Shown here: piece by piece, positions 1-64,000 of the stretch
How positions within the stretch are numbered: the stretch's first letter is position 1
Layout of the letters: each line of letters opens with the position of its first letter
From: a virus
IMG/VR virus record: IMGVR_UViG_3300045988_169015
Span: 78,001-142,000 of that record
Direction: 5' to 3' (one strand)
DNA: 64,000 bases
Translations under genes and position numbers: made by a program
Notes under the pieces: model-generated
What the model saw: only the letters and a program-made list of their open reading frames with translations
Told to the model about the DNA's origin: nothing
Databases searched by the model: none

Positions 1-209
1 TCCCTGTCATATTCGATATCTCCTCTTAATGAGACCTTATCAGGATCGATTCCGAATTCATTGGCGATGTTGCGGAAGCTGCGTCTTTCGCAGTAGCTCA
101 TATCAGGGTGTGCTTCATCTGAAACAGCGTGCTCGATCCTGTTGAAAAAATCTGTAAGTGCATCATCATTTCCAAAAAATCTTATCTGTGTAGAGCAAAT
201 GTTAGCCAT
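1..209 (-). CDS. hypothetical protein, N-terminal part only (gene runs off the left edge)
   Basis: ATG at 209-207 with GGAGG (rc of 218-222) 8 nt upstream; frame stays open to position 1; begins MANICSTQIRFFGNDD. Confidence 0.5.
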   Translation of the reverse strand, partial: MANICSTQIRFFGNDDALTDFFNRIEHAVSDEAHPDMSYCERRSFRNIANEFGIDPDKVSLRGDIEYDR

Positions 210-268
210 AATAGTTACCTCCAAATTCCATAAGCAGATAATCATAAAAACTTTTATCAGTGGTTGAA

Positions 269-493
269 TTACCATGTAATGCGTTTGGGTATAAATTCAA
301 TTTCTGCATTGCTATATGCAGTTATACAGTCTATCGGTGTATCAGGTTCGCCATCGAAATTTTGATATTTTGTGCATATTTTTGGCTCATGATCTTTGCG
401 AGGATCAACATCAACAAATAACTTTCCGTTTTCGTTTTTATAAACGGGTCTGTTGTAACTGTCGTTTCCAATATAAATTAATGTTATTCTCAT
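269..493 (-). CDS. hypothetical protein (74 aa)
   Basis: ORF track 269..496; ATG at 493 with GGAGG 8 nt upstream; its start overlaps the stop of a 14-codon upstream mini-ORF (493..537). Confidence 0.65.
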   Translation of the reverse strand: MRITLIYIGNDSYNRPVYKNENGKLFVDVDPRKDHEPKICTKYQNFDGEPDTPIDCITAYSNAEIEFIPKRITW

Positions 494-596
494 CAAAAAA
501 TCCTCCTATCAAATGTGAATTTTACTATCTTTTTCATTATTTATAACCTCCATTAAACAATTATTTTGTTTTGCAATTAGCATAACAAGATGTTTT

Positions 597-1683
597 CTAC
601 AAAGGTTTAGATGTATTGGAGGAGAGTGTCCGTGACACCCGCTGATAAGCGGGGTGTAACTGGACTGATCGCCTCCTATAGTACAAAGCTATTATGCTGA
701 TTGCAGTTATCAAAACCGAGCCTGGCGGCAATTTACTAAAACAGTTTAGATATGAGGGATCTGAAACGTCGGGCACTTGTCAGGTATGAATAGTGCCCGT
801 CGGTGTAAGATCCCGAAATGCAGTTTGCCAAACTCGGTTATGCAGCCGGAATATCCATGGTATCGCTAAAGGAATTTAGATATGAACCTTCTGAAAGAAG
901 AGTCATCGACGCTTCAATCAACGAAGTTGATTGAGGGTCATCGACTCATCTTTCGAAGGTGCAGTGCATATTGGATATCACGGTTACTGAATTTAATTGA
1001 AGTGCTTATTGTATTGCTGAAAGATTTTTAGATACAATGTCGTGGGTGCATCTTGAAGCTCGCACGTTTGCGAGCGGTTTTGTGATGATTCTCAATGACA
1101 TTATTGCATTTAAGGTGCTGCAATTATTTATATATATTTCCTGACCGCCGAATTTTCGCTAAAAGCATTTAGATAACATGTATCACGGAGATGAGAAACA
1201 TCCAGCAGTGTGCTGGATGGCTCTCATCTGAGGGATTACATGTTTGCATTAGGACGGACAGAAATCAGATCAGCAATTTCCGGCAGCAGTTGTTCGCTAA
1301 ATTGATTTAGATAATACCATCTTGTCTGAGGAAAGAGTACTGGGAGTGTCCCAGTACATTTCTTCGGACCAGATGCGTATTTGCATTTTGCCGCCGGGAA
1401 TTAAGAAATCATAACACCGAATTGTCGCTAAAGTAATTTAGATATAAAGAATCACGACAGCGGCGTGAAGCGATGGGTGACGCATCACGAGCGCCGAGGG
1501 AGGGATTATTGATTGCATTTTGTGTTATGAATTAGGAATTATTCGGCTTGTGGAAACATATGCTTACTAAAGATATTTAGATAAGAGGCAGCATAAACGA
1601 TCTCGAACTCTGGAGGTCTCCAGGATGAGAAGATCGTGTTGCTGCGGACTTGAATGTTGTTTCCGCAAGTCGTTTTGCAGTTA
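597..1683. repeat. tandem array of 8 structured units (conserved CTAAA-N4-TTTAG-ATA box + unit-specific long hairpin + TTGCAKT)
   Basis: TTTAGAT at 606, 745, 875, 1027, 1168, 1306, 1437, 1576 (period 130-152 bp). Units are approx 597-707, 736-824, 866-965, 1017-1110, 1159-1250, 1297-1387, 1428-1519, 1567-1683. The box is followed directly by a 65-95 nt imperfect hairpin, e.g. unit 5 ACATGTA..AGATGAGA..CATCCAGCA-gtg-TGCTGGATG..TCTCATCT..TACATGT. Each unit ends at TTGCA[TG]T (ATGCAGT and GTGCAGT in units 2 and 3). No consistent ORFs. Confidence 0.85.
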
Positions 1684-1983
1684 GTGATTTGCCGCTATAG
1701 CGTCCAGCTCAGATTGGAATTCGGACACAACATATTCGGCGTCGTAATGCCACTGCTCATCGTTGTTTCTGCAGTCCTCATACATGTCTAATATGTCACG
1801 CCAAAGTTCCTGATTTGCAGTTACCTTTTCCTGCGTCTGAGCGCCATACTCTTCTTCGATAGTCATCGCCATATCTTCTGCGTTGTATTCACTCTTGACG
1901 AATTTATAAACATCGAAAGCATCGTAAGAACTAAGCACTGTGCCGTTGACAACGTATTCGCCATTACTGTTTCGTGTTACCAT
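1681..1983 (-). CDS. hypothetical protein (100 aa), embedded between repeat units 8 and 9
   Basis: ORF track; SD ACGGAGG 7 nt upstream of ATG; its TAA stop is part of a TAACTGCAA motif copy. Confidence 0.75.
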   Translation of the reverse strand: MVTRNSNGEYVVNGTVLSSYDAFDVYKFVKSEYNAEDMAMTIEEEYGAQTQEKVTANQELWRDILDMYEDCRNNDEQWHYDAEYVVSEFQSELDAIAANH

Positions 1984-2036
1984 ATGTATTCCTCCGTTAC
2001 AATTATAATAGTATAACTCTCAGCCGCAGCGATTTA

Positions 2037-2153
2037 CTAAAACCATTTAGATTAAGAGTCCGTGATTTACGAGCATCGTACGGGAGTGATAACTGTCGTC
2101 GATGCTTATAAATCCGGATGATATGCACTTTGCTGACTGAGAGTTTGCAGTTA
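2037..2153. repeat. ninth copy of the structured unit, separated from the array by one gene
   Basis: CTAAA-acca-TTTAG-AT at 2037-2052; nested hairpin TCCG/GATTTA/AGCATCG...CGATGCT/TAAATC/CGGA; ends TTGCAGTTA at 2145-2153. Confidence 0.8.
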
Positions 2154-2158
2154 TTTTT

Positions 2159-2989
2159 TTATTCCATATTCGCAAAAGGATCGCTGAGGCTGATGTAGTT
2201 TTCCGCCATAGAAACCTTAAGTGCCTTATAGAAATAGTAGTCGGGTGACTGAATCTCGAGTCTGAGTTTTCTGAGGGCATTCTCTCTGGTGTAAACTTCA
2301 TCGAACCAGTGAAGAATAAATCTTCCGTCAAACATGATATAGTTTTTGAGAGTATAATAAGCGCCAGCCTTCTTGAAGCTGCGAATAAACGCATCAGCAA
2401 GCTCGTGGTTCTTGAAGTATCTGCCGCCCTTCATGCCTGTGCCTTCGGGGATATCAAACGCTCTCTTTGCAATTACCAGTTCAATAGCCTCTGCAATTAC
2501 AGCGAAGTCTGAGTATGACCAAGCGGTATTTATAAGGCTCTGAAGACTGGGCTGGAACTCCTTAGCGAAGTTCATAAATATATCGGCGATGCTATTCACA
2601 TCAAAGAAATGCTTGCGCTCTTCAAATGCAACGGGGTCGTTATCTTTGAGGTGAGCCAGCAGCTTAGCTTCCTTACAGGTATAGAGGATACTGTACTTAT
2701 AGGTATAGAAATTTGCGATTACCTGATTGATACTTGTGGTGACACTCTCCTGTCTCATAAGTCTAATGAACTGAGCGGAGATCCAACGTCTTGTTGTTCT
2801 GGGGTTATAGACTTCGCCGCAGATCGTCTTGCCAAAATACTTACCGTGCGCAGGAATTGAGTTATCATTGTCGGCAGGGATTGGAGTATTAGCCATATCG
2901 AGCATTGACTTTGCCACCAGTTTTGCGAACTCATTCATATCGAGGTTGCTGTTGTTAAGGTTAACGTTGTTCGTGTTGTTGTTAGTCAT
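2159..2989 (-). CDS. hypothetical protein (276 aa), third gene of the RT operon
   Basis: ORF track; SD AAAAGGAG upstream; no motif recognised. Confidence 0.8.
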   Translation of the reverse strand: MTNNNTNNVNLNNSNLDMNEFAKLVAKSMLDMANTPIPADNDNSIPAHGKYFGKTICGEVYNPRTTRRWISAQFIRLMRQESVTTSINQVIANFYTYKYSILYTCKEAKLLAHLKDNDPVAFEERKHFFDVNSIADIFMNFAKEFQPSLQSLINTAWSYSDFAVIAEAIELVIAKRAFDIPEGTGMKGGRYFKNHELADAFIRSFKKAGAYYTLKNYIMFDGRFILHWFDEVYTRENALRKLRLEIQSPDYYFYKALKVSMAENYISLSDPFANME

Positions 2990-3032
2990 AATAAATTTCT
3001 CCTTTTAATATGTATGGTTTATGGTTTTCGGG

Positions 3033-3476
3033 TTACTGGATATAGCTGCGATAGATTATGAAACTATCGGTCAGTTTACGGAACCAGCCGGGCGTTTCCC
3101 ATTTAAGGGTACCGTTAAGACTTCCGATTATAATAGCGGCACAAAGCTTTGCGTGCATTACATCTCGGTTATCGTTACGGTAAAAGTCGGTCATGCTCAG
3201 CTCATCGGCAGACAGAGGTTTAAACAGGTAAGTCTTGCGGCTGTTCTCACTGCTCGGTGACGAATGAATAAAGTTCTCGTAAAGAGTTACCAGATCGTCA
3301 TAGCCGGACACAGGAGACCCCAACGAGTCGATAACTTCGCCGCCTATCATATCAGCTACAAGCTTGCCGTTTTCCATTACGACACGCTTATCTATTCTGA
3401 TATTCTTTTTGACCAGATCGAACCTGAGCTTATGCCCCGATTCTGATTTTGCAATTAACGCATCATACAGCGTCAT
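3033..3476 (-). CDS. hypothetical protein (147 aa), translationally coupled to the RT
   Basis: ATG at 3476 with AAAGGAGG 9 nt upstream, lying inside the last 14 nt of the RT gene (track start 3485 is a GTG). Confidence 0.75.
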   Translation of the reverse strand: MTLYDALIAKSESGHKLRFDLVKKNIRIDKRVVMENGKLVADMIGGEVIDSLGSPVSGYDDLVTLYENFIHSSPSSENSRKTYLFKPLSADELSMTDFYRNDNRDVMHAKLCAAIIIGSLNGTLKWETPGWFRKLTDSFIIYRSYIQ

Positions 3477-4842
3477 GTATAACACCTCCTTTTATTTTGT
3501 TTATCTCGCTCAGCCAGAGTTCGTGGTCGGTATGATAGACTTTGTACATATGATTAAGGCTGTACCAACCGGCAGCCCTTACCATATCTATTCCGTCTGC
3601 CACAGTCCTTTTCCTGTTGGCTTTAACGTTTATTCCTTTCTGGAACTGGATCGTGTAATTGGGGTTATTATCTGTAGAACCGAGACCCCAAACCTTATTG
3701 CGACCTGTTATCACTGCTCTTAAACAATCTTTACAATACCTGTCTATCATGTCGATATCATGTTTGCAGTTAACGGTTCCGAACAGATACTGACACATGC
3801 CGAACTGGTTGCTGTTCTCTTCATATGCAAGGAACAGATACCTCTGGAGCCGCCTGCATATCCGCTTGGTCTCCGCTTCGGTAGCCGGTCTTTTGTGTTC
3901 TCTGCTCCACTGTATCGTTTCAGATTTTATATGCTGCTCGATACCTCTGAGAGTTTTTGCAGACACAGTTATCAAGTCGCCACGTATCTTAAAGCCCAGA
4001 AACTCGAACCAGTCTTTATCTGCCTGTAACGCTTTGACCTTTTTGGGATTAAGAGTTACACCCTTTGGTTCGAGCATCTGCTTTATAACTTCGAGGGCGT
4101 GGTCAGCTTCCCTGCCGAGGATTATGATATCGTCAGAATAGCGATAATAGATAACATCCATATTACTTATGGTCTCATCTATATCTCTCAAGCACAGGTC
4201 AGCCAGCAGACAGGCGATAGGATTGCCCTGACTTAGTGATTTATATCTGTATTCGGGTTTTCCGTTTATGATTATAGTATCGTCGTGATAATGTTTAATT
4301 ACTATGTTATCGATACAATCCTTATCGGGAGTTATGATATCGAGTGTTCTGTCAAGCGTTTCACGATTTACGGTATCAAAGAACTTGCTCAGGTCAAGCT
4401 TGTATCCTTTGTACCATTTCTTACGGTTCATCTCACTGACAAGAGCCTTTACGGTCTTGCCGGCTGACAGTCCCCTGCGGTAAGAAACGCAGTTAGGATG
4501 TATCAGGTGGTGAAAATCGTCGTAATACATCTTATAGAATGTATTGCACAGAACTCGGTCAAACGTTTCGAGAACTGCAAGCTTGCGGACTTCTTCAAAG
4601 TTTCGCTTCTCTGCTTCGGCGAATGTCAACCAGTTGTCTGTAAGCTTGTCAATGTACATCTCTACAGGGGCTTTGAACTCGATTTTGCAATTAGCGATAA
4701 GGTCGCCTGCAAGAGCCCACGCTGCATCTTGCGAAAACGTGGACAGCACGCACATATCGAGTCCCTTGCGGTCGATGTGCAAAAGCGCTCTTTCATGCAG
4801 CTCTCGGTCGTTCACAAACCGTTCAAGTTTATTCGGTTTCAT
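3463..4842 (-). CDS. reverse transcriptase (RNA-directed DNA polymerase), unclassified group
   Basis: 459-aa ORF. RT motifs read by eye: KLDLSKFFDTV (motif 2), SLSQGNPIACLLADLCL (motif 4), YYRYSDDIIILG (YxDD), LNPKKVK (motif 6), FEFLGFKI (motif 7), plus about 180 aa of C-terminal extension. SD GGAAAGGAG. Confidence 0.9.
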   Translation of the reverse strand: MKPNKLERFVNDRELHERALLHIDRKGLDMCVLSTFSQDAAWALAGDLIANCKIEFKAPVEMYIDKLTDNWLTFAEAEKRNFEEVRKLAVLETFDRVLCNTFYKMYYDDFHHLIHPNCVSYRRGLSAGKTVKALVSEMNRKKWYKGYKLDLSKFFDTVNRETLDRTLDIITPDKDCIDNIVIKHYHDDTIIINGKPEYRYKSLSQGNPIACLLADLCLRDIDETISNMDVIYYRYSDDIIILGREADHALEVIKQMLEPKGVTLNPKKVKALQADKDWFEFLGFKIRGDLITVSAKTLRGIEQHIKSETIQWSREHKRPATEAETKRICRRLQRYLFLAYEENSNQFGMCQYLFGTVNCKHDIDMIDRYCKDCLRAVITGRNKVWGLGSTDNNPNYTIQFQKGINVKANRKRTVADGIDMVRAAGWYSLNHMYKVYHTDHELWLSEINKIKGGVIHDAV

Positions 4843-4958
4843 TTATCTCTTCTCCTTTCCGATTATTCTTATTACAGTTATCAGTTCATCGTCATACAGA
4901 TAACATTCGCAGTCATCTCCATGACGGCATGATGTTGTCCCCTTGTCATCATATACAG

Positions 4959-5126
4959 TTATTCTTCTTCCACCTCCCAAGTATCTGTTTCTGCATCGTC
5001 AAGATAGAGATTACAGTTATTATAAAATGATTTCTCTGCCGCTTTCACCGCTGCATCTTTATTTTCAGCTTCGATGTGAAGCGTTGTATATCCAGTTACT
5101 AAAAGTGTTACACTGTACTTCTTCAT
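4959..5126 (-). CDS. hypothetical small protein (55 aa)
   Basis: Below the track cut-off. ATG at 5126 overlaps the upstream TGA (ATGA); GGAGG 7 nt upstream; MKKYSVTLLVTGYTTLHIEAENKDAAVKAAEK... Confidence 0.5.
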   Translation of the reverse strand: MKKYSVTLLVTGYTTLHIEAENKDAAVKAAEKSFYNNCNLYLDDAETDTWEVEEE

Positions 5127-5371
5127 TTATAAGCCTCCTCTACTGTATATGTAACGATGTTACCGTCGGTCAGACTTATTGTTTTCAGATTCTCCCTTTC
5201 GTCGCACGTTTCATCTACGTGTATGTGAAGGTTGTCATATTCCAATAAGTCAAGGCAGTATGCCCTCTGCAGTTCTTCAACTGCGGTATCATAATCATCG
5301 CAGAGCTGAACAAGAAGTATGCCGTCATAAGCACTGCGAATAATTACAGCATAACCTATCTGATTCATCAC
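5123..5371 (-). CDS. hypothetical protein (82 aa)
   Basis: ORF track; GTG 5371 or ATG 5368; packed head to tail with neighbours. Confidence 0.7.
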   Translation of the reverse strand: MMNQIGYAVIIRSAYDGILLVQLCDDYDTAVEELQRAYCLDLLEYDNLHIHVDETCDERENLKTISLTDGNIVTYTVEEAYK

Positions 5372-5374
5372 CTA

Positions 5375-5548
5375 TCACTTCTCCTTTATAGATATGATTA
5401 CATTTTTCCTAACCTTGAAATTATCGAAAACGAATAACATCTTTGTTTCCTTTTCAAATTTTCCGGTTAGAATAACGTCGCACGTCACCAGCGGTTTCGT
5501 ATGGACTTTTATTCTTTTGGTTATTTCATATGACTGACCTATGTTCAT
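5375..5548 (-). CDS. hypothetical small protein (57 aa)
   Basis: Below the track cut-off; ATG at 5548 preceded by TAACTGCAAAAGGAGAACGAGA; MNIGQSYEITKRIKVHTKPL... Confidence 0.55.
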   Translation of the reverse strand: MNIGQSYEITKRIKVHTKPLVTCDVILTGKFEKETKMLFVFDNFKVRKNVIISIKEK

Positions 5549-5567
5549 TCTCGTTCTCCTTTTGCAG

Positions 5568-6143
5568 TTACGGTCTTAATGACCACTTGACTGTTTTGAT
5601 AAATGTTTCCTCAAAATAGTTATCGAGGCCGAAGCGATAGTTATTATAGACTTCTTTCATATCGCTCTTACTGAACCCGGTTTCGTCAAGGATATCTTCT
5701 ATACCGTCGCTGCCGTAAAAACCGCCACAGCTGTATAATGGCCCATCGAATTCATACAAGGTGTACCCGTACACCTCGCCGCTCGCATACTGATTGAGTG
5801 CCTCTATTTCGCCCTGCAAAACTGTTTTCGCAGTTGCAATTGTAGAATCGTCAACCTTTCCGTATTCTTTTTCGATCTCATCATAGGTGACATAGATAAG
5901 ACCGCATATTCCGCTGTCCCATCTGTCGCCAAAATCCGAAAGTGAAAATGTTACTCCGCTATGTACGTAAGCATACACAGGATACTGAACTCTTTTGATA
6001 CCGGAAAGTGCAGTTGTCAGCTCCTGAAATGATTTGTAGTTATGCTTGTCTCCGTAAGCTCTTGTATCTCTTCCAAAGAGAATCAGATGTCCGAGACTGT
6101 CCCATTCTCTCGGTGATTCGCAGTCGTAATCTTTATAAATCAC
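5568..6143 (-). CDS. hypothetical protein (191 aa)
   Basis: ORF track; GTG start overlaps the TGA of an 18-codon upstream mini-ORF (GTGA); contains a CESPREWDSLG segment. Confidence 0.75.
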   Translation of the reverse strand: MIYKDYDCESPREWDSLGHLILFGRDTRAYGDKHNYKSFQELTTALSGIKRVQYPVYAYVHSGVTFSLSDFGDRWDSGICGLIYVTYDEIEKEYGKVDDSTIATAKTVLQGEIEALNQYASGEVYGYTLYEFDGPLYSCGGFYGSDGIEDILDETGFSKSDMKEVYNNYRFGLDNYFEETFIKTVKWSLRP

Positions 6144-6211
6144 AAGAGTGTTTTACCTTTTGTACCTACCATAACAATTTCATTATTGCATACCATATTG
6201 AATGCCTCCTA

Positions 6212-6913
6212 TTACCACCAAGGACAAAATACTGTCTTGCCATTTTCCCATTTTTCCAAAAACTCTTCACTTAAACCACCTGTCTTACATAAGGTCTCTA
6301 TTACCCTCTCGTCTCCACAATAAGAACAATTTTCCGGAAGTGCATCCCAACCCGCATCTGTCAATCCCTTACGCTGATAACAAATCTCTTCAAGATTTAC
6401 AACATAAACCACCTCATACTGCTCCACTATGTATTTACCGTTATATTTTCGTCCGCCACTTTCTGTGAAACTATTTTCGAAAATTACCTCTGCTTTGTAT
6501 GTAGCAGTTTCAACATCCTCTTCCTTTAATTCCACATTACATTTTATTGCAAAGCCATCATCTTGCTGTACAACAGTTGAATTGCCTGTTTTCACTTTAT
6601 AGTCTTTCTTAATGGTTATGTATAGCATATTAACTGTTTGATTATCACAATATTTTACACCACCATATTTAGATGTTATAACCATATCGCTTGTAAGACC
6701 CATAACATCTATAAGTATCTGCTTGATCTCTATATACCATTTCTTTATTTCACCTTTTACTAAATACTCTTTATATGGAAATGCAATATATTCCTCTTCG
6801 TTAAATAAGACCAGTCCATCTTCTTCTCGGGTATAAATCTCATCTTCCGTTAAACTAAAACCCTCTGCTATATCAGGTTTACTTACTTCATATAAATACA
6901 TATCAAGTCCCAT
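6212..6913 (-). CDS. hypothetical protein (233 aa)
   Basis: ORF track; SD GAAAGGAGAA upstream. Confidence 0.8.
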   Translation of the reverse strand: MGLDMYLYEVSKPDIAEGFSLTEDEIYTREEDGLVLFNEEEYIAFPYKEYLVKGEIKKWYIEIKQILIDVMGLTSDMVITSKYGGVKYCDNQTVNMLYITIKKDYKVKTGNSTVVQQDDGFAIKCNVELKEEDVETATYKAEVIFENSFTESGGRKYNGKYIVEQYEVVYVVNLEEICYQRKGLTDAGWDALPENCSYCGDERVIETLCKTGGLSEEFLEKWENGKTVFCPWW

Positions 6914-6933
6914 AGGTATTTTCTCCTTTCAAA

Positions 6934-7293
6934 TTATACAATAGCCCATGTCACACCGTGATAAACATCATTAAGGGTACAGATGGGTACGTAAAGTATT
7001 TCTGCATTATCCCAAGATTTAAGTTCATTTTCTTCGATAACTCTAATTTTTAAACGCAAGTCAAAATAATCGGCTACGTCTCCAACATCATCAGCTTTAC
7101 CCCACCATATCGCTTTGCGAAGTTGATAAGCAGCTGAAAGATATTTTACAATTCCATCACGAAACAATGGATAATTGTCATTGATATTAAATTCACCATC
7201 GTTATTTGTTATCTGTTCTATCAGATACTGTCCGAGACCGTTAAGCTCTCTACCAAAATCATTATCGTGCAGAGTTATTTCAAGATACTTCAT
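6934..7293 (-). CDS. hypothetical protein (119 aa)
   Basis: In-frame ATG at 7293 preceded by AAAAGGAGGACTGCAA; the track ORF 6934..7374 over-extends into the upstream gene. Confidence 0.7.
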   Translation of the reverse strand: MKYLEITLHDNDFGRELNGLGQYLIEQITNNDGEFNINDNYPLFRDGIVKYLSAAYQLRKAIWWGKADDVGDVADYFDLRLKIRVIEENELKSWDNAEILYVPICTLNDVYHGVTWAIV

Positions 7294-7307
7294 TTGCAGT
7301 CCTCCTT

Positions 7308-7709
7308 TTATGCAGTTCTTATCAGTCCGCCGAACATCGGTGTCACTCCAATGCTTCCCATATCGGAACACCATTCGTCGTCGAGGTTTATAACCATTGC
7401 AATAGGGTAGCCTGCTTTGATATCCTTGTTATCCATTTCCCATTCCTCTTCATACTGACTTACAAACAGCATAGAAAAGCAGCGCCCGAAATGTGTCGGG
7501 GTATAAATGGCGTGATATACAAGTGCATTGTGCTCGGCTTCAAATTTTTCGATTATCTTCTGTTCATCTTCATTTGCCCAGTAGAGAGCACCCATCTGCT
7601 TGCTGACGTTTACTCTCCCCTGCTTTAAGTCTGCGATTGTGTTTTTATGAAGCTTCAGTGCTTTCATTCTTTCGATTGCTTCTGTGAGCTGCTGTTCTTT
7701 TGTTACCAT
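7308..7709 (-). CDS. hypothetical protein (133 aa)
   Basis: ATG at 7709 with AAGGAGG 8 nt upstream (track start 7736 is upstream of the SD). Confidence 0.75.
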   Translation of the reverse strand: MVTKEQQLTEAIERMKALKLHKNTIADLKQGRVNVSKQMGALYWANEDEQKIIEKFEAEHNALVYHAIYTPTHFGRCFSMLFVSQYEEEWEMDNKDIKAGYPIAMVINLDDEWCSDMGSIGVTPMFGGLIRTA

Positions 7710-7780
7710 AATAATTTCCTCCTTACTCGGTTTCAATAAGATTTACAATGAGCATAATAATCGCAATTACAAAACTCAAA

Positions 7781-7990
7781 TTACCACTCCCTTGATAGTA
7801 CATCTCCATGAGGCATTCTTTTCCTCCTCCTGCAGATATCTTCGGCTATCTCCCGCATAAGCTCATAACTGTAATTCTCGGGACAGCTTTTTATATATTT
7901 GACAGACGACTTACAGATAGAACATCTGCCTTTTGTGTTATAAGCACACTCAGTGCAGATGCCGTTATCAAACCCTGTTTTCGTAGGCAT
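7781..7990 (-). CDS. small Cys-rich protein (69 aa)
   Basis: ATG at 7990 with AAAGGAG upstream, just after the stop of 7998..9380; CTEC...CSIC...C pattern. Confidence 0.65.
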   Translation of the reverse strand: MPTKTGFDNGICTECAYNTKGRCSICKSSVKYIKSCPENYSYELMREIAEDICRRRKRMPHGDVLSREW

Positions 7991-7997
7991 CACTCCT

Positions 7998-9380
7998 TTA
8001 TTTTTTGTAGTAATCAAGTTCATCATTGACGACGAACACGTACTCAGCTTCAGTTTCATCATACCTACAGATGGTATTGTTCTTAGTAAAGGCAACTGCG
8101 TCAATTGGAGTTACGATAATATTGAACTTATCATAATCTTCATCTTCATTGGAACTATAGTCAATAAGCTTGTAGATCTTATTATCTTTACCGATATAGA
8201 AATCGTCAGTACCGTCTGTTTCAATCATTGAACCGTCTGCAAGCATAAGATATTCAGAGTTGTAGAGCAGAGTTGCCTTTATCATATTGTCCCAGAGCGA
8301 CTCATCTTCTTCATAATCAGTTTCATCATCTGGGAAAGAATTGATAACAGTTTTACCGGTCTTGTCCTTGCCGTAGTATCTGCCGTAATCGAAGTCGTCA
8401 TATCCGTCATCGCCGTCCCAGCCGTAGTATCTTTTACTGGCATAACCTCGGTAGCTGTATATAGCTTCAATGTATTCGTACTTTGCAGTTTTACCCTCGG
8501 CTACATCCTTGATAATTGTATTTACTCTTTCGATAACGTTATAAAGCTCATCAAGAACGATATACTCGCTTGTGGTATGAGCATTGTAATATCCGCTGCT
8601 GAAGTTTACAGCTGCAACACCGAGAGCGGGAGCTACATATGAGATGTCAGAGCAGGAACCATATGCAGTCTTAAAGCCGTATGTGTCAATGAACTTCTCA
8701 AATTCGGGATTATCGCAGTCATAGTACACGCTGTCGTTTGAGCCTTTGCGATCCACTTCAATTATGAAGTTGATGTTTATGTCTTCGAGATTGATAATGC
8801 TATTACGGATATCGTCTGCGAAGTAATCAGCTCCCACACAGCCTATCTCTTCGTCTTCGGTAAAGAGAATGTAAGGCTTAATGCCATCTCTGATACTCAT
8901 AAGTGCAGTATAGATACCGCATCTGTCATCGCCGCCGATACCCTGCGGAGACCAGACGCAGCCCTTATCGGACATATAAATGTCTCGAACGGGTTCCTTA
9001 TGAACAGTATCCATATGAGCACACATCATTACGGGAACATTGCCTTTTGCGAATAAGTATCCGTCCGCATAGACAACATCATAACCGAAGCCGACGAGTA
9101 TCGAGTAAAGAAAATCTTTGAGAGCATACTGCTCAAGTCGGATTATCTTTTCAAACAGAGATGAAAGAGGTCTGAAATCTCTTGTGCTGCCGATGATAGA
9201 ATTATATTTTTCGATCATCTTATTTACGTTGTCGAGATCGGGTGTTTTGGGATTGAGGTTTCTTACGTGTTTTTCCGGTTCGTATTTCTTTACCTTGGGT
9301 GATAAAGTATTAAATGCGGAAATATTTGCGGTTGCGGGAGTGGTAGTAGTAGTTGTAGTAGTTGTTGTAGGCATAGCCAT
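7998..9380 (-). CDS. M20/M28/M42-type metallopeptidase-like protein with N-terminal poly-Thr tract
   Basis: 460 aa. Metal-ligand-like motifs CAHMDTVH, GGDDRCG, FTEDEEIG (remembered family pattern). T10 run at the N-terminus; Tyr/Asp-rich C-terminal half. Confidence 0.6.
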   Translation of the reverse strand: MAMPTTTTTTTTTTPATANISAFNTLSPKVKKYEPEKHVRNLNPKTPDLDNVNKMIEKYNSIIGSTRDFRPLSSLFEKIIRLEQYALKDFLYSILVGFGYDVVYADGYLFAKGNVPVMMCAHMDTVHKEPVRDIYMSDKGCVWSPQGIGGDDRCGIYTALMSIRDGIKPYILFTEDEEIGCVGADYFADDIRNSIINLEDININFIIEVDRKGSNDSVYYDCDNPEFEKFIDTYGFKTAYGSCSDISYVAPALGVAAVNFSSGYYNAHTTSEYIVLDELYNVIERVNTIIKDVAEGKTAKYEYIEAIYSYRGYASKRYYGWDGDDGYDDFDYGRYYGKDKTGKTVINSFPDDETDYEEDESLWDNMIKATLLYNSEYLMLADGSMIETDGTDDFYIGKDNKIYKLIDYSSNEDEDYDKFNIIVTPIDAVAFTKNNTICRYDETEAEYVFVVNDELDYYKK

Positions 9381-9402
9381 TTTCCTCCATTAAATTATTT
9401 GA

Positions 9403-10680
9403 TTAGAAGCGGTCATAATCATCATAAGAATCGACATCGGGGGCATCGTCATCACAATTATCATTTGCAATTGACGAATCGCAGTTATCACAATAAAGTG
9501 AACTGCACATTATATCATTAACATCTGATGTTGAGCGGTACTTCTGTGCCCCGCATTCTATACAATATGTACTACCGCCGACTGATATTGTGTTGCTCTG
9601 CTTCGGCAAATCGGGATTATCATATTTAAGTACCGTATAAAACTTCCAGTCGGGGTACATAAACGTATCGGGGTTGCTTTTGATTATTGTGTGATTTGGC
9701 GTCCACGAGCCGGGGACACCTTCGCACTCCGAAAGAATTTTCTGGACACGGTTTCGATATATGAAATACGGATTGCTGTCGCTCTCACAATAGTCTATTG
9801 ACTTGGGGTATATTCTTTCGTGAACTATGTGGGGCGACTTATAGAATATCACTTGTCGGGTTATCTTCGGTATCTTCCACAATTCTCTTGATTCGAAGTT
9901 CTTATCATCAAGAGTGTAGAACAGAAGTGAAACCCTGTCAGTCAGATAGGACATACAACCTGCTTTGTGCTTTCCTTTATACTCAAAGCCATCGAAATTG
10001 CGGCTTGGAGTTAAACACATACAGTTGCTCCATGAGTTGCCATGGCTCATTGTAAGGTAATCCATAGGATTGACTGAGAGAACCGCAGTTCGCTTGAAGG
10101 CTCGGGGTGATATGCAGTCGCTTATCTTTGCGAAGATGCGGTTATACTCCGGGTGTTTTGTAAAACCGAAGTATTCATAGACTTTGTTCAGAATTCGTGT
10201 CGATTTTTGACCGCTCTTGAATTTAAATTCGGGAGCTATCAGATTTATTGTGGACACGATATCGCCATCAACAGTTTCCGAAAAACAATGCTGAGTTACA
10301 AATCGGAGAGCAGTGTCGTTATTGTTATTCATTGAAAAGAACATCCTGAACTCATCGGGGACGTTTCCACCGTGATTATCGAAGATGTGCTTTCTCAGTT
10401 TTGTAATTATGTTATATGAAACATCGCTGTTTTCAAAAATCAGTGCCCGCATCTCATCGCAGAAACTAAAGTAATTGCTGTCAAGTTCTCGCTTCTCGGT
10501 TATTGTAGTAACGATTGCGAGCTCGTCCTCTCGCCACATAGGGTGTTTGCGAAGTAACTCAAGAAGCGGAGTTTTATTTTTGCTCCACTCGTTTATGTTT
10601 TTGGCAACACCAAGCTCGGAGCAGGATATCCCGAGGCTTCTGAGATAATTGACTGCGGTTGTTGTTATGCTGTTTACCAT
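9403..10680 (-). CDS. hypothetical protein, shorter paralog of 10680..12752, Cys-rich C-terminus
   Basis: 425 aa. Shares the blocks LLELLRKHPMW, FGFTKHPEYNRIFAKISD, LSVNPMDYLTMSHGNSWSNC, GGSTYCIECGA with the upstream gene. ATG overlaps the upstream stop. Confidence 0.8.
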   Translation of the reverse strand: MVNSITTTAVNYLRSLGISCSELGVAKNINEWSKNKTPLLELLRKHPMWREDELAIVTTITEKRELDSNYFSFCDEMRALIFENSDVSYNIITKLRKHIFDNHGGNVPDEFRMFFSMNNNNDTALRFVTQHCFSETVDGDIVSTINLIAPEFKFKSGQKSTRILNKVYEYFGFTKHPEYNRIFAKISDCISPRAFKRTAVLSVNPMDYLTMSHGNSWSNCMCLTPSRNFDGFEYKGKHKAGCMSYLTDRVSLLFYTLDDKNFESRELWKIPKITRQVIFYKSPHIVHERIYPKSIDYCESDSNPYFIYRNRVQKILSECEGVPGSWTPNHTIIKSNPDTFMYPDWKFYTVLKYDNPDLPKQSNTISVGGSTYCIECGAQKYRSTSDVNDIMCSSLYCDNCDSSIANDNCDDDAPDVDSYDDYDRF

Positions 10681-12752
10681 TATGCAGTTACCTCCTCAGA
10701 GCTTTCGGGTTCTTCTGTTTCCTCATTTTCCATATGCTTGTCATAGCAAGCTTCGCAAAAACAATCGCTACCAAGCTCAAATATATTTTCACGGTGGAAA
10801 TATTCGTCGCAGTCATCACACTGTATGTAATATTCCTTAAGACAATTATCACAGACTTCGATCTCATCATCGTATCTGTCATAGACAGTTGTAGTTGGTT
10901 CGTCGTAATGCCACTCCCCACACTGATCGCAGCAACAGAAATCACCAATATAAAGACCGTTTTCACAAACGTTGCCATAATTTTCGACGTATGTGTAATT
11001 GCCTGTTTCATATTCCTGATGATATTCACAATAGAAACAGCAGTTATCACAATACCACTCGCCGTCTATGCAGTGCATATCATCACGATCGTTGTAACAA
11101 CCGCATTCATCACAATAAGCTGTTTCCTCATCGGGGTGACACTTGTGACAAAGAAGACCGTTATGAGAATTTTCACTGTCTTCAAATTCATCTTTACATT
11201 TTTCAGCTCCGCAGTTTATGCAATAGCTTGTACCGCCCACGACAATATACTTTGCAGAACGAATAACGTAATCAGAGTCACGGTTTTCAGTATCGCTGCC
11301 CTCTTCAACCTCGTTTTCGGAAACGGAAATTTCCTTTTTCAGATGTACAATGTAGTTAGGGAAATTATTCCAATCATCGTACATAAAAGTATCATCACGG
11401 TTACATACACTTGCTCTGTTGCGGTTCTCCCTGACCCAAAGATTCGGAGTTTCAAGACAGGTTGCAAAGATATCCTCAACAACAGTTCTGTACTGCTTAA
11501 CAAGGGCTTTTCCTTGTTCCGTGTCATCGTTACACTGCGGGTAAAGGCGTTCCTGTACGAGCACAGGATAACTCCAGAAGAAAATCTGGCGATTAATTTT
11601 AGGTTCAAAGCAATAATCTGTGCCGTGATAATCCTTATCGACAGTATAGAATATCATTGATTCGGAATCATTGGCGTAACTAAGTGTTCCGCCCATATAG
11701 CAGCCACCGTAATTATCGGGACCACCTGAGAGGATAGTATGGCAGGAACGCCACGAGTTGCCGTTTGACATCAGCAAAAAGTCGATGATGTTTGCAGAAA
11801 GAACTGTAATACGTTCTACGTCAAACGGATTCATGCTATCCGCAAGCTTTGCAAACTCACGGTTATAGTTTGGGGTTTTATCAAAACCGAATTTACAGAA
11901 CAACTTATTTGCAATTCGGCTTGTCTTTTGACCAACGTGTGCTCTGATATCGGGATAGATTCGATTTACGCAGTCGGCAACTTCTTTGGACATTGTATTC
12001 ATCGGCTCTTGAGAAAAGAGTGCTAAGAATACGGTGGCAAAAAGCCTTTTACTGTCAACATAGGAATCTGATATCCAACTCCAATTGCAAATATGCGATT
12101 TGTTTATCATTGTCTGCCAATCTATCTGAGACATTTCAGAAAAGCAAGTGTAAACATTGTCCCAAGGAGTTGTACCAGATTCAATGTGGTCGTATCCACA
12201 AAATTCTATAAGGTGACTAAATGCGGATTCTGAATCTGCCGATGATGGCATACGGTGCTCGGTCTGATGATAGACGACTGCTTTTGCCTCTTCGTTCCAG
12301 TTAGGGTGTTTACGAAGAAGTCTGAAAAGTGGAGCCTTCATGTTGAGCCACTCTTCGACATTCTTACGGATGCCATCTTTGGTAAACTTATTCGCACGGT
12401 CGATAAGTGCGCCATTGCGAGCAAATCTGTTGAACATATCATACACCTTGTTGGTGTAGTAATCGACAGAGAACTCGTTAAACTCTTTGGGCTCCGGTTC
12501 TGCAGTTTCCATCAGTCGTGCTGTTGCTTCGTGGTCGATCATACCGTCTGACCAATGCCAACGGCGTCCACTGTTGTCGTTTTCATCTTCGACCATATAA
12601 TAAGGGCAGGTGACACTTCCCGAATGCGTTGTGTAAATTGTCATTGTTGTGCCTGCATATTTGTACATTTCAGACACTGTGTATAATACATGCCTTAAAG
12701 TCTCTTCATTTGCAATTACGACCTTCTGACCAACTTCATATCTTGTACTCAT
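10680..12752 (-). CDS. hypothetical protein with a long multi-CxxC C-terminal region, longer paralog of 9403..10680
   Basis: 690 aa. Same conserved blocks (LFRLLRKHPNW, FGFDKTPNYNREFAKLAD, LSANIIDFLLMSNGNSWRSC, GGTSYCINCGA), then about 190 aa with more than 12 CxxC pairs. Confidence 0.8.
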   Translation of the reverse strand: MSTRYEVGQKVVIANEETLRHVLYTVSEMYKYAGTTMTIYTTHSGSVTCPYYMVEDENDNSGRRWHWSDGMIDHEATARLMETAEPEPKEFNEFSVDYYTNKVYDMFNRFARNGALIDRANKFTKDGIRKNVEEWLNMKAPLFRLLRKHPNWNEEAKAVVYHQTEHRMPSSADSESAFSHLIEFCGYDHIESGTTPWDNVYTCFSEMSQIDWQTMINKSHICNWSWISDSYVDSKRLFATVFLALFSQEPMNTMSKEVADCVNRIYPDIRAHVGQKTSRIANKLFCKFGFDKTPNYNREFAKLADSMNPFDVERITVLSANIIDFLLMSNGNSWRSCHTILSGGPDNYGGCYMGGTLSYANDSESMIFYTVDKDYHGTDYCFEPKINRQIFFWSYPVLVQERLYPQCNDDTEQGKALVKQYRTVVEDIFATCLETPNLWVRENRNRASVCNRDDTFMYDDWNNFPNYIVHLKKEISVSENEVEEGSDTENRDSDYVIRSAKYIVVGGTSYCINCGAEKCKDEFEDSENSHNGLLCHKCHPDEETAYCDECGCYNDRDDMHCIDGEWYCDNCCFYCEYHQEYETGNYTYVENYGNVCENGLYIGDFCCCDQCGEWHYDEPTTTVYDRYDDEIEVCDNCLKEYYIQCDDCDEYFHRENIFELGSDCFCEACYDKHMENEETEEPESSEEVTA

Positions 12753-12804
12753 GATAATACCTCTTTCTGCCTTTCGGCGTTAAAATTTATTTGATAGTTC
12801 AAGC

Positions 12805-12840
12805 TATCAGAAAAGCCCACCAGACAGGCTGATGGGCTTG
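12805..12840 (-). terminator. intrinsic terminator (minus strand)
   Basis: On the minus strand AGCCCATCAG-cctgt-CTGGTGGGCT is followed by TTTTCTGAT; it lies downstream of 12863..13093. Confidence 0.6.
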
Positions 12841-12862
12841 AGCTCATAGTTTGAAGTTGTAA

Positions 12863-13093
12863 TTATCCCTCGATGACGACAAACTTGGCATTGTTGTGAC
12901 AAAGCATATAGTATCCGATATTGGGATCGTCGCACCCGTATTCTTTGAGCTGTCCATACTCACCTTCTGTATGAACATCGGTGAGCACGTTGTAAGCTAA
13001 CGCATCACATTCATAACAAGAATTATGAATGCCAACATAAGCATCAAGGTCACAGGTTTCGAGTTTTGCAATAAGTTCTTTTACGGTCATCAT
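12863..13093 (-). CDS. hypothetical protein (76 aa)
   Basis: ORF track; SD AAAAGGAGAG upstream. Confidence 0.75.
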   Translation of the reverse strand: MMTVKELIAKLETCDLDAYVGIHNSCYECDALAYNVLTDVHTEGEYGQLKEYGCDDPNIGYYMLCHNNAKFVVIEG

Positions 13094-13130
13094 AATAATA
13101 TCTCTCCTTTTAAATATGTGTGTATGATTA

Positions 13131-13628
13131 TCAGAACCACTTGGGGCGGTTTTCGGTGAGCCATTTTATTTCGTCACCGAATTCCTCGATCGCGGCTTCG
13201 GCAAGTTCTTTAGTTACAAAATATACTTGTCCACAATCAATGCCAGTGATATAACCATACGCTTCAACTTTCTGAGTTACATTATTCCAAACAGGAGACC
13301 ATTTGGGTGTATGACAATCCCAATCAGCAGGTTTGGTATTATGCCCCGCTGCCCAACGCCTCATTTGGCGGGTAAGAGTGTCGCTGCGTTTACACCATTC
13401 GGCAAGTCGCCTATTGGTGTAGTAGTTTGCCACCGCATAATGACAATCGGAATTTACATCATCTTCGTCATAACCCAACCCTATGTCGCCCTCGGAGTCG
13501 ATATACAAATAACTATCGGCTCTTTCAAAGCCCGTGACTTTCTTAGGCGCAGTCAGCTCTTCCACCTGTTTATCTGAGATCTGAACCTCGATCTCTTTAC
13601 CGTCAATAATAAGTTTTGCAGTTTTCAT
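13131..13628 (-). CDS. hypothetical protein (165 aa)
   Basis: ORF track; starts ATGAAAACTGCAAAA (MKTAK), the same 15 nt as gene 14643..14906; SD AGGAGG. Confidence 0.8.
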   Translation of the reverse strand: MKTAKLIIDGKEIEVQISDKQVEELTAPKKVTGFERADSYLYIDSEGDIGLGYDEDDVNSDCHYAVANYYTNRRLAEWCKRSDTLTRQMRRWAAGHNTKPADWDCHTPKWSPVWNNVTQKVEAYGYITGIDCGQVYFVTKELAEAAIEEFGDEIKWLTENRPKWF

Positions 13629-13657
13629 ATGTGTTTACCTCCTATTTGATTTTGCAA

Positions 13658-14434
13658 TTACGCATTTACGCCTTCGCCCTGATTGTCGATCGCATCAAGG
13701 GGAACGTAATTATCGTGGGCGAATTTGACCAGTTTAAGAAATGCGTTAAAATCCATTCCGTACTTTTCCATGCCTCTGAGCTTGCCCTTGTTTATGCAAG
13801 TCAGCATCTGAGACTGGATCTCAGGAACGCACTTGCAAATATAAGCAAATTTAAACCGTTCCAGCATGGGAGAGAACAGCTTTTGTAATGCGGCTTCGTT
13901 CATCTGTTCAAACCGATTCTTCATATCATAGTATGCCTTGACGTTTGGGTCTTCGTTGATTGTTTTGTCGATGTGTATGAGCACATCTATTGGACTGACA
14001 TACTCGGTAGCAGGTTCGGGATTTGCGGTTACGGGGACAACGACGGCAGAAGTTTCGGGCTCCGACTTTGCCGATTTGCCGTTAAGATATTCCTTGAAAC
14101 CGTCAAGTGTCTCTCTGGAAAAACGATTAGGAAATTGTCCCCTGCCATGAATGTCGGGGACTATGAGTCCCCTCTTTATGTAATAGTTCAATGTGGGATA
14201 TGAAATTCCCAGATATTTAGCTGCTTCTGAACTGGTCAGCATATCGGAATTTCCGACTACACCTTCGACATAGCGAAGGATATCCTCTTTTGTCCACTTG
14301 CTACGATTCGCATTGCGAAATGCAAGGCGAATTGTAGAATGTGGTGCATCAATAATATGTGCGACCTGAGAAATGGTAAATTCGGTCTGTGCTGTTACCT
14401 CGAGAGCTGCTTTGATTTCTGCGATTGTTTTCAT
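13658..14434 (-). CDS. DNA-binding protein with two helix-turn-helix segments (excisionase/MerR-like)
   Basis: FTISQVAHIIDAPHSTIRLAF and LTSSEAAKYLGISYPTLNYYIKRGLI resemble excisionase-family HTH. ATG 14434 with AAAGGA upstream (track TTG 14452). Confidence 0.7.
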   Translation of the reverse strand: MKTIAEIKAALEVTAQTEFTISQVAHIIDAPHSTIRLAFRNANRSKWTKEDILRYVEGVVGNSDMLTSSEAAKYLGISYPTLNYYIKRGLIVPDIHGRGQFPNRFSRETLDGFKEYLNGKSAKSEPETSAVVVPVTANPEPATEYVSPIDVLIHIDKTINEDPNVKAYYDMKNRFEQMNEAALQKLFSPMLERFKFAYICKCVPEIQSQMLTCINKGKLRGMEKYGMDFNAFLKLVKFAHDNYVPLDAIDNQGEGVNA

Positions 14435-14453
14435 AATATCATTTCCTTTCAAA

Positions 14454-14472
14454 TATCTAATATGTTTAGGCG
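14454..14472 (-). promoter_or_regulatory. isolated inverted copy of the array box (CGCCTAAA-cata-TTAGATA on the minus strand): candidate operator or promoter
   Basis: The plus strand reads TATCTAA-TATG-TTTAGGCG. It sits 20 nt upstream of the HTH gene start, between that start and the stop of the preceding ORF. Confidence 0.5.
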
Positions 14473-14473
14473 A

Positions 14474-14650
14474 TTACGCAAGTTCTCTTGCAAGGTCACG
14501 CTTGCAAAGAACTATCTCTGCCTTAACGGTTGAGATGTTATCTCTTATTAAGGCAGCCTCATATTTGCTGTTTGCAGATATGAGGTCGGAATTAAGGTCG
14601 GCGAGCTGTTTTGTTAGCATCGCCAATTCCTGCTTGTAGTATTCAGCCAA
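14474..14650 (-). CDS. small coiled-coil protein (58 aa)
   Basis: Below the track cut-off. TTG at 14650 overlaps the upstream gene end; (M)AEYYKQELAMLTKQLADLNSDLISANSKYEAAL...; heptad-like sequence. Confidence 0.45.
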   Translation of the reverse strand: MAEYYKQELAMLTKQLADLNSDLISANSKYEAALIRDNISTVKAEIVLCKRDLARELA

Positions 14651-14906
14651 TGTACTTCACCGCCCTTTTTAATATGTGTTCGCAACCGTATTTTACAGTT
14701 GTAAAAATGACTGTCTTGATAATAAACAGCCAGTCATATACACATCTTGCGATTATCCCGCAGAACAGTGCGGGGAAAATTACTATTCCTGTCATATCCT
14801 GCTCCCATGGAGAAATCAGGGAAACAAGAATTATTGTTGCTACGATAATGGCAACGGAGAGTACATGCCACTCGGTGGGAGCGTATTTGTGTTTTGCAGT
14901 TTTCAT
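14643..14906 (-). CDS. small membrane protein (87 aa, 2-3 predicted TM helices)
   Basis: ORF track; hydrophobic stretches VLSVAIIVATIILVSLI and IVIFPALFCGIIA; SD AAAGGAG; starts MKTAK. Confidence 0.75.
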   Translation of the reverse strand: MKTAKHKYAPTEWHVLSVAIIVATIILVSLISPWEQDMTGIVIFPALFCGIIARCVYDWLFIIKTVIFTTVKYGCEHILKRAVKYIG

Positions 14907-14949
14907 TCAGAAAACTCCTTTCATATGTATTTTGCAGTTACCTGCTGGG

Positions 14950-16150
14950 GCGGAGTGATTGGTAGAGCAGCACCCCGCTAAGCTGCTTGTGGTGTTAGGG
15001 CATTGGTATCACGTCCTTTCGTTGATTTCGGGTTTTGTTCAGGCAGTTCCCGAAACTGCTCTTGTGATTACTGACATAACTACCTCCAAAGTCCACCACG
15101 GACTTTTACTTTTTAATTTAAGCCCCTGACTATCGACCAACCCAGTTCAGATTTGCCGTGTGGGATTATCGGTTCGCATTTACCAAGTGCGAATCGTACA
15201 TCCTACGTACAGAGCTGTCGGATGTCAGGTTCGTGCCGCCTATTTCCGGTCGCTGGCACTTGGACCATTAGTAGTGCATTGGAAACACCTACTTTCTAAT
15301 ATTGCTTGGCAATTAGACGATGAGTGTCAGAGGACACTCAAAATTGCGCAGCTTGAACTCGTTCCAGTCTGCAGAATAGGTATGACCTGCGAACTTGATA
15401 AATGCTATGGACGAATCCATAGCGTCTCTGCGAAGGGTTATGTCACTCCGTGAGTGACAGCCCAGTGCAAAGAGGTTAAGTGTGAGATTGGGCATAGTAG
15501 TTTCCTTTCTGCTCGGTTTAATGACATGAGCTGGTCGATAAGTTGTGCTCCGCCGCCCTCGTGCAGACTTTGGAGTGTATTAAGGGTGTGCAAGAATAGC
15601 TCTTCGCATTTTACGGGCAAGGCATTTGCTAAACGTGTGCTCACGTACCAGTGCCCAACTTGCTGCCTGCTCACACATTGCTGTGTGGTAACACCCTTAT
15701 TGTTTGTGCGGATTTCCGCAAAAAAATGAGCGGTTTAATGACGTGCTCAGGTCAAAAGTGATACTATTCGCTAAGGTGGAATTCCATATAAAGAACCAAT
15801 GTGTAAGCATGGTGGGTCATAGCGCATACTACTATATGCCAGCAACAACCAGTTGCTCAAGAAATACATAAGACTAACCACTATAGTCTTACACATACTT
15901 GTGGAGTAATACTTGTCCGTGTTCTCTATACGGGCGTATGAATTTATTTTCAACTTTTTTACCCCTCATGAGCGATAAAATTACCCCCTGTCGGCGCTCA
16001 TCTCCGCAGAGGGTTAGTGGGTTGGAGCCATTTGTTTTAGGTCGTTGACCCCAACAGGACGACCTGTGCCCGGTATTGGGCATGGCGTGGCATAGGATTA
16101 CCTCACTTACTGAGCTTTTGCGCCTGTACTGCCTTAATCTGCTCGGGAGT
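14950..16150. ncRNA. candidate large structured non-coding RNA region (class and strand unresolved)
   Basis: No ORF with an SD. Visibly GC-richer than the flanks. Perfect hairpins at 15088-15106 (7 bp), 15322-15339 (7 bp), 15404-15423 (8 bp), 15442-15458 (7 bp), 15672-15687 (6 bp), 15841-15857 (6 bp), 15869-15891 (8 bp), 15968-16001 (7 bp), plus many imperfect ones. Confidence 0.45.
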
Positions 16151-16158
16151 AAGCAGAT

Positions 16159-16764
16159 TCATAATAAACGTAACCATGGTTTCGTTCTGCTCATTCTTAG
16201 CCTTTCAGCCTCGTATGCCTCCTTGTTCTTACGCATCTGCTCTGCAAGATCGTCCATTTCGGACTTGCTTGTCTTACGGGAAGACTTAGGGTCACACCAT
16301 GTTCCGTCGTTGAGAACATGATTAGTAAGGTAGAGAGCATATTTGATAAATGTAGACTTGGTAGTGTAACCGCCAAGGACACTTTTTTCCTTGGTGTCTT
16401 TATCGGTCTTAGTCTGTCTCTTAGGGGCAAAGAGAGCCGTGAGCATAGCTATATTTCCTATGCCGCAACCGAGACCAACCGCTTTAAGATATGAGCGGGC
16501 AAAGTCGTGAGCTTTGTTGACCGATTTATCTCTCTGGTTGTCAGTCCGTGATGTGGCGGCGGTTTCAAGATACTCAAAGACCTTGACAAGGTTGCCGAGA
16601 GCAGACTTGGCGGACTCGTCCTCGATGTCGGACAGCTTGGGGGCGTGTGCAAAGCTGTCAGCAAGAGCTGTTGTTGTCATGACAATATACTTGCCGTCAC
16701 TGGACTTCTTCTTGTAGGTTACGGGCGCATTGATGATAGCGCTGAATGTAGAGTTAATAGTCAT
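16159..16764 (-). CDS. hypothetical protein (201 aa)
   Basis: ATG at 16764 with GGAGG 5 nt upstream (track start 16788 lies upstream of the SD); its stop is followed directly by hairpin 16134-16158. Confidence 0.7.
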   Translation of the reverse strand: MTINSTFSAIINAPVTYKKKSSDGKYIVMTTTALADSFAHAPKLSDIEDESAKSALGNLVKVFEYLETAATSRTDNQRDKSVNKAHDFARSYLKAVGLGCGIGNIAMLTALFAPKRQTKTDKDTKEKSVLGGYTTKSTFIKYALYLTNHVLNDGTWCDPKSSRKTSKSEMDDLAEQMRKNKEAYEAERLRMSRTKPWLRLL

Positions 16765-16916
16765 AAAGACCTCCATTTTTAAAGTCACGTGGACTATATA
16801 TTTGAGTGTTTAGCACTCTATAGAGCGCACAAAGTCCGCACGGTTATCCCTATGCAAAGCGGCGGAAATGTTGGCGGTATGCGCTCGAACAATGCTAAAA
16901 TGCCCCATTATTTCAC

Positions 16917-16945
16917 TTGACAAAATGGGACAGTTGTGTTATAAT
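16917..16945 (+). promoter_or_regulatory. consensus sigma-A/sigma-70 promoter firing rightward, antisense to the 43-aa ORF
   Basis: TTGACA (16917-16922), 17-nt spacer ending TGT, TATAAT (16940-16945). Confidence 0.7.
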
Positions 16946-17077
16946 TTAATCGTCATCTATGATGTCGAACAGCTCGTCATCTGAAACGGCGGTATATACA
17001 ACCCCGTTTATAATCCGGGTGTATGAGTAGCCGTCGTCGCAGATTCCGAGCTCCGGGTCGTCTGAAAAGTCTGTCAT
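16946..17077 (-). CDS. small acidic protein (43 aa)
   Basis: ATG 17077 preceded by GGAGGGAGGTGACAACT; MTDFSDDPELGICDDGYSYTRIINGVVYTAVSDDELFDIIDDD; below the track cut-off. Confidence 0.55.
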   Translation of the reverse strand: MTDFSDDPELGICDDGYSYTRIINGVVYTAVSDDELFDIIDDD

Positions 17078-17105
17078 AGTTGTCACCTCCCTCCGGAGGG
17101 AATTT

Positions 17106-17139
17106 CCGCCACGTATTGCCAGTACGGGCGGATTTTTCT
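17106..17139 (+). terminator. intrinsic terminator (plus strand)
   Basis: CCGCC(a)CGTA-ttgccag-TACGGGCGG (9 bp, one bulge) followed by ATTTTTCT. Confidence 0.6.
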
Positions 17140-17511
17140 ATGTATAACTATGTGTCACACCCCAAAGACATAGAGACTTTGGGCATAGTTTTTGTGTACT
17201 TGTTATTTTCACCCTTTATGTATAGACATATGCAACGTTGCCAAACGATTGATAATATTCTACACGCTTATTCAGCTCTCCCGCTTTTAGCCGTGTATAA
17301 GCCCTATCAAAAGCGCCGTGCGCCCATTTTATCGGTGTTTTATAGACTTTACATATGCGTACAGTCAAGCCCCATTGGCAAGCCGTGCGTAAAGTCATTC
17401 AGTACGTATTCAGTTTTCAAGGTACACCCACAAAGTGGGGATTTTTACCCACCGACAAGCGGTGCTTTTTGGATATTCAAGGTGTTTTCTGTCTCTGTCG
17501 TTTCTGTTCCC

Positions 17512-17540
17512 TTGACTGTAGCTATAATATATCTCATAAT
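17512..17540 (+). promoter_or_regulatory. rightward promoter
   Basis: TTGACT (17512-17517), 17 nt, CATAAT (17535-17540). Confidence 0.5.
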
Positions 17541-17554
17541 ATCCAATATGTCAA
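17526..17554 (-). promoter_or_regulatory. leftward promoter overlapping the rightward one
   Basis: On the minus strand: TTGACA (rc of 17549-17554), 17 nt, TATATT (rc of 17526-17531). Confidence 0.5.
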
Positions 17555-17948
17555 TAGACAACTGCAAAATCCCCGTTTTTGGCTTGCCTACGTTGTCCCA
17601 CTACTCGAAAAAGAGGGACAACGGGGTGTATTTTACAAGAAATTTTCGGTTAAAAATTCACTTTTCCTCGTAGTCACTTTTTGTTCATCACCCCTCACAA
17701 ACCGCCCCATCAAACCGCTCCGCACAGCCCCGACTCCACTCAAAAATCCCACCCAATCGCACTCAACCAGCTCCGATCCGCAAATCTCATTTTGTCCCTC
17801 TTTTTACGCCCAACAGCTCACACCTCTTTTCGTTACAATCCACAAACTCTCCCCACATTCCTTGTCACATTCTACAAAAAATTCACACTCAAAAAACTTC
17901 GTCACATTGCACAAAACGCAAAAAATCCCTTGCAATATCCAAAAATGC

Positions 17949-17977
17949 TTGACAAATCCAGTAAAAAAGCCTATAAT
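17949..17977 (+). promoter_or_regulatory. consensus sigma-A/sigma-70 promoter for the rightward operon
   Basis: TTGACA (17949-17954), 17 nt, TATAAT (17972-17977), about 37 nt upstream of the recombinase ATG. Confidence 0.7.
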
Positions 17978-18013
17978 TAGAGTATTAAAACACATTAGAA
18001 AGGGTTGACCAAT

Positions 18014-18814
18014 ATGTACGCAATAGCCAATTCGCCCGTAGTTTCTCTCGCCAATGTTATCAACATAGATCGTCGTCCGAAACCTGTCCCCTCTAATTAC
18101 ACGGCCCGAGGAAAGCGCAAAGCAACACCGGGAGACCCATTCCGAGAGCTCTCAGACATTCAGCTTTTCAAGAACTACTTTCACGAGCACTCCCTCCGTA
18201 ACTATGCACTCTTTGTCCTTGGCATTTCAATCGGTATAAGAGGCAAAGACTTACTCCGCCTGCAAGTTCGTGATGTAGTAACCAACGACGGGTTCGTTGC
18301 TGATGAGATATCAACTTTCGAATCTAAGACACACAAGATGAACCACCCAATCATCAATGCCGAAGCCAAGGCAGCAATAGCTGAATATTTGAGCAGTCTT
18401 TCCGTAGTTCACCCCGATGACTATCTCTTCAGAGCCTCGTCTGACGAAAACAAGCCTCTTGAAACTAATTCTCTTCGTCGTCTTCTGGTCAGAGCAAAGG
18501 AAGCGCTTGCTCCTCAGCTCTCATGTAACTTCAGTCTCAACGTTCGTTCACTTCGCAAGACGTTCGCATATTGGATAATTGTTCAGCATTATGATGATCC
18601 CCACGTAATGGCTTCACTGCAGGAAATGCTCAACCACGACTCAATGCTCACAACGCTCCATTATTCCGGACACACTCGTGATCATCTGTCCGTCATGTAC
18701 CAAGACATGGGAAACGTTGTTGCTGGCACGGCAACCAGAGCTCTCCCTCAAACAGAAAGTGTCGAAGCAATGCTCGAAAAGCTGCTTGATGCCCTTAAGC
18801 TCGATGCTGAGTAA
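18014..18814 (+). CDS. int: tyrosine recombinase / integrase
   Basis: ORF track 18005..18814 (TTG); ATG at 18014. Catalytic-domain-like segments GIRGKDLLRLQ, SLRKTFAYW, LNHDSMLTTLHYSGH (terminal Tyr region). Confidence 0.75.
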   Translation: MYAIANSPVVSLANVINIDRRPKPVPSNYTARGKRKATPGDPFRELSDIQLFKNYFHEHSLRNYALFVLGISIGIRGKDLLRLQVRDVVTNDGFVADEISTFESKTHKMNHPIINAEAKAAIAEYLSSLSVVHPDDYLFRASSDENKPLETNSLRRLLVRAKEALAPQLSCNFSLNVRSLRKTFAYWIIVQHYDDPHVMASLQEMLNHDSMLTTLHYSGHTRDHLSVMYQDMGNVVAGTATRALPQTESVEAMLEKLLDALKLDAE

Positions 18815-18908
18815 CCCCGGGGGTACGATTAACACGAAGCACAACGTCACACACTCCGTATTGGTGGGGCTTAAAGCCCCTGCTATGCAATATTAGAAAG
18901 GATTAGCA

Positions 18909-19226
18909 ATGACATACACTATATTCCAATGCCCAGTAACGATCCCCTATTGTTTCATGCCTTATGATGAAACCGAATTCTCGCCTGCTGATTATATTCC
19001 GGTTTACGAAGGAGAGATCTCAGGCGATGTCAACAGTCGAACGCTTGAAGCGCTCTACGAGGCTCTCAATATACACCATCCGAATGATTATCACGCCCGT
19101 TCTCTCTCGGTAAGCGATGTTATTGTGTTTGATATTGCCGGTAATCGCAAGGCATATTATGTTGAACCTATTGGCTTCAAAGAAATTAATTTCCCTACTG
19201 CCATTTCCTATCAGAAGCGTCACTAA
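18909..19226 (+). CDS. YodL-like domain protein
   Basis: 105 aa. The pattern FMPYDE...YEGEI...LEALYEALNIHHPNDYHARSLSVSDVIVF recalls YodL-like domains of conjugative-element and phage proteins (from memory). Confidence 0.55.
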   Translation: MTYTIFQCPVTIPYCFMPYDETEFSPADYIPVYEGEISGDVNSRTLEALYEALNIHHPNDYHARSLSVSDVIVFDIAGNRKAYYVEPIGFKEINFPTAISYQKRH

Positions 19227-19255
19227 CTATACTATATATAAAGGAGTAATTAACC

Positions 19256-19441
19256 ATGAACAAAATAGCCATCACTCTCACGTCCGCAGAAATCGAAACT
19301 CTCATCTATGGCTGTATGGCAGCCACTTCCTACTACTGTCACGAAGAAAACGAAGCTCTCCCATATCGGGAGCTTATACGTAAACTCGAAGCCTTACAGC
19401 AATCTACATCACACTATTCAAAAGGAGATAGAAAAATATGA
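19256..19441 (+). CDS. hypothetical protein (61 aa)
   Basis: ORF track; SD AAAGGAG; stop overlaps the next start (ATGA). Confidence 0.7.
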   Translation: MNKIAITLTSAEIETLIYGCMAATSYYCHEENEALPYRELIRKLEALQQSTSHYSKGDRKI

Positions 19442-20250
19442 AACTATCTACTTATCAGTTTGATACCAATGAACACGCAAAAGAACAATATTCGACAAAC
19501 AGACGAAACTCTACCTGGAAGGCTGAACATTTTTTTATGTATATTTTCGGGCCGAATAGCAGCTTATCCGACCTGAAACCTCAGACGGCGACAAGGCTTA
19601 TATATCTTGCTACATGGCTGAATTATAACGATAACTGCCTAAAAATCGGCAATAACGCCATGACCAGAGGACAGATGCAAAGACTTATGCTGCTTGAAGA
19701 AAGTACATTCAAGCGATTTTTGAAAGAAGTTACCGAAAAGGGATATCTAATAAAATCAGGGTGTCAGTATTGTCTTAACAAAGACAACTTTAAAAAGGGA
19801 GAGTTTAAAACTAATGCTCCGCTTACGGAAAAGCGCTTTGTTAGAGTGTATATTTCATATGTCCGCAGGCTTTATGAACAGACTCCTCAGTCACTGCATA
19901 AACACCTTGGATATGTATTCAAGATGATACCTTACGTAAATATAAAGTATAATATCATCTGTCACAATCCACTTGAAGAGGACGAAAGCAGCATTATTCC
20001 TATGACTATTGGCGAGTTCTGCGATGCGATAGGTTATGACAAAAATCAGGTTTCCAGACTGATAAAAATATATAATGATATCACATTTGAAGCAGACGGG
20101 AAAAAATACGTATTCTGCGGCTATAGATATGCTCCGCAAAAGAAGAATATGCGTTTCTATGTAAATCCGCTTATCTTCTATGCCGGTAATAATCAAGATA
20201 AAATCGATATAATTAAAATTTTATATGTTCAATCAAAGGAGTATAAATAA
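19438..20250 (+). CDS. putative winged-helix DNA-binding protein (replication-initiator or regulator-like), paralog A
   Basis: 270 aa; collinear similarity to 33543..34427 (LKPQTATRLIYLATWL / LSPQTAIRLVYLSTFL; FKRFLKEVTEKGYLIK / FKRFLAEVVSAGYLIK; MRFYVNPLIFYAG / MRFFANPNIFFAG). Confidence 0.6.
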   Translation: MKLSTYQFDTNEHAKEQYSTNRRNSTWKAEHFFMYIFGPNSSLSDLKPQTATRLIYLATWLNYNDNCLKIGNNAMTRGQMQRLMLLEESTFKRFLKEVTEKGYLIKSGCQYCLNKDNFKKGEFKTNAPLTEKRFVRVYISYVRRLYEQTPQSLHKHLGYVFKMIPYVNIKYNIICHNPLEEDESSIIPMTIGEFCDAIGYDKNQVSRLIKIYNDITFEADGKKYVFCGYRYAPQKKNMRFYVNPLIFYAGNNQDKIDIIKILYVQSKEYK

Positions 20251-20963
20251 TGAGAAATAAAAAAACGTATAAATCTGAAGATATCATCGGACAACGCTTT
20301 GGAAGATTAGTCGCATTAGAAGAAGTAAGATGTGAATCAAATCCTAAATATAGGTATTTTAAATGTAAATGTGATTGCGGTAATATTAAAAATATCAGAT
20401 TGTCTTGTTTAGTGTATGGGAGCACAATATCTTGTGGATGTTATCGAAACCCTGGAGAATTTAAAAAGGGGCGTAATATTTATGAATTCCAGGGAGACAT
20501 TTGTAAGGTTTATACTAATAAAGGCGAGTATTTTATAATTGACACAGATAAATATGATATAATAAAAGATCATTACTGGGCAATAGGAAATATGGGATAT
20601 GTTGTGTCTGTTTTTAGCTATAATAAACAGGTTCAGTTACATAGATTCTTAACTAATTGCCCCGACAATATGGTAGTGGATCATAAAAACCATGATAAAA
20701 AAGATAATCGATTATGCAATTTGAGAATATGTACACAATCTGAAAATTCTCAAAATAGAATTCCAGTATTCTGGAAAAATGTTAAAGGCGTAACCACTTT
20801 AAAAAGTGGTAAATATGGTGCATCGATTAAATATGGAGATAATTCAAGAACAGAATATCTTGGAACATTTAATACCTTGAAAGAAGCTGCTGACGCTTAT
20901 GATGAAGCTGCGAAAAAATATTTTGGAGAATTTGCACATTTAAATAATTATTACAATCATTAA
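20250..20963 (+). CDS. HNH homing endonuclease with AP2-type DNA-binding domain
   Basis: VDHKNHDKKDNRLCNLRICTQSENSQN (HNH) followed by KYGASIKYGDNSRTEYLGTFNTLKEAADAYDEAAKKYFGEFA (AP2-like). Confidence 0.8.
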   Translation: MRNKKTYKSEDIIGQRFGRLVALEEVRCESNPKYRYFKCKCDCGNIKNIRLSCLVYGSTISCGCYRNPGEFKKGRNIYEFQGDICKVYTNKGEYFIIDTDKYDIIKDHYWAIGNMGYVVSVFSYNKQVQLHRFLTNCPDNMVVDHKNHDKKDNRLCNLRICTQSENSQNRIPVFWKNVKGVTTLKSGKYGASIKYGDNSRTEYLGTFNTLKEAADAYDEAAKKYFGEFAHLNNYYNH

Positions 20964-21105
20964 AATAATAGCCGTAAATAAAGTATAGTTACATTTAATA
21001 CATGTACATTCTCTATGAGTGTTATAATGTCGGCTGTATGATGCCGCATATGGACTACACGCCAAGAACATTGACAGAGATTATAGAAAGGTCAAGGTAA
21101 TTTAA

Positions 21106-21723
21106 ATGAGTATGTGGACATATATTAACGGCACCATCACGGTCGATGCGATCGGCAGAACTCAGGCGGAGAAAGAATATATTCTCCGCACAGTTCTCGA
21201 TCATCTGCCATTGGTCACAGGTTCCGAGGAAGATATGAACGTATATCTTATTCAAGCCAACGGGCACGATTGCAGCAGGTCGGTCGATGAATTTGAGAAC
21301 CATTCAAATCAGTTGGTCGATTCTTACGGTGCTCACAGCCAAAAATACGGTTGGCTCAAAACACAGAGCAAATATATCATCGTAATTGATGGAGCACTCC
21401 GTGACCGAACGTTTGACACAACTTTTGCTGAGTTTAACAAGTGGCTTTGCAGACTGGCCAAAAGAGTTCGCATTGACAAGGTTCTGGTTGAGCTGACCGG
21501 AGAAGACAAAATCTATGTATTTGACGACCACAGCGGCATTTACAGAGACATGTTTGAGTATCCATCGTGGAGCTGCCTCAATGATGATGGCGAACCCGCC
21601 TGGTGGGAATATCTGTACTGGCAGCCAGATTCAGTCGGATTTCCAAGACAATTGGCTTACAAATATTACATTGATCCCGATAACGACAAGCGTGTCGAGG
21701 ATTGGATAAGGAGAGATAAATAA
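21106..21723 (+). CDS. hypothetical protein (205 aa)
   Basis: ORF track; tight packing. Confidence 0.75.
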   Translation: MSMWTYINGTITVDAIGRTQAEKEYILRTVLDHLPLVTGSEEDMNVYLIQANGHDCSRSVDEFENHSNQLVDSYGAHSQKYGWLKTQSKYIIVIDGALRDRTFDTTFAEFNKWLCRLAKRVRIDKVLVELTGEDKIYVFDDHSGIYRDMFEYPSWSCLNDDGEPAWWEYLYWQPDSVGFPRQLAYKYYIDPDNDKRVEDWIRRDK

Positions 21724-22544
21724 TGAATAAAAATGATAGTCTTGGTGACAGAATGAAAACATACGAAAATGTAACCCGCACACATCTTACTCGCAGAACG
21801 CCTGTTATCATCAGGATTGACGGCAAAGCATTTCACACATTTACAAGAGGCTTTGTTAAGCCGTTTGATGATATTCTCGTTGAGACTATGCAGGACACAA
21901 TGAAATATCTTTGTGAAAACATCGAAGGCTGTGTTCTCGGCTACACTCAGTCTGATGAAATAACTCTTGTGCTTTGTGACTATAAGAAGCTTACATCTCA
22001 GGCTTGGTTTGATAATAACATTCAGAAGATGTGCAGTATTTCAGCAAGTATGGCAACATTGGAATTTAACAGAAAATTTTGTGAAAATAAAGACCGATGG
22101 ATTATGAATACTCATTCAAACGAAGATATGCTTGAAAAATGGTTCAAGATAAGGAACGCTTATGACGACGCAGATTTTCACGGAGCACTCTTCGATAGCC
22201 GAGTATTTAATATTCCAAAAGAAGAGGTTAATAACTGCCTGCTCTGGAGACAGCAGGATGCGACCCGCAATTCTATTCAGTCTGTAGCTCAGGCAAATTT
22301 CTCGCACAAACAGCTGCAAAATAAGAATTGTTCAGAGCTTCAGGAAATGCTGTTTCAGGAAAAAGGTATCAACTGGAATGATATTCCCACTCATTTAAAG
22401 CGTGGTTCTTGCTGTGTCAAAAAACAGTATGAGATTGAAACTGGAGATGGCGTGGCACTGCGTTCTCGTTGGGTTATTGATAAAGAAATACCTGTTTTCT
22501 CACAGGATACAAGCTATGTAAATAGCAGGATAATGTTTGAATGA
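21723..22544 (+). CDS. Thg1-like protein (tRNA-His guanylyltransferase family, 3'-5' nucleotide addition)
   Basis: N-terminus GDRMKTYE...RTPVIIRIDGKAFHTFTRGF...GYTQSDEITLVL matches the remembered Thg1/TLP signature. Confidence 0.8.
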   Translation: MNKNDSLGDRMKTYENVTRTHLTRRTPVIIRIDGKAFHTFTRGFVKPFDDILVETMQDTMKYLCENIEGCVLGYTQSDEITLVLCDYKKLTSQAWFDNNIQKMCSISASMATLEFNRKFCENKDRWIMNTHSNEDMLEKWFKIRNAYDDADFHGALFDSRVFNIPKEEVNNCLLWRQQDATRNSIQSVAQANFSHKQLQNKNCSELQEMLFQEKGINWNDIPTHLKRGSCCVKKQYEIETGDGVALRSRWVIDKEIPVFSQDTSYVNSRIMFE

Positions 22545-22783
22545 AGGAGAAATGGATAATGATTGGTGCAATTATTGTTATTATTATCATATGTGCATTT
22601 ATAACACTTTGGGTATTCATCCCATTATGTGCAGATGCTGATGCTTGGATATTCAATAAAGATTACTACAAAGACTGCTACAGCAACAAAGTCGCAATTT
22701 TACATGAAATCAAGCAGCTGCGTAAAGAGGTCGCAGACCTCAAAAATCAGACGAACGATGCGGGCTTTTTTAAGAAGGAGTGA
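22541..22783 (+). CDS. small membrane protein
   Basis: ORF track; TM helix IGAIIVIIIICAFITLWVFIPL; an alternative ATG at 22559 has a better SD spacing. Confidence 0.7.
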   Translation: MKEKWIMIGAIIVIIIICAFITLWVFIPLCADADAWIFNKDYYKDCYSNKVAILHEIKQLRKEVADLKNQTNDAGFFKKE

Positions 22784-22788
22784 TAAGA

Positions 22789-23136
22789 ATGATTGAGATT
22801 GATCTTTACATTGATAATGATTGGGAGCATTTTGAATTAGATGACGCATTAAAAATAATTAAAATAAGCAACAACACGAACGACGCAGATAATGAGGACA
22901 TTGAATATGCAACAAAAGCTCTTAATAGTCCTTGGAGTGAAAACGGTCATTGGTTTAAAATAAAATACGATCGTGATAAAAAACTTTGGATATGCAAGCG
23001 AATAGTGGATTTTTATGATGGCTGCCAAGCAACTTTGAGCGTTTATTGTAACGATTATTACAAAGCGTTGAGAGAAAACGAAGATGTTTTTCATAAGCTT
23101 CAGCAATTTTATAATCCTGAAAATATTTCGTTTTAA
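22789..23136 (+). CDS. hypothetical protein (115 aa)
   Basis: ATG 22789 with AAGGAG 9 nt upstream (track GTG 22780). Confidence 0.7.
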   Translation: MIEIDLYIDNDWEHFELDDALKIIKISNNTNDADNEDIEYATKALNSPWSENGHWFKIKYDRDKKLWICKRIVDFYDGCQATLSVYCNDYYKALRENEDVFHKLQQFYNPENISF

Positions 23137-23151
23137 AGGAGACGATGAATA

Positions 23152-23586
23152 ATGAACATAAAAGCCAAATATAAGTTCTATATTTATCCTTATTTCAAGT
23201 GTCCTATGGTGAAAATTTCTTTTATTTATAATAGACATATTTTTAAGATCAACAAAGACATTTCCCGTGACCTTACATGGATTAACTGTCTTAATAAAGA
23301 TATATATAATTTTACATTCTCAAATGGGTGTACGTTAAGATCAAAAGCAAAACTGCGAACAAGCTTTTATGATTGCTTAACCTTGGATGAAATATATCAA
23401 GTATTACAGCGCATAGGATTGGAGACGATCGTGAAAGAATATATAATTGATACCCTGAAAACATATATTGAAGCCCACAGAGACAAGGTAATAATGTCTG
23501 AACAGATGTCTTATCTGAAGAGTCTGACCACAAAGAAGTGGGAAACGCTCAATATTGAAATAAGTAGTATATTGGAGGAAAAATAA
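23152..23586 (+). CDS. hypothetical protein (144 aa)
   Basis: ORF track; SD GGAG. Confidence 0.7.
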   Translation: MNIKAKYKFYIYPYFKCPMVKISFIYNRHIFKINKDISRDLTWINCLNKDIYNFTFSNGCTLRSKAKLRTSFYDCLTLDEIYQVLQRIGLETIVKEYIIDTLKTYIEAHRDKVIMSEQMSYLKSLTTKKWETLNIEISSILEEK

Positions 23587-23978
23587 TGAATAAATCAAAT
23601 ATGTCCGGCGCTTATGACATATACCGCCAAATGTTCAAGCAGATAATGTGGTGGGATCTGAGTCCTAAAGAAATTGGCAATACATACTTCAAAGACGGCA
23701 CCCACCAAGTTCTTGGAAACGAAGACGGTCATTATCTTTATGATCTCGGCTGGTTAATGGGTGATATAGGGTATCATGGCTGGTCTGGTTCGGCTGCTGA
23801 AAATGAATGTAATATTTACAACAAGGTTGAAACTGCATATTTCTATCTGCTTAAATCTCTTGCCGAAGCTATCGGTTTTGAATATACAGATGAAGACGTA
23901 TGGAAGTACCACTTGAAAGACATCGACACGGATGATATGTTGAAGCTGTATGAAGCCAACAAGCAGAAAAAGGGGTGA
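23586..23978 (+). CDS. hypothetical protein (130 aa)
   Basis: ORF track; start overlaps the previous stop. Confidence 0.75.
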   Translation: MNKSNMSGAYDIYRQMFKQIMWWDLSPKEIGNTYFKDGTHQVLGNEDGHYLYDLGWLMGDIGYHGWSGSAAENECNIYNKVETAYFYLLKSLAEAIGFEYTDEDVWKYHLKDIDTDDMLKLYEANKQKKG

Positions 23979-23983
23979 TGGCA

Positions 23984-24292
23984 ATGACCCCACAAGAAGC
24001 AATAGATACGCTCAAGATTGCTATAGCTGAGGTCGAGTGGAACTATCCACTTGACTATGCTGTGGCAATGGAGATGGCTATTAAAGCACTGAAAAAAGAA
24101 GTACCGGCAGAACCCATAATACAGGAAGAAGAAAATTTTATTCAAGGGTATCTTATTTTTGATAAATATTTCTGCTGTCCTATTTGTAAATATTGTTTTG
24201 GTCTGGTTGAATATGTTGATAAAGCGGGGAAAAAGATAAAATCCGAATGTTGTCCAAAATGCGGTCAAAAACTTGATTGGAGCGACGATTAA
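23984..24292 (+). CDS. hypothetical zinc-ribbon protein
   Basis: CCPICKYC...CCPKCGQKL; ATG 23984 has the best spacing to AAGGGG (track start 23975). Confidence 0.7.
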   Translation: MTPQEAIDTLKIAIAEVEWNYPLDYAVAMEMAIKALKKEVPAEPIIQEEENFIQGYLIFDKYFCCPICKYCFGLVEYVDKAGKKIKSECCPKCGQKLDWSDD

Positions 24293-24293
24293 A

Positions 24294-24527
24294 ATGGCTG
24301 AACATACTGCTTATATATGTGATATCTGCGGCAAGATTATTTTTGATTATGATGAAATAGTTAGACTAAAAGTTAAGATATACCATCAGTCAGCACGCTA
24401 CGACACAAAACTTTTAGATGTTTGCAGTGATTGTGTCAAAAGTTTTGAAAAATGGATAGGTGAAAGAAATGAAAACAGTGAACAAACACGAGTACATAGA
24501 CCGTCGTATGGTGATCTTGACCATTGA
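24294..24527 (+). CDS. hypothetical zinc-ribbon protein (77 aa)
   Basis: CDICGK...CSDC; ATG 24294 (the track starts 21 nt earlier at a non-ATG codon). Confidence 0.6.
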   Translation: MAEHTAYICDICGKIIFDYDEIVRLKVKIYHQSARYDTKLLDVCSDCVKSFEKWIGERNENSEQTRVHRPSYGDLDH

Positions 24528-24789
24528 TAACTGCATTTCCTCGATGACGCCTGAAGAGTATGACGCATGCCGTCTTACTCTTGACGATTTAAAAAATTTC
24601 ATCAAGACGTTTGCCGCCGCTGACGTCGAGCCGGTCATACGCTGCCGAAGGTGTGAATATGCTCGGCAGACACTTGACAAAAGGCTTTGTTGCAAGCGTT
24701 ACGATTATGCAATAGTAGAAAAAGACTACTACTGTGCTTACGGAGAAAAATCAAAGTCTCCTATTGAAATGAAAGGATGGGTATTATGA
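24469..24789 (+). CDS. hypothetical protein (106 aa)
   Basis: ATG 24469 with AGGTGA 6 nt upstream; overlaps the previous ORF by 59 nt. Confidence 0.65.
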   Translation: MKTVNKHEYIDRRMVILTIDNCISSMTPEEYDACRLTLDDLKNFIKTFAAADVEPVIRCRRCEYARQTLDKRLCCKRYDYAIVEKDYYCAYGEKSKSPIEMKGWVL

Positions 24790-24820
24790 CTATAATGGAA
24801 ACATCAAATGGAGGTAATAA

Positions 24821-25117
24821 ATGATGAATGCTGATATTAAAGCACAAATCAAGAGTAAGATACATAAAGTTTGCGTGAATAGATTTCCCGTGTATGACAG
24901 TGACGGAAGAGTTCAACTTTATAGACGACCAGACCTGTCTGAATGGGCAGCGAAAGCAGCAGCCGATGGTGAAAGATACTTCTATGTTGAGGCTGTAAAC
25001 CCTAATATCAATGGTGGTAAGCTTAGACTATGCTGTCCTAAGTACGAGTACAGAGTTAATAGTCTCACGCAGGAAGAATATGATGTTCTGAAAGAACTGT
25101 TAAATGGAGGTAAATAA
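24821..25117 (+). CDS. hypothetical protein (98 aa)
   Basis: ORF track; SD GGAGG. Confidence 0.75.
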   Translation: MMNADIKAQIKSKIHKVCVNRFPVYDSDGRVQLYRRPDLSEWAAKAAADGERYFYVEAVNPNINGGKLRLCCPKYEYRVNSLTQEEYDVLKELLNGGK

Positions 25118-25119
25118 TA

Positions 25120-25626
25120 ATGACGACAGAAGAAAAAATTTCCAAGCTTGAAGCTAACTATGAGGCAATGGCAGCATAGATTGAAAAGCTCAAGGCTGAA
25201 CTTGCTGAAAAGAATGAAACCGTGTGGATACCCCAAAAGGGTGAAAAATATCTGTGTATTTGTAATAATGGCAGAATTGCTTCACAAATTTATAACCCAT
25301 CTTCTATATTTGACATAGAAATAATTGATATGAATGCTAAATTTAAGCCAGTTGCTGGGTGTAAAAAACATCTCGAATGGTATCGTGACAACGTTTTGCG
25401 TGTCCAGAATAAGCTGATGCAGCTCCACGAGTTATTGTGTCCCGATTGTTTTCCTGATTGGGATACAGGTAAAGAAACATGGACTATATATTATGATAAT
25501 ACATATAAGTGTTTTAGTTATACTCTTCAGTGTTCTTGTAATTTCTTTGTTGTTTGTTTTACCAGAGAAGCAGCCGAAAAGGCTTGTGAAATTCTTAACC
25601 GAGAGAAATTTATGATGGAGGAATGA
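25120..25626 (+). CDS. hypothetical protein whose frame carries one in-frame TAG (25177-25179); track ORF 25222..25626 is the downstream part
   Basis: ATG 25120 has GGAGG 9 nt upstream and is in the same frame as 25222..25626. The coiled-coil sequence EEKISKLEANYEAMAA-TAG-IEKLKAELAEKNE is continuous across the stop. The downstream part has no SD of its own. Confidence 0.5.
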
Positions 25627-25630
25627 TACT

Positions 25631-26656
25631 ATGACAATAAATGAAATCAAGTTTGCGCTCCGCAGCTCTGAATACAGCTTCCTGTCGGATAATCCACATC
25701 TTGGCTCTAATATCATCTTGTTGACAGTCGGCGGTTCCCACGCTTACGGAACGGATACGCCCACCAGCGACTTGGATATCCGAGGATGTGCTCTGAATAC
25801 TCCAAGGGAGCTGCTTACCAGCGAAAATTTCGAGCAGTTTGTAAATGAGGAGACCGACACGACGATATATTCGTTCAACAAGTTGGTCTCACTGCTCACT
25901 AATTGTAACCCCAACACCATCGAGATGCTGGGAAACAAGCCAGAGCATTATTTCTATATCTCCCCTATTGGGCAGGAACTTATTGACAACGTTGAGCTGT
26001 TTCTCTCCCAGAAGGCAGCATACAGCTTCGGTGGGTATGCAACCGCTCAGCTTCGTCGCCTTGAAAATAAAGCCAACCGCCTTGTTGGTCAGGAACAGCT
26101 GGAACAGTATATCTATAACACACTGTCTCAAGTTGCCGAAAACTTTGAAGAAAAATATGGTATTCCTGCTGGTCAGCTTCGACTGTATATCGACAAGGCT
26201 GTAAATCCCGATATGGAAACTGAGATTTTCATGGACACTAACTTGACTCACTACCCTATCAGAGACTACGCCGGAATGTGGGATGAAATGAAGAGCATTA
26301 TCAAGTCTTACAATAACATCGGCTGTCGCAATAGCAAGGCTATCGAAAACGGAAGGCTTGGCAAGCATATGATGCACTTGATTCGTCTGTATCTCATGTG
26401 TACTGACATTCTTGAGGGACGAGGCGTAATAACATACCGTGAAAAGGATCGTGACCTGCTGATAGACATCCGCAACGGCAAGTACCTTGATGAAAATCAG
26501 CAGCCCACTTCCGAGTTCTATGAGATGATAGACGAATATGAAAAGAAATATCAGTATGCGAAAGAGCACACTGAACTCCCACCTAAGCCAAACTACAAGG
26601 CAATAAATGATTTCGTTCAGAGCGTCAATGAAAGAGTGATAAAAAATGAAGTATAA
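25631..26656 (+). CDS. RlaP-like (pol-beta superfamily) nucleotidyltransferase
   Basis: LLTVGGSHAYGTDTPTSDLDIRG is the GS..YG...SD.D signature remembered for the RNA-repair-associated RlaP family. Confidence 0.65.
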   Translation: MTINEIKFALRSSEYSFLSDNPHLGSNIILLTVGGSHAYGTDTPTSDLDIRGCALNTPRELLTSENFEQFVNEETDTTIYSFNKLVSLLTNCNPNTIEMLGNKPEHYFYISPIGQELIDNVELFLSQKAAYSFGGYATAQLRRLENKANRLVGQEQLEQYIYNTLSQVAENFEEKYGIPAGQLRLYIDKAVNPDMETEIFMDTNLTHYPIRDYAGMWDEMKSIIKSYNNIGCRNSKAIENGRLGKHMMHLIRLYLMCTDILEGRGVITYREKDRDLLIDIRNGKYLDENQQPTSEFYEMIDEYEKKYQYAKEHTELPPKPNYKAINDFVQSVNERVIKNEV

Positions 26657-27986
26657 AATTGATATGCCGCCCAATGCAAATGTAATCATTCATGCACTTC
26701 AAGATGCAGGTTACAAAGCATATATCGTTGGCGGCTGTGTCAGAGATAGTCTAATGAACAGATTTCCTCATGACTGGGATATATGCACTTCTGCGAGACC
26801 GGAGCAAACGCTTGAAGTGTTTAAAGATTACCGTGTTATCGAGACGGGGTTGCAGCATGGCACGGTAACAGTAGTCATTGATGGCGAGCAGTATGAATGC
26901 ACTTCGTTTCGTATCGACGGGGTGTATTCCGACAATCGCAGACCTGACAGCGTGACGTTCGTTGATGATCTTACAGAAGACTTAAGACGTCGAGATTTTA
27001 CAATCAATGCAATGGCATATAATGACGAAGAAGGTCTTATCGATCCGTTTGATGGAATGGGTGATATAAAGCGTGGCATAATCAGATGCGTTGGGAATGC
27101 GGCAGATAGGTTTAACGAAGATGCTCTCAGAATACTTAGAGCCATTCGATTTGCCGCACAGCTGCGTTTTGTTATTGAAGACAACACGTCTTCTGAACTA
27201 AACAGACAGAGGGATTCTTTAGCAAATATATCCACTGAAAGAATTACCAGCGAATTCAATAAAATCGTTATATCCAATCGATTTGTCACAATGTTAGTCC
27301 TATATTTTCACGTATTCACACAATTTATTCCAGAGCTTAAGGATATGCTTAAGTTTCCTCAGAATAATCCTCATCATATGTACGATGTACTTATTCACAC
27401 ACTTTATACAGCAGTATCCTGTCAGAACGATCTTATCCTTCGATTGGCGGCATTATTCCACGATATCGGGAAACCTCATTCATACCAAGACGAACCTGAC
27501 GGTATCAGACATTTTGTGGGACACAATATTGTCGGGGCGGATATGACAGATAAAATCATGAGGCGCTTGAAATATGACAGCAACACCCGAAATGCTGTTG
27601 TTCAGTTGATTTTATATCACGATTCTTCGTTTATAGCAAAGCCATCAGCTGTTAAGCGTTGGCTAAACAAAGTGGGAGAAGTTCAATTAAAGCGTCTCAT
27701 CGATCTTCGCAGGGCTGATATTAGGGGGCAGAAAATTCCTTATGATAGGGAGAAAATGAGGAAAATTGATGATCTTGCAGATGTTTTAAACCAAGTTCTC
27801 GAAGAACAACAATGCTTTTCTATGAAAGACCTCGCAATCAATGGAGATGATCTTATTGTCTTGGGTTTTGTCCCGGGCAAGGAATTAGGGGAGGTGCTCA
27901 CAGGGTTGTTAAACTCCGTAACAGATGACGCTCTTCCGAACGATAAAGAAACGCTTTTAAAGGAGGCTCAGAAATGGCTCAAGTAA
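26646..27986 (+). CDS. cca: CCA-adding enzyme / tRNA nucleotidyltransferase with HD domain
   Basis: GGCVRDSLMNRFPHDWDICT head motif; RRDFTINAMAY; HDIGKP HD motif. Confidence 0.85.
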   Translation: MKYKIDMPPNANVIIHALQDAGYKAYIVGGCVRDSLMNRFPHDWDICTSARPEQTLEVFKDYRVIETGLQHGTVTVVIDGEQYECTSFRIDGVYSDNRRPDSVTFVDDLTEDLRRRDFTINAMAYNDEEGLIDPFDGMGDIKRGIIRCVGNAADRFNEDALRILRAIRFAAQLRFVIEDNTSSELNRQRDSLANISTERITSEFNKIVISNRFVTMLVLYFHVFTQFIPELKDMLKFPQNNPHHMYDVLIHTLYTAVSCQNDLILRLAALFHDIGKPHSYQDEPDGIRHFVGHNIVGADMTDKIMRRLKYDSNTRNAVVQLILYHDSSFIAKPSAVKRWLNKVGEVQLKRLIDLRRADIRGQKIPYDREKMRKIDDLADVLNQVLEEQQCFSMKDLAINGDDLIVLGFVPGKELGEVLTGLLNSVTDDALPNDKETLLKEAQKWLK

Positions 27987-28708
27987 CCACATTTGACAAC
28001 ATTTATATCACGGGTGATAAGCACGGAGATTTCTCGGGGCTTATGCGATTCTGTGACCAGCAAGGCACCACCCGTAACGACCTGATAATAGTTCTTGGAG
28101 ATGCGGGCGTTAACTATTACCGAAATGGACGTGATCAGAGGCTAAAAGAAATGCTCGCCCAGTCCCCTATCACACTGCTATGCGTTCATGGCAACCACGA
28201 AGAGAGACCTGAGAACATCTCTACATATACCGAGACGGAATTTTGTGGGGATACGGCTTACTACGAACCCAAATATCCAAATCTGATTTTTGCCAAGGAT
28301 GGCAGCATTTACAAGCTTAACGGCGCTAAGACATTGATTCTCGGCGGTGCATATTCGGTGGACAAGTATTACAGGCTGATGAAAGGCTGGAACTGGTTCG
28401 AGTCAGAGCAGATTACAGATAAGCGTAAGGCTGAGATAGAGCAAATACTTGACAAAGCCGGATGGAGCGTTGACTACGTACTGTCTCATACTTGTCCTTA
28501 TGATACGAGACCCACACACCTTTTCCTGAGAGGTATTGACCAGTCCCTCGTGGACAGCTCTATGGAAGTCTGGTTTCAGAAGGTTGCCGACAGGCTTGAC
28601 TTCAAGCACTGGTATTTTGGACATTATCACGACGACTGGGATAATGGCAAATATACGATGTTTTATACAGACATTGAAAAGTTTCCGTATGAGCCGGCGG
28701 ATGAATGA
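27974..28708 (+). CDS. calcineurin-like metallophosphoesterase
   Basis: GDKHGD, GDAGVNY, HGNHE, GHYHDD motifs in canonical order. Confidence 0.8.
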   Translation: MAQVTTFDNIYITGDKHGDFSGLMRFCDQQGTTRNDLIIVLGDAGVNYYRNGRDQRLKEMLAQSPITLLCVHGNHEERPENISTYTETEFCGDTAYYEPKYPNLIFAKDGSIYKLNGAKTLILGGAYSVDKYYRLMKGWNWFESEQITDKRKAEIEQILDKAGWSVDYVLSHTCPYDTRPTHLFLRGIDQSLVDSSMEVWFQKVADRLDFKHWYFGHYHDDWDNGKYTMFYTDIEKFPYEPADE

Positions 28709-28718
28709 GGTAAGATTT

Positions 28719-29009
28719 ATGCGCACGAAAATACAAAAATTATTAACGGAAAGGAGTGGCTGTATGACAAATAATGAGATCGACAATCTCACAAGCCTTT
28801 TGCAGCGAGCACAGGCCACTATAAATCATATGGCAGCTGATCTCAATGAGCATGACCTCGACTGTTACTATTGCGCTCATTTTCCAGATGGCGGAGACGG
28901 CAAATGCCCTATGTATTCAGATGATGGCAGCAATGGTTGGTGTCATTTCAGATGGAGACTTGACGATGAGATAGACAAAACTATCGAGAAGCTTCAGGCA
29001 GAATTGTAA
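28719..29009 (+). CDS. hypothetical protein (96 aa)
   Basis: In-frame ATG 28719 with GAGG upstream (alternative ATG 28764 with AAAGGAG); the track ORF 28536.. overlaps the previous gene. Confidence 0.6.
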   Translation: MRTKIQKLLTERSGCMTNNEIDNLTSLLQRAQATINHMAADLNEHDLDCYYCAHFPDGGDGKCPMYSDDGSNGWCHFRWRLDDEIDKTIEKLQAEL

Positions 29010-29051
29010 AGTCCCATAGTAACACTACAGTAATAAGAAAGGAATAATTTT

Positions 29052-29831
29052 ATGGCTATAATTGGAGCAATTTTAGGAGATATCGCAGGTTCTCAGTTTG
29101 AGTTTACCCGTCCCGATGATCTCGACTGGCAGCACTGCGAACTCTTTACAGATAAATGTCACTTTACAGATGACACAGTAATGACACTGGCAACAAAGAT
29201 GGCAGTGTTTAATAAAGGCTCATTTACAAAATACTACAGGGAATTCGGCAGGCAATATCCCCACGCCGGATATGGTGGAATGTTTCATTGGTGGATAAAA
29301 CACAACGATGAGAGTCCATACGGCAGTTTCGGAAACGGTTCAGCAATGCGATGCTCTTATATTGGAGAACATTACCAGCTTATCCCCGATGTATATGTAT
29401 ATGCAAGAATGTCAGCAGATTGCACCCATAATCACGAAGAAGGTATAAAAGGCGCAGTAGTAACAGCCGTGTGCATAAATCTGGCAAAGAACGGGAAAAG
29501 CAAAGGGGATATTTATGAATACGTGTCAACAGAATATCCTTCAAGCAAATATAAATACGGCATCGACCAGACTCTCGATAGTTACAGAGAGACTTATAAA
29601 TGGGATGTGACTTGTCAGGGCAGTGTGCCGGTAGCTATCAGATGTTTTCTCGAAAGCGAGAGTTATGAGAGTTTCATCAGAAATGTACTGTCACTGCCTT
29701 GCGATACTGATACACTATGTGCGATCGGCGGAGGCATTGCCGAGGAATTCTACCACGGAACAGGTTTCGATGAAGATACACTACTGAGAAGATATCTTGA
29801 CAATAATCTGTATAGGATCGTGAAAATGTGA
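29052..29831 (+). CDS. ADP-ribosylglycohydrolase family protein
   Basis: GAILGDIAGSQFEF, FTDDTVMTLA, GNGSAMR, CDTDTLCAIGGGIAE are typical family motifs. Confidence 0.85.
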   Translation: MAIIGAILGDIAGSQFEFTRPDDLDWQHCELFTDKCHFTDDTVMTLATKMAVFNKGSFTKYYREFGRQYPHAGYGGMFHWWIKHNDESPYGSFGNGSAMRCSYIGEHYQLIPDVYVYARMSADCTHNHEEGIKGAVVTAVCINLAKNGKSKGDIYEYVSTEYPSSKYKYGIDQTLDSYRETYKWDVTCQGSVPVAIRCFLESESYESFIRNVLSLPCDTDTLCAIGGGIAEEFYHGTGFDEDTLLRRYLDNNLYRIVKM

Positions 29832-29873
29832 AAGAAACAAATAATACACTACTATAGTAGGAGATGATTAAAT

Positions 29874-30113
29874 ATGAGCAACTGTCAAAGGCAATATACT
29901 AAAACCGAAGGTCATATACAAGAAGCCTATCAGCACATCAAGCCTTATCTTGACGATGAGACCAGCTGTAAGGCATTACACGATATGTGCCGAAACTGTG
30001 AGAGATGGTGCGGCGAAGACCACGATTATGGCGAATGTGAGAATATGAATTGTTTCAAATTTTATCTCGCATACGAATACTTATGCTGGTGCGAAGCGTG
30101 GGATGAATATTGA
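29874..30113 (+). CDS. small Cys-rich protein (79 aa)
   Basis: ORF track; SD AGGAGA. Confidence 0.7.
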   Translation: MSNCQRQYTKTEGHIQEAYQHIKPYLDDETSCKALHDMCRNCERWCGEDHDYGECENMNCFKFYLAYEYLCWCEAWDEY

Positions 30114-30147
30114 TAAGCCGTATCAGTACGCCAACGGAGGTGATTAA

Positions 30148-30258
30148 ATGTTCTGGATAGGTTTTGTAGTTGGGATGTTCGCAGGCAGCTGTGCGCTTGC
30201 TGCTATAGCATGTGTAATTGCATCAAGTGACGAGGAGGATAATAATGAGACACGTTGA
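30148..30258 (+). CDS. small membrane protein (36 aa)
   Basis: Below the track cut-off; GGAGG 8 nt upstream; MFWIGFVVGMFAGSCALAAIACVIASSDEEDNNETR. Confidence 0.45.
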   Translation: MFWIGFVVGMFAGSCALAAIACVIASSDEEDNNETR

Positions 30259-30523
30259 AAATATTGTTATCGGGACGCCTATTGTAGATCCTGCTGAAAT
30301 ATTTGCCGCAACCAGCGACGATTGGATCGGTAGCGAGTCTGAGAAAACATATTATACCGATGAAAGATATTTGCCTAAAATCCTTGTAGAATTAGGCATT
30401 TATCCATCGGTCAGCGAGATAAGGCGCAATAAGCCTGAACTGATTCGAACTTTAGACACCGTGGACTTTATAGAAATAAAGCCTAAGAAGAAAATTCCTT
30501 TATGGATATTGATAGGAAAATAA
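30245..30523 (+). CDS. hypothetical protein (92 aa)
   Basis: ATG 30245 with GAGGAGG upstream (track start 30218). Confidence 0.7.
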   Translation: MRHVENIVIGTPIVDPAEIFAATSDDWIGSESEKTYYTDERYLPKILVELGIYPSVSEIRRNKPELIRTLDTVDFIEIKPKKKIPLWILIGK

Positions 30524-30837
30524 TAATGATGATGATAACAATTAACTCAAAGAATGATATGACGTTTGGGACAGAATTTTCCACTTGGATAATAGCATTC
30601 TGCCCTGACTCTGACTCATGGTTTGTAACTAATCAGAGATTTTGGTGGTATGAATATCCTATAGAGTTTCAAAGCGAACAAGAGGGTATTTACTACTTTG
30701 TTAGTAATTATCAACTTTTTGACAAATTAGAAAACGAAATGAAAATACAAAGATATGAAAAAGGAACCGTATTTCTTGAAAATACAAGAAGCGTTTATGG
30801 TAAGCCCAAGGAAAATGGAGGTAAAAATGAAAATTAA
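30502..30837 (+). CDS. hypothetical protein
   Basis: ORF track; start uncertain (30502 or 30526). Confidence 0.6.
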   Translation: MDIDRKIIMMMITINSKNDMTFGTEFSTWIIAFCPDSDSWFVTNQRFWWYEYPIEFQSEQEGIYYFVSNYQLFDKLENEMKIQRYEKGTVFLENTRSVYGKPKENGGKNEN

Positions 30838-31102
30838 TTACATATTGGCAGGCTGTGTGCTTGCGGTGGGAATGTTGGCAGTAGGAGCAATAGCACTGGG
30901 AATATTTACAGTGCGCAGTAGATCACAAAACAACACCATTGAAAATCCTATGGTAAAAGTATATGAGGATTCTAATAGCACTATTTGGTACGACAAGGAT
31001 ACAATGGTAATGTATTATGAACGTAACTGTACTTATTGCGTCGAAATAACCGTTATGGTCAATGCCGATGGAACTCCGAAGCTGTATAAAGAAGAAAATT
31101 AA
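30827..31102 (+). CDS. membrane-anchored hypothetical protein (91 aa)
   Basis: ATG 30827 with GGAGG upstream; N-terminal TM helix ILAGCVLAVGMLAVGAIALGIF. Confidence 0.7.
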   Translation: MKINYILAGCVLAVGMLAVGAIALGIFTVRSRSQNNTIENPMVKVYEDSNSTIWYDKDTMVMYYERNCTYCVEITVMVNADGTPKLYKEEN

Positions 31103-31108
31103 AGAAAG

Positions 31109-32233
31109 GTGGAAATAACAGTGGCATTATCGGTTTATAAGGATCATTCATTCTTAATTTTTAATCAAGACGATAAGATTTGCAAATATGATTTTGCAAC
31201 AAAGACTACATACGGATGGAGTGGAAGAAAAGTCAATTCGCTTCAAACACAGCTTCGTAATATTTCAATAAAAGAATTAATTGATGCCTGCTCCGATAAA
31301 AATTATGGTTTATTTTTACAGTCTATTATGGAATGGGAAGTAAAGGGCGGATCCAATATTTCAAATATAGGAACAATTTTAGATCGCATTCCTTTATATT
31401 CCAATCTTGAACAATATTACAGCGCAGGAATAACAAATATAAGTAAAAATATGTACGCAATACCCTTTTCCGATATTCCTAAAGGATTAAAAAAGATATG
31501 TAAAGAAAATAATATCTGTTTACAGCAAAACACATATGAATCCTATAAAAAACACGCAGATATATTTAATTTTGCAGCTTCGGAGCAACTTACGTCTCTT
31601 TCGTTTGGAACTATCGTAGAATATATACTTGCTCAACATGATTATCGAAATAATGATTTTTATATTGATTCTTTTATCAGATATAATTATCAGCCTAAAG
31701 CTCTCCTTAGATACATAGACGACCTGATAACTTACGAAGCGTGTAATTTAAATATCATAAGAGAAGTGCTCGATTATGCAACTATGATGTCAAAAATCAG
31801 TCCTAAATTTGATAAATACCCTCGACATTTTCTTACTACTCACGCTATCGCTTGTCGAAACTATAATCGTTTAAAACAGCAGTTTCAAGAAGATCAATTT
31901 GTAGCAAGAATAGATACTACTCTTGAAGACAAAATTGATGGGTATGTATTCATATATCCCAAGAGCTCTCAAGATATTAAAGATGAAGCCGTACAGCAGA
32001 ACAACTGTGTTGCTTCATATATTAGTAGGGTTATATCCGGTGATTGCCATGTCATGTTTATGAGATACGCTGCTACTCCAAATGACAGCTTGGTAACTTT
32101 AGAGATCCGAGACGGTTATATTGTTCAGGCAAAGCAGAGATTTAATGATCCTATTACTAAAGAACAGCAAGAAGCAATCGACAAATGGAACGTGAAGCAT
32201 CAACAGTCCAATATATTGACACAGAGAGGTTAA
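31109..32233 (+). CDS. PcfJ-like domain protein
   Basis: C-terminal DEAVQQNNCVASYISRVISGDCHVMFMR...VTLEIRDGYIVQAKQRFN recalls the PcfJ-like family (from memory); GTG 31109 or GTG 31121. Confidence 0.55.
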   Translation: MEITVALSVYKDHSFLIFNQDDKICKYDFATKTTYGWSGRKVNSLQTQLRNISIKELIDACSDKNYGLFLQSIMEWEVKGGSNISNIGTILDRIPLYSNLEQYYSAGITNISKNMYAIPFSDIPKGLKKICKENNICLQQNTYESYKKHADIFNFAASEQLTSLSFGTIVEYILAQHDYRNNDFYIDSFIRYNYQPKALLRYIDDLITYEACNLNIIREVLDYATMMSKISPKFDKYPRHFLTTHAIACRNYNRLKQQFQEDQFVARIDTTLEDKIDGYVFIYPKSSQDIKDEAVQQNNCVASYISRVISGDCHVMFMRYAATPNDSLVTLEIRDGYIVQAKQRFNDPITKEQQEAIDKWNVKHQQSNILTQRG

Positions 32234-32239
32234 ACAATA

Positions 32240-32500
32240 ATGAACGAGATAACAATATGTGATACTTTAATCGGTATCAAGGAGTACAAAGGACAGCGTG
32301 TTGTGACATTCAAGGATATTGACGCCGTACATGGCATTCGTACATGTAGTATTGTTTATGGAATAATAGGTACTAAAGCGAGCTGGAGCCAGCTTATGAG
32401 AAGATGTGGCGCAAGAACCAAGAATGAAGTTATTCTTGCTCGCCCTGATAAATATGAGCTTTTCTGCGAATGTATAGAAAAACTGATGAATGAAATATAA
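32240..32500 (+). CDS. hypothetical protein with ORF6N-like N-terminus
   Basis: IKEYKGQRVVTFKDIDAVHG resembles ORF6N/antirepressor N-termini, but the rest does not. Confidence 0.5.
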   Translation: MNEITICDTLIGIKEYKGQRVVTFKDIDAVHGIRTCSIVYGIIGTKASWSQLMRRCGARTKNEVILARPDKYELFCECIEKLMNEI

Positions 32501-32521
32501 GTATAGAAAGGATAATAGTAA

Positions 32522-33163
32522 ATGTATTACATAGGCACAGGCAATAAGTACATTGCCACTAAATCTGATGGATATATGTTTGTAACAGAAGATCTCAGCA
32601 AAGCAAGAAGATATTCTACTGTTCAGAGAGCAGGACAGGCTCTTGTATCGCTACCTCGTAGATTCTACAATATTAGCACTCAGTGGTCTGTAAGACAGGA
32701 TATTGTAGAAGATAATGAGCTACAGGGAGAGATTCAGAGCAAGACAGAACAGCAAACAGTGGATCGTGAGCCTGATGAAACAGTCGATGTCATAGAAACA
32801 TTTGATAATGATGAGATTGATTATCTTACATTATTTGATGAAATGGCTGAGCTTAAAGCAAGAAAGAACGGATGTTTATCGAAGCTTCAGGGGAGATTAT
32901 CTGAAATAAATGAGGAAATAACAGACATAGAACATCTGATTGAGTTTAGCAAGTTTAACGTGTCTGATGCTTATGCTGCCTATAAGATGCTGAGAGATAC
33001 ACTGCAGGAGAGACGTAAGATCAAAGATAACATAGTGGCCGTGAAAAGCTTGTATGACAACTGTAATGTAAATAAGTTAGCCGAAGATCATAAGCAGCTT
33101 GAGAATAGAGTCTACAAGCCAAGAAGACTGACCAAGTTGTTTGATGAAATCAGTGACAAATAA
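32522..33163 (+). CDS. hypothetical coiled-coil protein (213 aa)
   Basis: ORF track. Confidence 0.75.
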   Translation: MYYIGTGNKYIATKSDGYMFVTEDLSKARRYSTVQRAGQALVSLPRRFYNISTQWSVRQDIVEDNELQGEIQSKTEQQTVDREPDETVDVIETFDNDEIDYLTLFDEMAELKARKNGCLSKLQGRLSEINEEITDIEHLIEFSKFNVSDAYAAYKMLRDTLQERRKIKDNIVAVKSLYDNCNVNKLAEDHKQLENRVYKPRRLTKLFDEISDK

Positions 33164-33402
33164 ACTACTTTGCAGCAGGAAACAAGTTGCAGTAGGAATA
33201 CAGCGTAATGAACTTACGTTCATTCCACTGGTCGTGACGTTTCACGTCCCGACTCTTAAAAATTCCCTTTTCTCCTAACGACAAGAGAGGAAGTGATTCC
33301 GATGTGGTAGCTGATCGTATGAAGTAAGGTATAAAGAACAATGTAATTTTGCCTCAAAAAAGTGCCTTTTTGCCTGTTCCTGCCTAACAAAAACGCAATT
33401 TT

Positions 33403-33456
33403 AAAAAGGCTCAAATTTGACGAGAAATCGGGCAAAAAAGGCTCAAATTTGACGAG
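33403..33456 (+). repeat. two perfect 22-bp direct repeats (iteron- or operator-like)
   Basis: AAAAAGGCTCAAATTTGACGAG at 33403-33424 and 33435-33456 (period 32 bp); upstream cluster of TGCCT pentamers at about 33349-33385. Confidence 0.8.
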
Positions 33457-33542
33457 GTGAATCTGTCCATGATTATTGAGGAGGGATTTTTATAGGATCG
33501 TATATAGATGCAAACACAGGAGAAATATTTGATGATGCAACA

Positions 33543-34427
33543 TTGATCACCAAAGAACAGAAAGAAGTCAGAAAACAATATGCTGAAAACAATGAGCAGG
33601 TAGAATGTTTTAAATATCTGACAAAAAAAGAGCAGTTTGTCATGTACTTATTTAATATTCATAAGTCTATGACGGACTTGTCTCCTCAAACGGCAATCAG
33701 ATTGGTATATCTTTCAACGTTTTTGGAATATGATGGGAAGTTCCTGAAATCAAATGGAAAATATATAACCCGAGAAAAGATGCAAAATTTGATGGTGTTA
33801 AAGCCGGCAACATTTAAAAGATTTTTAGCTGAAGTAGTATCAGCAGGATATTTGATCAAAGAGAAAAAGCTTTACAGACTTAATACCGACCATTTTTACA
33901 GAGGAGAGCTTTCGATAGATTCGTCTGACAAGAAGCAGAGATACGTTCGTGTTTACATAAATAATTTGAGGAAATTATATTTGTCCGTCCCCCAGAACAA
34001 GCACGTATATCTTGGGTATATATTTCAGCTTATTCCCTACATAAATCGTGAATGGAATGTAATTTGTTATAACCCTGAAGAAACAGATGAAGATGCAATA
34101 ATCCCTATGAGCGTTGGAGATTTTTGTGAATTGGTAGGATATGACAGAACTAATGCGGCTCGTTTCATGAGAGAATATCGAGACATTAAGTTTGATTGGA
34201 ACGGTTATAATCAAAGTTTCTTAGGATATTTTTATAATTATGAAGATGATAAAGCCGACATGAGGTTCTTTGCCAATCCGAATATCTTCTTTGCAGGACA
34301 TGATTATAATCGTGTAAAAATACTGAAAATAGTCTTCACGCAAAAAAAAGATTATATAGAACCTACGCCGGATCCTATTCAGTTTGTAGATGATTTTGAT
34401 TGTCCGGATAGATGGGATCTTTATTAA
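33543..34427 (+). CDS. putative winged-helix DNA-binding protein, paralog B
   Basis: 294 aa, paralog of 19438..20250. The TTG start overlaps the TGA of a 4-codon mini-ORF that carries the SD (AGGAGA-8 nt-ATGATGCAACATTGA). Confidence 0.6.
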   Translation: MITKEQKEVRKQYAENNEQVECFKYLTKKEQFVMYLFNIHKSMTDLSPQTAIRLVYLSTFLEYDGKFLKSNGKYITREKMQNLMVLKPATFKRFLAEVVSAGYLIKEKKLYRLNTDHFYRGELSIDSSDKKQRYVRVYINNLRKLYLSVPQNKHVYLGYIFQLIPYINREWNVICYNPEETDEDAIIPMSVGDFCELVGYDRTNAARFMREYRDIKFDWNGYNQSFLGYFYNYEDDKADMRFFANPNIFFAGHDYNRVKILKIVFTQKKDYIEPTPDPIQFVDDFDCPDRWDLY

Positions 34428-34462
34428 GGCTTGCTGAACATATTAGAAAGGAGATAAACATC

Positions 34463-34633
34463 TTGGAAACATCACCATGTAAAGACTGTTCTGAGCGCTG
34501 TTATAATTGTCATTCTGCTTGTGGTAAGTATCAGAAATATTCTGCTAAAAGGAAGACTATATTGGCAAGGACTCGTTCAGAAGACCTTCGGGCATACTAT
34601 TGTGAAAAATATGCTCGTATAGGGAAAAGGTAA
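34463..34633 (+). CDS. small Cys-rich protein (56 aa)
   Basis: TTG 34463 with AAAGGAG 9 nt upstream; CKDCSERCYNCHSAC. Confidence 0.55.
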   Translation: METSPCKDCSERCYNCHSACGKYQKYSAKRKTILARTRSEDLRAYYCEKYARIGKR

Positions 34634-34648
34634 AAGGAGGTTATTTCT

Positions 34649-37435
34649 CTGTCAAAACAAAAGACATATCAGAAGTACATTTTTAAGCTACGTAGTGGCA
34701 GGATATTATCTGCCCCTCGTAAGAGCTTAACTTTGTCTCTGGAAGACGCCAGACGTAATGACGAAATAATTGCTCTGGGAGATCGTGAAGTTATGCGCTT
34801 CATCGATGAAATTAACGGACTCGATGTTCAGGCAACAGAAGAAAAAATCAAAACCATTCGGCGTGAGATACGAAGCATACAAAAAATGCCCAAATCACTG
34901 GCAAATAAACGCCGCATAAAAGCACTATATTCTGAGTTGGATCGGCTTCAATTTAAACCTGATTATGTTGCGGTCATAATGGATAGAATGTCAGATTTTA
35001 AAAAGTTAAATACAGGATTTAAGATTAACGGATTGTCTTATAAGAGATTGATAGGAACGACCAATGGTGTAAAGAAATCTACGATAATATATGCAAGCGA
35101 GATATCTAATCAAGGGAAAATAATACATAAAGAGCTTGCCCGTAGACTTGATAACGACAGAGACCTTAGTATCAAACTGGTTCCTGCAAAATTCGAGGCT
35201 TATAAATCACTTTCATGCAGTACGTCTACTCCGGTTTCGATGCCTAAAGGTATTCTTGTGGTAGATGATGTTTTTACTCATTTTCGTGAAAGGGTAATAA
35301 ATCTTGATGATGTTAACAGTAATGAGCCGGTAATGACTGTTGCGGAGCAGGAAGTGGAGTTAAATACTAATGATGGATACGGACTTATTTGTCCTGCTTT
35401 AGCTGAAAAATGGAGCTCCGAAATGGGAGAGCATTATCTTGTATCTGGGTTCTGTACAAGAAATGCCTTTTTCAAAGGAATGATGTTTACTTTTGATTTT
35501 CATAGTTTTTGCGAAGAATATGGTGGAAACAAGATAATCAAAGATGTATGGGGAAATAAACATAATCTCGACGATATTGAGATGATAACAACTCCATCGA
35601 TGCTTAAACTTTGGGACTCGTATAAGAGTATAGATGATTACATAGAAAAAAGCACGGGTAATCATTACGGGTTTGCGATAACTAAAGCTTTACCTGAGAA
35701 ACTTGAAAGTGAAAGAAATCTTAATTATCAGTTTATTCAAAGTTACGAGCTAAATGATAAACAGATTGAAGAGCTTATCTCCCCTACCGTATCAGAGATT
35801 AAAGACGTTATCAGCGGAGATGTGAATAAGACGATTTTGTTTCTTAAAGGTATGGGCTTAACTGCAGATAATATCAATTCTGTCGAAAATGATTTCGCTA
35901 AGGCAATAATGATAGACCCTCGAATGCTTAAGGACAATTACGTAATAAACAGACTCAACTATATGCTCAAGAAAAAAATTGATGAGGCTAAGATCGGCGT
36001 ACTTAAAATACATGGTAATTATGCGACAATTTCGGGAGATCCTGTTGCTTTATGTCAAAAAACATTCGGTATCGAAACAGATGAGAGTAAGCTGGGGCTG
36101 TTAAATGCCGGGGAAATTTATTCGGAGTATTGGGCGGATCTCGGAGTGAAAGAAATTGTGTGCTTTAGGGCTCCTATGTCGGCGGCAAATAATATAAGAA
36201 GAATGAAGATAGCTGACAACCCTGAAATACGTCGATGGTATAAATATATACACGTTGTAAACGTGTTAAATGCTCACGACTCGTTCTGCCATGCGCTGAA
36301 TGGGTGTGACTTTGATGGAGACGCATTGATAACAACAGATAATAAAGTCCTTCTTGAGAACACAAGAGATTTACCTGCAATAATGTGTGCTCAAAGAAAA
36401 GCAGAAAAAAAGATCATAACCGAAGAATTACTCGTAGAAGCTAATCAAAACAGCTTTGGCGATGAAATAGGTACGACAACTAATCACATAACAGCTATGT
36501 ATGATCTCTTGCCTTTGTTTGATAAGAATAGCGAAGAGTACAAGACGCTGGAATATAGGATAATGTGTGGACAGTTATACCAGCAGAATTGTATAGATCG
36601 TACAAAAGGCATAATCTCCAAACCTATGCCTGATTATTGGTATAATATGTCCAAAAACAAAGTCAAAGATAATAGCACACCTGAAGAAACATTGAAAAAG
36701 AAATTCAACTCTTCTATCTGTGCAAATAAAAAGCCATATTTCACGAATTATATATATCCGGACCAGATGACCGAATACAATCAATATATAAAAAGCACGA
36801 ATCAAAAATGCAGAATGCTTTATCAGATGGATATTGCGGAGTTAGAAGCTCTGCCCGAGAAGACAGAAGAGCAAAACGACTTTCTTCATTGGTATTATTT
36901 GTTACTGCCCGTAAGTGATAATAGTTCGACGATGAATAAAATTTGTCATAAAATAGAACAGGAATTTGATGGATATATATCATCTGTAAAGTCATCGTCT
37001 GATTTCGATTATAGTATAATGAAAAGCGGTGTAGAATATAGCAAATACGATTATACAAAAATCAAACAACTGTATGACGAATACTTAAAAAGAACAGTCG
37101 ATTTTCAAATTAGATCGAAACAGCAAAGATTAGATAAGGAAGAAACATCTATTCAATTTTTAGTGATGAGGGATGAGTTCAAGAGGGAATGTCAAGCTAT
37201 TTGCCCTAATGAATGCGAATTGTGTGATATTATCCTTGATATGTGCTACAAGTCCTCACATTCTAAGCAGTTTGCATGGGAAATATGTGTAGATACGATT
37301 ATTCATAATCTTCTTGCTAAAAATAATAATGAAATCTCATATGTATATAAAGATAAAGACGGTGAGATTATTTATTGTGGAGAAAATTTCAGCGTTGGGA
37401 AAGCAAAGGTGGAGACGAAGAATGATAATACTTAA
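34649..37435 (+). CDS. YonO / RdRP-like single-subunit RNA polymerase (double-psi beta-barrel type)
   Basis: IVCFRAPMSAANNIRRMKI...LNGCDFDGDALITTDN contains the DxDGD catalytic loop in the context typical of YonO and cellular RdRP-like polymerases. The track starts at TTG 34733; the frame is open from 34634 and AAAGGAGG sits 8 nt upstream of CTG 34649. Confidence 0.6.
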   Translation: MSKQKTYQKYIFKLRSGRILSAPRKSLTLSLEDARRNDEIIALGDREVMRFIDEINGLDVQATEEKIKTIRREIRSIQKMPKSLANKRRIKALYSELDRLQFKPDYVAVIMDRMSDFKKLNTGFKINGLSYKRLIGTTNGVKKSTIIYASEISNQGKIIHKELARRLDNDRDLSIKLVPAKFEAYKSLSCSTSTPVSMPKGILVVDDVFTHFRERVINLDDVNSNEPVMTVAEQEVELNTNDGYGLICPALAEKWSSEMGEHYLVSGFCTRNAFFKGMMFTFDFHSFCEEYGGNKIIKDVWGNKHNLDDIEMITTPSMLKLWDSYKSIDDYIEKSTGNHYGFAITKALPEKLESERNLNYQFIQSYELNDKQIEELISPTVSEIKDVISGDVNKTILFLKGMGLTADNINSVENDFAKAIMIDPRMLKDNYVINRLNYMLKKKIDEAKIGVLKIHGNYATISGDPVALCQKTFGIETDESKLGLLNAGEIYSEYWADLGVKEIVCFRAPMSAANNIRRMKIADNPEIRRWYKYIHVVNVLNAHDSFCHALNGCDFDGDALITTDNKVLLENTRDLPAIMCAQRKAEKKIITEELLVEANQNSFGDEIGTTTNHITAMYDLLPLFDKNSEEYKTLEYRIMCGQLYQQNCIDRTKGIISKPMPDYWYNMSKNKVKDNSTPEETLKKKFNSSICANKKPYFTNYIYPDQMTEYNQYIKSTNQKCRMLYQMDIAELEALPEKTEEQNDFLHWYYLLLPVSDNSSTMNKICHKIEQEFDGYISSVKSSSDFDYSIMKSGVEYSKYDYTKIKQLYDEYLKRTVDFQIRSKQQRLDKEETSIQFLVMRDEFKRECQAICPNECELCDIILDMCYKSSHSKQFAWEICVDTIIHNLLAKNNNEISYVYKDKDGEIIYCGENFSVGKAKVETKNDNT

Positions 37436-38174
37436 TGAACGTGCAGAAGCAGAAAGAATCATTGAGACGGGGAACATTGGAGAGAAGCCTTCTGAGACCC
37501 TATTACTGCTTGCAAGATACTATTATAATGTTGAAAAGCTCACGGGTAAAAAAATATATAATAAGCTGAATGAGTTTATGCAAAATAATTATCCTAAGTA
37601 TGATTCGAAATTATGGGAGAATACTTTACAGAACAAAGTGAAAAAGGCAGATAAATACCCTCTTACAGAGATAAACGAAGTCGTTATTACGAGGGCGGAA
37701 ATGGAAACTATAAAAAATCTAAAATCTCCACCTCTCGAAAGACTTGCGTTTACGTTGTTGTGTCTTGCGAAATTCGGAGATAAAAGAAATATAAACAACA
37801 ATGGTTGGGTTTGTCGTTCTCATGATGAAATATTCAAAATCGCTGCTGTACCAGCTACTATCAAAAAACAAGCAGCAATGCTGAATAGTTTATATCGAGC
37901 CGGATTGATTGGGTTCAGCATGAAAGTTACTAATACAAACATTCAGGTTCTATATATTCAGGAAGAATCGTATATGGCGATAAGAATATCTGATTTCAGG
38001 GAGCTTGGACATGAATACATGAATTACTTAGGCAAGCATAAGTATATCAGATGTGCAGAGTGTGGGCGCTTGACAAAGTGTAAAGGGAATGCCCGCACAA
38101 AATACTGTAAGAACTGTAGTGTGAAAGTAAATATTGAACAGACAAGAATGCGCAAATTGCAAGATAAAGTTTGA
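37422..38174 (+). CDS. hypothetical protein with C-terminal zinc ribbon (250 aa)
   Basis: ATG 37422 with GGAG upstream; overlaps the polymerase stop by 14 nt; CAECGR...CKNC. Confidence 0.7.
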   Translation: MIILNERAEAERIIETGNIGEKPSETLLLLARYYYNVEKLTGKKIYNKLNEFMQNNYPKYDSKLWENTLQNKVKKADKYPLTEINEVVITRAEMETIKNLKSPPLERLAFTLLCLAKFGDKRNINNNGWVCRSHDEIFKIAAVPATIKKQAAMLNSLYRAGLIGFSMKVTNTNIQVLYIQEESYMAIRISDFRELGHEYMNYLGKHKYIRCAECGRLTKCKGNARTKYCKNCSVKVNIEQTRMRKLQDKV

Positions 38175-38203
38175 TATTCAAGTTGATTTGTAATAGTAAA
38201 TTG

Positions 38204-38257
38204 AACACGCTCGAATGGCTATAATACGTTATTTGAGCGTGTTTTTCTTTCGTTTTT
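38204..38257 (+). terminator. intrinsic terminator
   Basis: AACACGCTC...GAGCGTGTT (9 bp, 22-nt loop) followed by TTTCTTTCGTTTTT. Confidence 0.6.
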
Positions 38258-38329
38258 GATTGTTGTTTATATAGTAGGAATTTATGCCTTCGGTGGTACC
38301 GAGACTTTTCCTAAAATACGAGTAAAAGG

Positions 38330-38527
38330 ATGAACAAAATGATACAAATCAGTAAAGACGAATATTTATTTATCTGCAAGCATGTGCGTGACCCTTATAT
38401 TACCATCTGTTCGAAGCGTAAACATGGAGCAAAGGGAAGTAGAATGAGCGGCAAGACATATTATTGTCCTGAAAGCAACAGATATCTCGGACTCATCAGA
38501 GAATATCGCAATATACGTGAGGGCTAA
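38330..38527 (+). CDS. hypothetical basic protein (65 aa)
   Basis: ORF track. Confidence 0.6.
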   Translation: MNKMIQISKDEYLFICKHVRDPYITICSKRKHGAKGSRMSGKTYYCPESNRYLGLIREYRNIREG

Positions 38528-38530
38528 AGC

Positions 38531-39217
38531 ATGACAGAGAATAAACAGACTGACAATATTGAAGCGGTAATTTCTGAAGAGAAGAGCTGCGAATGTGGTG
38601 AAATGAATGTTCTTGAATGTGCATCATCAAATAATTTCAATTATGGACTCGAAGAAATGTTTGTTATGTCGGACATTGAGGACAGAAAACTTTTTATCAA
38701 TGGAGAAATCACCCCTGAGACCAGAGCCAATATTTCATATCATATCATGAGATATAATGCACTTGATATTGACGTACCCGTTACAGAGAGAACTCCAATC
38801 ATCATATACATATCATCTACCGGAGGTTCTACGTGGGACGGTATGGGAATCTGTGACTGCATCAAAAATTCAAAGACACCTGTAATTGGTGTTTGTACAT
38901 CATATGCACTGTCCATGGGATTCTATATCTATATTTCGTGCCACAAAAGATATGCTTCTGAAAACGCATTCTTTTTAAATCATGAAGGAAGAGACGGAGA
39001 TTATGGCAGTCCTTCTAAGGTTGATGACTATTGGAGATTTGGTCAAAAATATAAAGAGCGCTTGATGCAGTTTGTTGTGTCAAGAACAAAGCTTTCCATA
39101 AAAGACCTGAAAAAGACAGAGAGAATTGAAAATTATTATTTTGCAGATGAAGCCAAAACGCTTGGCATTGTAGATTCAATCATCGGCAAAGACTGTGACA
39201 TTGATGAGGTCGTATAA
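38531..39217 (+). CDS. clpP: ClpP-family serine protease
   Basis: IIIYISSTGGSTWDG, SYALSMGFYI (Ser), FFLNHEG (His) in ClpP order; about 60-aa N-terminal extension. Confidence 0.8.
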   Translation: MTENKQTDNIEAVISEEKSCECGEMNVLECASSNNFNYGLEEMFVMSDIEDRKLFINGEITPETRANISYHIMRYNALDIDVPVTERTPIIIYISSTGGSTWDGMGICDCIKNSKTPVIGVCTSYALSMGFYIYISCHKRYASENAFFLNHEGRDGDYGSPSKVDDYWRFGQKYKERLMQFVVSRTKLSIKDLKKTERIENYYFADEAKTLGIVDSIIGKDCDIDEVV

Positions 39218-39218
39218 T

Positions 39219-40508
39219 ATGGACAATCAATATTATATAGATCTTTACAATATTCTCTGTGAGAAGCAGCACAACGAGGATATTGAATGGCAGGATGTTG
39301 CCGATATGAGAGCCAGATATGGTATAAACGAAACCAGAGACTGTGCCCGTAAAGGTGCAAAGTTCTTCTATGAGTTTATCAACGGTGGCTGGGAAATCAA
39401 GCCTAAAACCAATGCTGCGACTATATCCACCAAGGAAACCGTTACGATAAACGCAGACAGATCGGAAACAAGCGAACGTACATTCTATATTGAGGATGAA
39501 AGTAAACTTCGTGACGTTGATTATCTTTTGCGCTTACATAATTATGATCCACGTTTCTTTGATGTTTCATCTGCTAAAAACAGCAAATGGAACAGTGGAG
39601 ACAAGACACTATATTCAAGCAAGATAACTGTAAAGCCCAAAGTCCCCGAACTAATGGACTCTGACATGAAGCAGTGGTTCGATGATTTAGATAGAAGATA
39701 CAGTAATATTACCATTCCCGTAGTATCATCAGATTACGGAACGGGTGATAATCTGCTTATTTTACCCATATCTGACCTTCACTTTGCTCTCAGATCCAGT
39801 ATGCTTGAGACCGGAAGCGAATATAACTGCGAGATTGCTGAAAATCTATTTTACTATGTCATTAAAGATGTGATGTCTCGTGTGAAACATATCAAGCTTA
39901 GTAGGATTATATTTACTATAGGCGGAGATCAAAGTAATTTTGATAATCTTGCCGGAACAACTACTAAGGGAACACCGCAAGATAATGCTTGTGGATATTT
40001 TGATATGATGCAGAAGCTGTTCGATATGACTATTATAGCTATTGATATGCTTGCAAATATCGCACCTGTAGATGTTGTCTTGGTGAATGCTAATCATGAC
40101 AAGACTGTTGGATATTCTCTTGCACAATATTGCTATGCCTGGTATAAGGATGACAAAAGAGTAACGGTAGATATGTCCCCTGCTCCTCGTAAGTATCGTG
40201 TTTTTGGTAAAACACTTTTCGTGTTCGCACATGACGCTGATATTAAAAAGCTTCCTGCCCTCATCCCTGATGAGTGTAGAAAAGTATGGAGCAGTGTAAC
40301 TAATACTGAAGTATTTTTACAGCATCTACATAGTGAAATGGTTCTCGATGAAAACAATCACATGAGAATTCAAAGATTGCCCACTATCAGTGCGCCATCA
40401 GCGTGGACTACTGAGCAAGGATATCGTTCAAAGAGACAATGTAAGTCTTTTATTTTCGATAAAGAATATGGACTTACGGATGTTCTATACACAAATATTA
40501 AAGAATAA
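39219..40508 (+). CDS. metallophosphoesterase (Mre11/SbcD-like motifs)
   Basis: ISDLHF, IGGDQSNFDN, NANHDK, FAHDAD, LQHLH; ATG 39219 (track start 39195). Confidence 0.65.
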   Translation: MDNQYYIDLYNILCEKQHNEDIEWQDVADMRARYGINETRDCARKGAKFFYEFINGGWEIKPKTNAATISTKETVTINADRSETSERTFYIEDESKLRDVDYLLRLHNYDPRFFDVSSAKNSKWNSGDKTLYSSKITVKPKVPELMDSDMKQWFDDLDRRYSNITIPVVSSDYGTGDNLLILPISDLHFALRSSMLETGSEYNCEIAENLFYYVIKDVMSRVKHIKLSRIIFTIGGDQSNFDNLAGTTTKGTPQDNACGYFDMMQKLFDMTIIAIDMLANIAPVDVVLVNANHDKTVGYSLAQYCYAWYKDDKRVTVDMSPAPRKYRVFGKTLFVFAHDADIKKLPALIPDECRKVWSSVTNTEVFLQHLHSEMVLDENNHMRIQRLPTISAPSAWTTEQGYRSKRQCKSFIFDKEYGLTDVLYTNIKE

Positions 40509-40522
40509 AAGGAGAAATTATT

Positions 40523-40795
40523 ATGACTAAGAAGGAATTTATCGCTGCTATCGCAGCAAACGCTAACATGACAAAGAATGATGCTGAGACTGCGCTTAAT
40601 GCGGTTGTTGACACAATTATCTCAGCTCTGGACAAGAAGGACACTGTAAAGCTTTATGGCTTTGGCACCTTCTCTACTGCTGACGTAGAGGCTTGTGAAA
40701 GACAGAATCCCCGCACCAAGGAAAAGTTTGTTTCCCCTGCTCATACTGTCCCCAAGTTCAAGTTCAGTTCTACTTTTAAGAAGTCGTTTAAGTAA
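40523..40795 (+). CDS. hup: HU/IHF-family DNA-binding protein
   Basis: MTKKEFIAAIA...LYGFGTFSTADVEACERQNPRTKEKFVSPAHTVPKFKFS is a classic HU fold signature. Confidence 0.9.
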   Translation: MTKKEFIAAIAANANMTKNDAETALNAVVDTIISALDKKDTVKLYGFGTFSTADVEACERQNPRTKEKFVSPAHTVPKFKFSSTFKKSFK

Positions 40796-40810
40796 TAAGG
40801 GGGCGATATT

Positions 40811-41179
40811 ATGTCGTCTTCCAAGAAAAATCAGCCTGAAATGATCACTAAGACAGAATTTATAAAAAGGATGTCTTATGATACTGGCTTCACTCAGGCT
40901 AATTGTAGAATTGCTTATGACTCCTTTGTCAATATAATGAAAGAGACTTTGCTTGAAGGCAGAGGTCTTTATTTCATTAAGCTCGGTTGGCTTGAGCCCT
41001 ATATCAAGCCGCCCAGAAAAATGTTTCGTCTTGACGGAAACGGAGTAATGCTCGACGAAAATGGTAACAAAGTTGAGTATATTTTTCCCGAAACAAGATG
41101 GGTCAAGTTCCGTATCACTCAGAAGTTTAAGAGAGATATGAACCCCGGAATATATGACAAAGACGAAGAAGAAGATTAA
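40811..41179 (+). CDS. divergent HU/IHF-like protein
   Basis: ITKTEFIKRMSYDTGFTQANCRIAYDSFVNIMKETL... has an HU-like N-terminal helix pattern and an extended arm region. Confidence 0.55.
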   Translation: MSSSKKNQPEMITKTEFIKRMSYDTGFTQANCRIAYDSFVNIMKETLLEGRGLYFIKLGWLEPYIKPPRKMFRLDGNGVMLDENGNKVEYIFPETRWVKFRITQKFKRDMNPGIYDKDEEED

Positions 41180-41184
41180 CGATG

Positions 41185-41213
41185 GTGCTGCCCCAATAGG
41201 GGCGCACTATTTT
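41185..41213 (+). terminator. intrinsic terminator
   Basis: GTGC(t)GCCCC-aata-GGGGCGCAC followed by TATTTT, immediately before the tRNA. Confidence 0.65.
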
Positions 41214-41288
41214 GGTGCGATGGTCAAGTGGTTAAGATGGTGCCCTTTCACGGCGTCGGCTCGGGTTCGAATCCCGATCGCATCCCCA
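41214..41288 (+). tRNA. tRNA-Glu (anticodon UUC), CCA encoded
   Basis: Hand-folded cloverleaf. Acceptor GGTGCGA/TCGCATC; anticodon stem GTGCC/GGCGT with loop CTTTCAC; T arm TCGGG-TTCGAAT-CCCGA; discriminator C, then CCA (41286-41288). Confidence 0.85.
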
Positions 41289-41384
41289 ATGAGCTTTCAG
41301 AGGCTTTGTGCTCCGAACAAGCCTTCGCCCTTGTGGCAAAATAATATATATAATAGTATATCAGAATGAAAGGAAGATTTATGA

Positions 41385-42014
41385 ATGTCATATTCAGGAT
41401 ACCGCACAATTTATTTACCATCTGATCCTGAAGCTGATAAACGTGGCTTTGTTCCCGAACACAGAGTTGTGGCAAGGAAAATCCTTGGCAGACCTTTGAA
41501 GCCGGGCGAAGTGGTTCACCACAAGGATCAGAATCGATTGAATAATAGCGAAGATAACATAATCGTGTTTGTCTCCCGAGAAGCTCATACGAGATATCAT
41601 CAGGGAGGCACTTTGGTTGAGACCGACGAACCTAACGTTTACACGAGTTATTTTTATCGTCCCGAAATTCCCTGTGCTTACTGTGGACAAATGTTTAAAC
41701 CCAAAAGAGCTGATGCTAAGTTCTGTTGCTCTGAATGCAGCTCTTTAGCGCAGCGTAAAACAGATCGTCCAAGCAGAAGGGAACTTAAGAGATTGTTATT
41801 GGAATACAATATTACTCAGATTTCTCATATGTATGGTTTGACTGATAATGGCATCAGACGTTGGTGCCAAGCAGAAAAGCTGCCGTATAAGAAAAAAGAT
41901 CTTGATAAAATGAGAGAAAAGGAAAGACTTAAAGCCGAAGAAAAGGCTTTAGAGAAAGAAATGAAGGAACGCATTGCAGAGCGTGACAGGATGATTAAAA
42001 AAAATAGCAAATGA
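41385..42014 (+). CDS. HNH endonuclease
   Basis: VVHHKDQNRLNNSEDNIIVFVSREAHTRYH; C-terminal zinc ribbon and basic tail; sits just upstream of the terminase genes. Confidence 0.85.
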   Translation: MSYSGYRTIYLPSDPEADKRGFVPEHRVVARKILGRPLKPGEVVHHKDQNRLNNSEDNIIVFVSREAHTRYHQGGTLVETDEPNVYTSYFYRPEIPCAYCGQMFKPKRADAKFCCSECSSLAQRKTDRPSRRELKRLLLEYNITQISHMYGLTDNGIRRWCQAEKLPYKKKDLDKMREKERLKAEEKALEKEMKERIAERDRMIKKNSK

Positions 42015-42043
42015 CATTAGTTCCTTCATAAAAAGGAGGAATT

Positions 42044-43090
42044 ATGCCGAAGCAAAATTTAGGACGTAAAGCTCCTCAGCAACAAAAGAAAAAAGCTGTA
42101 GATACGCGTGTTGAGATGCTTAAACAAATTGCTGCTGGTAACGAGAATGTCCCATTTATGTATCGCTGCGAAAAATGCGGCAAACAAGTTATGGACGATG
42201 ACAGAGAATTTATGATCAGCTTCAGCAAGCTTCACGTAGGACACAGATGCAGGCTTCCAATATGCAAAGACTGTTTGGATTCGTTATATGAGGAATATCT
42301 CGAAGAGCTTGGCAGCGAAGAAGAAGCGGTTCGCAGAGTGTGCATGAAGTTTGACATATATTATAATAAAGAGATCGTCAATTTGATGAAGAGCGCTTCT
42401 AAGCCTTTGAAGCGAATGACATACTATGTTGGTAAAACCCATACTGCAAAGTATGCAAACAAAACATATGACACTACTATATTGGAAGAAAAGGCAGAAG
42501 AGGATAAAATAACTACATATGAGGATATGTATTCTTCAAAAGAGATAGATCCAGATACGGTGTCTTTCTGGGGTTCCGGATTTAAACCCGAAGATTACGA
42601 ATATTTGGATAGCCGATATTCTGAATGGATCCTATCTTATCCTGTACAGGCAAAGGCTATGGAAGCAATTATTCAGAAAATATGTTTGCTTGAGCTTCAG
42701 ATTATGAGAGGTATTCAAAAGGGAGATAAGGTTGATAGCTTATGTAAGGCTATGAACGACCTTATGAATTCTGCGGGCATTCAGCCTAAACAAAGCAGCG
42801 AGAACACAATGAGCGACACTGCTTCATTCGGGGTCCTGATAAAACGTTGGGAAGACGAAGAGCCTATACCCGAACCTGAAGAAAAATGGAAAGATATCGA
42901 TGGAATCAGACGCTATATCAGCGTCTTTTTCTTTGGACATTTATCTAAGATGTTCGGATTTAAAAATAACTGGAGTCAACTCTATGAAGACGAAATAAGA
43001 AAATATACTGTTAATCGTCCTGAGCTTGAAGAAGAAGATATCAATCAGATCACATATGAAGATATTTTTGGGTCCGGTGATGAGCCTTGA
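42044..43090 (+). CDS. terS: putative terminase small subunit
   Basis: Position only: directly upstream of and overlapping the large terminase; zinc ribbon CEKCGK...CKDC. Confidence 0.4.
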   Translation: MPKQNLGRKAPQQQKKKAVDTRVEMLKQIAAGNENVPFMYRCEKCGKQVMDDDREFMISFSKLHVGHRCRLPICKDCLDSLYEEYLEELGSEEEAVRRVCMKFDIYYNKEIVNLMKSASKPLKRMTYYVGKTHTAKYANKTYDTTILEEKAEEDKITTYEDMYSSKEIDPDTVSFWGSGFKPEDYEYLDSRYSEWILSYPVQAKAMEAIIQKICLLELQIMRGIQKGDKVDSLCKAMNDLMNSAGIQPKQSSENTMSDTASFGVLIKRWEDEEPIPEPEEKWKDIDGIRRYISVFFFGHLSKMFGFKNNWSQLYEDEIRKYTVNRPELEEEDINQITYEDIFGSGDEP

Positions 43091-44850
43091 GTAAATATAG
43101 ACAGTATAATACAGGAATACAGGACAAGTCTGAAAAGATGATGACTACGATAGCAAAGCGTGCAGCATTCTACAGAGAAAATCCTAACAGATTTGTAAAG
43201 GATTATCTGGGAATAGAGCTGAAATTATTCCAAGAGATTATTCTTGTGATGATGAATTACTGCACGAACAGTATGTTTTTGGCCGCAAGAGGCCTCGGAA
43301 AAACATACTTAACAGCTATTTTCTGTGTTGTCAGATGTATCTTGTATCCCGGTACCAAAATATGCGTAGCATCAAAAACACTTAAGCAGGCCAAGGAAGT
43401 TCTGAAGAAGATAACGTCAGAGCTTATGCCGAATTCTCCAAATCTTAGATTGGAGATAAAACAAATAACGCTCAATAGTGTTGATGCTCAGATTGAATTT
43501 AAAAATGGTTCTATGATTTTCGTAACCACTACGACCGATACAGCTCGTGGCGGCAGATGTCACATACTTCTTGTGGATGAGTTCCGTCTGTGCAAGAAAG
43601 AAGTTATTGAAACCGTTCTCAGACCTTTTATGCGTTCGGAGCGTATGCCTGGTTTCTTCAAGAAGAAAGAATATGTTAACTATCCCAAGGAACGTAATAA
43701 AGAAATTTACATGTCTTCGGTGTGGCTTAAGTCACATTGGGCATATAAAGAAGCACAGAGCTATGTTGTCGATCTGATGAATCAAAAGAAGAAAACATTT
43801 ATATGCGGACTTCCCTATCAGATGTCTATCAAAGAAGGACTTTTGAATCCAGAGCAAGTATTGGAAGAAATGATGAGCCCGACTTTTAATGAAATTTCAT
43901 TCAGCATGGAGTCTGGCTGCTTATGGTGGGGCGAAAGTGAAGATTCATTTTTCAGGTTTGACGACTTGATGAAAGCCAGAAGAATCAAAGAAGCTATATA
44001 TCCCAAAGAGATATATACTCAGATCTCGAACAAAATCATTAAGTATCCCGAAAAAACACCGGGAGAACTTAGATTGCTTTCTGCCGATATTGCTGTAATG
44101 AGTTCGAAGCGCAATAAAAATGATGCAACATCAATTTTTGTTACTCAGCTGCTTCCCACTAAAGACGGTCAATATATCAGAAATGTCCTCTATTCTGAAA
44201 ATAAAGAAGGCGGACATACTGAAGATCAAGCCCTAACCATCCGTCGAATTTTTGAGCAAATGGATTGTGATTACATAGTTATAGATACTCAAGGTGTTGG
44301 TGTTGGAGTATTTGATAATCTTGTTAAGGATATGACTGATGATATAACCGGAGAATTTTATCCTGCTTTCACTTGTATTAACGATGCTGAGATGGCTGAG
44401 CACTATAAAGGATCAAGCACTAATCCTGCAAAAGTTATATATAGTGTAAAAGCTAACACGAAATGGAACTCACAATGCGCATATGCTCTAAGAGACTGTA
44501 TTCGTCGTGGTAAAATGAGACTTCTTCTTGATGAAGAGGAATTTAATGATGAATATGAAAGCAATAAAGCATTTTATAATTTGAGTGCTGAAGATAAGCT
44601 CACCATTAAAATGCCTTATATCCAGACATCGTTGCTCATCAATGAATTGGTCAATCTTGAATATACGACTGTTGGAGCAGAAATAAAGATCAAAGAGACC
44701 GGAACAAATCGAAAAGACCGATACAGCTCACTATCTTATGCAAATCAGATTGCAAATGAGCTTGAACGTAAATTGAGTAAGCCTAAACTTTCCCAGAGTG
44801 CATTTAGGCTTCAATGCAGAAGCCCTAAATGTATGTCGATAGGAAGGTGA
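43087..44850 (+). CDS. terL: terminase large subunit
   Basis: Walker A-like AARGLGKT, Walker B HILLVDEF, C-terminal nuclease-like IVIDTQGVGVGVFD; 587 aa. Confidence 0.85.
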   Translation: MSKYRQYNTGIQDKSEKMMTTIAKRAAFYRENPNRFVKDYLGIELKLFQEIILVMMNYCTNSMFLAARGLGKTYLTAIFCVVRCILYPGTKICVASKTLKQAKEVLKKITSELMPNSPNLRLEIKQITLNSVDAQIEFKNGSMIFVTTTTDTARGGRCHILLVDEFRLCKKEVIETVLRPFMRSERMPGFFKKKEYVNYPKERNKEIYMSSVWLKSHWAYKEAQSYVVDLMNQKKKTFICGLPYQMSIKEGLLNPEQVLEEMMSPTFNEISFSMESGCLWWGESEDSFFRFDDLMKARRIKEAIYPKEIYTQISNKIIKYPEKTPGELRLLSADIAVMSSKRNKNDATSIFVTQLLPTKDGQYIRNVLYSENKEGGHTEDQALTIRRIFEQMDCDYIVIDTQGVGVGVFDNLVKDMTDDITGEFYPAFTCINDAEMAEHYKGSSTNPAKVIYSVKANTKWNSQCAYALRDCIRRGKMRLLLDEEEFNDEYESNKAFYNLSAEDKLTIKMPYIQTSLLINELVNLEYTTVGAEIKIKETGTNRKDRYSSLSYANQIANELERKLSKPKLSQSAFRLQCRSPKCMSIGR

Positions 44851-44856
44851 TATAAA

Positions 44857-46332
44857 ATGGCAGAACAAATAAACTATAACGAACAATGGAAGAATGCTAT
44901 GAAAGATTTGCGATTTTCTAAGTTGACCGACGTGCAACTTTTAAATTTAGCAAGTAATACTCATACTTCCGTTATTTATACCAAATATACAAAAGAAAAC
45001 ATTATCAAGTATCTTAAAAATCCCGAAACTAATGCCAAACAGCTGCGCAATGCTTCGATATACTTATATGAAGTTTCGTCACAGTATCGTAGAGTAGTCA
45101 ATTATTTTGCTCATATGTGTCCGCTTAATTATATAATGTATCCGTTTAAGTTTGACGCCACTAAGGAAATAAATGATAAGGCTTTTAAAGCCTCATATAA
45201 AAAGGCTACAGATTTCATGTCGATATTTAATCTGCGTCATGAAATGAGAAAAGCATTAACTATCGCTTGGAGAGAGGATATCTTTGCAGGATACATTTAT
45301 CAGACAAAAGACTCGTTTTACATAAGAAAGCTTCCTGCTGATTATGTTAAGATAGCCTCAATAGTCGATGGCTGTTATATTGTAGCTTTTGATTTCAGTT
45401 ATTTCCGTGGAAAAGAAGATGAACTTGAATCGTATGGACAGGAATTTATTGATAAATACGAAATTTATAAGAAAGATTCCTCTCAGCGCTGGCAGCTTCT
45501 CGATGAAAAGAAACAGTTTTGCTTAAAAATTTCTGAAGATGTTACTTACCCTCTTATCCCTCTTGCCGGTTGTTTAGTGGGCATTTATGACATTGAAGAT
45601 TATAAGGATCTTCAGAAGGGCGCCTCAATCCTGAGAAATTATAAGGCTCTTGGATTGAAGCTTCCTACTGATGAAACCGGAAATCTTCTTATTGACAAAA
45701 CGCTTGCAGATCAATTTTATGCTCAGCTGACAAACATTACGCCTGATAATATTGGCGTTTTTGAGACCCCTATGGATGTACAAGTATTTGATTTCGAGAA
45801 GTCCGGAGCAGAAGATCCGGATAAAACCTATGAAGCTATCCGAAATTTCTATAACGATGTTGGAGTTTCTTCATTGCTTTTTGGCAGTGATAAACAAACT
45901 GCAGCATCGTTGAATATTTCAATAACAGCAGATGAGTGTCTGACGTTCGCTGTCAATCGTCAGATCGAACGTAATGTAAACAGGTTACTTAAAAATCTTA
46001 GTGGCACACAGAAATTCCAGATAACCATTTTGGATATAAGTGAATACCACAGACAACAGTTTCATGATTTACTTCTTAAGGATGCTCAATACGGAGTGCC
46101 TGTTAAGTCTGCTATTGCAGCCTCAGTAGGCATCGATCAACCTGCAATGAATGCTATGCTATTTATGGAAAATGATTTCCTGAAAATGCACGAAAAAATG
46201 ATACCTCTAAGCTCTTCATATACTTTAGCTTCTGGGGATGAAGCAGGTCGCCCGACCGCCGAAGAAAATGGAGAAGAAATCTCCGACTCAAACGAAAACA
46301 CAAGAGAACATGACAGTAACGCATCGAGGTGA
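44857..46332 (+). CDS. portal protein
   Basis: 491 aa, immediately after terL; acidic C-terminus; call by position and size. Confidence 0.65.
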   Translation: MAEQINYNEQWKNAMKDLRFSKLTDVQLLNLASNTHTSVIYTKYTKENIIKYLKNPETNAKQLRNASIYLYEVSSQYRRVVNYFAHMCPLNYIMYPFKFDATKEINDKAFKASYKKATDFMSIFNLRHEMRKALTIAWREDIFAGYIYQTKDSFYIRKLPADYVKIASIVDGCYIVAFDFSYFRGKEDELESYGQEFIDKYEIYKKDSSQRWQLLDEKKQFCLKISEDVTYPLIPLAGCLVGIYDIEDYKDLQKGASILRNYKALGLKLPTDETGNLLIDKTLADQFYAQLTNITPDNIGVFETPMDVQVFDFEKSGAEDPDKTYEAIRNFYNDVGVSSLLFGSDKQTAASLNISITADECLTFAVNRQIERNVNRLLKNLSGTQKFQITILDISEYHRQQFHDLLLKDAQYGVPVKSAIAASVGIDQPAMNAMLFMENDFLKMHEKMIPLSSSYTLASGDEAGRPTAEENGEEISDSNENTREHDSNASR

Positions 46333-46336
46333 CAGT

Positions 46337-46519
46337 ATGAAATTTATTATTACACAAAGTGAGAGTGTTGCTGACGCTTTGATTAAATCTGGATATGAGC
46401 CGTTACCTAATATGGGTAGCGGTTTTTTCATATTTAAAAACGAGCCATCAATCAGGAAGTTTTGTAAAGAAAATCTCGAAAATGGTGCTTACGTTTTTAC
46501 AGACAAAATATTTCTTTGA
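46337..46519 (+). CDS. hypothetical protein (60 aa)
   Basis: ATG 46337 with GAGGTGA upstream (the track ORF starts inside the portal gene). Confidence 0.6.
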   Translation: MKFIITQSESVADALIKSGYEPLPNMGSGFFIFKNEPSIRKFCKENLENGAYVFTDKIFL

Positions 46520-47976
46520 GAAGGGCGGTGAAAAATTTGGCATTAAGCGAATTAAATAATGTTTCTCTCGCAGTAACATATGACCTTGATGAAAGTTTTG
46601 ACACTGACCGATTCATTAAGATGAGACTCAGAGTATGTCATGATGGAGTGAATCCTAATGGTTCAAATTTCAACGTTGATGATATGAACTCTGCGAAAGA
46701 TACACTGAAAAACATTCCTATTCTTGCAAACGTTGAATTTGACGAGAATGGCCAGCCCCAGTTTGGCTCTCATGATATGTCTATTGAAAAGGATAAGGTC
46801 AATGAGGGAGAATATCGTATGATTTACAAAGAAGTTCCCATTGGTGTTATTCCTGAGACGAACAATTATGAGGTAGCTGAATATGACGGCAAAAACTATG
46901 TATTTGTAGATGGATATGTATGGCGAGGATATTCAAATTACGCTGAGGATATTATCGAACGTGATAAAAATATCAAGCTTTCTATGGAAATAAGTGTTAA
47001 TGAATTTACTTTTAATGCTGCCAAGAAAATCTATAACATAACCGACTATAAATACACCGGTATTACTTTTCTTAACAATGAGCTTGGTACAGGCATGAAA
47101 AATGCAATGGGTACTACAGACACATTCGCAGAAAAGGACAATATCAATGAAAAAATGCTTATTATCATGCAAGAGCTGAATGAAACTCTTGTCGCTTTTA
47201 ATAAGAAAAATACTGAAGAAGGAGGTAAAAAACAAATGGATGAGAATATTGTAACAAACGCTACACCCGAAGAGCAGCCTGCTGCTCCTGCGGAAAATTT
47301 TGAAGGAGAGCCTGCTGCACCCGAAATTCCTGCTTCAGTTGAAAGCGGAGCTCCCGCAAATGATAAATTTGTAAAGACTTTTGAGCTCTCTCATGACGAC
47401 GTTCGTTGTGCTCTCTATGCTCTTCTTGAACCTATCGAGACGGAGAATAATGATTGGTACTATATAGACGCCGTATATGATACATACTTCGATTATGCTT
47501 CTTGGTCTGGCAACTCTCTGTACAGACAGAAGTACACAAAGAATGGCGAAAACATTACTTTTGAGGGCGATCCCTATGAAGTATTCGTTGAAAAACTGAC
47601 TTCCGATGAGAAGGCGGCTCTTGACACAATGAGAGCAAATTATGAGTCTATGCAGACAGAGATGATTTCACTCAGAGATTACAAGGCAAAGATTGAAGCT
47701 GAGTTTGCTCTTGCAGAAAAACAGGAGATCATTGACAAGTGGTCTGAGAATCTGAAAGATTCTGCTGAGTTTGCAGCCCTTAAGGATAAGCTTAATGAGT
47801 ATTCCAAGGAAGACCTTGAAAGGGAATGTAAGTGTATTTTTGCTGATGCGAAAGCAAGCTTTACATTTTCAGCAAAACCTAAAGATGATGGAGTAGTTAG
47901 AATACCTATCGTAGAAAAAGATTCCGTACCTTCCAGTCCCTATGGCGACTTGTTTGATTTGTACGGCACAAAGTAA
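46516..47976 (+). CDS. putative scaffolding / prohead-processing protein
   Basis: Between portal and capsid; Pro/Ala/Glu linker EEQPAAPAENFEGEPAAPEIPA and C-terminal coiled coil; non-ATG start. Confidence 0.5.
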   Translation: MRRAVKNLALSELNNVSLAVTYDLDESFDTDRFIKMRLRVCHDGVNPNGSNFNVDDMNSAKDTLKNIPILANVEFDENGQPQFGSHDMSIEKDKVNEGEYRMIYKEVPIGVIPETNNYEVAEYDGKNYVFVDGYVWRGYSNYAEDIIERDKNIKLSMEISVNEFTFNAAKKIYNITDYKYTGITFLNNELGTGMKNAMGTTDTFAEKDNINEKMLIIMQELNETLVAFNKKNTEEGGKKQMDENIVTNATPEEQPAAPAENFEGEPAAPEIPASVESGAPANDKFVKTFELSHDDVRCALYALLEPIETENNDWYYIDAVYDTYFDYASWSGNSLYRQKYTKNGENITFEGDPYEVFVEKLTSDEKAALDTMRANYESMQTEMISLRDYKAKIEAEFALAEKQEIIDKWSENLKDSAEFAALKDKLNEYSKEDLERECKCIFADAKASFTFSAKPKDDGVVRIPIVEKDSVPSSPYGDLFDLYGTK

Positions 47977-47996
47977 TATTAGAAAGGATGAATAAT

Positions 47997-48494
47997 ATGG
48001 CATATACAGTTGTAAATCTCGATCGTATGAGCGGTACAGAAGATAGCACTCTTCTTGTATCTCTCAAGTATTTTGTTTCCGAGAACCCTGCCGAGATTGA
48101 AAACGGCGGAATTGTTGAGATTGGCGATTTTATCGACAATGAGAGAGAAGTCAGAAAGGCAACAGCGCCTACAGCTTCTACTCCCATTACCAAGCTTGTA
48201 CTCGTTGCGAATCCCGAAATAATTTATGATGAGACCAGACATCATGGTCTTGAAGAGTATGTTAACGAGGCTGGCAAGGTTATACGTGGCTATCGTTTCC
48301 ACAGCGGAGATGGTTTTTCAATGACCGCTGAAGGCTTCTCCGGCACACCCGCTAAGGGTAAGTATATTAAGGTTGGTACTACCACAAAGCCTGTAATCGC
48401 AAACGACGCAAGCACTGGTACTATTATCGGTAAGATTACAGATGTGTACACCCTTGGTGCACATACTTTCTATTACGTTGATCTTGCACTTTAA
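47997..48494 (+). CDS. head-associated hypothetical protein (165 aa)
   Basis: ATG 47997 with GAAAGGA 9 nt upstream; directly precedes the capsid gene. Confidence 0.6.
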   Translation: MAYTVVNLDRMSGTEDSTLLVSLKYFVSENPAEIENGGIVEIGDFIDNEREVRKATAPTASTPITKLVLVANPEIIYDETRHHGLEEYVNEAGKVIRGYRFHSGDGFSMTAEGFSGTPAKGKYIKVGTTTKPVIANDASTGTIIGKITDVYTLGAHTFYYVDLAL

Positions 48495-48514
48495 TTTGAG
48501 AGGAGTGATTTTTA

Positions 48515-49516
48515 ATGGCTACAGTAAATGATATTGTAAAGCTTGCAGTTGATACATATAACGGCACCCCTGCCGGTCAGTATTCCCTTGATGAATCTCA
48601 CGAGGTTGTTTATAACGCTATCGTTGCTGCAAATAATGGTAAGAAATATCTTGATAGAAAAGATATCCGTGACGGCAAGTGCGGCGAGCTCTTTGCTATC
48701 ATCGAAGAGACTATTGTTAAGACAGTAATTGATGGTCTTCAGGGTAATGAGTTCTTCATGAATATGGTTGAATACAAGAACCTTGCTCTTGGCGATACTA
48801 ATGAGTTTTATATTCCTAATGACTCCCTTTTCTATGTTGACGAGGTAGCTCGTGGTACTCAGGGTCTCAGACGTCAGAGACTTGGCGGCGGTAATCGTAT
48901 TTCTGTCAATATGAAGACTTACGGCGTAAAGGTTTACGAGGAACTTGACAGAATGCTGTCTGGAAGAGCTGATCTCAACAATATAATTGATAGAGTCGGC
49001 AGATCTATTGTTAAGAAGCAGTACGATGATATTTTTACTGCATGGACAGGTCTTGTTAACAATTCCGGTTCTACTTACATTCCTGCATCTGGTTCTTATT
49101 CTGAAGCAGTTCTTCTTGAGCTTTGCGAGCACGTTGAAGTAAACAATGGACAGACACCCATAATTATGGGTACTCGTGCAGCTCTCAGAAAGGTTACTAC
49201 TGCTACTGTTTCTGAGACCGCTAAGGAAGATATGTATAACATGGGCTACTATGGCAACTTCAATGGTATTCCTATGGTAAGAATCAACCAGATCCATAAG
49301 ACAAATACTGATTCTTTCCTGCTTCCTGACAATCAGCTTTATATCATAGGTATTAACACTAAGCCTATTAAGTATGTAAATGAAGGCGAGGCACTTATTG
49401 TTCCTCCTACTTACGGTATGAATGCTGATTTCTCCGAGGACTATCTGTTCGTAAACAATGCAGGCATTCAGGTTATTATTCCTGATAAGAAGTTTGCTGT
49501 TTACACAATGTCTTAA
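48515..49516 (+). CDS. major capsid protein (putative)
   Basis: 333 aa; strong SD GAGGAG; canonical position after the scaffold-like genes. Confidence 0.6.
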   Translation: MATVNDIVKLAVDTYNGTPAGQYSLDESHEVVYNAIVAANNGKKYLDRKDIRDGKCGELFAIIEETIVKTVIDGLQGNEFFMNMVEYKNLALGDTNEFYIPNDSLFYVDEVARGTQGLRRQRLGGGNRISVNMKTYGVKVYEELDRMLSGRADLNNIIDRVGRSIVKKQYDDIFTAWTGLVNNSGSTYIPASGSYSEAVLLELCEHVEVNNGQTPIIMGTRAALRKVTTATVSETAKEDMYNMGYYGNFNGIPMVRINQIHKTNTDSFLLPDNQLYIIGINTKPIKYVNEGEALIVPPTYGMNADFSEDYLFVNNAGIQVIIPDKKFAVYTMS

Positions 49517-49547
49517 TTACTATTGAGAATTTAAAGGAGAAGAATAT

Positions 49548-50093
49548 ATGGCGTATTCAAAAGCTAAAACTGCCGATATTGAGAAAACACAGGATTCGGG
49601 TACTGCTGAAACAGTGCCCGAAACTGTTTCTGCCACTTATGTTCCTCGCAGAAAGATTCCCCTTGACGCTCAGGTTATGGTTAAAAATCTAACCGGAGGC
49701 AAGCTTATTTATGTAAGTAAAAGACTTGTGGGTTATTCTGAGGAATGGCATGAGTTTGGTGAGGAAATTCCAATGGAAATGGCAGAACTATATTCTATGA
49801 AGAATACTGATAGACGTTTCTTTACTGAAAATTGGATTGAAGTTGACATGGCTGTTCTGCGTGATTTGCAGATGGATCGTTTCTATGAAAATGCTATTAC
49901 TGCGGACGAGATTGAAAACCTTTTCAATATGGATCAAGAAGAACTTATAACCAAGATTAAAACAATGAGTTCTGTTATTAAGAATTGCGTTGGCATTAAA
50001 GCTATGGAGATGATTAAAGATGGTCGTCTTTCCAACATCAATACTATTGCAGCTTTGGAAAAAGCTTTAAAGTGTGAGCTTTATGAAAGATAA
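49548..50093 (+). CDS. hypothetical head-module protein
   Basis: ORF track; SD AAAGGAG. Confidence 0.7.
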   Translation: MAYSKAKTADIEKTQDSGTAETVPETVSATYVPRRKIPLDAQVMVKNLTGGKLIYVSKRLVGYSEEWHEFGEEIPMEMAELYSMKNTDRRFFTENWIEVDMAVLRDLQMDRFYENAITADEIENLFNMDQEELITKIKTMSSVIKNCVGIKAMEMIKDGRLSNINTIAALEKALKCELYER

Positions 50094-50104
50094 GGAGGTG
50101 GGCT

Positions 50105-50548
50105 ATGGCTACCCCTTATTCAAAAATTTATGAGGCGTTTGTTTTCAAGGTAAAGGCCTATGACCTTTTAATGCTACTCGAAGAAGACAGAGAAGACATA
50201 TTGTATTTGTATATGACATCCGTATGTCGTAAAGTGGCAAAAACCGTAAAGACATATGCCAATCTCACTGACAGAGACGATGAAGTTAAAGAATTTCAGA
50301 CAGAACTGGACGATGACATGATAGATATTATTGCTGAATGTATGATTACTGAATGGCTAAAACCTCAAATGTATTCGGATGAATTGCTTGAAAGTCGTTT
50401 GAACACTAAGGATTTTACCGAATACTCCCCTGCTAAGCTTATTGAACAAATGCGATATGTATATGAAATGAGTAAAAAAGAGTCGAGAGTTGCTATCAAT
50501 AATTATACTTTTTCTCATGGCGATATTGCGGAGTTGAATAAATCATGA
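50105..50548 (+). CDS. putative head-tail connector protein
   Basis: Position only; overlapping start and stop with neighbours. Confidence 0.45.
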   Translation: MATPYSKIYEAFVFKVKAYDLLMLLEEDREDILYLYMTSVCRKVAKTVKTYANLTDRDDEVKEFQTELDDDMIDIIAECMITEWLKPQMYSDELLESRLNTKDFTEYSPAKLIEQMRYVYEMSKKESRVAINNYTFSHGDIAELNKS

Positions 50549-50871
50549 TAACTACAAAATATAATTCAATTCCTGATGAACTATGCGAGAACTATTTTAA
50601 TATTCTTATCAATCGTCTGTATAAAATTCTCCCTTTGAAAGAAGAATATTCCCCCACTGTATCAGTCTATATTGAGAGCTTGCTTTCAGAAATGACTGGT
50701 GGACAAGATGTAATTCTATTTATTCGTAATGACGGACAATATCTTAGTATCATCAATTCATTGGAATACATAAAAGACTGTGAAGATATCTCAATTTGCA
50801 AGCGAGAAATTTTTAGATGTATTCGAATCGTGGGAACATTGAAGAGAAAGTATTTTGAGGTGAAAGAATGA
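50545..50871 (+). CDS. hypothetical head-tail joining protein
   Basis: Position only; ATGA overlap. Confidence 0.5.
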   Translation: MITTKYNSIPDELCENYFNILINRLYKILPLKEEYSPTVSVYIESLLSEMTGGQDVILFIRNDGQYLSIINSLEYIKDCEDISICKREIFRCIRIVGTLKRKYFEVKE

Positions 50872-51902
50872 ATTGGTCATTGTATAATCAAAATCTCACT
50901 GTAAAAGGTGATACTCGCAGAGACCGAGCAATTTTTGAAACTCAACGTTCAATGAATAAAAGAATCCCAAGGTCTCCTGGGTACAAGAATGTTATTATCG
51001 ATGGAGAACAGCAGAATGTTGTTATTACTTCTTCTACTGAAAAGTATCACAAAAAAATAAATGCTATGCCCGGAGAGCATATTTATGCCGGAAGCATTGT
51101 CGAATGGAATAACTCTCATTTTCTCATTACTGACACAGATGTCGAAGATGAGATATATCAAAGCGGCGAAATGTATAGATGTAATATCTATTTAAAATGG
51201 CAGAATGAAAAAGGAGAGATAATCGGGCGATATGGATATTCAGAAGATATCAGTCAGTTTGCATCTGGTACAGTTGAATCTAAGGTTATGATGTCTATCG
51301 AACAGGTGTTTGTTGTAAAATTTCCCTGCGATGAAGAAACGATTAAATTAAGAAGAGATAAACGCTTTTTAATTGATATTATCAATGATAAGCCCAATGC
51401 TTATATTTTGACTGGCAGAAATGTTCTTAGTGGTAACTGGACTGCAGGTGATATTTCAGGAAAGGAATTTAATGGGAAGGACAAGGTTTTGACGCTGACA
51501 TTCTCTCAGACACAACTGAGTGATGATGACAACTTAGATCTTATGATTGCAGATTATTTTGACCCCAACAAATTAGGGGAGCAAACTGTAAAACAGGGTT
51601 CCTGCATTATCTCTTATACAGGAGAGCCAATCATAAAAGTTGGTGGAAGCTATAAAACTTTTTCTGTAAAATTCTTTGACTCAAAAGGTAATGAAATCGT
51701 CACTGAACCGCAATGGAAATTGACCACTGTGAAGCCTGAATATGACGGTAACTTCAAAACAATAGTTACGGACAATAAAATAAAAATAAAAGCTGATAAC
51801 GTTCTCGTTATGATAGGCGATCAAGTTCTTCTGGAAGTCTCCGACAAAACAGGAATGATATCGGCTCAACTTTTTATAAAGGTGGTGAGCCTGTATGGCT
51901 AA
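50868..51902 (+). CDS. hypothetical structural protein (344 aa)
   Basis: ORF track; overlaps both neighbours. Confidence 0.65.
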   Translation: MNWSLYNQNLTVKGDTRRDRAIFETQRSMNKRIPRSPGYKNVIIDGEQQNVVITSSTEKYHKKINAMPGEHIYAGSIVEWNNSHFLITDTDVEDEIYQSGEMYRCNIYLKWQNEKGEIIGRYGYSEDISQFASGTVESKVMMSIEQVFVVKFPCDEETIKLRRDKRFLIDIINDKPNAYILTGRNVLSGNWTAGDISGKEFNGKDKVLTLTFSQTQLSDDDNLDLMIADYFDPNKLGEQTVKQGSCIISYTGEPIIKVGGSYKTFSVKFFDSKGNEIVTEPQWKLTTVKPEYDGNFKTIVTDNKIKIKADNVLVMIGDQVLLEVSDKTGMISAQLFIKVVSLYG

Positions 51903-52377
51903 TTCATTTGAAATAATCAAATATAAACAGCAAATAGGCTCAATGCTGATTAACTGTCCCGAAATTGTTGAACTTATCAATAATGATGAAATCGAAGAAC
52001 CTGAAGACTTGATAGGAAAAAATATTTTCAACTTTATCAGATATCCGAACGCTCCGGAAGAAGAGATAACATTTATTGCATTTGAAGTCGATGTTCCGGA
52101 AGTTTATAGCGACAGAAACTACCTATTCAAACAGTTAACTATTACATTTTATATAGTATCACATGAAAGGCTTATGCCGACAGATGATGTGTCGGGTGGC
52201 GTAAGAAACGATCTTATTGCCGCTTACATAGATAAGCTTTTCAATGGATATGAAGGTATAGGCAAAAAAGAACTGAGACTTATCAGTAATACTGCTCAAG
52301 CCATAAGTGTAAAACATCGCTGCAGAATAATGAAATTTGTTGCTGATGACTTAAATAACAGCAGGTGTAAAATATGA
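51895..52377 (+). CDS. hypothetical structural protein (160 aa)
   Basis: ORF track. Confidence 0.65.
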   Translation: MANSFEIIKYKQQIGSMLINCPEIVELINNDEIEEPEDLIGKNIFNFIRYPNAPEEEITFIAFEVDVPEVYSDRNYLFKQLTITFYIVSHERLMPTDDVSGGVRNDLIAAYIDKLFNGYEGIGKKELRLISNTAQAISVKHRCRIMKFVADDLNNSRCKI

Positions 52378-53129
52378 GTGATATAAGTCTGTTAAACAAA
52401 ACTAAGTTTAAAGTTAACGATAATATTACAGTACATATTCCTACGCTGGGGGAAATCAAAGGTGACTCACCTAAGCTTTACGGAACAGATGAAGATGAAG
52501 CAAATTTTTATTCTTTAGTTAGCTTATTTACTTCGACCTCTTCAGATATCATGCTTGAATTGGATGAGGCAGGAATGGATTTTACAAAAATAACTGATTT
52601 TCAAACTTTTTTGATACTTTTTGGCGGAATGCCTAAAAAGGTTTTAGATGAAAAATCTTCTTTAATGTTTGAAAATATAAATCTTGCTAATTTCAAAGTT
52701 AGTTTGAGTACAATAAATGATTTACCTATACTGTACGATGAGGAGCATGATATCACGATTGACGAGTTGATGTATATGCAACTTTCAACGATTTTTTGTA
52801 CCGTGTATTCGATTGAAAAGAGACATCGCAAGCCTGGAGACACAACTGCTAAAGAATATATCATAGAACGTCAAAAGGTAAAGGCTAAAAGACGAAAGAA
52901 GCAAAAATATCATTCTCGACTGGACAAGCAGGTAATTGCGTTGGTTAACAATTCCAACTTTAAATACGATTTTGATACAGTAGAGAATCTTACGATATAT
53001 AACTTCATGTGTAGCTTAAAACAAATCGTTAAAAAATATCAAGTCGATAATTTAAACTCCGGAATATATGCCGGAACTGTTAATGCTAAGGGCTTAGGAG
53101 ATAAACTTAATTGGCTTGATTATGAGTAA
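52374..53129 (+). CDS. hypothetical structural protein (251 aa)
   Basis: ORF track. Confidence 0.65.
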   Translation: MSDISLLNKTKFKVNDNITVHIPTLGEIKGDSPKLYGTDEDEANFYSLVSLFTSTSSDIMLELDEAGMDFTKITDFQTFLILFGGMPKKVLDEKSSLMFENINLANFKVSLSTINDLPILYDEEHDITIDELMYMQLSTIFCTVYSIEKRHRKPGDTTAKEYIIERQKVKAKRRKKQKYHSRLDKQVIALVNNSNFKYDFDTVENLTIYNFMCSLKQIVKKYQVDNLNSGIYAGTVNAKGLGDKLNWLDYE

Positions 53130-53159
53130 AAGACGGCAAACGACCGTCTTATTTTTTTT
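53129..53159 (+). terminator. intrinsic terminator
   Basis: AAGACGG-caaacga-CCGTCTT followed by ATTTTTTTT. Confidence 0.75.
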
Positions 53160-53175
53160 ATAAGGAGGAAAAAAC

Positions 53176-53982
53176 ATGGCTGTTACAATCAATGGATTTA
53201 CTATTACTTCCCTTGAAACCATTCATGCTTACAACAGAACTACTGGTGTTTGCGAGCTTTATCTTGATGAGCTTCAGGAAGCAACTATTGAAAACTCAGA
53301 GGATACTCAGGATATTACAGGTAAGGGTGACAGACTGCTTAAGCAGATCAAGAAGAATAAGGCAACTACTGTAACCGGTACTTCTGCACTTATCTGTGGC
53401 GATCTTATGGCTGCACAGACTGGCTCTGAGGTTGAAACTCCCGAGGGCGGTGTAAAGGTAAGAAAGCCTGATATTCTTGATGTAGCTAAGGGAGCTAAGA
53501 ACGTAAAGACTACATTCAAGGCTGTTGGCGAGACTGGCGCAGAGATTTCTTCTCTCTGTATCCTTACTTCTAACGGTGCTCTTGGTAAGAAATTCACACA
53601 GGGTGCGGCTGTTTCTGCTGACGAATTTACATATGATCCTACTACTCAGGTAATCACTTTGCCTACAGATATTGCAAAGTCTGGCGACCTTAAGATCGTA
53701 GCATTTTACGATTATCTTGCAGATGGCTCTAAGGTTGTAAATAAGTCTGATATTTTCGGCAAGACTCTTAGAGTTTATGTTGACTGCATTGGTACCGATG
53801 TTTGCGATAATGAGTACAAGTGTCAGTTCGTAATTCCCAGAGGTCAGTTCTCCGGCGAATTCTCCATTTCTATGGGCGGAGATCAGACTGTTGAAGAATT
53901 TACTATCAACACACTTGTTGATACATGTCAGACTTCCGCAGCTGAGCTCTTTGAGTTCATTGTATATCAGGACGCAGTTTGA
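53176..53982 (+). CDS. major tail protein (putative)
   Basis: 268 aa; strong SD; bracketed by two intrinsic terminators, as expected for a highly expressed structural gene; upstream of the tape measure. Confidence 0.5.
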   Translation: MAVTINGFTITSLETIHAYNRTTGVCELYLDELQEATIENSEDTQDITGKGDRLLKQIKKNKATTVTGTSALICGDLMAAQTGSEVETPEGGVKVRKPDILDVAKGAKNVKTTFKAVGETGAEISSLCILTSNGALGKKFTQGAAVSADEFTYDPTTQVITLPTDIAKSGDLKIVAFYDYLADGSKVVNKSDIFGKTLRVYVDCIGTDVCDNEYKCQFVIPRGQFSGEFSISMGGDQTVEEFTINTLVDTCQTSAAELFEFIVYQDAV

Positions 53983-54003
53983 TTTTAAATCTATAATCAA
54001 AGG

Positions 54004-54028
54004 AGAGGGCTTTAAGCCCTCTTTCTTT
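54004..54028 (+). terminator. intrinsic terminator
   Basis: AGAGGGC-tttaa-GCCCTCT followed by TTCTTT. Confidence 0.7.
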
Positions 54029-54084
54029 GTACTTGTGCTTAGTGGCTCTGAGCCCGAGTACAAGGAAATTATTGAGGTGATTAT

Positions 54085-54492
54085 ATGAGTGAGATAAGAA
54101 AACCTAATACCATATGCCGCAATCCTAACTGTACTCATGGAGAAGATGGTGGCAGAAAGCATTTTTATGCTTGTTTGGCTTGTTTACGAACTGAAAGCTG
54201 GAGAGCGTACTGTTGTTCAAGAGAATGTTATGAAGAGTATGTTCAGCTCGTTCTTTTTAATCGTAGTAAGTCTCGTGAAGAGAAGTTCCCCGAAAGAACA
54301 GATATGACTATCCCTGAAATAGAAACCGTTTGGAATAAGCCAATAAAAGAGGTTGAAAATTATACCAAAGAAGTTGAGCTGAAAGATTATTTTGAAGAAA
54401 ATCCTGATATGCCTCTTGGTGATATCATTGATAAAGTTAATGAGGATATTGATTCCGCTCGCAATAAATCAAATAAGAAATATAAGCATTAA
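54085..54492 (+). CDS. Cys-rich hypothetical protein (135 aa)
   Basis: CRNPNCTH...CLACL...CCSRECYEEY. Confidence 0.7.
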   Translation: MSEIRKPNTICRNPNCTHGEDGGRKHFYACLACLRTESWRAYCCSRECYEEYVQLVLFNRSKSREEKFPERTDMTIPEIETVWNKPIKEVENYTKEVELKDYFEENPDMPLGDIIDKVNEDIDSARNKSNKKYKH

Positions 54493-54549
54493 CATAAATT
54501 AGGAGGTAAATGTCAAAGTTTATCTCCTATTTTTTTCAGAGGTGAACTA

Positions 54550-55116
54550 ATGAAAAAGTTAAAACTGATTTCGCCGATACCTCCTTCGGTCAATCATTAT
54601 CTCGGATATAGAGCAATTATGAAAAGCGGCAGACCAATGGCTGCAAGCTATGTTACGGCGGATGCTAAAAAATACAAGACGAATTTTACTTTGTATGTAA
54701 AAGATCAAGCTCGGAAACAAGGATATAAAATGTCCGAAAACCCATATCAACATTATTATGTGGACTGTGTGTTTTATTTCGACAGAACAGATCGGGATAG
54801 CAACAATTACATGAAGGTAATGCTTGATGCCATCACTGAAAGTGGCTGTGTCTGGATTGACGACAACGTTGTATGCGAACGAGTACAGGCGGTTTATTAT
54901 GATAAAACCAATCCAAGAATTGAGCTTGAAATATATCCGGTGGACTATATAGGTATTTTTGATAATGCCTCAGCGTTAAAGAATTTTGAAAACCGTTGCG
55001 TCGGGTGTATAAGATATACACGAAATTGTAGTCTGCTGCAGAAAGCAAAAGAAGGCAGAACTCAAGATGAAATTCATGATGGATTGTGTTTGTGCTATAG
55101 AAAGAAAGGAAAATAA
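54550..55116 (+). CDS. rusA: RusA-family Holliday junction resolvase
   Basis: PPSVNHY...; DRDSNNYMKVMLDAITESGCVWIDDNVV matches the RusA catalytic region pattern. Confidence 0.75.
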   Translation: MKKLKLISPIPPSVNHYLGYRAIMKSGRPMAASYVTADAKKYKTNFTLYVKDQARKQGYKMSENPYQHYYVDCVFYFDRTDRDSNNYMKVMLDAITESGCVWIDDNVVCERVQAVYYDKTNPRIELEIYPVDYIGIFDNASALKNFENRCVGCIRYTRNCSLLQKAKEGRTQDEIHDGLCLCYRKKGK

Positions 55117-55118
55117 TT

Positions 55119-55544
55119 ATGATAAAAGAAAGAATAACATTCGCAGAAATGAAAATTTGCATAGATGAAGTAACAGATCTGTGCTTTCCCAATGGAGAAT
55201 ACTTGCCATATATGAAGGATTTTGCTATTTGGTATGTTTTGATGGAGCATTTTACTAATTGGGTAAAGCCCGAAATGAGTCTTGATCAGAAGTATTCTAA
55301 AACCCTTGATTTTACTTTAAGAGAAGAACTCTTTCAGAATATTCAGGTAACTTCCATATACGAAACAATGGAAAATACTATCGAAACAAAACGTCAAAAA
55401 GAAGTACAAGCCGAAGCGCATAACATTAAGTTAAATAAGCTTATTGAAGAAATTTTTGAAAAGCTTGATAATCCTGAAACTGTAGAATTACTTTCAAAAT
55501 GGGGCGAAGAAATAGGAGTAAAAGAAAATGAGCAAACAAATTGA
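55119..55544 (+). CDS. hypothetical protein (141 aa)
   Basis: ORF track. Confidence 0.7.
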   Translation: MIKERITFAEMKICIDEVTDLCFPNGEYLPYMKDFAIWYVLMEHFTNWVKPEMSLDQKYSKTLDFTLREELFQNIQVTSIYETMENTIETKRQKEVQAEAHNIKLNKLIEEIFEKLDNPETVELLSKWGEEIGVKENEQTN

Positions 55545-56115
55545 TTTGCAAAAAATAATGAAAACAGCAGTAAAAAAAGCTTTGAAAGAAGATATTGAAC
55601 CTGCTGTAAAAGAAGTTTATAAAAAACATGCTGAAACGTTGAAAGATATAAAACCGGGAAAAAACGCCGAAGGAGTTACAAATGCTGCTGCTAAAAAAGC
55701 ACAGAAAAAGACTGCAAAGCATATAGCTCGCAGAATGTCTGATGAAAAATACATTGTAAGTAGTGATAAATACTTGGCGCCAGAATTCAAAGATACTGGC
55801 GCCTTTAGTGTTTATAACGATAAGCCGCTTGAAACTTTGATGGGCTGGAAGGATCCTTATTCAGGACAAACCGATGAATTGTCCTTTACCAGATTAGTAG
55901 TTGATGGTAATATTCTTATCCACCCTGCTCTTACAGACCATAGAAATAAAGAAAGAATGGATGAAAAGCAATGGGCAACGTATCGTGAAAATAATCGTTT
56001 TGAAAAAAAAGCTTTTATCAATCGGGCTATGCACGATCTGAAACAGAATTATAAAGATGAATTTCAAGAGATGATTGCTAAACGCTTATTGGAAGAATAT
56101 AAAAAAAATAAATAA
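55528..56115 (+). CDS. hypothetical basic protein (195 aa)
   Basis: ORF track; own SD AGGAG. Confidence 0.7.
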   Translation: MSKQIDLQKIMKTAVKKALKEDIEPAVKEVYKKHAETLKDIKPGKNAEGVTNAAAKKAQKKTAKHIARRMSDEKYIVSSDKYLAPEFKDTGAFSVYNDKPLETLMGWKDPYSGQTDELSFTRLVVDGNILIHPALTDHRNKERMDEKQWATYRENNRFEKKAFINRAMHDLKQNYKDEFQEMIAKRLLEEYKKNK

Positions 56116-56127
56116 GGTGTGTGTTTT

Positions 56128-56955
56128 ATGGATTACAAAGGTTATACAGAATATACTTTTGCAAACGATGTCGAAATGGCAAATTTTTACGAGAATATGG
56201 CAGAAAATTCTTTAGGCTTAATGGTTAACGAATATTGTTTATTGTATTCTCACGATGGAGTTTTGGTTGACAAAATTAAATGGGACGGTATTAAGAATAT
56301 TGCTGTTACATATAAAGCCATCAATAATGATTGGTTTTCAAAAATTAAACCGATCAACATAGAACAAGAACTTGCCTTTGATATGCTTCAAGATAAAAAT
56401 ACAACAATTAAATTAGTTACTGGAAGGATGGGCAGCGGTAAAACATACTTAACTGTTTGTCATGCTCTGCAGGCATTAAAACAAAATAAATTTGACAAGA
56501 TTATTTACTTGAGGAATAACGTCTCGGTCAAAGATGTCCCTGAAATAGGATATCTCCCCGGTACAGAATTGGAGAAAATTTGTAATTTTGCTCTTCCTGT
56601 TGCTGATGCGCTTGGTGGTAAAGATGGTTTGAATATTCTTATGATGCAAGGGAAACTTGAAATTGTGCCTTTAGGTTTTATAAGAGGTAGGGACTTCAAG
56701 AACTCTGCTATTATTGTATCGGAAGCCGAAAACCTCACGGCCCAGCACGTTCAGCTTATTATAGGACGTGTCGGCGAAGGTTCTACGCTTTATTTTGATG
56801 GAGATATCAAGCAGGTTGATAAGAAGATTTTTGAAACCAATAACGGAATTACAAAGGCTATAGATGTTTTAAAGGGCAACAGACTTTTTGGATATGTTCA
56901 GCTGCAGAAAACAGAACGTAGTGAAACCGCTGCGCTTGCAGATCTTTTTGATTGA
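56128..56955 (+). CDS. phoH: PhoH-like ATPase
   Basis: VTGRMGSGKTYL Walker A, IIVSEAENL, GYLPG pattern; ATG 56128 (track GTG 56119). Confidence 0.75.
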   Translation: MDYKGYTEYTFANDVEMANFYENMAENSLGLMVNEYCLLYSHDGVLVDKIKWDGIKNIAVTYKAINNDWFSKIKPINIEQELAFDMLQDKNTTIKLVTGRMGSGKTYLTVCHALQALKQNKFDKIIYLRNNVSVKDVPEIGYLPGTELEKICNFALPVADALGGKDGLNILMMQGKLEIVPLGFIRGRDFKNSAIIVSEAENLTAQHVQLIIGRVGEGSTLYFDGDIKQVDKKIFETNNGITKAIDVLKGNRLFGYVQLQKTERSETAALADLFD

Positions 56956-56977
56956 AGGGCGGTGAGCAGATTTGAAT

Positions 56978-57220
56978 ATGATAAAAACTAAAATGACTTT
57001 ACATAACGACATAACAGGAAGAAAAGCAGCTAACTTTGTTCATGGAGTTACAAGCAAACCTTACAATATATGGATTTATAAGAACGACAGAATGATAAAC
57101 GCCAAAAGCATTCTGGGATTACTTTCGCTGAATTTACAGAGTGGAGATGAAGTTGAAGTACAAATTAGTTGCGACAACGAGAATGAGCTTTCAATTGTAT
57201 GTAACGAAATTAATAATTAA
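56978..57220 (+). CDS. HPr/Crh-like phosphocarrier-fold protein lacking the His15 equivalent
   Basis: NAKSILGLLSLNLQSGDEVEV matches the HPr Ser46 region (NLKSIMGVMSLG). The IHARPA active-site segment is ITGRKA here. Confidence 0.6.
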   Translation: MIKTKMTLHNDITGRKAANFVHGVTSKPYNIWIYKNDRMINAKSILGLLSLNLQSGDEVEVQISCDNENELSIVCNEINN

Positions 57221-57259
57221 GGGCAGATGACTGCCCTGTGTTGAAAGGAGTAATAATAC

Positions 57260-60200
57260 ATGGCAGGAAATATGCTTATGTTAGATGTCGGCATAAATTC
57301 TAAGAGTGCCGAAGATGGATTAGAATCTCTTGAAAGGACTCTTGAGAAAATAAGTCAAAAGAATGATAATCTTAAAATAGGAGAGCAGTTGGCTAATGAT
57401 GCAAAACTTGCTCAACAAAGATATAATGATTTAATTCAACTTGTTGAAAAAGCAGAAAGCAAAACCAAACAGGTTTTTGCTATGGCAGGTTTAAAATATG
57501 TTATTGAAGATATAACTGCGCTAAACCAAAAAATTAAAGAGACCGGCGCAGAGATAGATCAAATCGAGCTAAAGTCTATTAAATTCGATGGTAAGGAATT
57601 ATTTGATATAAAAGGTATCGACAAGTCAATAGATAAATTCGCTAAGGAAATTGATAAGTCTGCTAATGATTCTTTGAGCAAAATTTTGAAAACTCAGCTG
57701 GGTGATAAATTCTTTGCGGAGCAGAAAAAGAATTTACAGGATCAACTGGAATACGACATGAAACAGCTTGCTAAGAATTTTTCACAAGATAAGCTTGAAG
57801 CATATATAAACAAATACTTTAAAACGAAAGCATTTTCTGCGGCAAAAAATGGAAGCGACACAATCGCTCTTAATGGCCGTTTCCCTAAAGAAATCGAACA
57901 GTTGCTGAATAATAAAAAGATCTCTGAGCAGCTTAATGCTAACAATATTGATGTTAAAGCGATTTTGCAGCAAAAAGCAAAGGACGTTGCTTATGTTAAG
58001 GATATGAAAGAACAAATAACTAAAGAATTCATAAGTTTCTTAAACAACAATACTGATGCAAACACTTTTGGTAAGAGTTATACCGACTCTGACATTAAGG
58101 CTATGACCAGTGGTTCAAATATTTCTGAAATAACAAATGAAACGCAGAAGTTAAAAGATGAACTTAAAGAGTTAATCGACCTTTATAATAATTTTAATCA
58201 TAACACAGATGAAAACGAAATATATGATACCGTTGCGCAAATAGAAGCTCTCCGAACAGCGTTAAAAAGTTTGGGTGAAGAATCTTCAAAGGTCGGGAAA
58301 ATTGACGATATGGAGATGTATAAAAAGTATCTGAAAACTGTTAAAGATACTCTATCTCTTTCAAGAGATATGAACGAACCGGGTAAGACTGATGATTATA
58401 GCGAAGAATATGCGGCGCATGCACAAGCATTATCATATGACATTGATACGTTAAATGAAGTAAATATGCAGGCAATTATTGATAGTAGCGCTAAAGCTGA
58501 AAATAAAATTTCAACTTTAAAGGAACGCTTGTCTGACATTGATATGCTGATAGCAAAAATAAATAGCTACAATTCTTTAGCTCCGGGATTCGTTGAAGCA
58601 ATATTTAATACGAAAGATATCAATAAGCTGAATGAACAAAGAGAAATTATTATTGCTGGGTTGAAAAAGATGGGGGTTGACATATCAGGCATTGGTTCTA
58701 TTTCAGGAGCTTTAACTGGCGGCAACGATAGCTTGACAAGTGGTACCGGTGACACTCCAAATAGTGATGAAATGCTATCATCTGAAGAAGCTGAAAAACT
58801 TAAGAAAAATTATGCCGATATTACCGCCGAAGTTGAAAAGTATAAGCAGCAGATTACGGAATTGACCGCCAAAATAAAAGAGTATCGCACAACTGCCGAT
58901 CAGCCTGATGATATCAAAAATAAACTTCTAACTACTGAACAGGCTCTTGAATCTGCCAAGCAGAAGATTGATGAACTCAATCAAAAAATAAGTGACTTAA
59001 ATGATAAATTGGAATTCGATTCAATAGTTGGCCCCGATGGTTTTGTGATAAATCAAGAAGATTATGATAATCTTACCTCTGCTCTTGAAAAAGTAAAAGC
59101 AGAGGCACAGAGTGCCAAAGACGAGCTTGAACAACTTAAAGCTACTTCTGTACAAGTAGGCGAAGGAGAACAAGTTGTTAAGGCTGGCAGCCCTGAAACT
59201 ATTAAGGAACTTGGAGAAGCCGTTAAAGCACTTCAGGAAAGAATGAATAAGGCAGAGGAAATTTTGAAAGATATCCCCGAAGGTATGAGTGGGTTAAAAA
59301 GACTTAGCGGACAAATTGAAAAAATGTCAGGGAACTTCAATGAAGATGGCAGTCTGAAAAATCTTGGCACCACTGCAGAGGAATTGGCCGAACAGTTTAA
59401 GCAACTTGAAAATCAATTTGATGCAAAGATAGATAAAAAAATTGCTAAATTTGAAAAGAACTCATATAAAGGGAAGATGTCAAATAAAAAGTTTAATTTG
59501 GCAGGATCACTTAAAGACTTAAAGGTCGGAAACAACAAGCCTCAAAACGATATTGCTGATGATGATCCACAGGAATCAACTGCCAACACTCAAGAACTCT
59601 ATAAGGAAACTGAAGCATATAAAAAATTATCTGAAGCAGTACAAGCTTTTAATGAGCTTACATCTCAAAAAATAGATAAAACCGATTTCGATGCAAGAAT
59701 AAAAAGGCTGCAAGATATGCAGTCTTGTGTCAAGGATATTATTGCTACTGTAGAAAACTACGAGGGTAAAGCTAACGAACTTTCTGCTCTTGTTTTAAAG
59801 AGTAAAAATGGAGACATATCAATTCAGGATAGCACAAAACTTGACGCATTGATGAATAAATTGCAGTCTGGAATCGGCACGAATACTGAAAAGAAAAATC
59901 AAATGGCGCAGGCCAAGGAAGATGCAAAGAAATATGAGGCTGTAATTGATGAATATAATCAGAAATTCCAGAGAATGATTTCGCAGAAAGTAACGTCTGG
60001 AAAGCAATTCAATGTTTTAAAGCAAAACTTAAAGTCGATGTCTAATAGTGTTGATGCTATTATGGAAAAGTATGATACATTTAAAGGTCAAGACTTTTAT
60101 TCATCTGATTTTGCAAACCGTGGAGAGGCTATTCGTGGGAAGATAAAGGACGCTTCTTTAGATTTGAATGAGATTTCTAAATATAAAAATTATGAAGAAG

Positions 60201-63200
60201 ATATATTTAATATCCAAGCAAAATACTCAGAATCTTTGAAGAAGCAGAAGCAAGAGCAGGATGCTATAGCTGAAGCAGCTCGTAAAAGAGCCGAAGCTGA
60301 AAAAGAGGCATCCAATGCAGTTGAGCCAAAAGAGGCACCTGTCCCTGAAAATATATCAGTTGCTGAAAAATCCAGAGAAGAGCAGAAACGTAAAGCTTTA
60401 GAGAGGCAAGCGGCCAATAACAATCAATCAGAAGTTGGATCTCCGTCATCTAATATCTTAGCTTCAGAGGTTGAAAACTTTGATGAAATTGATAAGGCTG
60501 TAACAAATTTAACTCAACACATCAATGAAAAGACCGAATCAATCAAAGCCGAAGCTGAAGAGATGACTGTGGCGTCGGCGTCTGAGGTTGAATCTGTAAC
60601 TTCAATCAGTAATGCTGTTGATGATCTAAAGGCAAAAGTTGAAAAGCCTTTTAAAATCAGTATTGGCAATACTCCCGTTGAAAATAAACCTTCTGAAGAC
60701 ACAACTAACGGCACCTTGACAGAAAGTTATAATGTTCTGAATGAAAATCAGGTTGCCTCTATTCGTGAGCAAATTGTTGCTGCACTCGGAGAAAATAATC
60801 CTATTCCAATTTCTTTCACGCCTAATGTTGAAGGACTAAAAAAGCAAATCGCCGACGAGTTGAAAAAGGTTCCTATTGAAATAACCAATAACAATATTAA
60901 GGAAACTCTGAACATACAGCATTTAAAAGTCGATCCAAAAGCATTTGGTCAGGGCATTAAAAATGTTAAAATCCAATCATTTAAACTAACTAAAGAAGCC
61001 AAGAATGGATTGAAAACTGATCTTGGCGAAGCAATGAAAAACGTTGGATTAAGCTTAGATACAAAACAACTTCAGGCTGATGTTGAGGCCGCCATCACCA
61101 ATGCTCGTGAAAAGGCTGCTCAAAGAGCAGTAAGAGAAGCTCAAAGACAAGAAGAACCGCAAGTTCCTAAGCCGTCTAAATCTCAGCTAAATGAATATGA
61201 CAAGGTTCAAAAGAGCATTGAGGACGCTTATAATGCTGCATCTAAGATGAAAGAGAATGTTTCCGGGGCACTTTCCAATATTTCCAGAGATCTCTCATCA
61301 GAACTTCAAAATACAGTTAACACATTGGGCGAAATAAATCCATTAGAAAATTTTGATGATGCAAATGTTTTGGGAGAATGGTTAAATCAAAATAAAGCTA
61401 TTATTGATAGTTGGAATACTCTTGAGAAAAAAATACAGGACGTTCTCAAGTTAAGCAATAACACAGCAGAAACTTATTCGGCTACAATGTCAAATACAGA
61501 CTTCGTTTCTAAGATGAGTAAGGACTTAGACAAAATAAAGAATAAGTTTAATGACGTATTTAGTGGAGATCAACTCGTAGCTTATAACAGTCTAATAGAA
61601 GCACTTGATAAGAAAATTCAGAATATTAATAGCGGTTCATCGAATTATAATATCGAAAATATTCAAGAAATCATCAATGCAATGAAGGCTTTGAATGAAA
61701 CTACCGATAGGTTTACCAATATCAATAAATCTGTCAATAATCTGGATAAGCTTTTAAATACACTTGAAGCCGCCAAGAAAAACACAGTTAATCGTGGCGG
61801 TCAAGGTGATGAATATTATAATAAGATAACAGATTTAATTGCCCGAATTGAGAAATTAAAAAATGAACAAAAGGATCTGACAACTGGTTCCAATAAGAAA
61901 ATCGGTGAGTCTCTTGGTAAAATAGAATCTATTTCTAAAGAAGTGGATGAGCTCAAGAAAAAAACTTCTGATTTCAAAGGTATGGATAATATTGCCGGTT
62001 CCGCAGAAAAGCTCGGCTCTAAATTTGATGATTTAATCTTTAAAATTCAGGATTTTATAGACAAAAACAGTAGGATCAATCAAGATAGCGGTCTTTCTGC
62101 CGAGTTTAATAAATTAATGATGTCGGTTCAAAATGCTGATAGATCAGCAAAATCATTGAATGAACTTACTGCGAAATTTAATTCTCTGAAATCTGTTGTT
62201 ATGAGCAAGGGCTTGACTGGAAGATCTTTAGGTGACGAACTTAGCTTTATCGCTTCAAAGATTGGGCTCAAAGCAATGATTGGTGGAGCTACGTATCAAG
62301 CATTAAATTATCTTAAACAGATGATTTCTGTAGTCAGAGAACTTGATACCGGGATGACGAATCTTAAACGTGTAAGTGAAGAGACTGAATCTACATATCA
62401 AAAATTTATGACTTCTGCTGCTAATCAAGCTCGTAATCTTGGATCAACTATGCAGCAGGTAATTGATGCAACTACTGATTTTAGCCGTTTGGGCTACAAC
62501 CTCAAAGAAGCTTCTGAGTTGGCTAACAATGCTTTAATGTATTCAAATGTAGGAGATTTGGATATCAATACCGCAACAGATGACATAGTATCATCAATGA
62601 AAGCGTTCAATATTGCTGCCGAAGATAGCATTAAGATCGTTGATACATTTAATACTTTAGGTAACAAATACGCTCTTGCTTCTGCGGATGTAGGACAGGG
62701 TTTAAGAGAGTCGGCATCGGCTTTAGCAACAGCAAACAATACAATGGAAGAATCAGCAGCGATGATTACAGCCATAACAGAAATTACACAGGACAGTGCA
62801 AGTGCGGGCAATGCCTTGAAAACTTTGTCAATGAGGCTTCGTGGAGCATCTTCATCTCTTGAGGCAGCAGGCGAAGATACTGACGGAATGTGTAATTCTG
62901 TTTCTAAATTGCGAGAAAAAATCAAAGGACTTTCTGGCGTAGACATTATGCTTGATGAAGACACGTTTAAATCAACATATCAAATTATGGGCGAAATAGC
63001 CGATAAGTGGGCCGATATGAGTGATATTAACCGTGCAAGCTTACTTGAAACTATTGCAGGCAAGACAAGAGCAAATCAGGTTTCAGCTTTGCTGAATAAC
63101 TGGACCACTGCGTCTTCGGCTCTGGTGGATTCTTTAAATTCAGCGGGTTCTGCATTAGATGAAAGCGCAACATATGTAGATTCTATTGAGGGTCGCATAG

Positions 63201-63556
63201 CACAGCTCAAAGCATCATATCAGAAATTAAGCAACGATGTCATTGATTCTGGTCTTATAAAATTCTTTGTCTCCACAGGAGACGCAATCGTAAGAGCAAC
63301 CGATTCACTTCTGTCATTTAGTCAGATATTCGAAAAAATTGCCCCAGATAGCAGCTGGGCGGAATATTTCGATGAGATCAAAGCTCTTCCCACTATAATT
63401 ACAGCTATCAGTGCCGGACTTTCAATAAAGAATAAGGGTCAAAAAGCTGATGGCATTTTAGGTATTAATATGCCCTTTGTTCAGGTAACTGAGCAAATGC
63501 ACAAACCGGAAAATTGCTGGAAATCACTAACGCCGTTCTACCAAAGCGCAGCCTGA
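57260..63556 (+). CDS. tail tape measure protein (coding part probably ends at 63439, where a group I intron begins)
   Basis: 2098-aa ORF. About 1,600 aa of coiled coil, then a TP901-type tape-measure core pattern (LGSTMQQVIDATTDFSRLGY, ALKTLSMRLRG, RASLLETIAGKTRANQVSALL) and a hydrophobic segment. The last 39 codons read into intron helices. Confidence 0.85.
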   Translation: MAGNMLMLDVGINSKSAEDGLESLERTLEKISQKNDNLKIGEQLANDAKLAQQRYNDLIQLVEKAESKTKQVFAMAGLKYVIEDITALNQKIKETGAEIDQIELKSIKFDGKELFDIKGIDKSIDKFAKEIDKSANDSLSKILKTQLGDKFFAEQKKNLQDQLEYDMKQLAKNFSQDKLEAYINKYFKTKAFSAAKNGSDTIALNGRFPKEIEQLLNNKKISEQLNANNIDVKAILQQKAKDVAYVKDMKEQITKEFISFLNNNTDANTFGKSYTDSDIKAMTSGSNISEITNETQKLKDELKELIDLYNNFNHNTDENEIYDTVAQIEALRTALKSLGEESSKVGKIDDMEMYKKYLKTVKDTLSLSRDMNEPGKTDDYSEEYAAHAQALSYDIDTLNEVNMQAIIDSSAKAENKISTLKERLSDIDMLIAKINSYNSLAPGFVEAIFNTKDINKLNEQREIIIAGLKKMGVDISGIGSISGALTGGNDSLTSGTGDTPNSDEMLSSEEAEKLKKNYADITAEVEKYKQQITELTAKIKEYRTTADQPDDIKNKLLTTEQALESAKQKIDELNQKISDLNDKLEFDSIVGPDGFVINQEDYDNLTSALEKVKAEAQSAKDELEQLKATSVQVGEGEQVVKAGSPETIKELGEAVKALQERMNKAEEILKDIPEGMSGLKRLSGQIEKMSGNFNEDGSLKNLGTTAEELAEQFKQLENQFDAKIDKKIAKFEKNSYKGKMSNKKFNLAGSLKDLKVGNNKPQNDIADDDPQESTANTQELYKETEAYKKLSEAVQAFNELTSQKIDKTDFDARIKRLQDMQSCVKDIIATVENYEGKANELSALVLKSKNGDISIQDSTKLDALMNKLQSGIGTNTEKKNQMAQAKEDAKKYEAVIDEYNQKFQRMISQKVTSGKQFNVLKQNLKSMSNSVDAIMEKYDTFKGQDFYSSDFANRGEAIRGKIKDASLDLNEISKYKNYEEDIFNIQAKYSESLKKQKQEQDAIAEAARKRAEAEKEASNAVEPKEAPVPENISVAEKSREEQKRKALERQAANNNQSEVGSPSSNILASEVENFDEIDKAVTNLTQHINEKTESIKAEAEEMTVASASEVESVTSISNAVDDLKAKVEKPFKISIGNTPVENKPSEDTTNGTLTESYNVLNENQVASIREQIVAALGENNPIPISFTPNVEGLKKQIADELKKVPIEITNNNIKETLNIQHLKVDPKAFGQGIKNVKIQSFKLTKEAKNGLKTDLGEAMKNVGLSLDTKQLQADVEAAITNAREKAAQRAVREAQRQEEPQVPKPSKSQLNEYDKVQKSIEDAYNAASKMKENVSGALSNISRDLSSELQNTVNTLGEINPLENFDDANVLGEWLNQNKAIIDSWNTLEKKIQDVLKLSNNTAETYSATMSNTDFVSKMSKDLDKIKNKFNDVFSGDQLVAYNSLIEALDKKIQNINSGSSNYNIENIQEIINAMKALNETTDRFTNINKSVNNLDKLLNTLEAAKKNTVNRGGQGDEYYNKITDLIARIEKLKNEQKDLTTGSNKKIGESLGKIESISKEVDELKKKTSDFKGMDNIAGSAEKLGSKFDDLIFKIQDFIDKNSRINQDSGLSAEFNKLMMSVQNADRSAKSLNELTAKFNSLKSVVMSKGLTGRSLGDELSFIASKIGLKAMIGGATYQALNYLKQMISVVRELDTGMTNLKRVSEETESTYQKFMTSAANQARNLGSTMQQVIDATTDFSRLGYNLKEASELANNALMYSNVGDLDINTATDDIVSSMKAFNIAAEDSIKIVDTFNTLGNKYALASADVGQGLRESASALATANNTMEESAAMITAITEITQDSASAGNALKTLSMRLRGASSSLEAAGEDTDGMCNSVSKLREKIKGLSGVDIMLDEDTFKSTYQIMGEIADKWADMSDINRASLLETIAGKTRANQVSALLNNWTTASSALVDSLNSAGSALDESATYVDSIEGRIAQLKASYQKLSNDVIDSGLIKFFVSTGDAIVRATDSLLSFSQIFEKIAPDSSWAEYFDEIKALPTIITAISAGLSIKNKGQKADGILGINMPFVQVTEQMHKPENCWKSLTPFYQSAA

Positions 63557-63943
63557 AAAGGTATTCGTCATGGTGAGGAAACTCAGAAAAAACAGAACGA
63601 CTCCCCTATGCCAAAAGCTAACGGGGTTAATAATGTGAAATCAGCAGCCAAGCCGCTAAGTCCATAAGGATAAAAATTGAAGGGTGAGACCTTCTGCGGT
63701 CGGTTCAGAGACTGTAAGTCGGTTGGCAAGTAATCTGTTCGTTGGATACTTGTCTGAGAGACAGTCCAATCTCACTCGATAGAGTGTCCATGCTCAAGTG
63801 TAAAGACACTTTTAGAAGTAGTATGGAGTTATCAACGCTATCTATCAACGTAAAAGATAGAAAAACAAATAACAAGCAAAAACCGCCGTGGTATTCGGCG
63901 GATTTTTTTTTACCATTTATGATTACAATCATTACATTATTTG
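63440..63943 (+). mobile_element. group I self-splicing intron (5' end well supported, 3' end uncertain and may lie beyond the window)
   Basis: P1 AAGGGU/GCCCUU with U63439:G63472; P2 63479-63494 (GUAA loop); P3 63504-08/63720-24; J3/4 AAAA; P4 63514-20/63641-47; P6 63652-56/63696-700; P7 63710-14/63762-66; P8 63725-32/63747-54; P9 63783-88/63805-10. Confidence 0.75.
63878..63911 (+). terminator. terminator-like hairpin (or peripheral intron helix)
   Basis: AAAAA-CCGCCG-tggtatt-CGGCGG-A-T9. Confidence 0.4.
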
Positions 63944-63990
63944 ATATGTGTTATATCATTTTAATATCAATAAAAGAAAGGAATTAATCA

Positions 63991-64000
63991 ATGAGTAAAA
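63991..64000 (+). CDS. start of next gene (partial; intron-encoded or tail gene)
   Basis: ATG 63991 with AAAGAAAGGAA upstream; only 10 nt lie in the window. Confidence 0.3.

What the first reader, a model, noticed from the sequence alone, without database searches (positions are those of the whole stretch)
63434..63943. Group I intron interrupts the tape measure gene near its 3' end
A complete catalytic core can be drawn by hand. P1 has the U:G wobble at U63439 (exon AAGGGU with GCCCUU at 63472-77). P2 has a GUAA tetraloop. The rest comprises P3, J3/4 AAAA, P4, a large P5 extension with two GAAA tetraloops (63552-63558, 63577-63584), P6, P7, P8 and P9. The J6/7-P7-P3' stretch GTTCAGAGACTGTAAGTCGGTTGG closely resembles, from memory, the Tetrahymena core GUUCACAGACUAAAUGUCGGUCGG. 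The stretch GAGAGACAGTCCAATCTCA resembles the cyanobacterial tRNA-Leu intron GAGAGAGUCCAAUUCUCA. The annotated TMP ORF simply reads 39 codons into the intron. The 3' splice site is unresolved. G63943 followed by ATAT would give a 4-bp P10 and add only ICVISF-stop. Alternatively the intron continues past a terminator-like helix (63878-63911) into an ORF starting at 63991, possibly a homing endonuclease, with exon 2 outside the window.
Basis: partly seen in the sequence, partly recalled or inferred. Interest (0 to 1): 0.7.

Follow-up and report, generated by a model that had tools for sequence, protein, structure and literature searches.

The report
Cargo-carrying group I intron in tail gene

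Summary
The ribozyme core is real. Rfam Intron_gpI scores 51.1 bits (gathering 50, E 6e-12) at 63430-63788. On 8 related sequences, 98.9% of 120 drawn pairs hold and 11 show compensatory changes. "Near the 3' end" is wrong: exon 1 is 2,060 codons, and exon 2 (1,778 codons) lies 4.7 kb downstream, outside the window. The source contig was recovered, and an uninterrupted homologue matches both halves. The 3' splice site is defined by an invariant 12-mer, GAUAAC-AGAUU-G. GAUAAC pairs with GUUAUC (63828-33) to close the cargo loop. AGAUU pairs with J7/9 AAUCU (63768-72) as P9.0. The final G is omega-G. A kissing interaction between the P6b loop and a 3' hairpin loop covaries in three lineages. Six cargo versions (1.7-4.5 kb) occur between these modules, mostly on the opposite strand with their own promoter. 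They include a ThsB-type TIR protein, a zeta-toxin-like kinase and DUF2513. No homing endonuclease was found. Exon 2 has no ribosome-binding site. Splicing itself is inferred, not shown. Two terminators lie in the path, and some relatives have C instead of U at the 5' splice site. It is a new variant of a known kind.

The parts
57260..63439 (+). TMP exon 1 (2,060 codons, ends on a codon boundary ...SIKNKG)
   Evidence: ORF list; Pfam PhageMin_Tail at residues 1722-1934, 84.5 bits; tblastn to TMPs of Bacillus and Lactococcus phages
63434..63477 (+). P1: exon AAGGGU (63434-39) paired with the internal guide GCCCUU (63472-77); 5' splice site after U63439 (U:G wobble)
   Evidence: 97.6% of cells paired across relatives. 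The splice-site base is C in 4 related loci
63440..63556 (+). Read-through of the exon 1 frame into the intron (38 codons plus stop). This is what gene callers annotate as the TMP C-terminus
   Evidence: The same tail occurs in relatives P0002 and P0003
63479..63786 (+). Ribozyme core: P2 (63479-94, GUAA loop), P3 (63504-09/63719-24), P4 (63515-20/63641-46), P5 with a branched extension (63524-63638, two GAAA loops), P6/6a/6b (63647-63704), P7 (63708-14/63762-67), P8 (63726-53), J7/9 AAUCU (63768-72), P9 (63773-86)
   Evidence: Rfam hit; RNAalifold; pair counts with 11 compensatory pairs and 0/500 shuffles; coordinates
63684..63689 (+). P6b loop GUGAGA, proposed kissing partner of the loop UCUCAC of the 3' hairpin (L004 20872-77, outside the window)
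   Evidence: Covaries in three lineages: GUGAGA:UCUCAC, AUGAGG:CCUCAU, GAUGAGA:UCUCAUC. Cross-lineage combinations give only 4-5 bp
63768..63772 (+). J7/9 AAUCU, the 5' strand of P9.0. It pairs with AGAUU immediately before omega-G (L004 20899-20903, outside the window)
   Evidence: 5/5 pairs in all 5 complete lineages, with one A-U to G-U change (helix 17)
63787..63827 (+). Post-P9 domain: helix P9a (63787-95/63818-27) enclosing hairpin P9b (63796-63811)
   Evidence: Each has a compensatory A-U to G-C change (helices 19 and 20)
63828..63835 (+). GUUAUCAA, the 5' strand of the helix that closes the cargo loop. It pairs with (UU)GAUAAC at L004 20891-98
   Evidence: Invariant in all loci. Variant L017/L026 diverges immediately after it (helix 21, 71). 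The helix forms in the centroid fold of the mini-intron
63841..63861 (+). Optional hairpin (UCUAUC/GAUAGA); last conserved element of the 5' block
   Evidence: Read from alignment A2: L006 has UCUGUC/GGCAGA. It is absent in L017/L026, so it is dispensable
63883..63911 (.). Bidirectional intrinsic-terminator-like hairpin (CCGCCG...CGGCGG with U-runs on both strands); first element of the cargo in this variant
   Evidence: One-base polymorphism at 63908 against L004
63991..64000 (+). Start of the first cargo ORF (87 aa, hydrophobic segment, no family hit), cut by the window end. The rest of the intron lies beyond the window in L004 coordinates (window position = L004 position + 47259): minus-strand genes at 16990-20802, minus-strand promoter 20851-20823, 3' hairpin 20860-89, 12-mer 20893-20904, exon 2 20905-26241

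Best explanation
This is a bipartite group I intron of 4,724 nt (L004 16181-20904; only its first 561 nt are in the window) in the middle of the tape measure gene of an SPbeta-like phage of gut Clostridia. A complete ribozyme (P1-P9 plus a small post-P9 domain) lies at the 5' end. A short 3' module lies 1.7-4.5 kb away and consists of a hairpin followed by GAUAAC-AGAUU-G. Three RNA contacts bring the 3' module back to the core: a 6-8 bp helix that closes the cargo loop, a 5-bp P9.0 with J7/9 that presents omega-G to the active site, and a loop-loop (kissing) interaction between L6b and the 3' hairpin. Splicing would join ...AAGGGU to AAUAUA..., giving one 3,838-residue TMP (...SIKNKG|NIFQPAS...). 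The loop between the modules is a site of gene turnover. It carries accessory and conflict-type genes, mostly on the opposite strand. A conserved sigma-A-type promoter next to the 3' module would let them be expressed independently of the late operon, for instance in a lysogen, while splicing keeps their presence harmless to the essential gene. I favour cis-splicing from a read-through late transcript, possibly made by the phage's YonO-like RNA polymerase. Shown here: the ribozyme fold, covariation, both conserved modules, cargo turnover, and collinearity of the two exons with an uninterrupted homologue. Inferred: that splicing occurs, that it is in cis, when the cargo is expressed, and what the cargo does.
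For: - Rfam RF00028 scores 51.1 bits, E 5.8e-12.
- 120 pairs in 21 helices are 98.9% paired, against 33-42% when partners are slid. Eleven pairs have compensatory changes, against 0-1. None of 500 shuffles reaches these values.
- The source contig shows a 1,778-codon ORF 4.7 kb downstream.
- The uninterrupted protein P0004 matches the end of exon 1 (E 2e-16) and exon 2 (E 4e-14) in the same order.
- Distant TMPs carry about 2,000 residues after the PhageMin_Tail domain.
- GATAACAGATTG is invariant in all 6 cargo variants and in a chromosomal remnant, although the flanks have diverged.
- Its three parts match the closing helix, P9.0 at J7/9 and omega-G.
- The L6b x 3'-loop pairing covaries in 3 lineages; shuffle P is 0.007-0.02 for each, and cross-lineage pairings are only 4-5 bp.
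- The 3' hairpin stem differs in every lineage but always pairs.
- Exon 2 has no Shine-Dalgarno sequence. Its only start-like codon is the TTG that contains omega-G, and in-frame stops lie 5-33 codons upstream.
- Six different cargo sets lie between identical module boundaries.
- The best promoter match in the insert is the conserved minus-strand TTGACA-17-TATTAT.
- A 900-aa ORF carries the NGCDFDGDA motif in a genome with SPbeta-like synteny. YonO transcribes the SPbeta late genes as one operon and is highly processive (PMC5467207).
Against: - No RNA or protein data were available. No database protein or viral contig spans the predicted exon junction.
- Two plus-strand intrinsic-terminator-like hairpins (L004 16624-42 and 16957-86) and convergent genes lie between the core and exon 2. 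Read-through is assumed.
- In L015, L016, L018, L022 and L025 the base before the 5' splice site is C, which replaces the canonical U:G wobble with C-G. This is described as exceptional among known introns (PMC4227781).
- The closing helix and P9.0 are supported by invariance and position, not by covariation.
- P10 is weak (at most 4 A-U pairs) and shows no covariation.
- RNAalifold prefers to pair GUUAUCA with UGAUGGC (63448-54).
- The Rfam score barely exceeds the gathering threshold and appears only with relaxed filters.
- The protein alignment cannot fix the junction to the residue, because the region around it is variable.
Confidence: 0.65

Rival explanations
1. Natural trans-splicing. 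The late transcript ends at the terminator just after the 5' ribozyme block, and exon 2 with the 3' module is made as a separate RNA. The two RNAs assemble through the closing helix, P9.0 and the kissing loops, and the exons are ligated in trans.
For: A strong bidirectional terminator lies directly after the 5' block in the window variant, and a second plus-strand terminator lies further on. Three inter-module contacts totalling about 17-20 bp exist, more than a simple cis intron needs. The convergent gene layout makes a continuous plus-strand transcript by host RNA polymerase unlikely.
Against: No convincing plus-strand promoter lies upstream of the 3' hairpin; the best matches there are 9 of 12. 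The region is occupied by the outward-facing minus-strand promoter. In L016, L021 and L006 the 5' block is followed by a promoter, not a terminator. A YonO-type polymerase could supply a read-through transcript. To my knowledge, trans-splicing group I introns are known only from organelles.
Confidence: 0.17
2. No exon ligation. The TMP is made as two polypeptides (2,098 aa with the read-through tail, and about 1,779 aa), and the intron is a decaying relic that happens to flank a gene-insertion hotspot.
For: Gene callers annotate it this way. A C at the splice site in several relatives would fit relaxed constraint. Many substitutions in the read-through region are synonymous in the exon 1 frame (my reading). 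No spliced product was found in the databases.
Against: Compensatory changes throughout the ribozyme show purifying selection on the fold. The invariant 12-mer, including codon third positions, and the covarying kissing loops have no explanation without RNA function. Exon 2 lacks a Shine-Dalgarno sequence and any start other than TTG. An uninterrupted homologue shows that the ancestral state was one protein.
Confidence: 0.08
3. The cargo is removed at the DNA level by site-specific excision before late expression, leaving a short conventional intron in replicating phage DNA.
For: GTTATC and GATAAC are short inverted repeats at the cargo boundaries. Developmentally excised elements are known in Firmicutes (own knowledge).
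Against: No recombinase was found in the cargo proteins scanned. The repeats are inverted, not direct. All 13 contigs, including two IMG/VR viral contigs, carry cargo, and no cargo-less version was found.
Confidence: 0.03
4. One reading: the 3' splice site is G63943, followed by a six-residue exon 2 (ICVISF-stop), so the TMP ends here.
Against: Homology between relatives stops at about 63866, so 63943 lies in variable cargo that is absent from L006, L016, L021 and L017. The TMP would lack the roughly 1,800-2,000 residues that follow the PhageMin_Tail domain in homologues. A conserved 3' module exists elsewhere.
Confidence: 0.01

Closest known systems
Group I introns in TMP genes of Bacillus cereus-group prophages (TMP-IVS1/2/3; Tourasse & Kolsto 2008, PMC2504315)
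   Same: A group I intron interrupts the tape measure gene of a temperate Firmicutes phage. Several of those introns also lack a complete homing endonuclease gene.
   Different: Those are compact IA1/IA2 introns. This one has no P7.1/P7.2 between P3' and P8, has a branched P5 extension and tetraloops in L2 and L9 (IC-like by my reading, not formally typed). It also carries 1.7-4.5 kb of unrelated, mostly antisense genes.
IStrons (group I intron fused to an IS200/605 or IS607 element; Tourasse et al. 2014, PMC4227781)
   Same: A chimera of a group I ribozyme and gene cargo that splicing renders harmless to the host gene. (From my own recollection, not checked in the paper: the ribozyme core is at the 5' end, the cargo is in the 3' part, and the 3' splice site lies beyond the cargo.)
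   Different: IStron cargo is a defined transposon (TnpA/TnpB) that provides mobility. Here no transposase or nuclease was found. The cargo is variable, mostly antisense, has its own promoter, and is bridged by a covarying kissing loop.
Phage T4 introns with an ORF looped out of a peripheral helix, e.g. nrdD/sunY with its ORF downstream of the core (own knowledge, not tested here)
   Same: The complete core precedes a looped-out coding region, and the 3' splice site is brought back by P9.0 and P10-type pairings.
   Different: Those introns carry a single sense-strand homing endonuclease ORF of under 1 kb. This one carries up to seven genes, mostly antisense, and no endonuclease.
Giant mitochondrial ND5-717 group I intron of hexacorals (Chi et al. 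2019, PMC6545197)
   Same: A group I intron that harbours many unrelated functional genes in a peripheral loop.
   Different: [quoted passage not shown] Here the cargo is in a post-P9 loop, in a phage, and antisense.
Accessory-gene (moron/defence) hotspots of temperate phages (general concept, own knowledge)
   Same: A variable set of self-promoted accessory genes (TIR protein, toxin-like kinase, etc.) lies between conserved flanks and is exchanged between close relatives.
   Different: Known hotspots lie between genes or operons. Here the conserved flanks are the two halves of a ribozyme inside an essential structural gene.

Membership tests
Group I intron (Rfam RF00028) | Covariance-model score at or above the curated gathering score | tested here: met
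   51.1 bits against 50, full-length model, E 5.8e-12. Found only with relaxed filters on an 801-nt slice; missed
Group I intron (Rfam RF00028) | Conserved core helices P3-P9 including the P3/P7 pseudoknot, maintained in evolution | tested here: met
   98.9% of cells paired, 11 compensatory pairs, 0/500 shuffles. P3, P4 and P7 are invariant, so they are uninformative but intact
Group I intron (Rfam RF00028) | P1 formed by the 5' exon and the internal guide sequence, with a U:G wobble at the 5' splice site | tested here: met
   In the window: AAGGGU/GCCCUU with U63439:G63472. Caveat: C-G in L015, L016, L018, L022 and L025; C is 'exceptional' per PMC4227781
Group I intron (Rfam RF00028) | Terminal omega-G at the 3' splice site, positioned by P9.0 and/or P10 | tested here: met
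   An invariant G (L004 20904) is preceded by AGAUU, complementary to J7/9 AAUCU, in all 5 complete lineages. P10 is weak. The site is outside the window
Group I intron (Rfam RF00028) | Exons are collinear with an uninterrupted homologue | tested here: met
   P0004 matches both exons in order. The junction is not resolved to the residue by protein alignment
Group I intron (Rfam RF00028) | Guanosine-dependent self-splicing and exon ligation | not testable with these tools
   No RNA data. No spliced junction in the protein or viral databases
Mobile group I intron with a homing endonuclease | Intron-encoded LAGLIDADG, GIY-YIG, HNH, His-Cys box or PD-(D/E)XK endonuclease | tested here: not met
   No such Pfam, PHROGs, NCBIfam or PADLOC hit in the cargo proteins scanned from L004, L006, L016, L021 and L023. 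The only hit is an 18.9-bit PADLOC 'HEase' match to a membrane protein. The L026 cargo proteins were not scanned
IStron | IS200/605 or IS607 transposase/TnpB genes in the 3' part of the intron | tested here: not met
   No transposase or TnpB domain in any cargo protein scanned
Thoeris defence system (cargo of the L004/window variant) | ThsB TIR-domain protein | tested here: met
   Pfam ThsB_TIR 41.1 bits (cut-off 21.2); PADLOC ThsB1 48.1 bits
Thoeris defence system (cargo of the L004/window variant) | Adjacent ThsA effector (SIR2 or TM with SLOG/Macro) | tested here: not met
   The neighbours are a 193-aa membrane protein and a 649-aa P-loop NTPase with no ThsA hit. It is a TIR-containing candidate system, not canonical Thoeris
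Trans-splicing (split) group I intron | The two intron halves are transcribed as separate RNAs | not testable with these tools
   Terminators lie between the halves, but no clear plus-strand promoter precedes the 3' half

The most novel reading that the evidence does not exclude
The two halves are never on one RNA. This would be a natural bipartite, trans-splicing group I ribozyme in a bacteriophage. It would assemble through the closing helix, P9.0 and the covarying kissing loop across a convergently transcribed defence-gene island. Production of full-length tape measure protein, and hence of tails, would then depend on the meeting of two transcripts.
Probability: 0.17. Interest if true: 0.92.

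Novelty: new variant of a known kind. Interest (0 to 1): 0.75.

Why it matters
- **A new place for accessory genes.** Group I introns in phage tail genes are known, and so are accessory-gene hotspots. What appears to be new is their combination: a ribozyme whose peripheral loop serves as a "safe harbour" for a rapidly exchanged set of self-promoted, antisense accessory and defence-like genes inside an essential structural gene.
- **A role for the intron beyond homing.** If splicing is confirmed, self-splicing RNA would be doing more for the phage than tolerating a homing endonuclease. It would let a temperate phage carry lysogeny-expressed cargo at a position where insertion would otherwise be lethal. 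It would also tie the cargo physically to a gene the phage cannot lose.
- **A natural model for long-range splice-site capture.** The intron recaptures a 3' splice site several kilobases away through three contacts, one with clear covariation.
- **A lesson for annotation.** Gene callers split this TMP into a 2,098-aa and a 1,779-aa protein, and the default Rfam scan misses the intron. Similar cases may be overlooked routinely in metagenomic phage genomes.

Tried and rejected
- **Default Rfam scans.** The gathering scan of the whole window found only a tRNA, and a permissive scan of 5.5 kb also missed the intron. Only the 801-nt slice scored.
- **Megablast of 62400-64000 against phage records.** No match.
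- **L002, the closest annotated-collection relative.** The alignment stops 40 residues before the junction and there is no intron hit. Uninformative.
- **Distant TMPs (phages PK-3 and 949).** They align across the junction, but too weakly to fix it.
- **Exact core pattern in the GTDB species genomes.** No match.
- **Degenerate exon-junction pattern in viral contigs.** No match, so no intron-less close allele or assembled spliced product is known.
- **Cargo-less intron pattern in viral contigs.** No match.
- **P10.** At most 4 A-U pairs, in different registers in different lineages, and no covariation with an internal-guide change in L023. I do not rely on it.
- **Kissing loops in the formal count.** I could not include them in the count of structure pairs because MAFFT puts the loops in different registers. 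I analysed them with my own script instead.
- **Conserved Zn-ribbon ORF.** No family in Pfam above threshold, PHROGs or NCBIfam. Its function is unresolved.
- **Exon 2.** No Pfam domain.
- **Literature.** Searches found no report of phage group I introns with defence or accessory cargo. Absence from this library is not proof of absence.
Full report
**1. The observation**

A default Rfam scan of the 64-kb window reported only a tRNA. When only 63200-64000 was scanned with relaxed filters, RF00028 matched 63430-63788 over the whole model at 51.1 bits (gathering score 50, E 5.8e-12). A 5.5-kb scan again missed it, so detection depends on the filters. The likely reason is the long inserts in L1 and in the P5 extension.

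- P1 AAGGGU/GCCCUU with the U63439:G63472 wobble.
- P2 with a GUAA loop.
- J3/4 AAAA.
- A branched P5 extension with two GAAA loops.
- P6, P7, P8 and P9.

Exon 1 (57260-63439) is exactly 2,060 codons, and the annotated ORF runs 38 more codons into the intron.

**2. Where the intron sits in the gene**

Pfam places the PhageMin_Tail domain at residues 1722-1934 of exon 1. In the TMPs of Bacillus phage PK-3 (3,080 aa) and Lactococcus phage 949 (3,276 aa), that domain is followed by about 2,000 more residues. "Near the 3' end" was therefore unlikely from the start.

**3. Recovering the rest of the gene**

An exact-protein look-up found the source contig twice: L004 (JGI, 142 kb) and L005 (ENA, 107 kb). 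The two are identical over 26 kb, and L004 differs from the window at one base, 63908. Window position equals L004 position plus 47259. The genome is SPbeta-like, with YonD, YonB, YomX, YomW and YomU homologues.

Downstream of the ribozyme lie, in order:
- A bidirectional terminator hairpin.
- An 87-aa plus-strand ORF.
- Four minus-strand genes: a 649-aa P-loop NTPase, a 193-aa membrane protein, a ThsB-type TIR protein and a 150-aa Zn-ribbon protein.
- A 1,778-codon plus-strand ORF.

A single uninterrupted protein from another metagenome, P0004, matches both the end of exon 1 (E 2e-16) and the downstream ORF (E 4e-14), in that order. The two ORFs are therefore halves of one ancestral TMP gene, and a spliced product would be 3,838 residues long.

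**4. Relatives and the 3' splice site**

Pattern and protein searches brought in twelve further loci with the same ribozyme: L006, L015-L023, L025 and L026.

In all of them the 5' block is conserved from exon 1 to about window 63866. One variant (L017/L026) diverges exactly after AGUUAUCAA.

At the other end, the 12-mer GATAACAGATTG is invariant in every locus that reaches it, and in a chromosomal remnant, although its AT-rich flanks have diverged. The motif is fully explained by group I architecture:
- GAUAAC pairs with GUUAUC (63828-33), closing the loop that holds the cargo.
- AGAUU pairs with AAUCU of J7/9 (63768-72), the canonical position of P9.0.
- The last G is omega-G (L004 20904).

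Exon 2 then starts AAUAUA..., in frame with exon 1, giving ...SIKNKG|NIFQPAS....

Just upstream of the 12-mer is a hairpin whose stem sequence differs in every lineage but always pairs. Its loop is complementary to the loop of P6b in the core, and the variable flanking positions covary:

| Lineage | P6b loop | 3'-hairpin loop |
|---|---|---|
| L004 | GUGAGA | UCUCAC |
| L006 | AUGAGG | CCUCAU |
| L023 | GAUGAGA | UCUCAUC |

Mismatched lineage combinations reach only 4-5 bp, and the shuffle P for each lineage is 0.007-0.02.

**5. Formal structure test**

The test used an alignment of eight distinct sequences: five complete cargo-deleted mini-introns plus three loci represented by the 5' block only (A3). 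The full structure has 120 pairs in 21 helices, including the P3/P7 pseudoknot, P9.0 and the closing helix. Results:

| Measure | Observed | Control |
|---|---|---|
| Cells paired | 98.9% | 33-42% (partners slid) |
| Pairs with changes on both sides | 11 | 0-1 (partners slid) |
| Shuffles reaching the observed values | 0 of 500 | n/a |

P9 exists in three compensating versions, and P2, P5a, P6, P6b, P8, P9a and P9b each have at least one compensatory pair. RNAalifold recovers most of these helices on its own. The L004 mini-intron folds with z = -5.66, and the closing helix appears in the centroid structure.

**6. The cargo**

The distance between the two modules is 4,325 nt (L004 and the window), 4,450 (L006), 4,389 (L026), 3,270 (L016/18/22), 2,717 (L021) and 1,727 (L023). 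The gene sets are largely different. L016 is 96% identical to L004 in exon 1 plus the ribozyme, and 91% identical from the Zn-ribbon gene into exon 2, yet it has another gene in place of the NTPase-membrane-TIR segment.

Identifiable cargo:
- A ThsB-type TIR protein.
- A zeta-toxin-like kinase with a choline-binding-repeat protein.
- A DUF2513 protein.
- An aspartyl-protease-like protein.

No homing endonuclease or transposase was found in the cargo proteins scanned. The L026 cargo proteins were not scanned.

The one constant gene is a 150-170-aa Zn-ribbon protein on the minus strand next to the 3' module. It is preceded by a conserved TTGACA-17-TATNAT promoter, the best promoter match in the whole insert.

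**7. Mechanism**

I conclude that the exons are joined at the RNA level. The arguments are:
- The selective maintenance of the ribozyme fold.
- The invariant 12-mer, including codon third positions.
- The covarying inter-module loop pairing.
- The absence of any Shine-Dalgarno sequence or start codon for exon 2 other than the TTG that contains omega-G, with in-frame stops 5-33 codons upstream.

Whether splicing is in cis or in trans cannot be decided here. Two plus-strand terminator-like hairpins and convergent genes stand between the core and exon 2. A 900-aa ORF in the window (34733-37435) carries an NGCDFDGDA motif, which resembles the catalytic NADFDGD motif of multi-subunit RNA polymerases (own knowledge). 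[quoted passage not shown] The paper's discussion names the beta flap as the domain needed for hairpin-dependent termination (PMC5467207). This makes a read-through precursor plausible, but it is an inference.

**8. Evidence that cuts the other way**

- In L015, L016, L018, L022 and L025, the base before the splice site is C (a synonymous GGT to GGC change), which gives C-G instead of the U:G wobble. Tourasse et al. describe C there as exceptional among thousands of introns. These variants may splice poorly, or recognition may be tolerant.
- No protein or viral contig spans the predicted junction.
- The closing helix and P9.0 rest on invariance, not covariation.
- P10 is weak.

**9. Comparison with what is known**

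- Group I introns in TMP genes of Bacillus prophages are documented (PMC2504315), but they are compact IA1/IA2 elements.
- IStrons couple a group I ribozyme to a transposon (PMC4227781).
- The hexacoral ND5-717 intron carries many genes in P8 and is removed by back-splicing (PMC6545197).
- None of these combines a phage structural gene, a post-P9 cargo loop, variable antisense self-promoted accessory genes and no mobility gene.
- Literature searches found no such report.

I rate it a new variant of a known kind.

**10. Host**

A fragment consisting of the Zn-ribbon gene, its promoter, the 3' module and the first 235 residues of exon 2 lies between smpB and cotJABC in many gut metagenome contigs. 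A related fragment of exon 2 is found in Huintestinicola butyrica. This points to gut Clostridia as hosts.

Noticed in passing
window 34733-37435 (+): A 900-aa ORF with no Pfam or NCBIfam hit but carrying the RNA-polymerase-type motif NGCDFDGDA. Given the SPbeta-like synteny, it is probably a YonO-type single-subunit late RNA polymerase.
   Followed up: partly
window 3463-4842 (-): A 459-aa reverse transcriptase (Pfam RVT_1, 76 bits). It gives sub-threshold NCBIfam hits to group II intron RT/maturase (96 bits, cut-off 300) and to antiviral Drt3a (60 bits). Its type is unresolved.
   Followed up: no
window 63448-63454 with 63828-63834: RNAalifold pairs UGAUGGC in the L1 region with GUUAUCA, the same strand that I pair with the distal UGAUAAC. 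This could be a competing or temporary fold that forms before the 3' module is transcribed. One sequence (L006) breaks one of the pairs.
   Followed up: no
window 63908: The only difference between the window and contigs L004/L005 over 16.7 kb is T versus A in the U-run of the terminator hairpin (9 U against UUUUUAUUU). This could change terminator strength.
   Followed up: no
L007-L014 (e.g. L007 8607-10738); L024: A prophage remnant lies between smpB and cotJABC in bacterial contigs. It consists of a 277-aa gene, the Zn-ribbon gene, its promoter, the intron 3' module and 235 residues of TMP exon 2, after which host sequence resumes. A related exon 2 fragment is in Huintestinicola butyrica. 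The left break lies inside the intron cargo.
   Followed up: partly
L004 16984-17030 and L006 3780-3827; L004 16619-16648 and L006 3752-3783 (opposite strand): A 48-nt element (94% identical) and the terminator hairpin recur at the point where plus- and minus-strand cargo genes converge in otherwise unrelated cargos. They look like shared module boundaries.
   Followed up: no
window 56978-57220, 56128-56955 and 54550-55116 (+): Genes for a PTS HPr-like protein, a PhoH-like protein and RusA lie just upstream of the TMP gene, inside the structural block (Pfam hits listed). An HPr homologue is unusual there.
   Followed up: no
window 41214-41288 (+): A phage-encoded tRNA-Glu (anticodon UUC); 57.4 bits in Rfam and confirmed by ARAGORN.
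   Followed up: yes
L004 20350-20802 (-) and its counterparts in all variants: The 150-170-aa protein with two CxxC...CxxC zinc ribbons is the only ORF conserved in every version of the intron. No library gave a significant family hit. Its role (regulator of the cargo, mobility or maintenance factor) is unknown.
   Followed up: partly
L001 4808-5794 and L003 4768-5760: In the distant relatives PK-3 and 949, a site-specific recombinase or integrase gene lies immediately upstream of the giant TMP gene.
   Followed up: no
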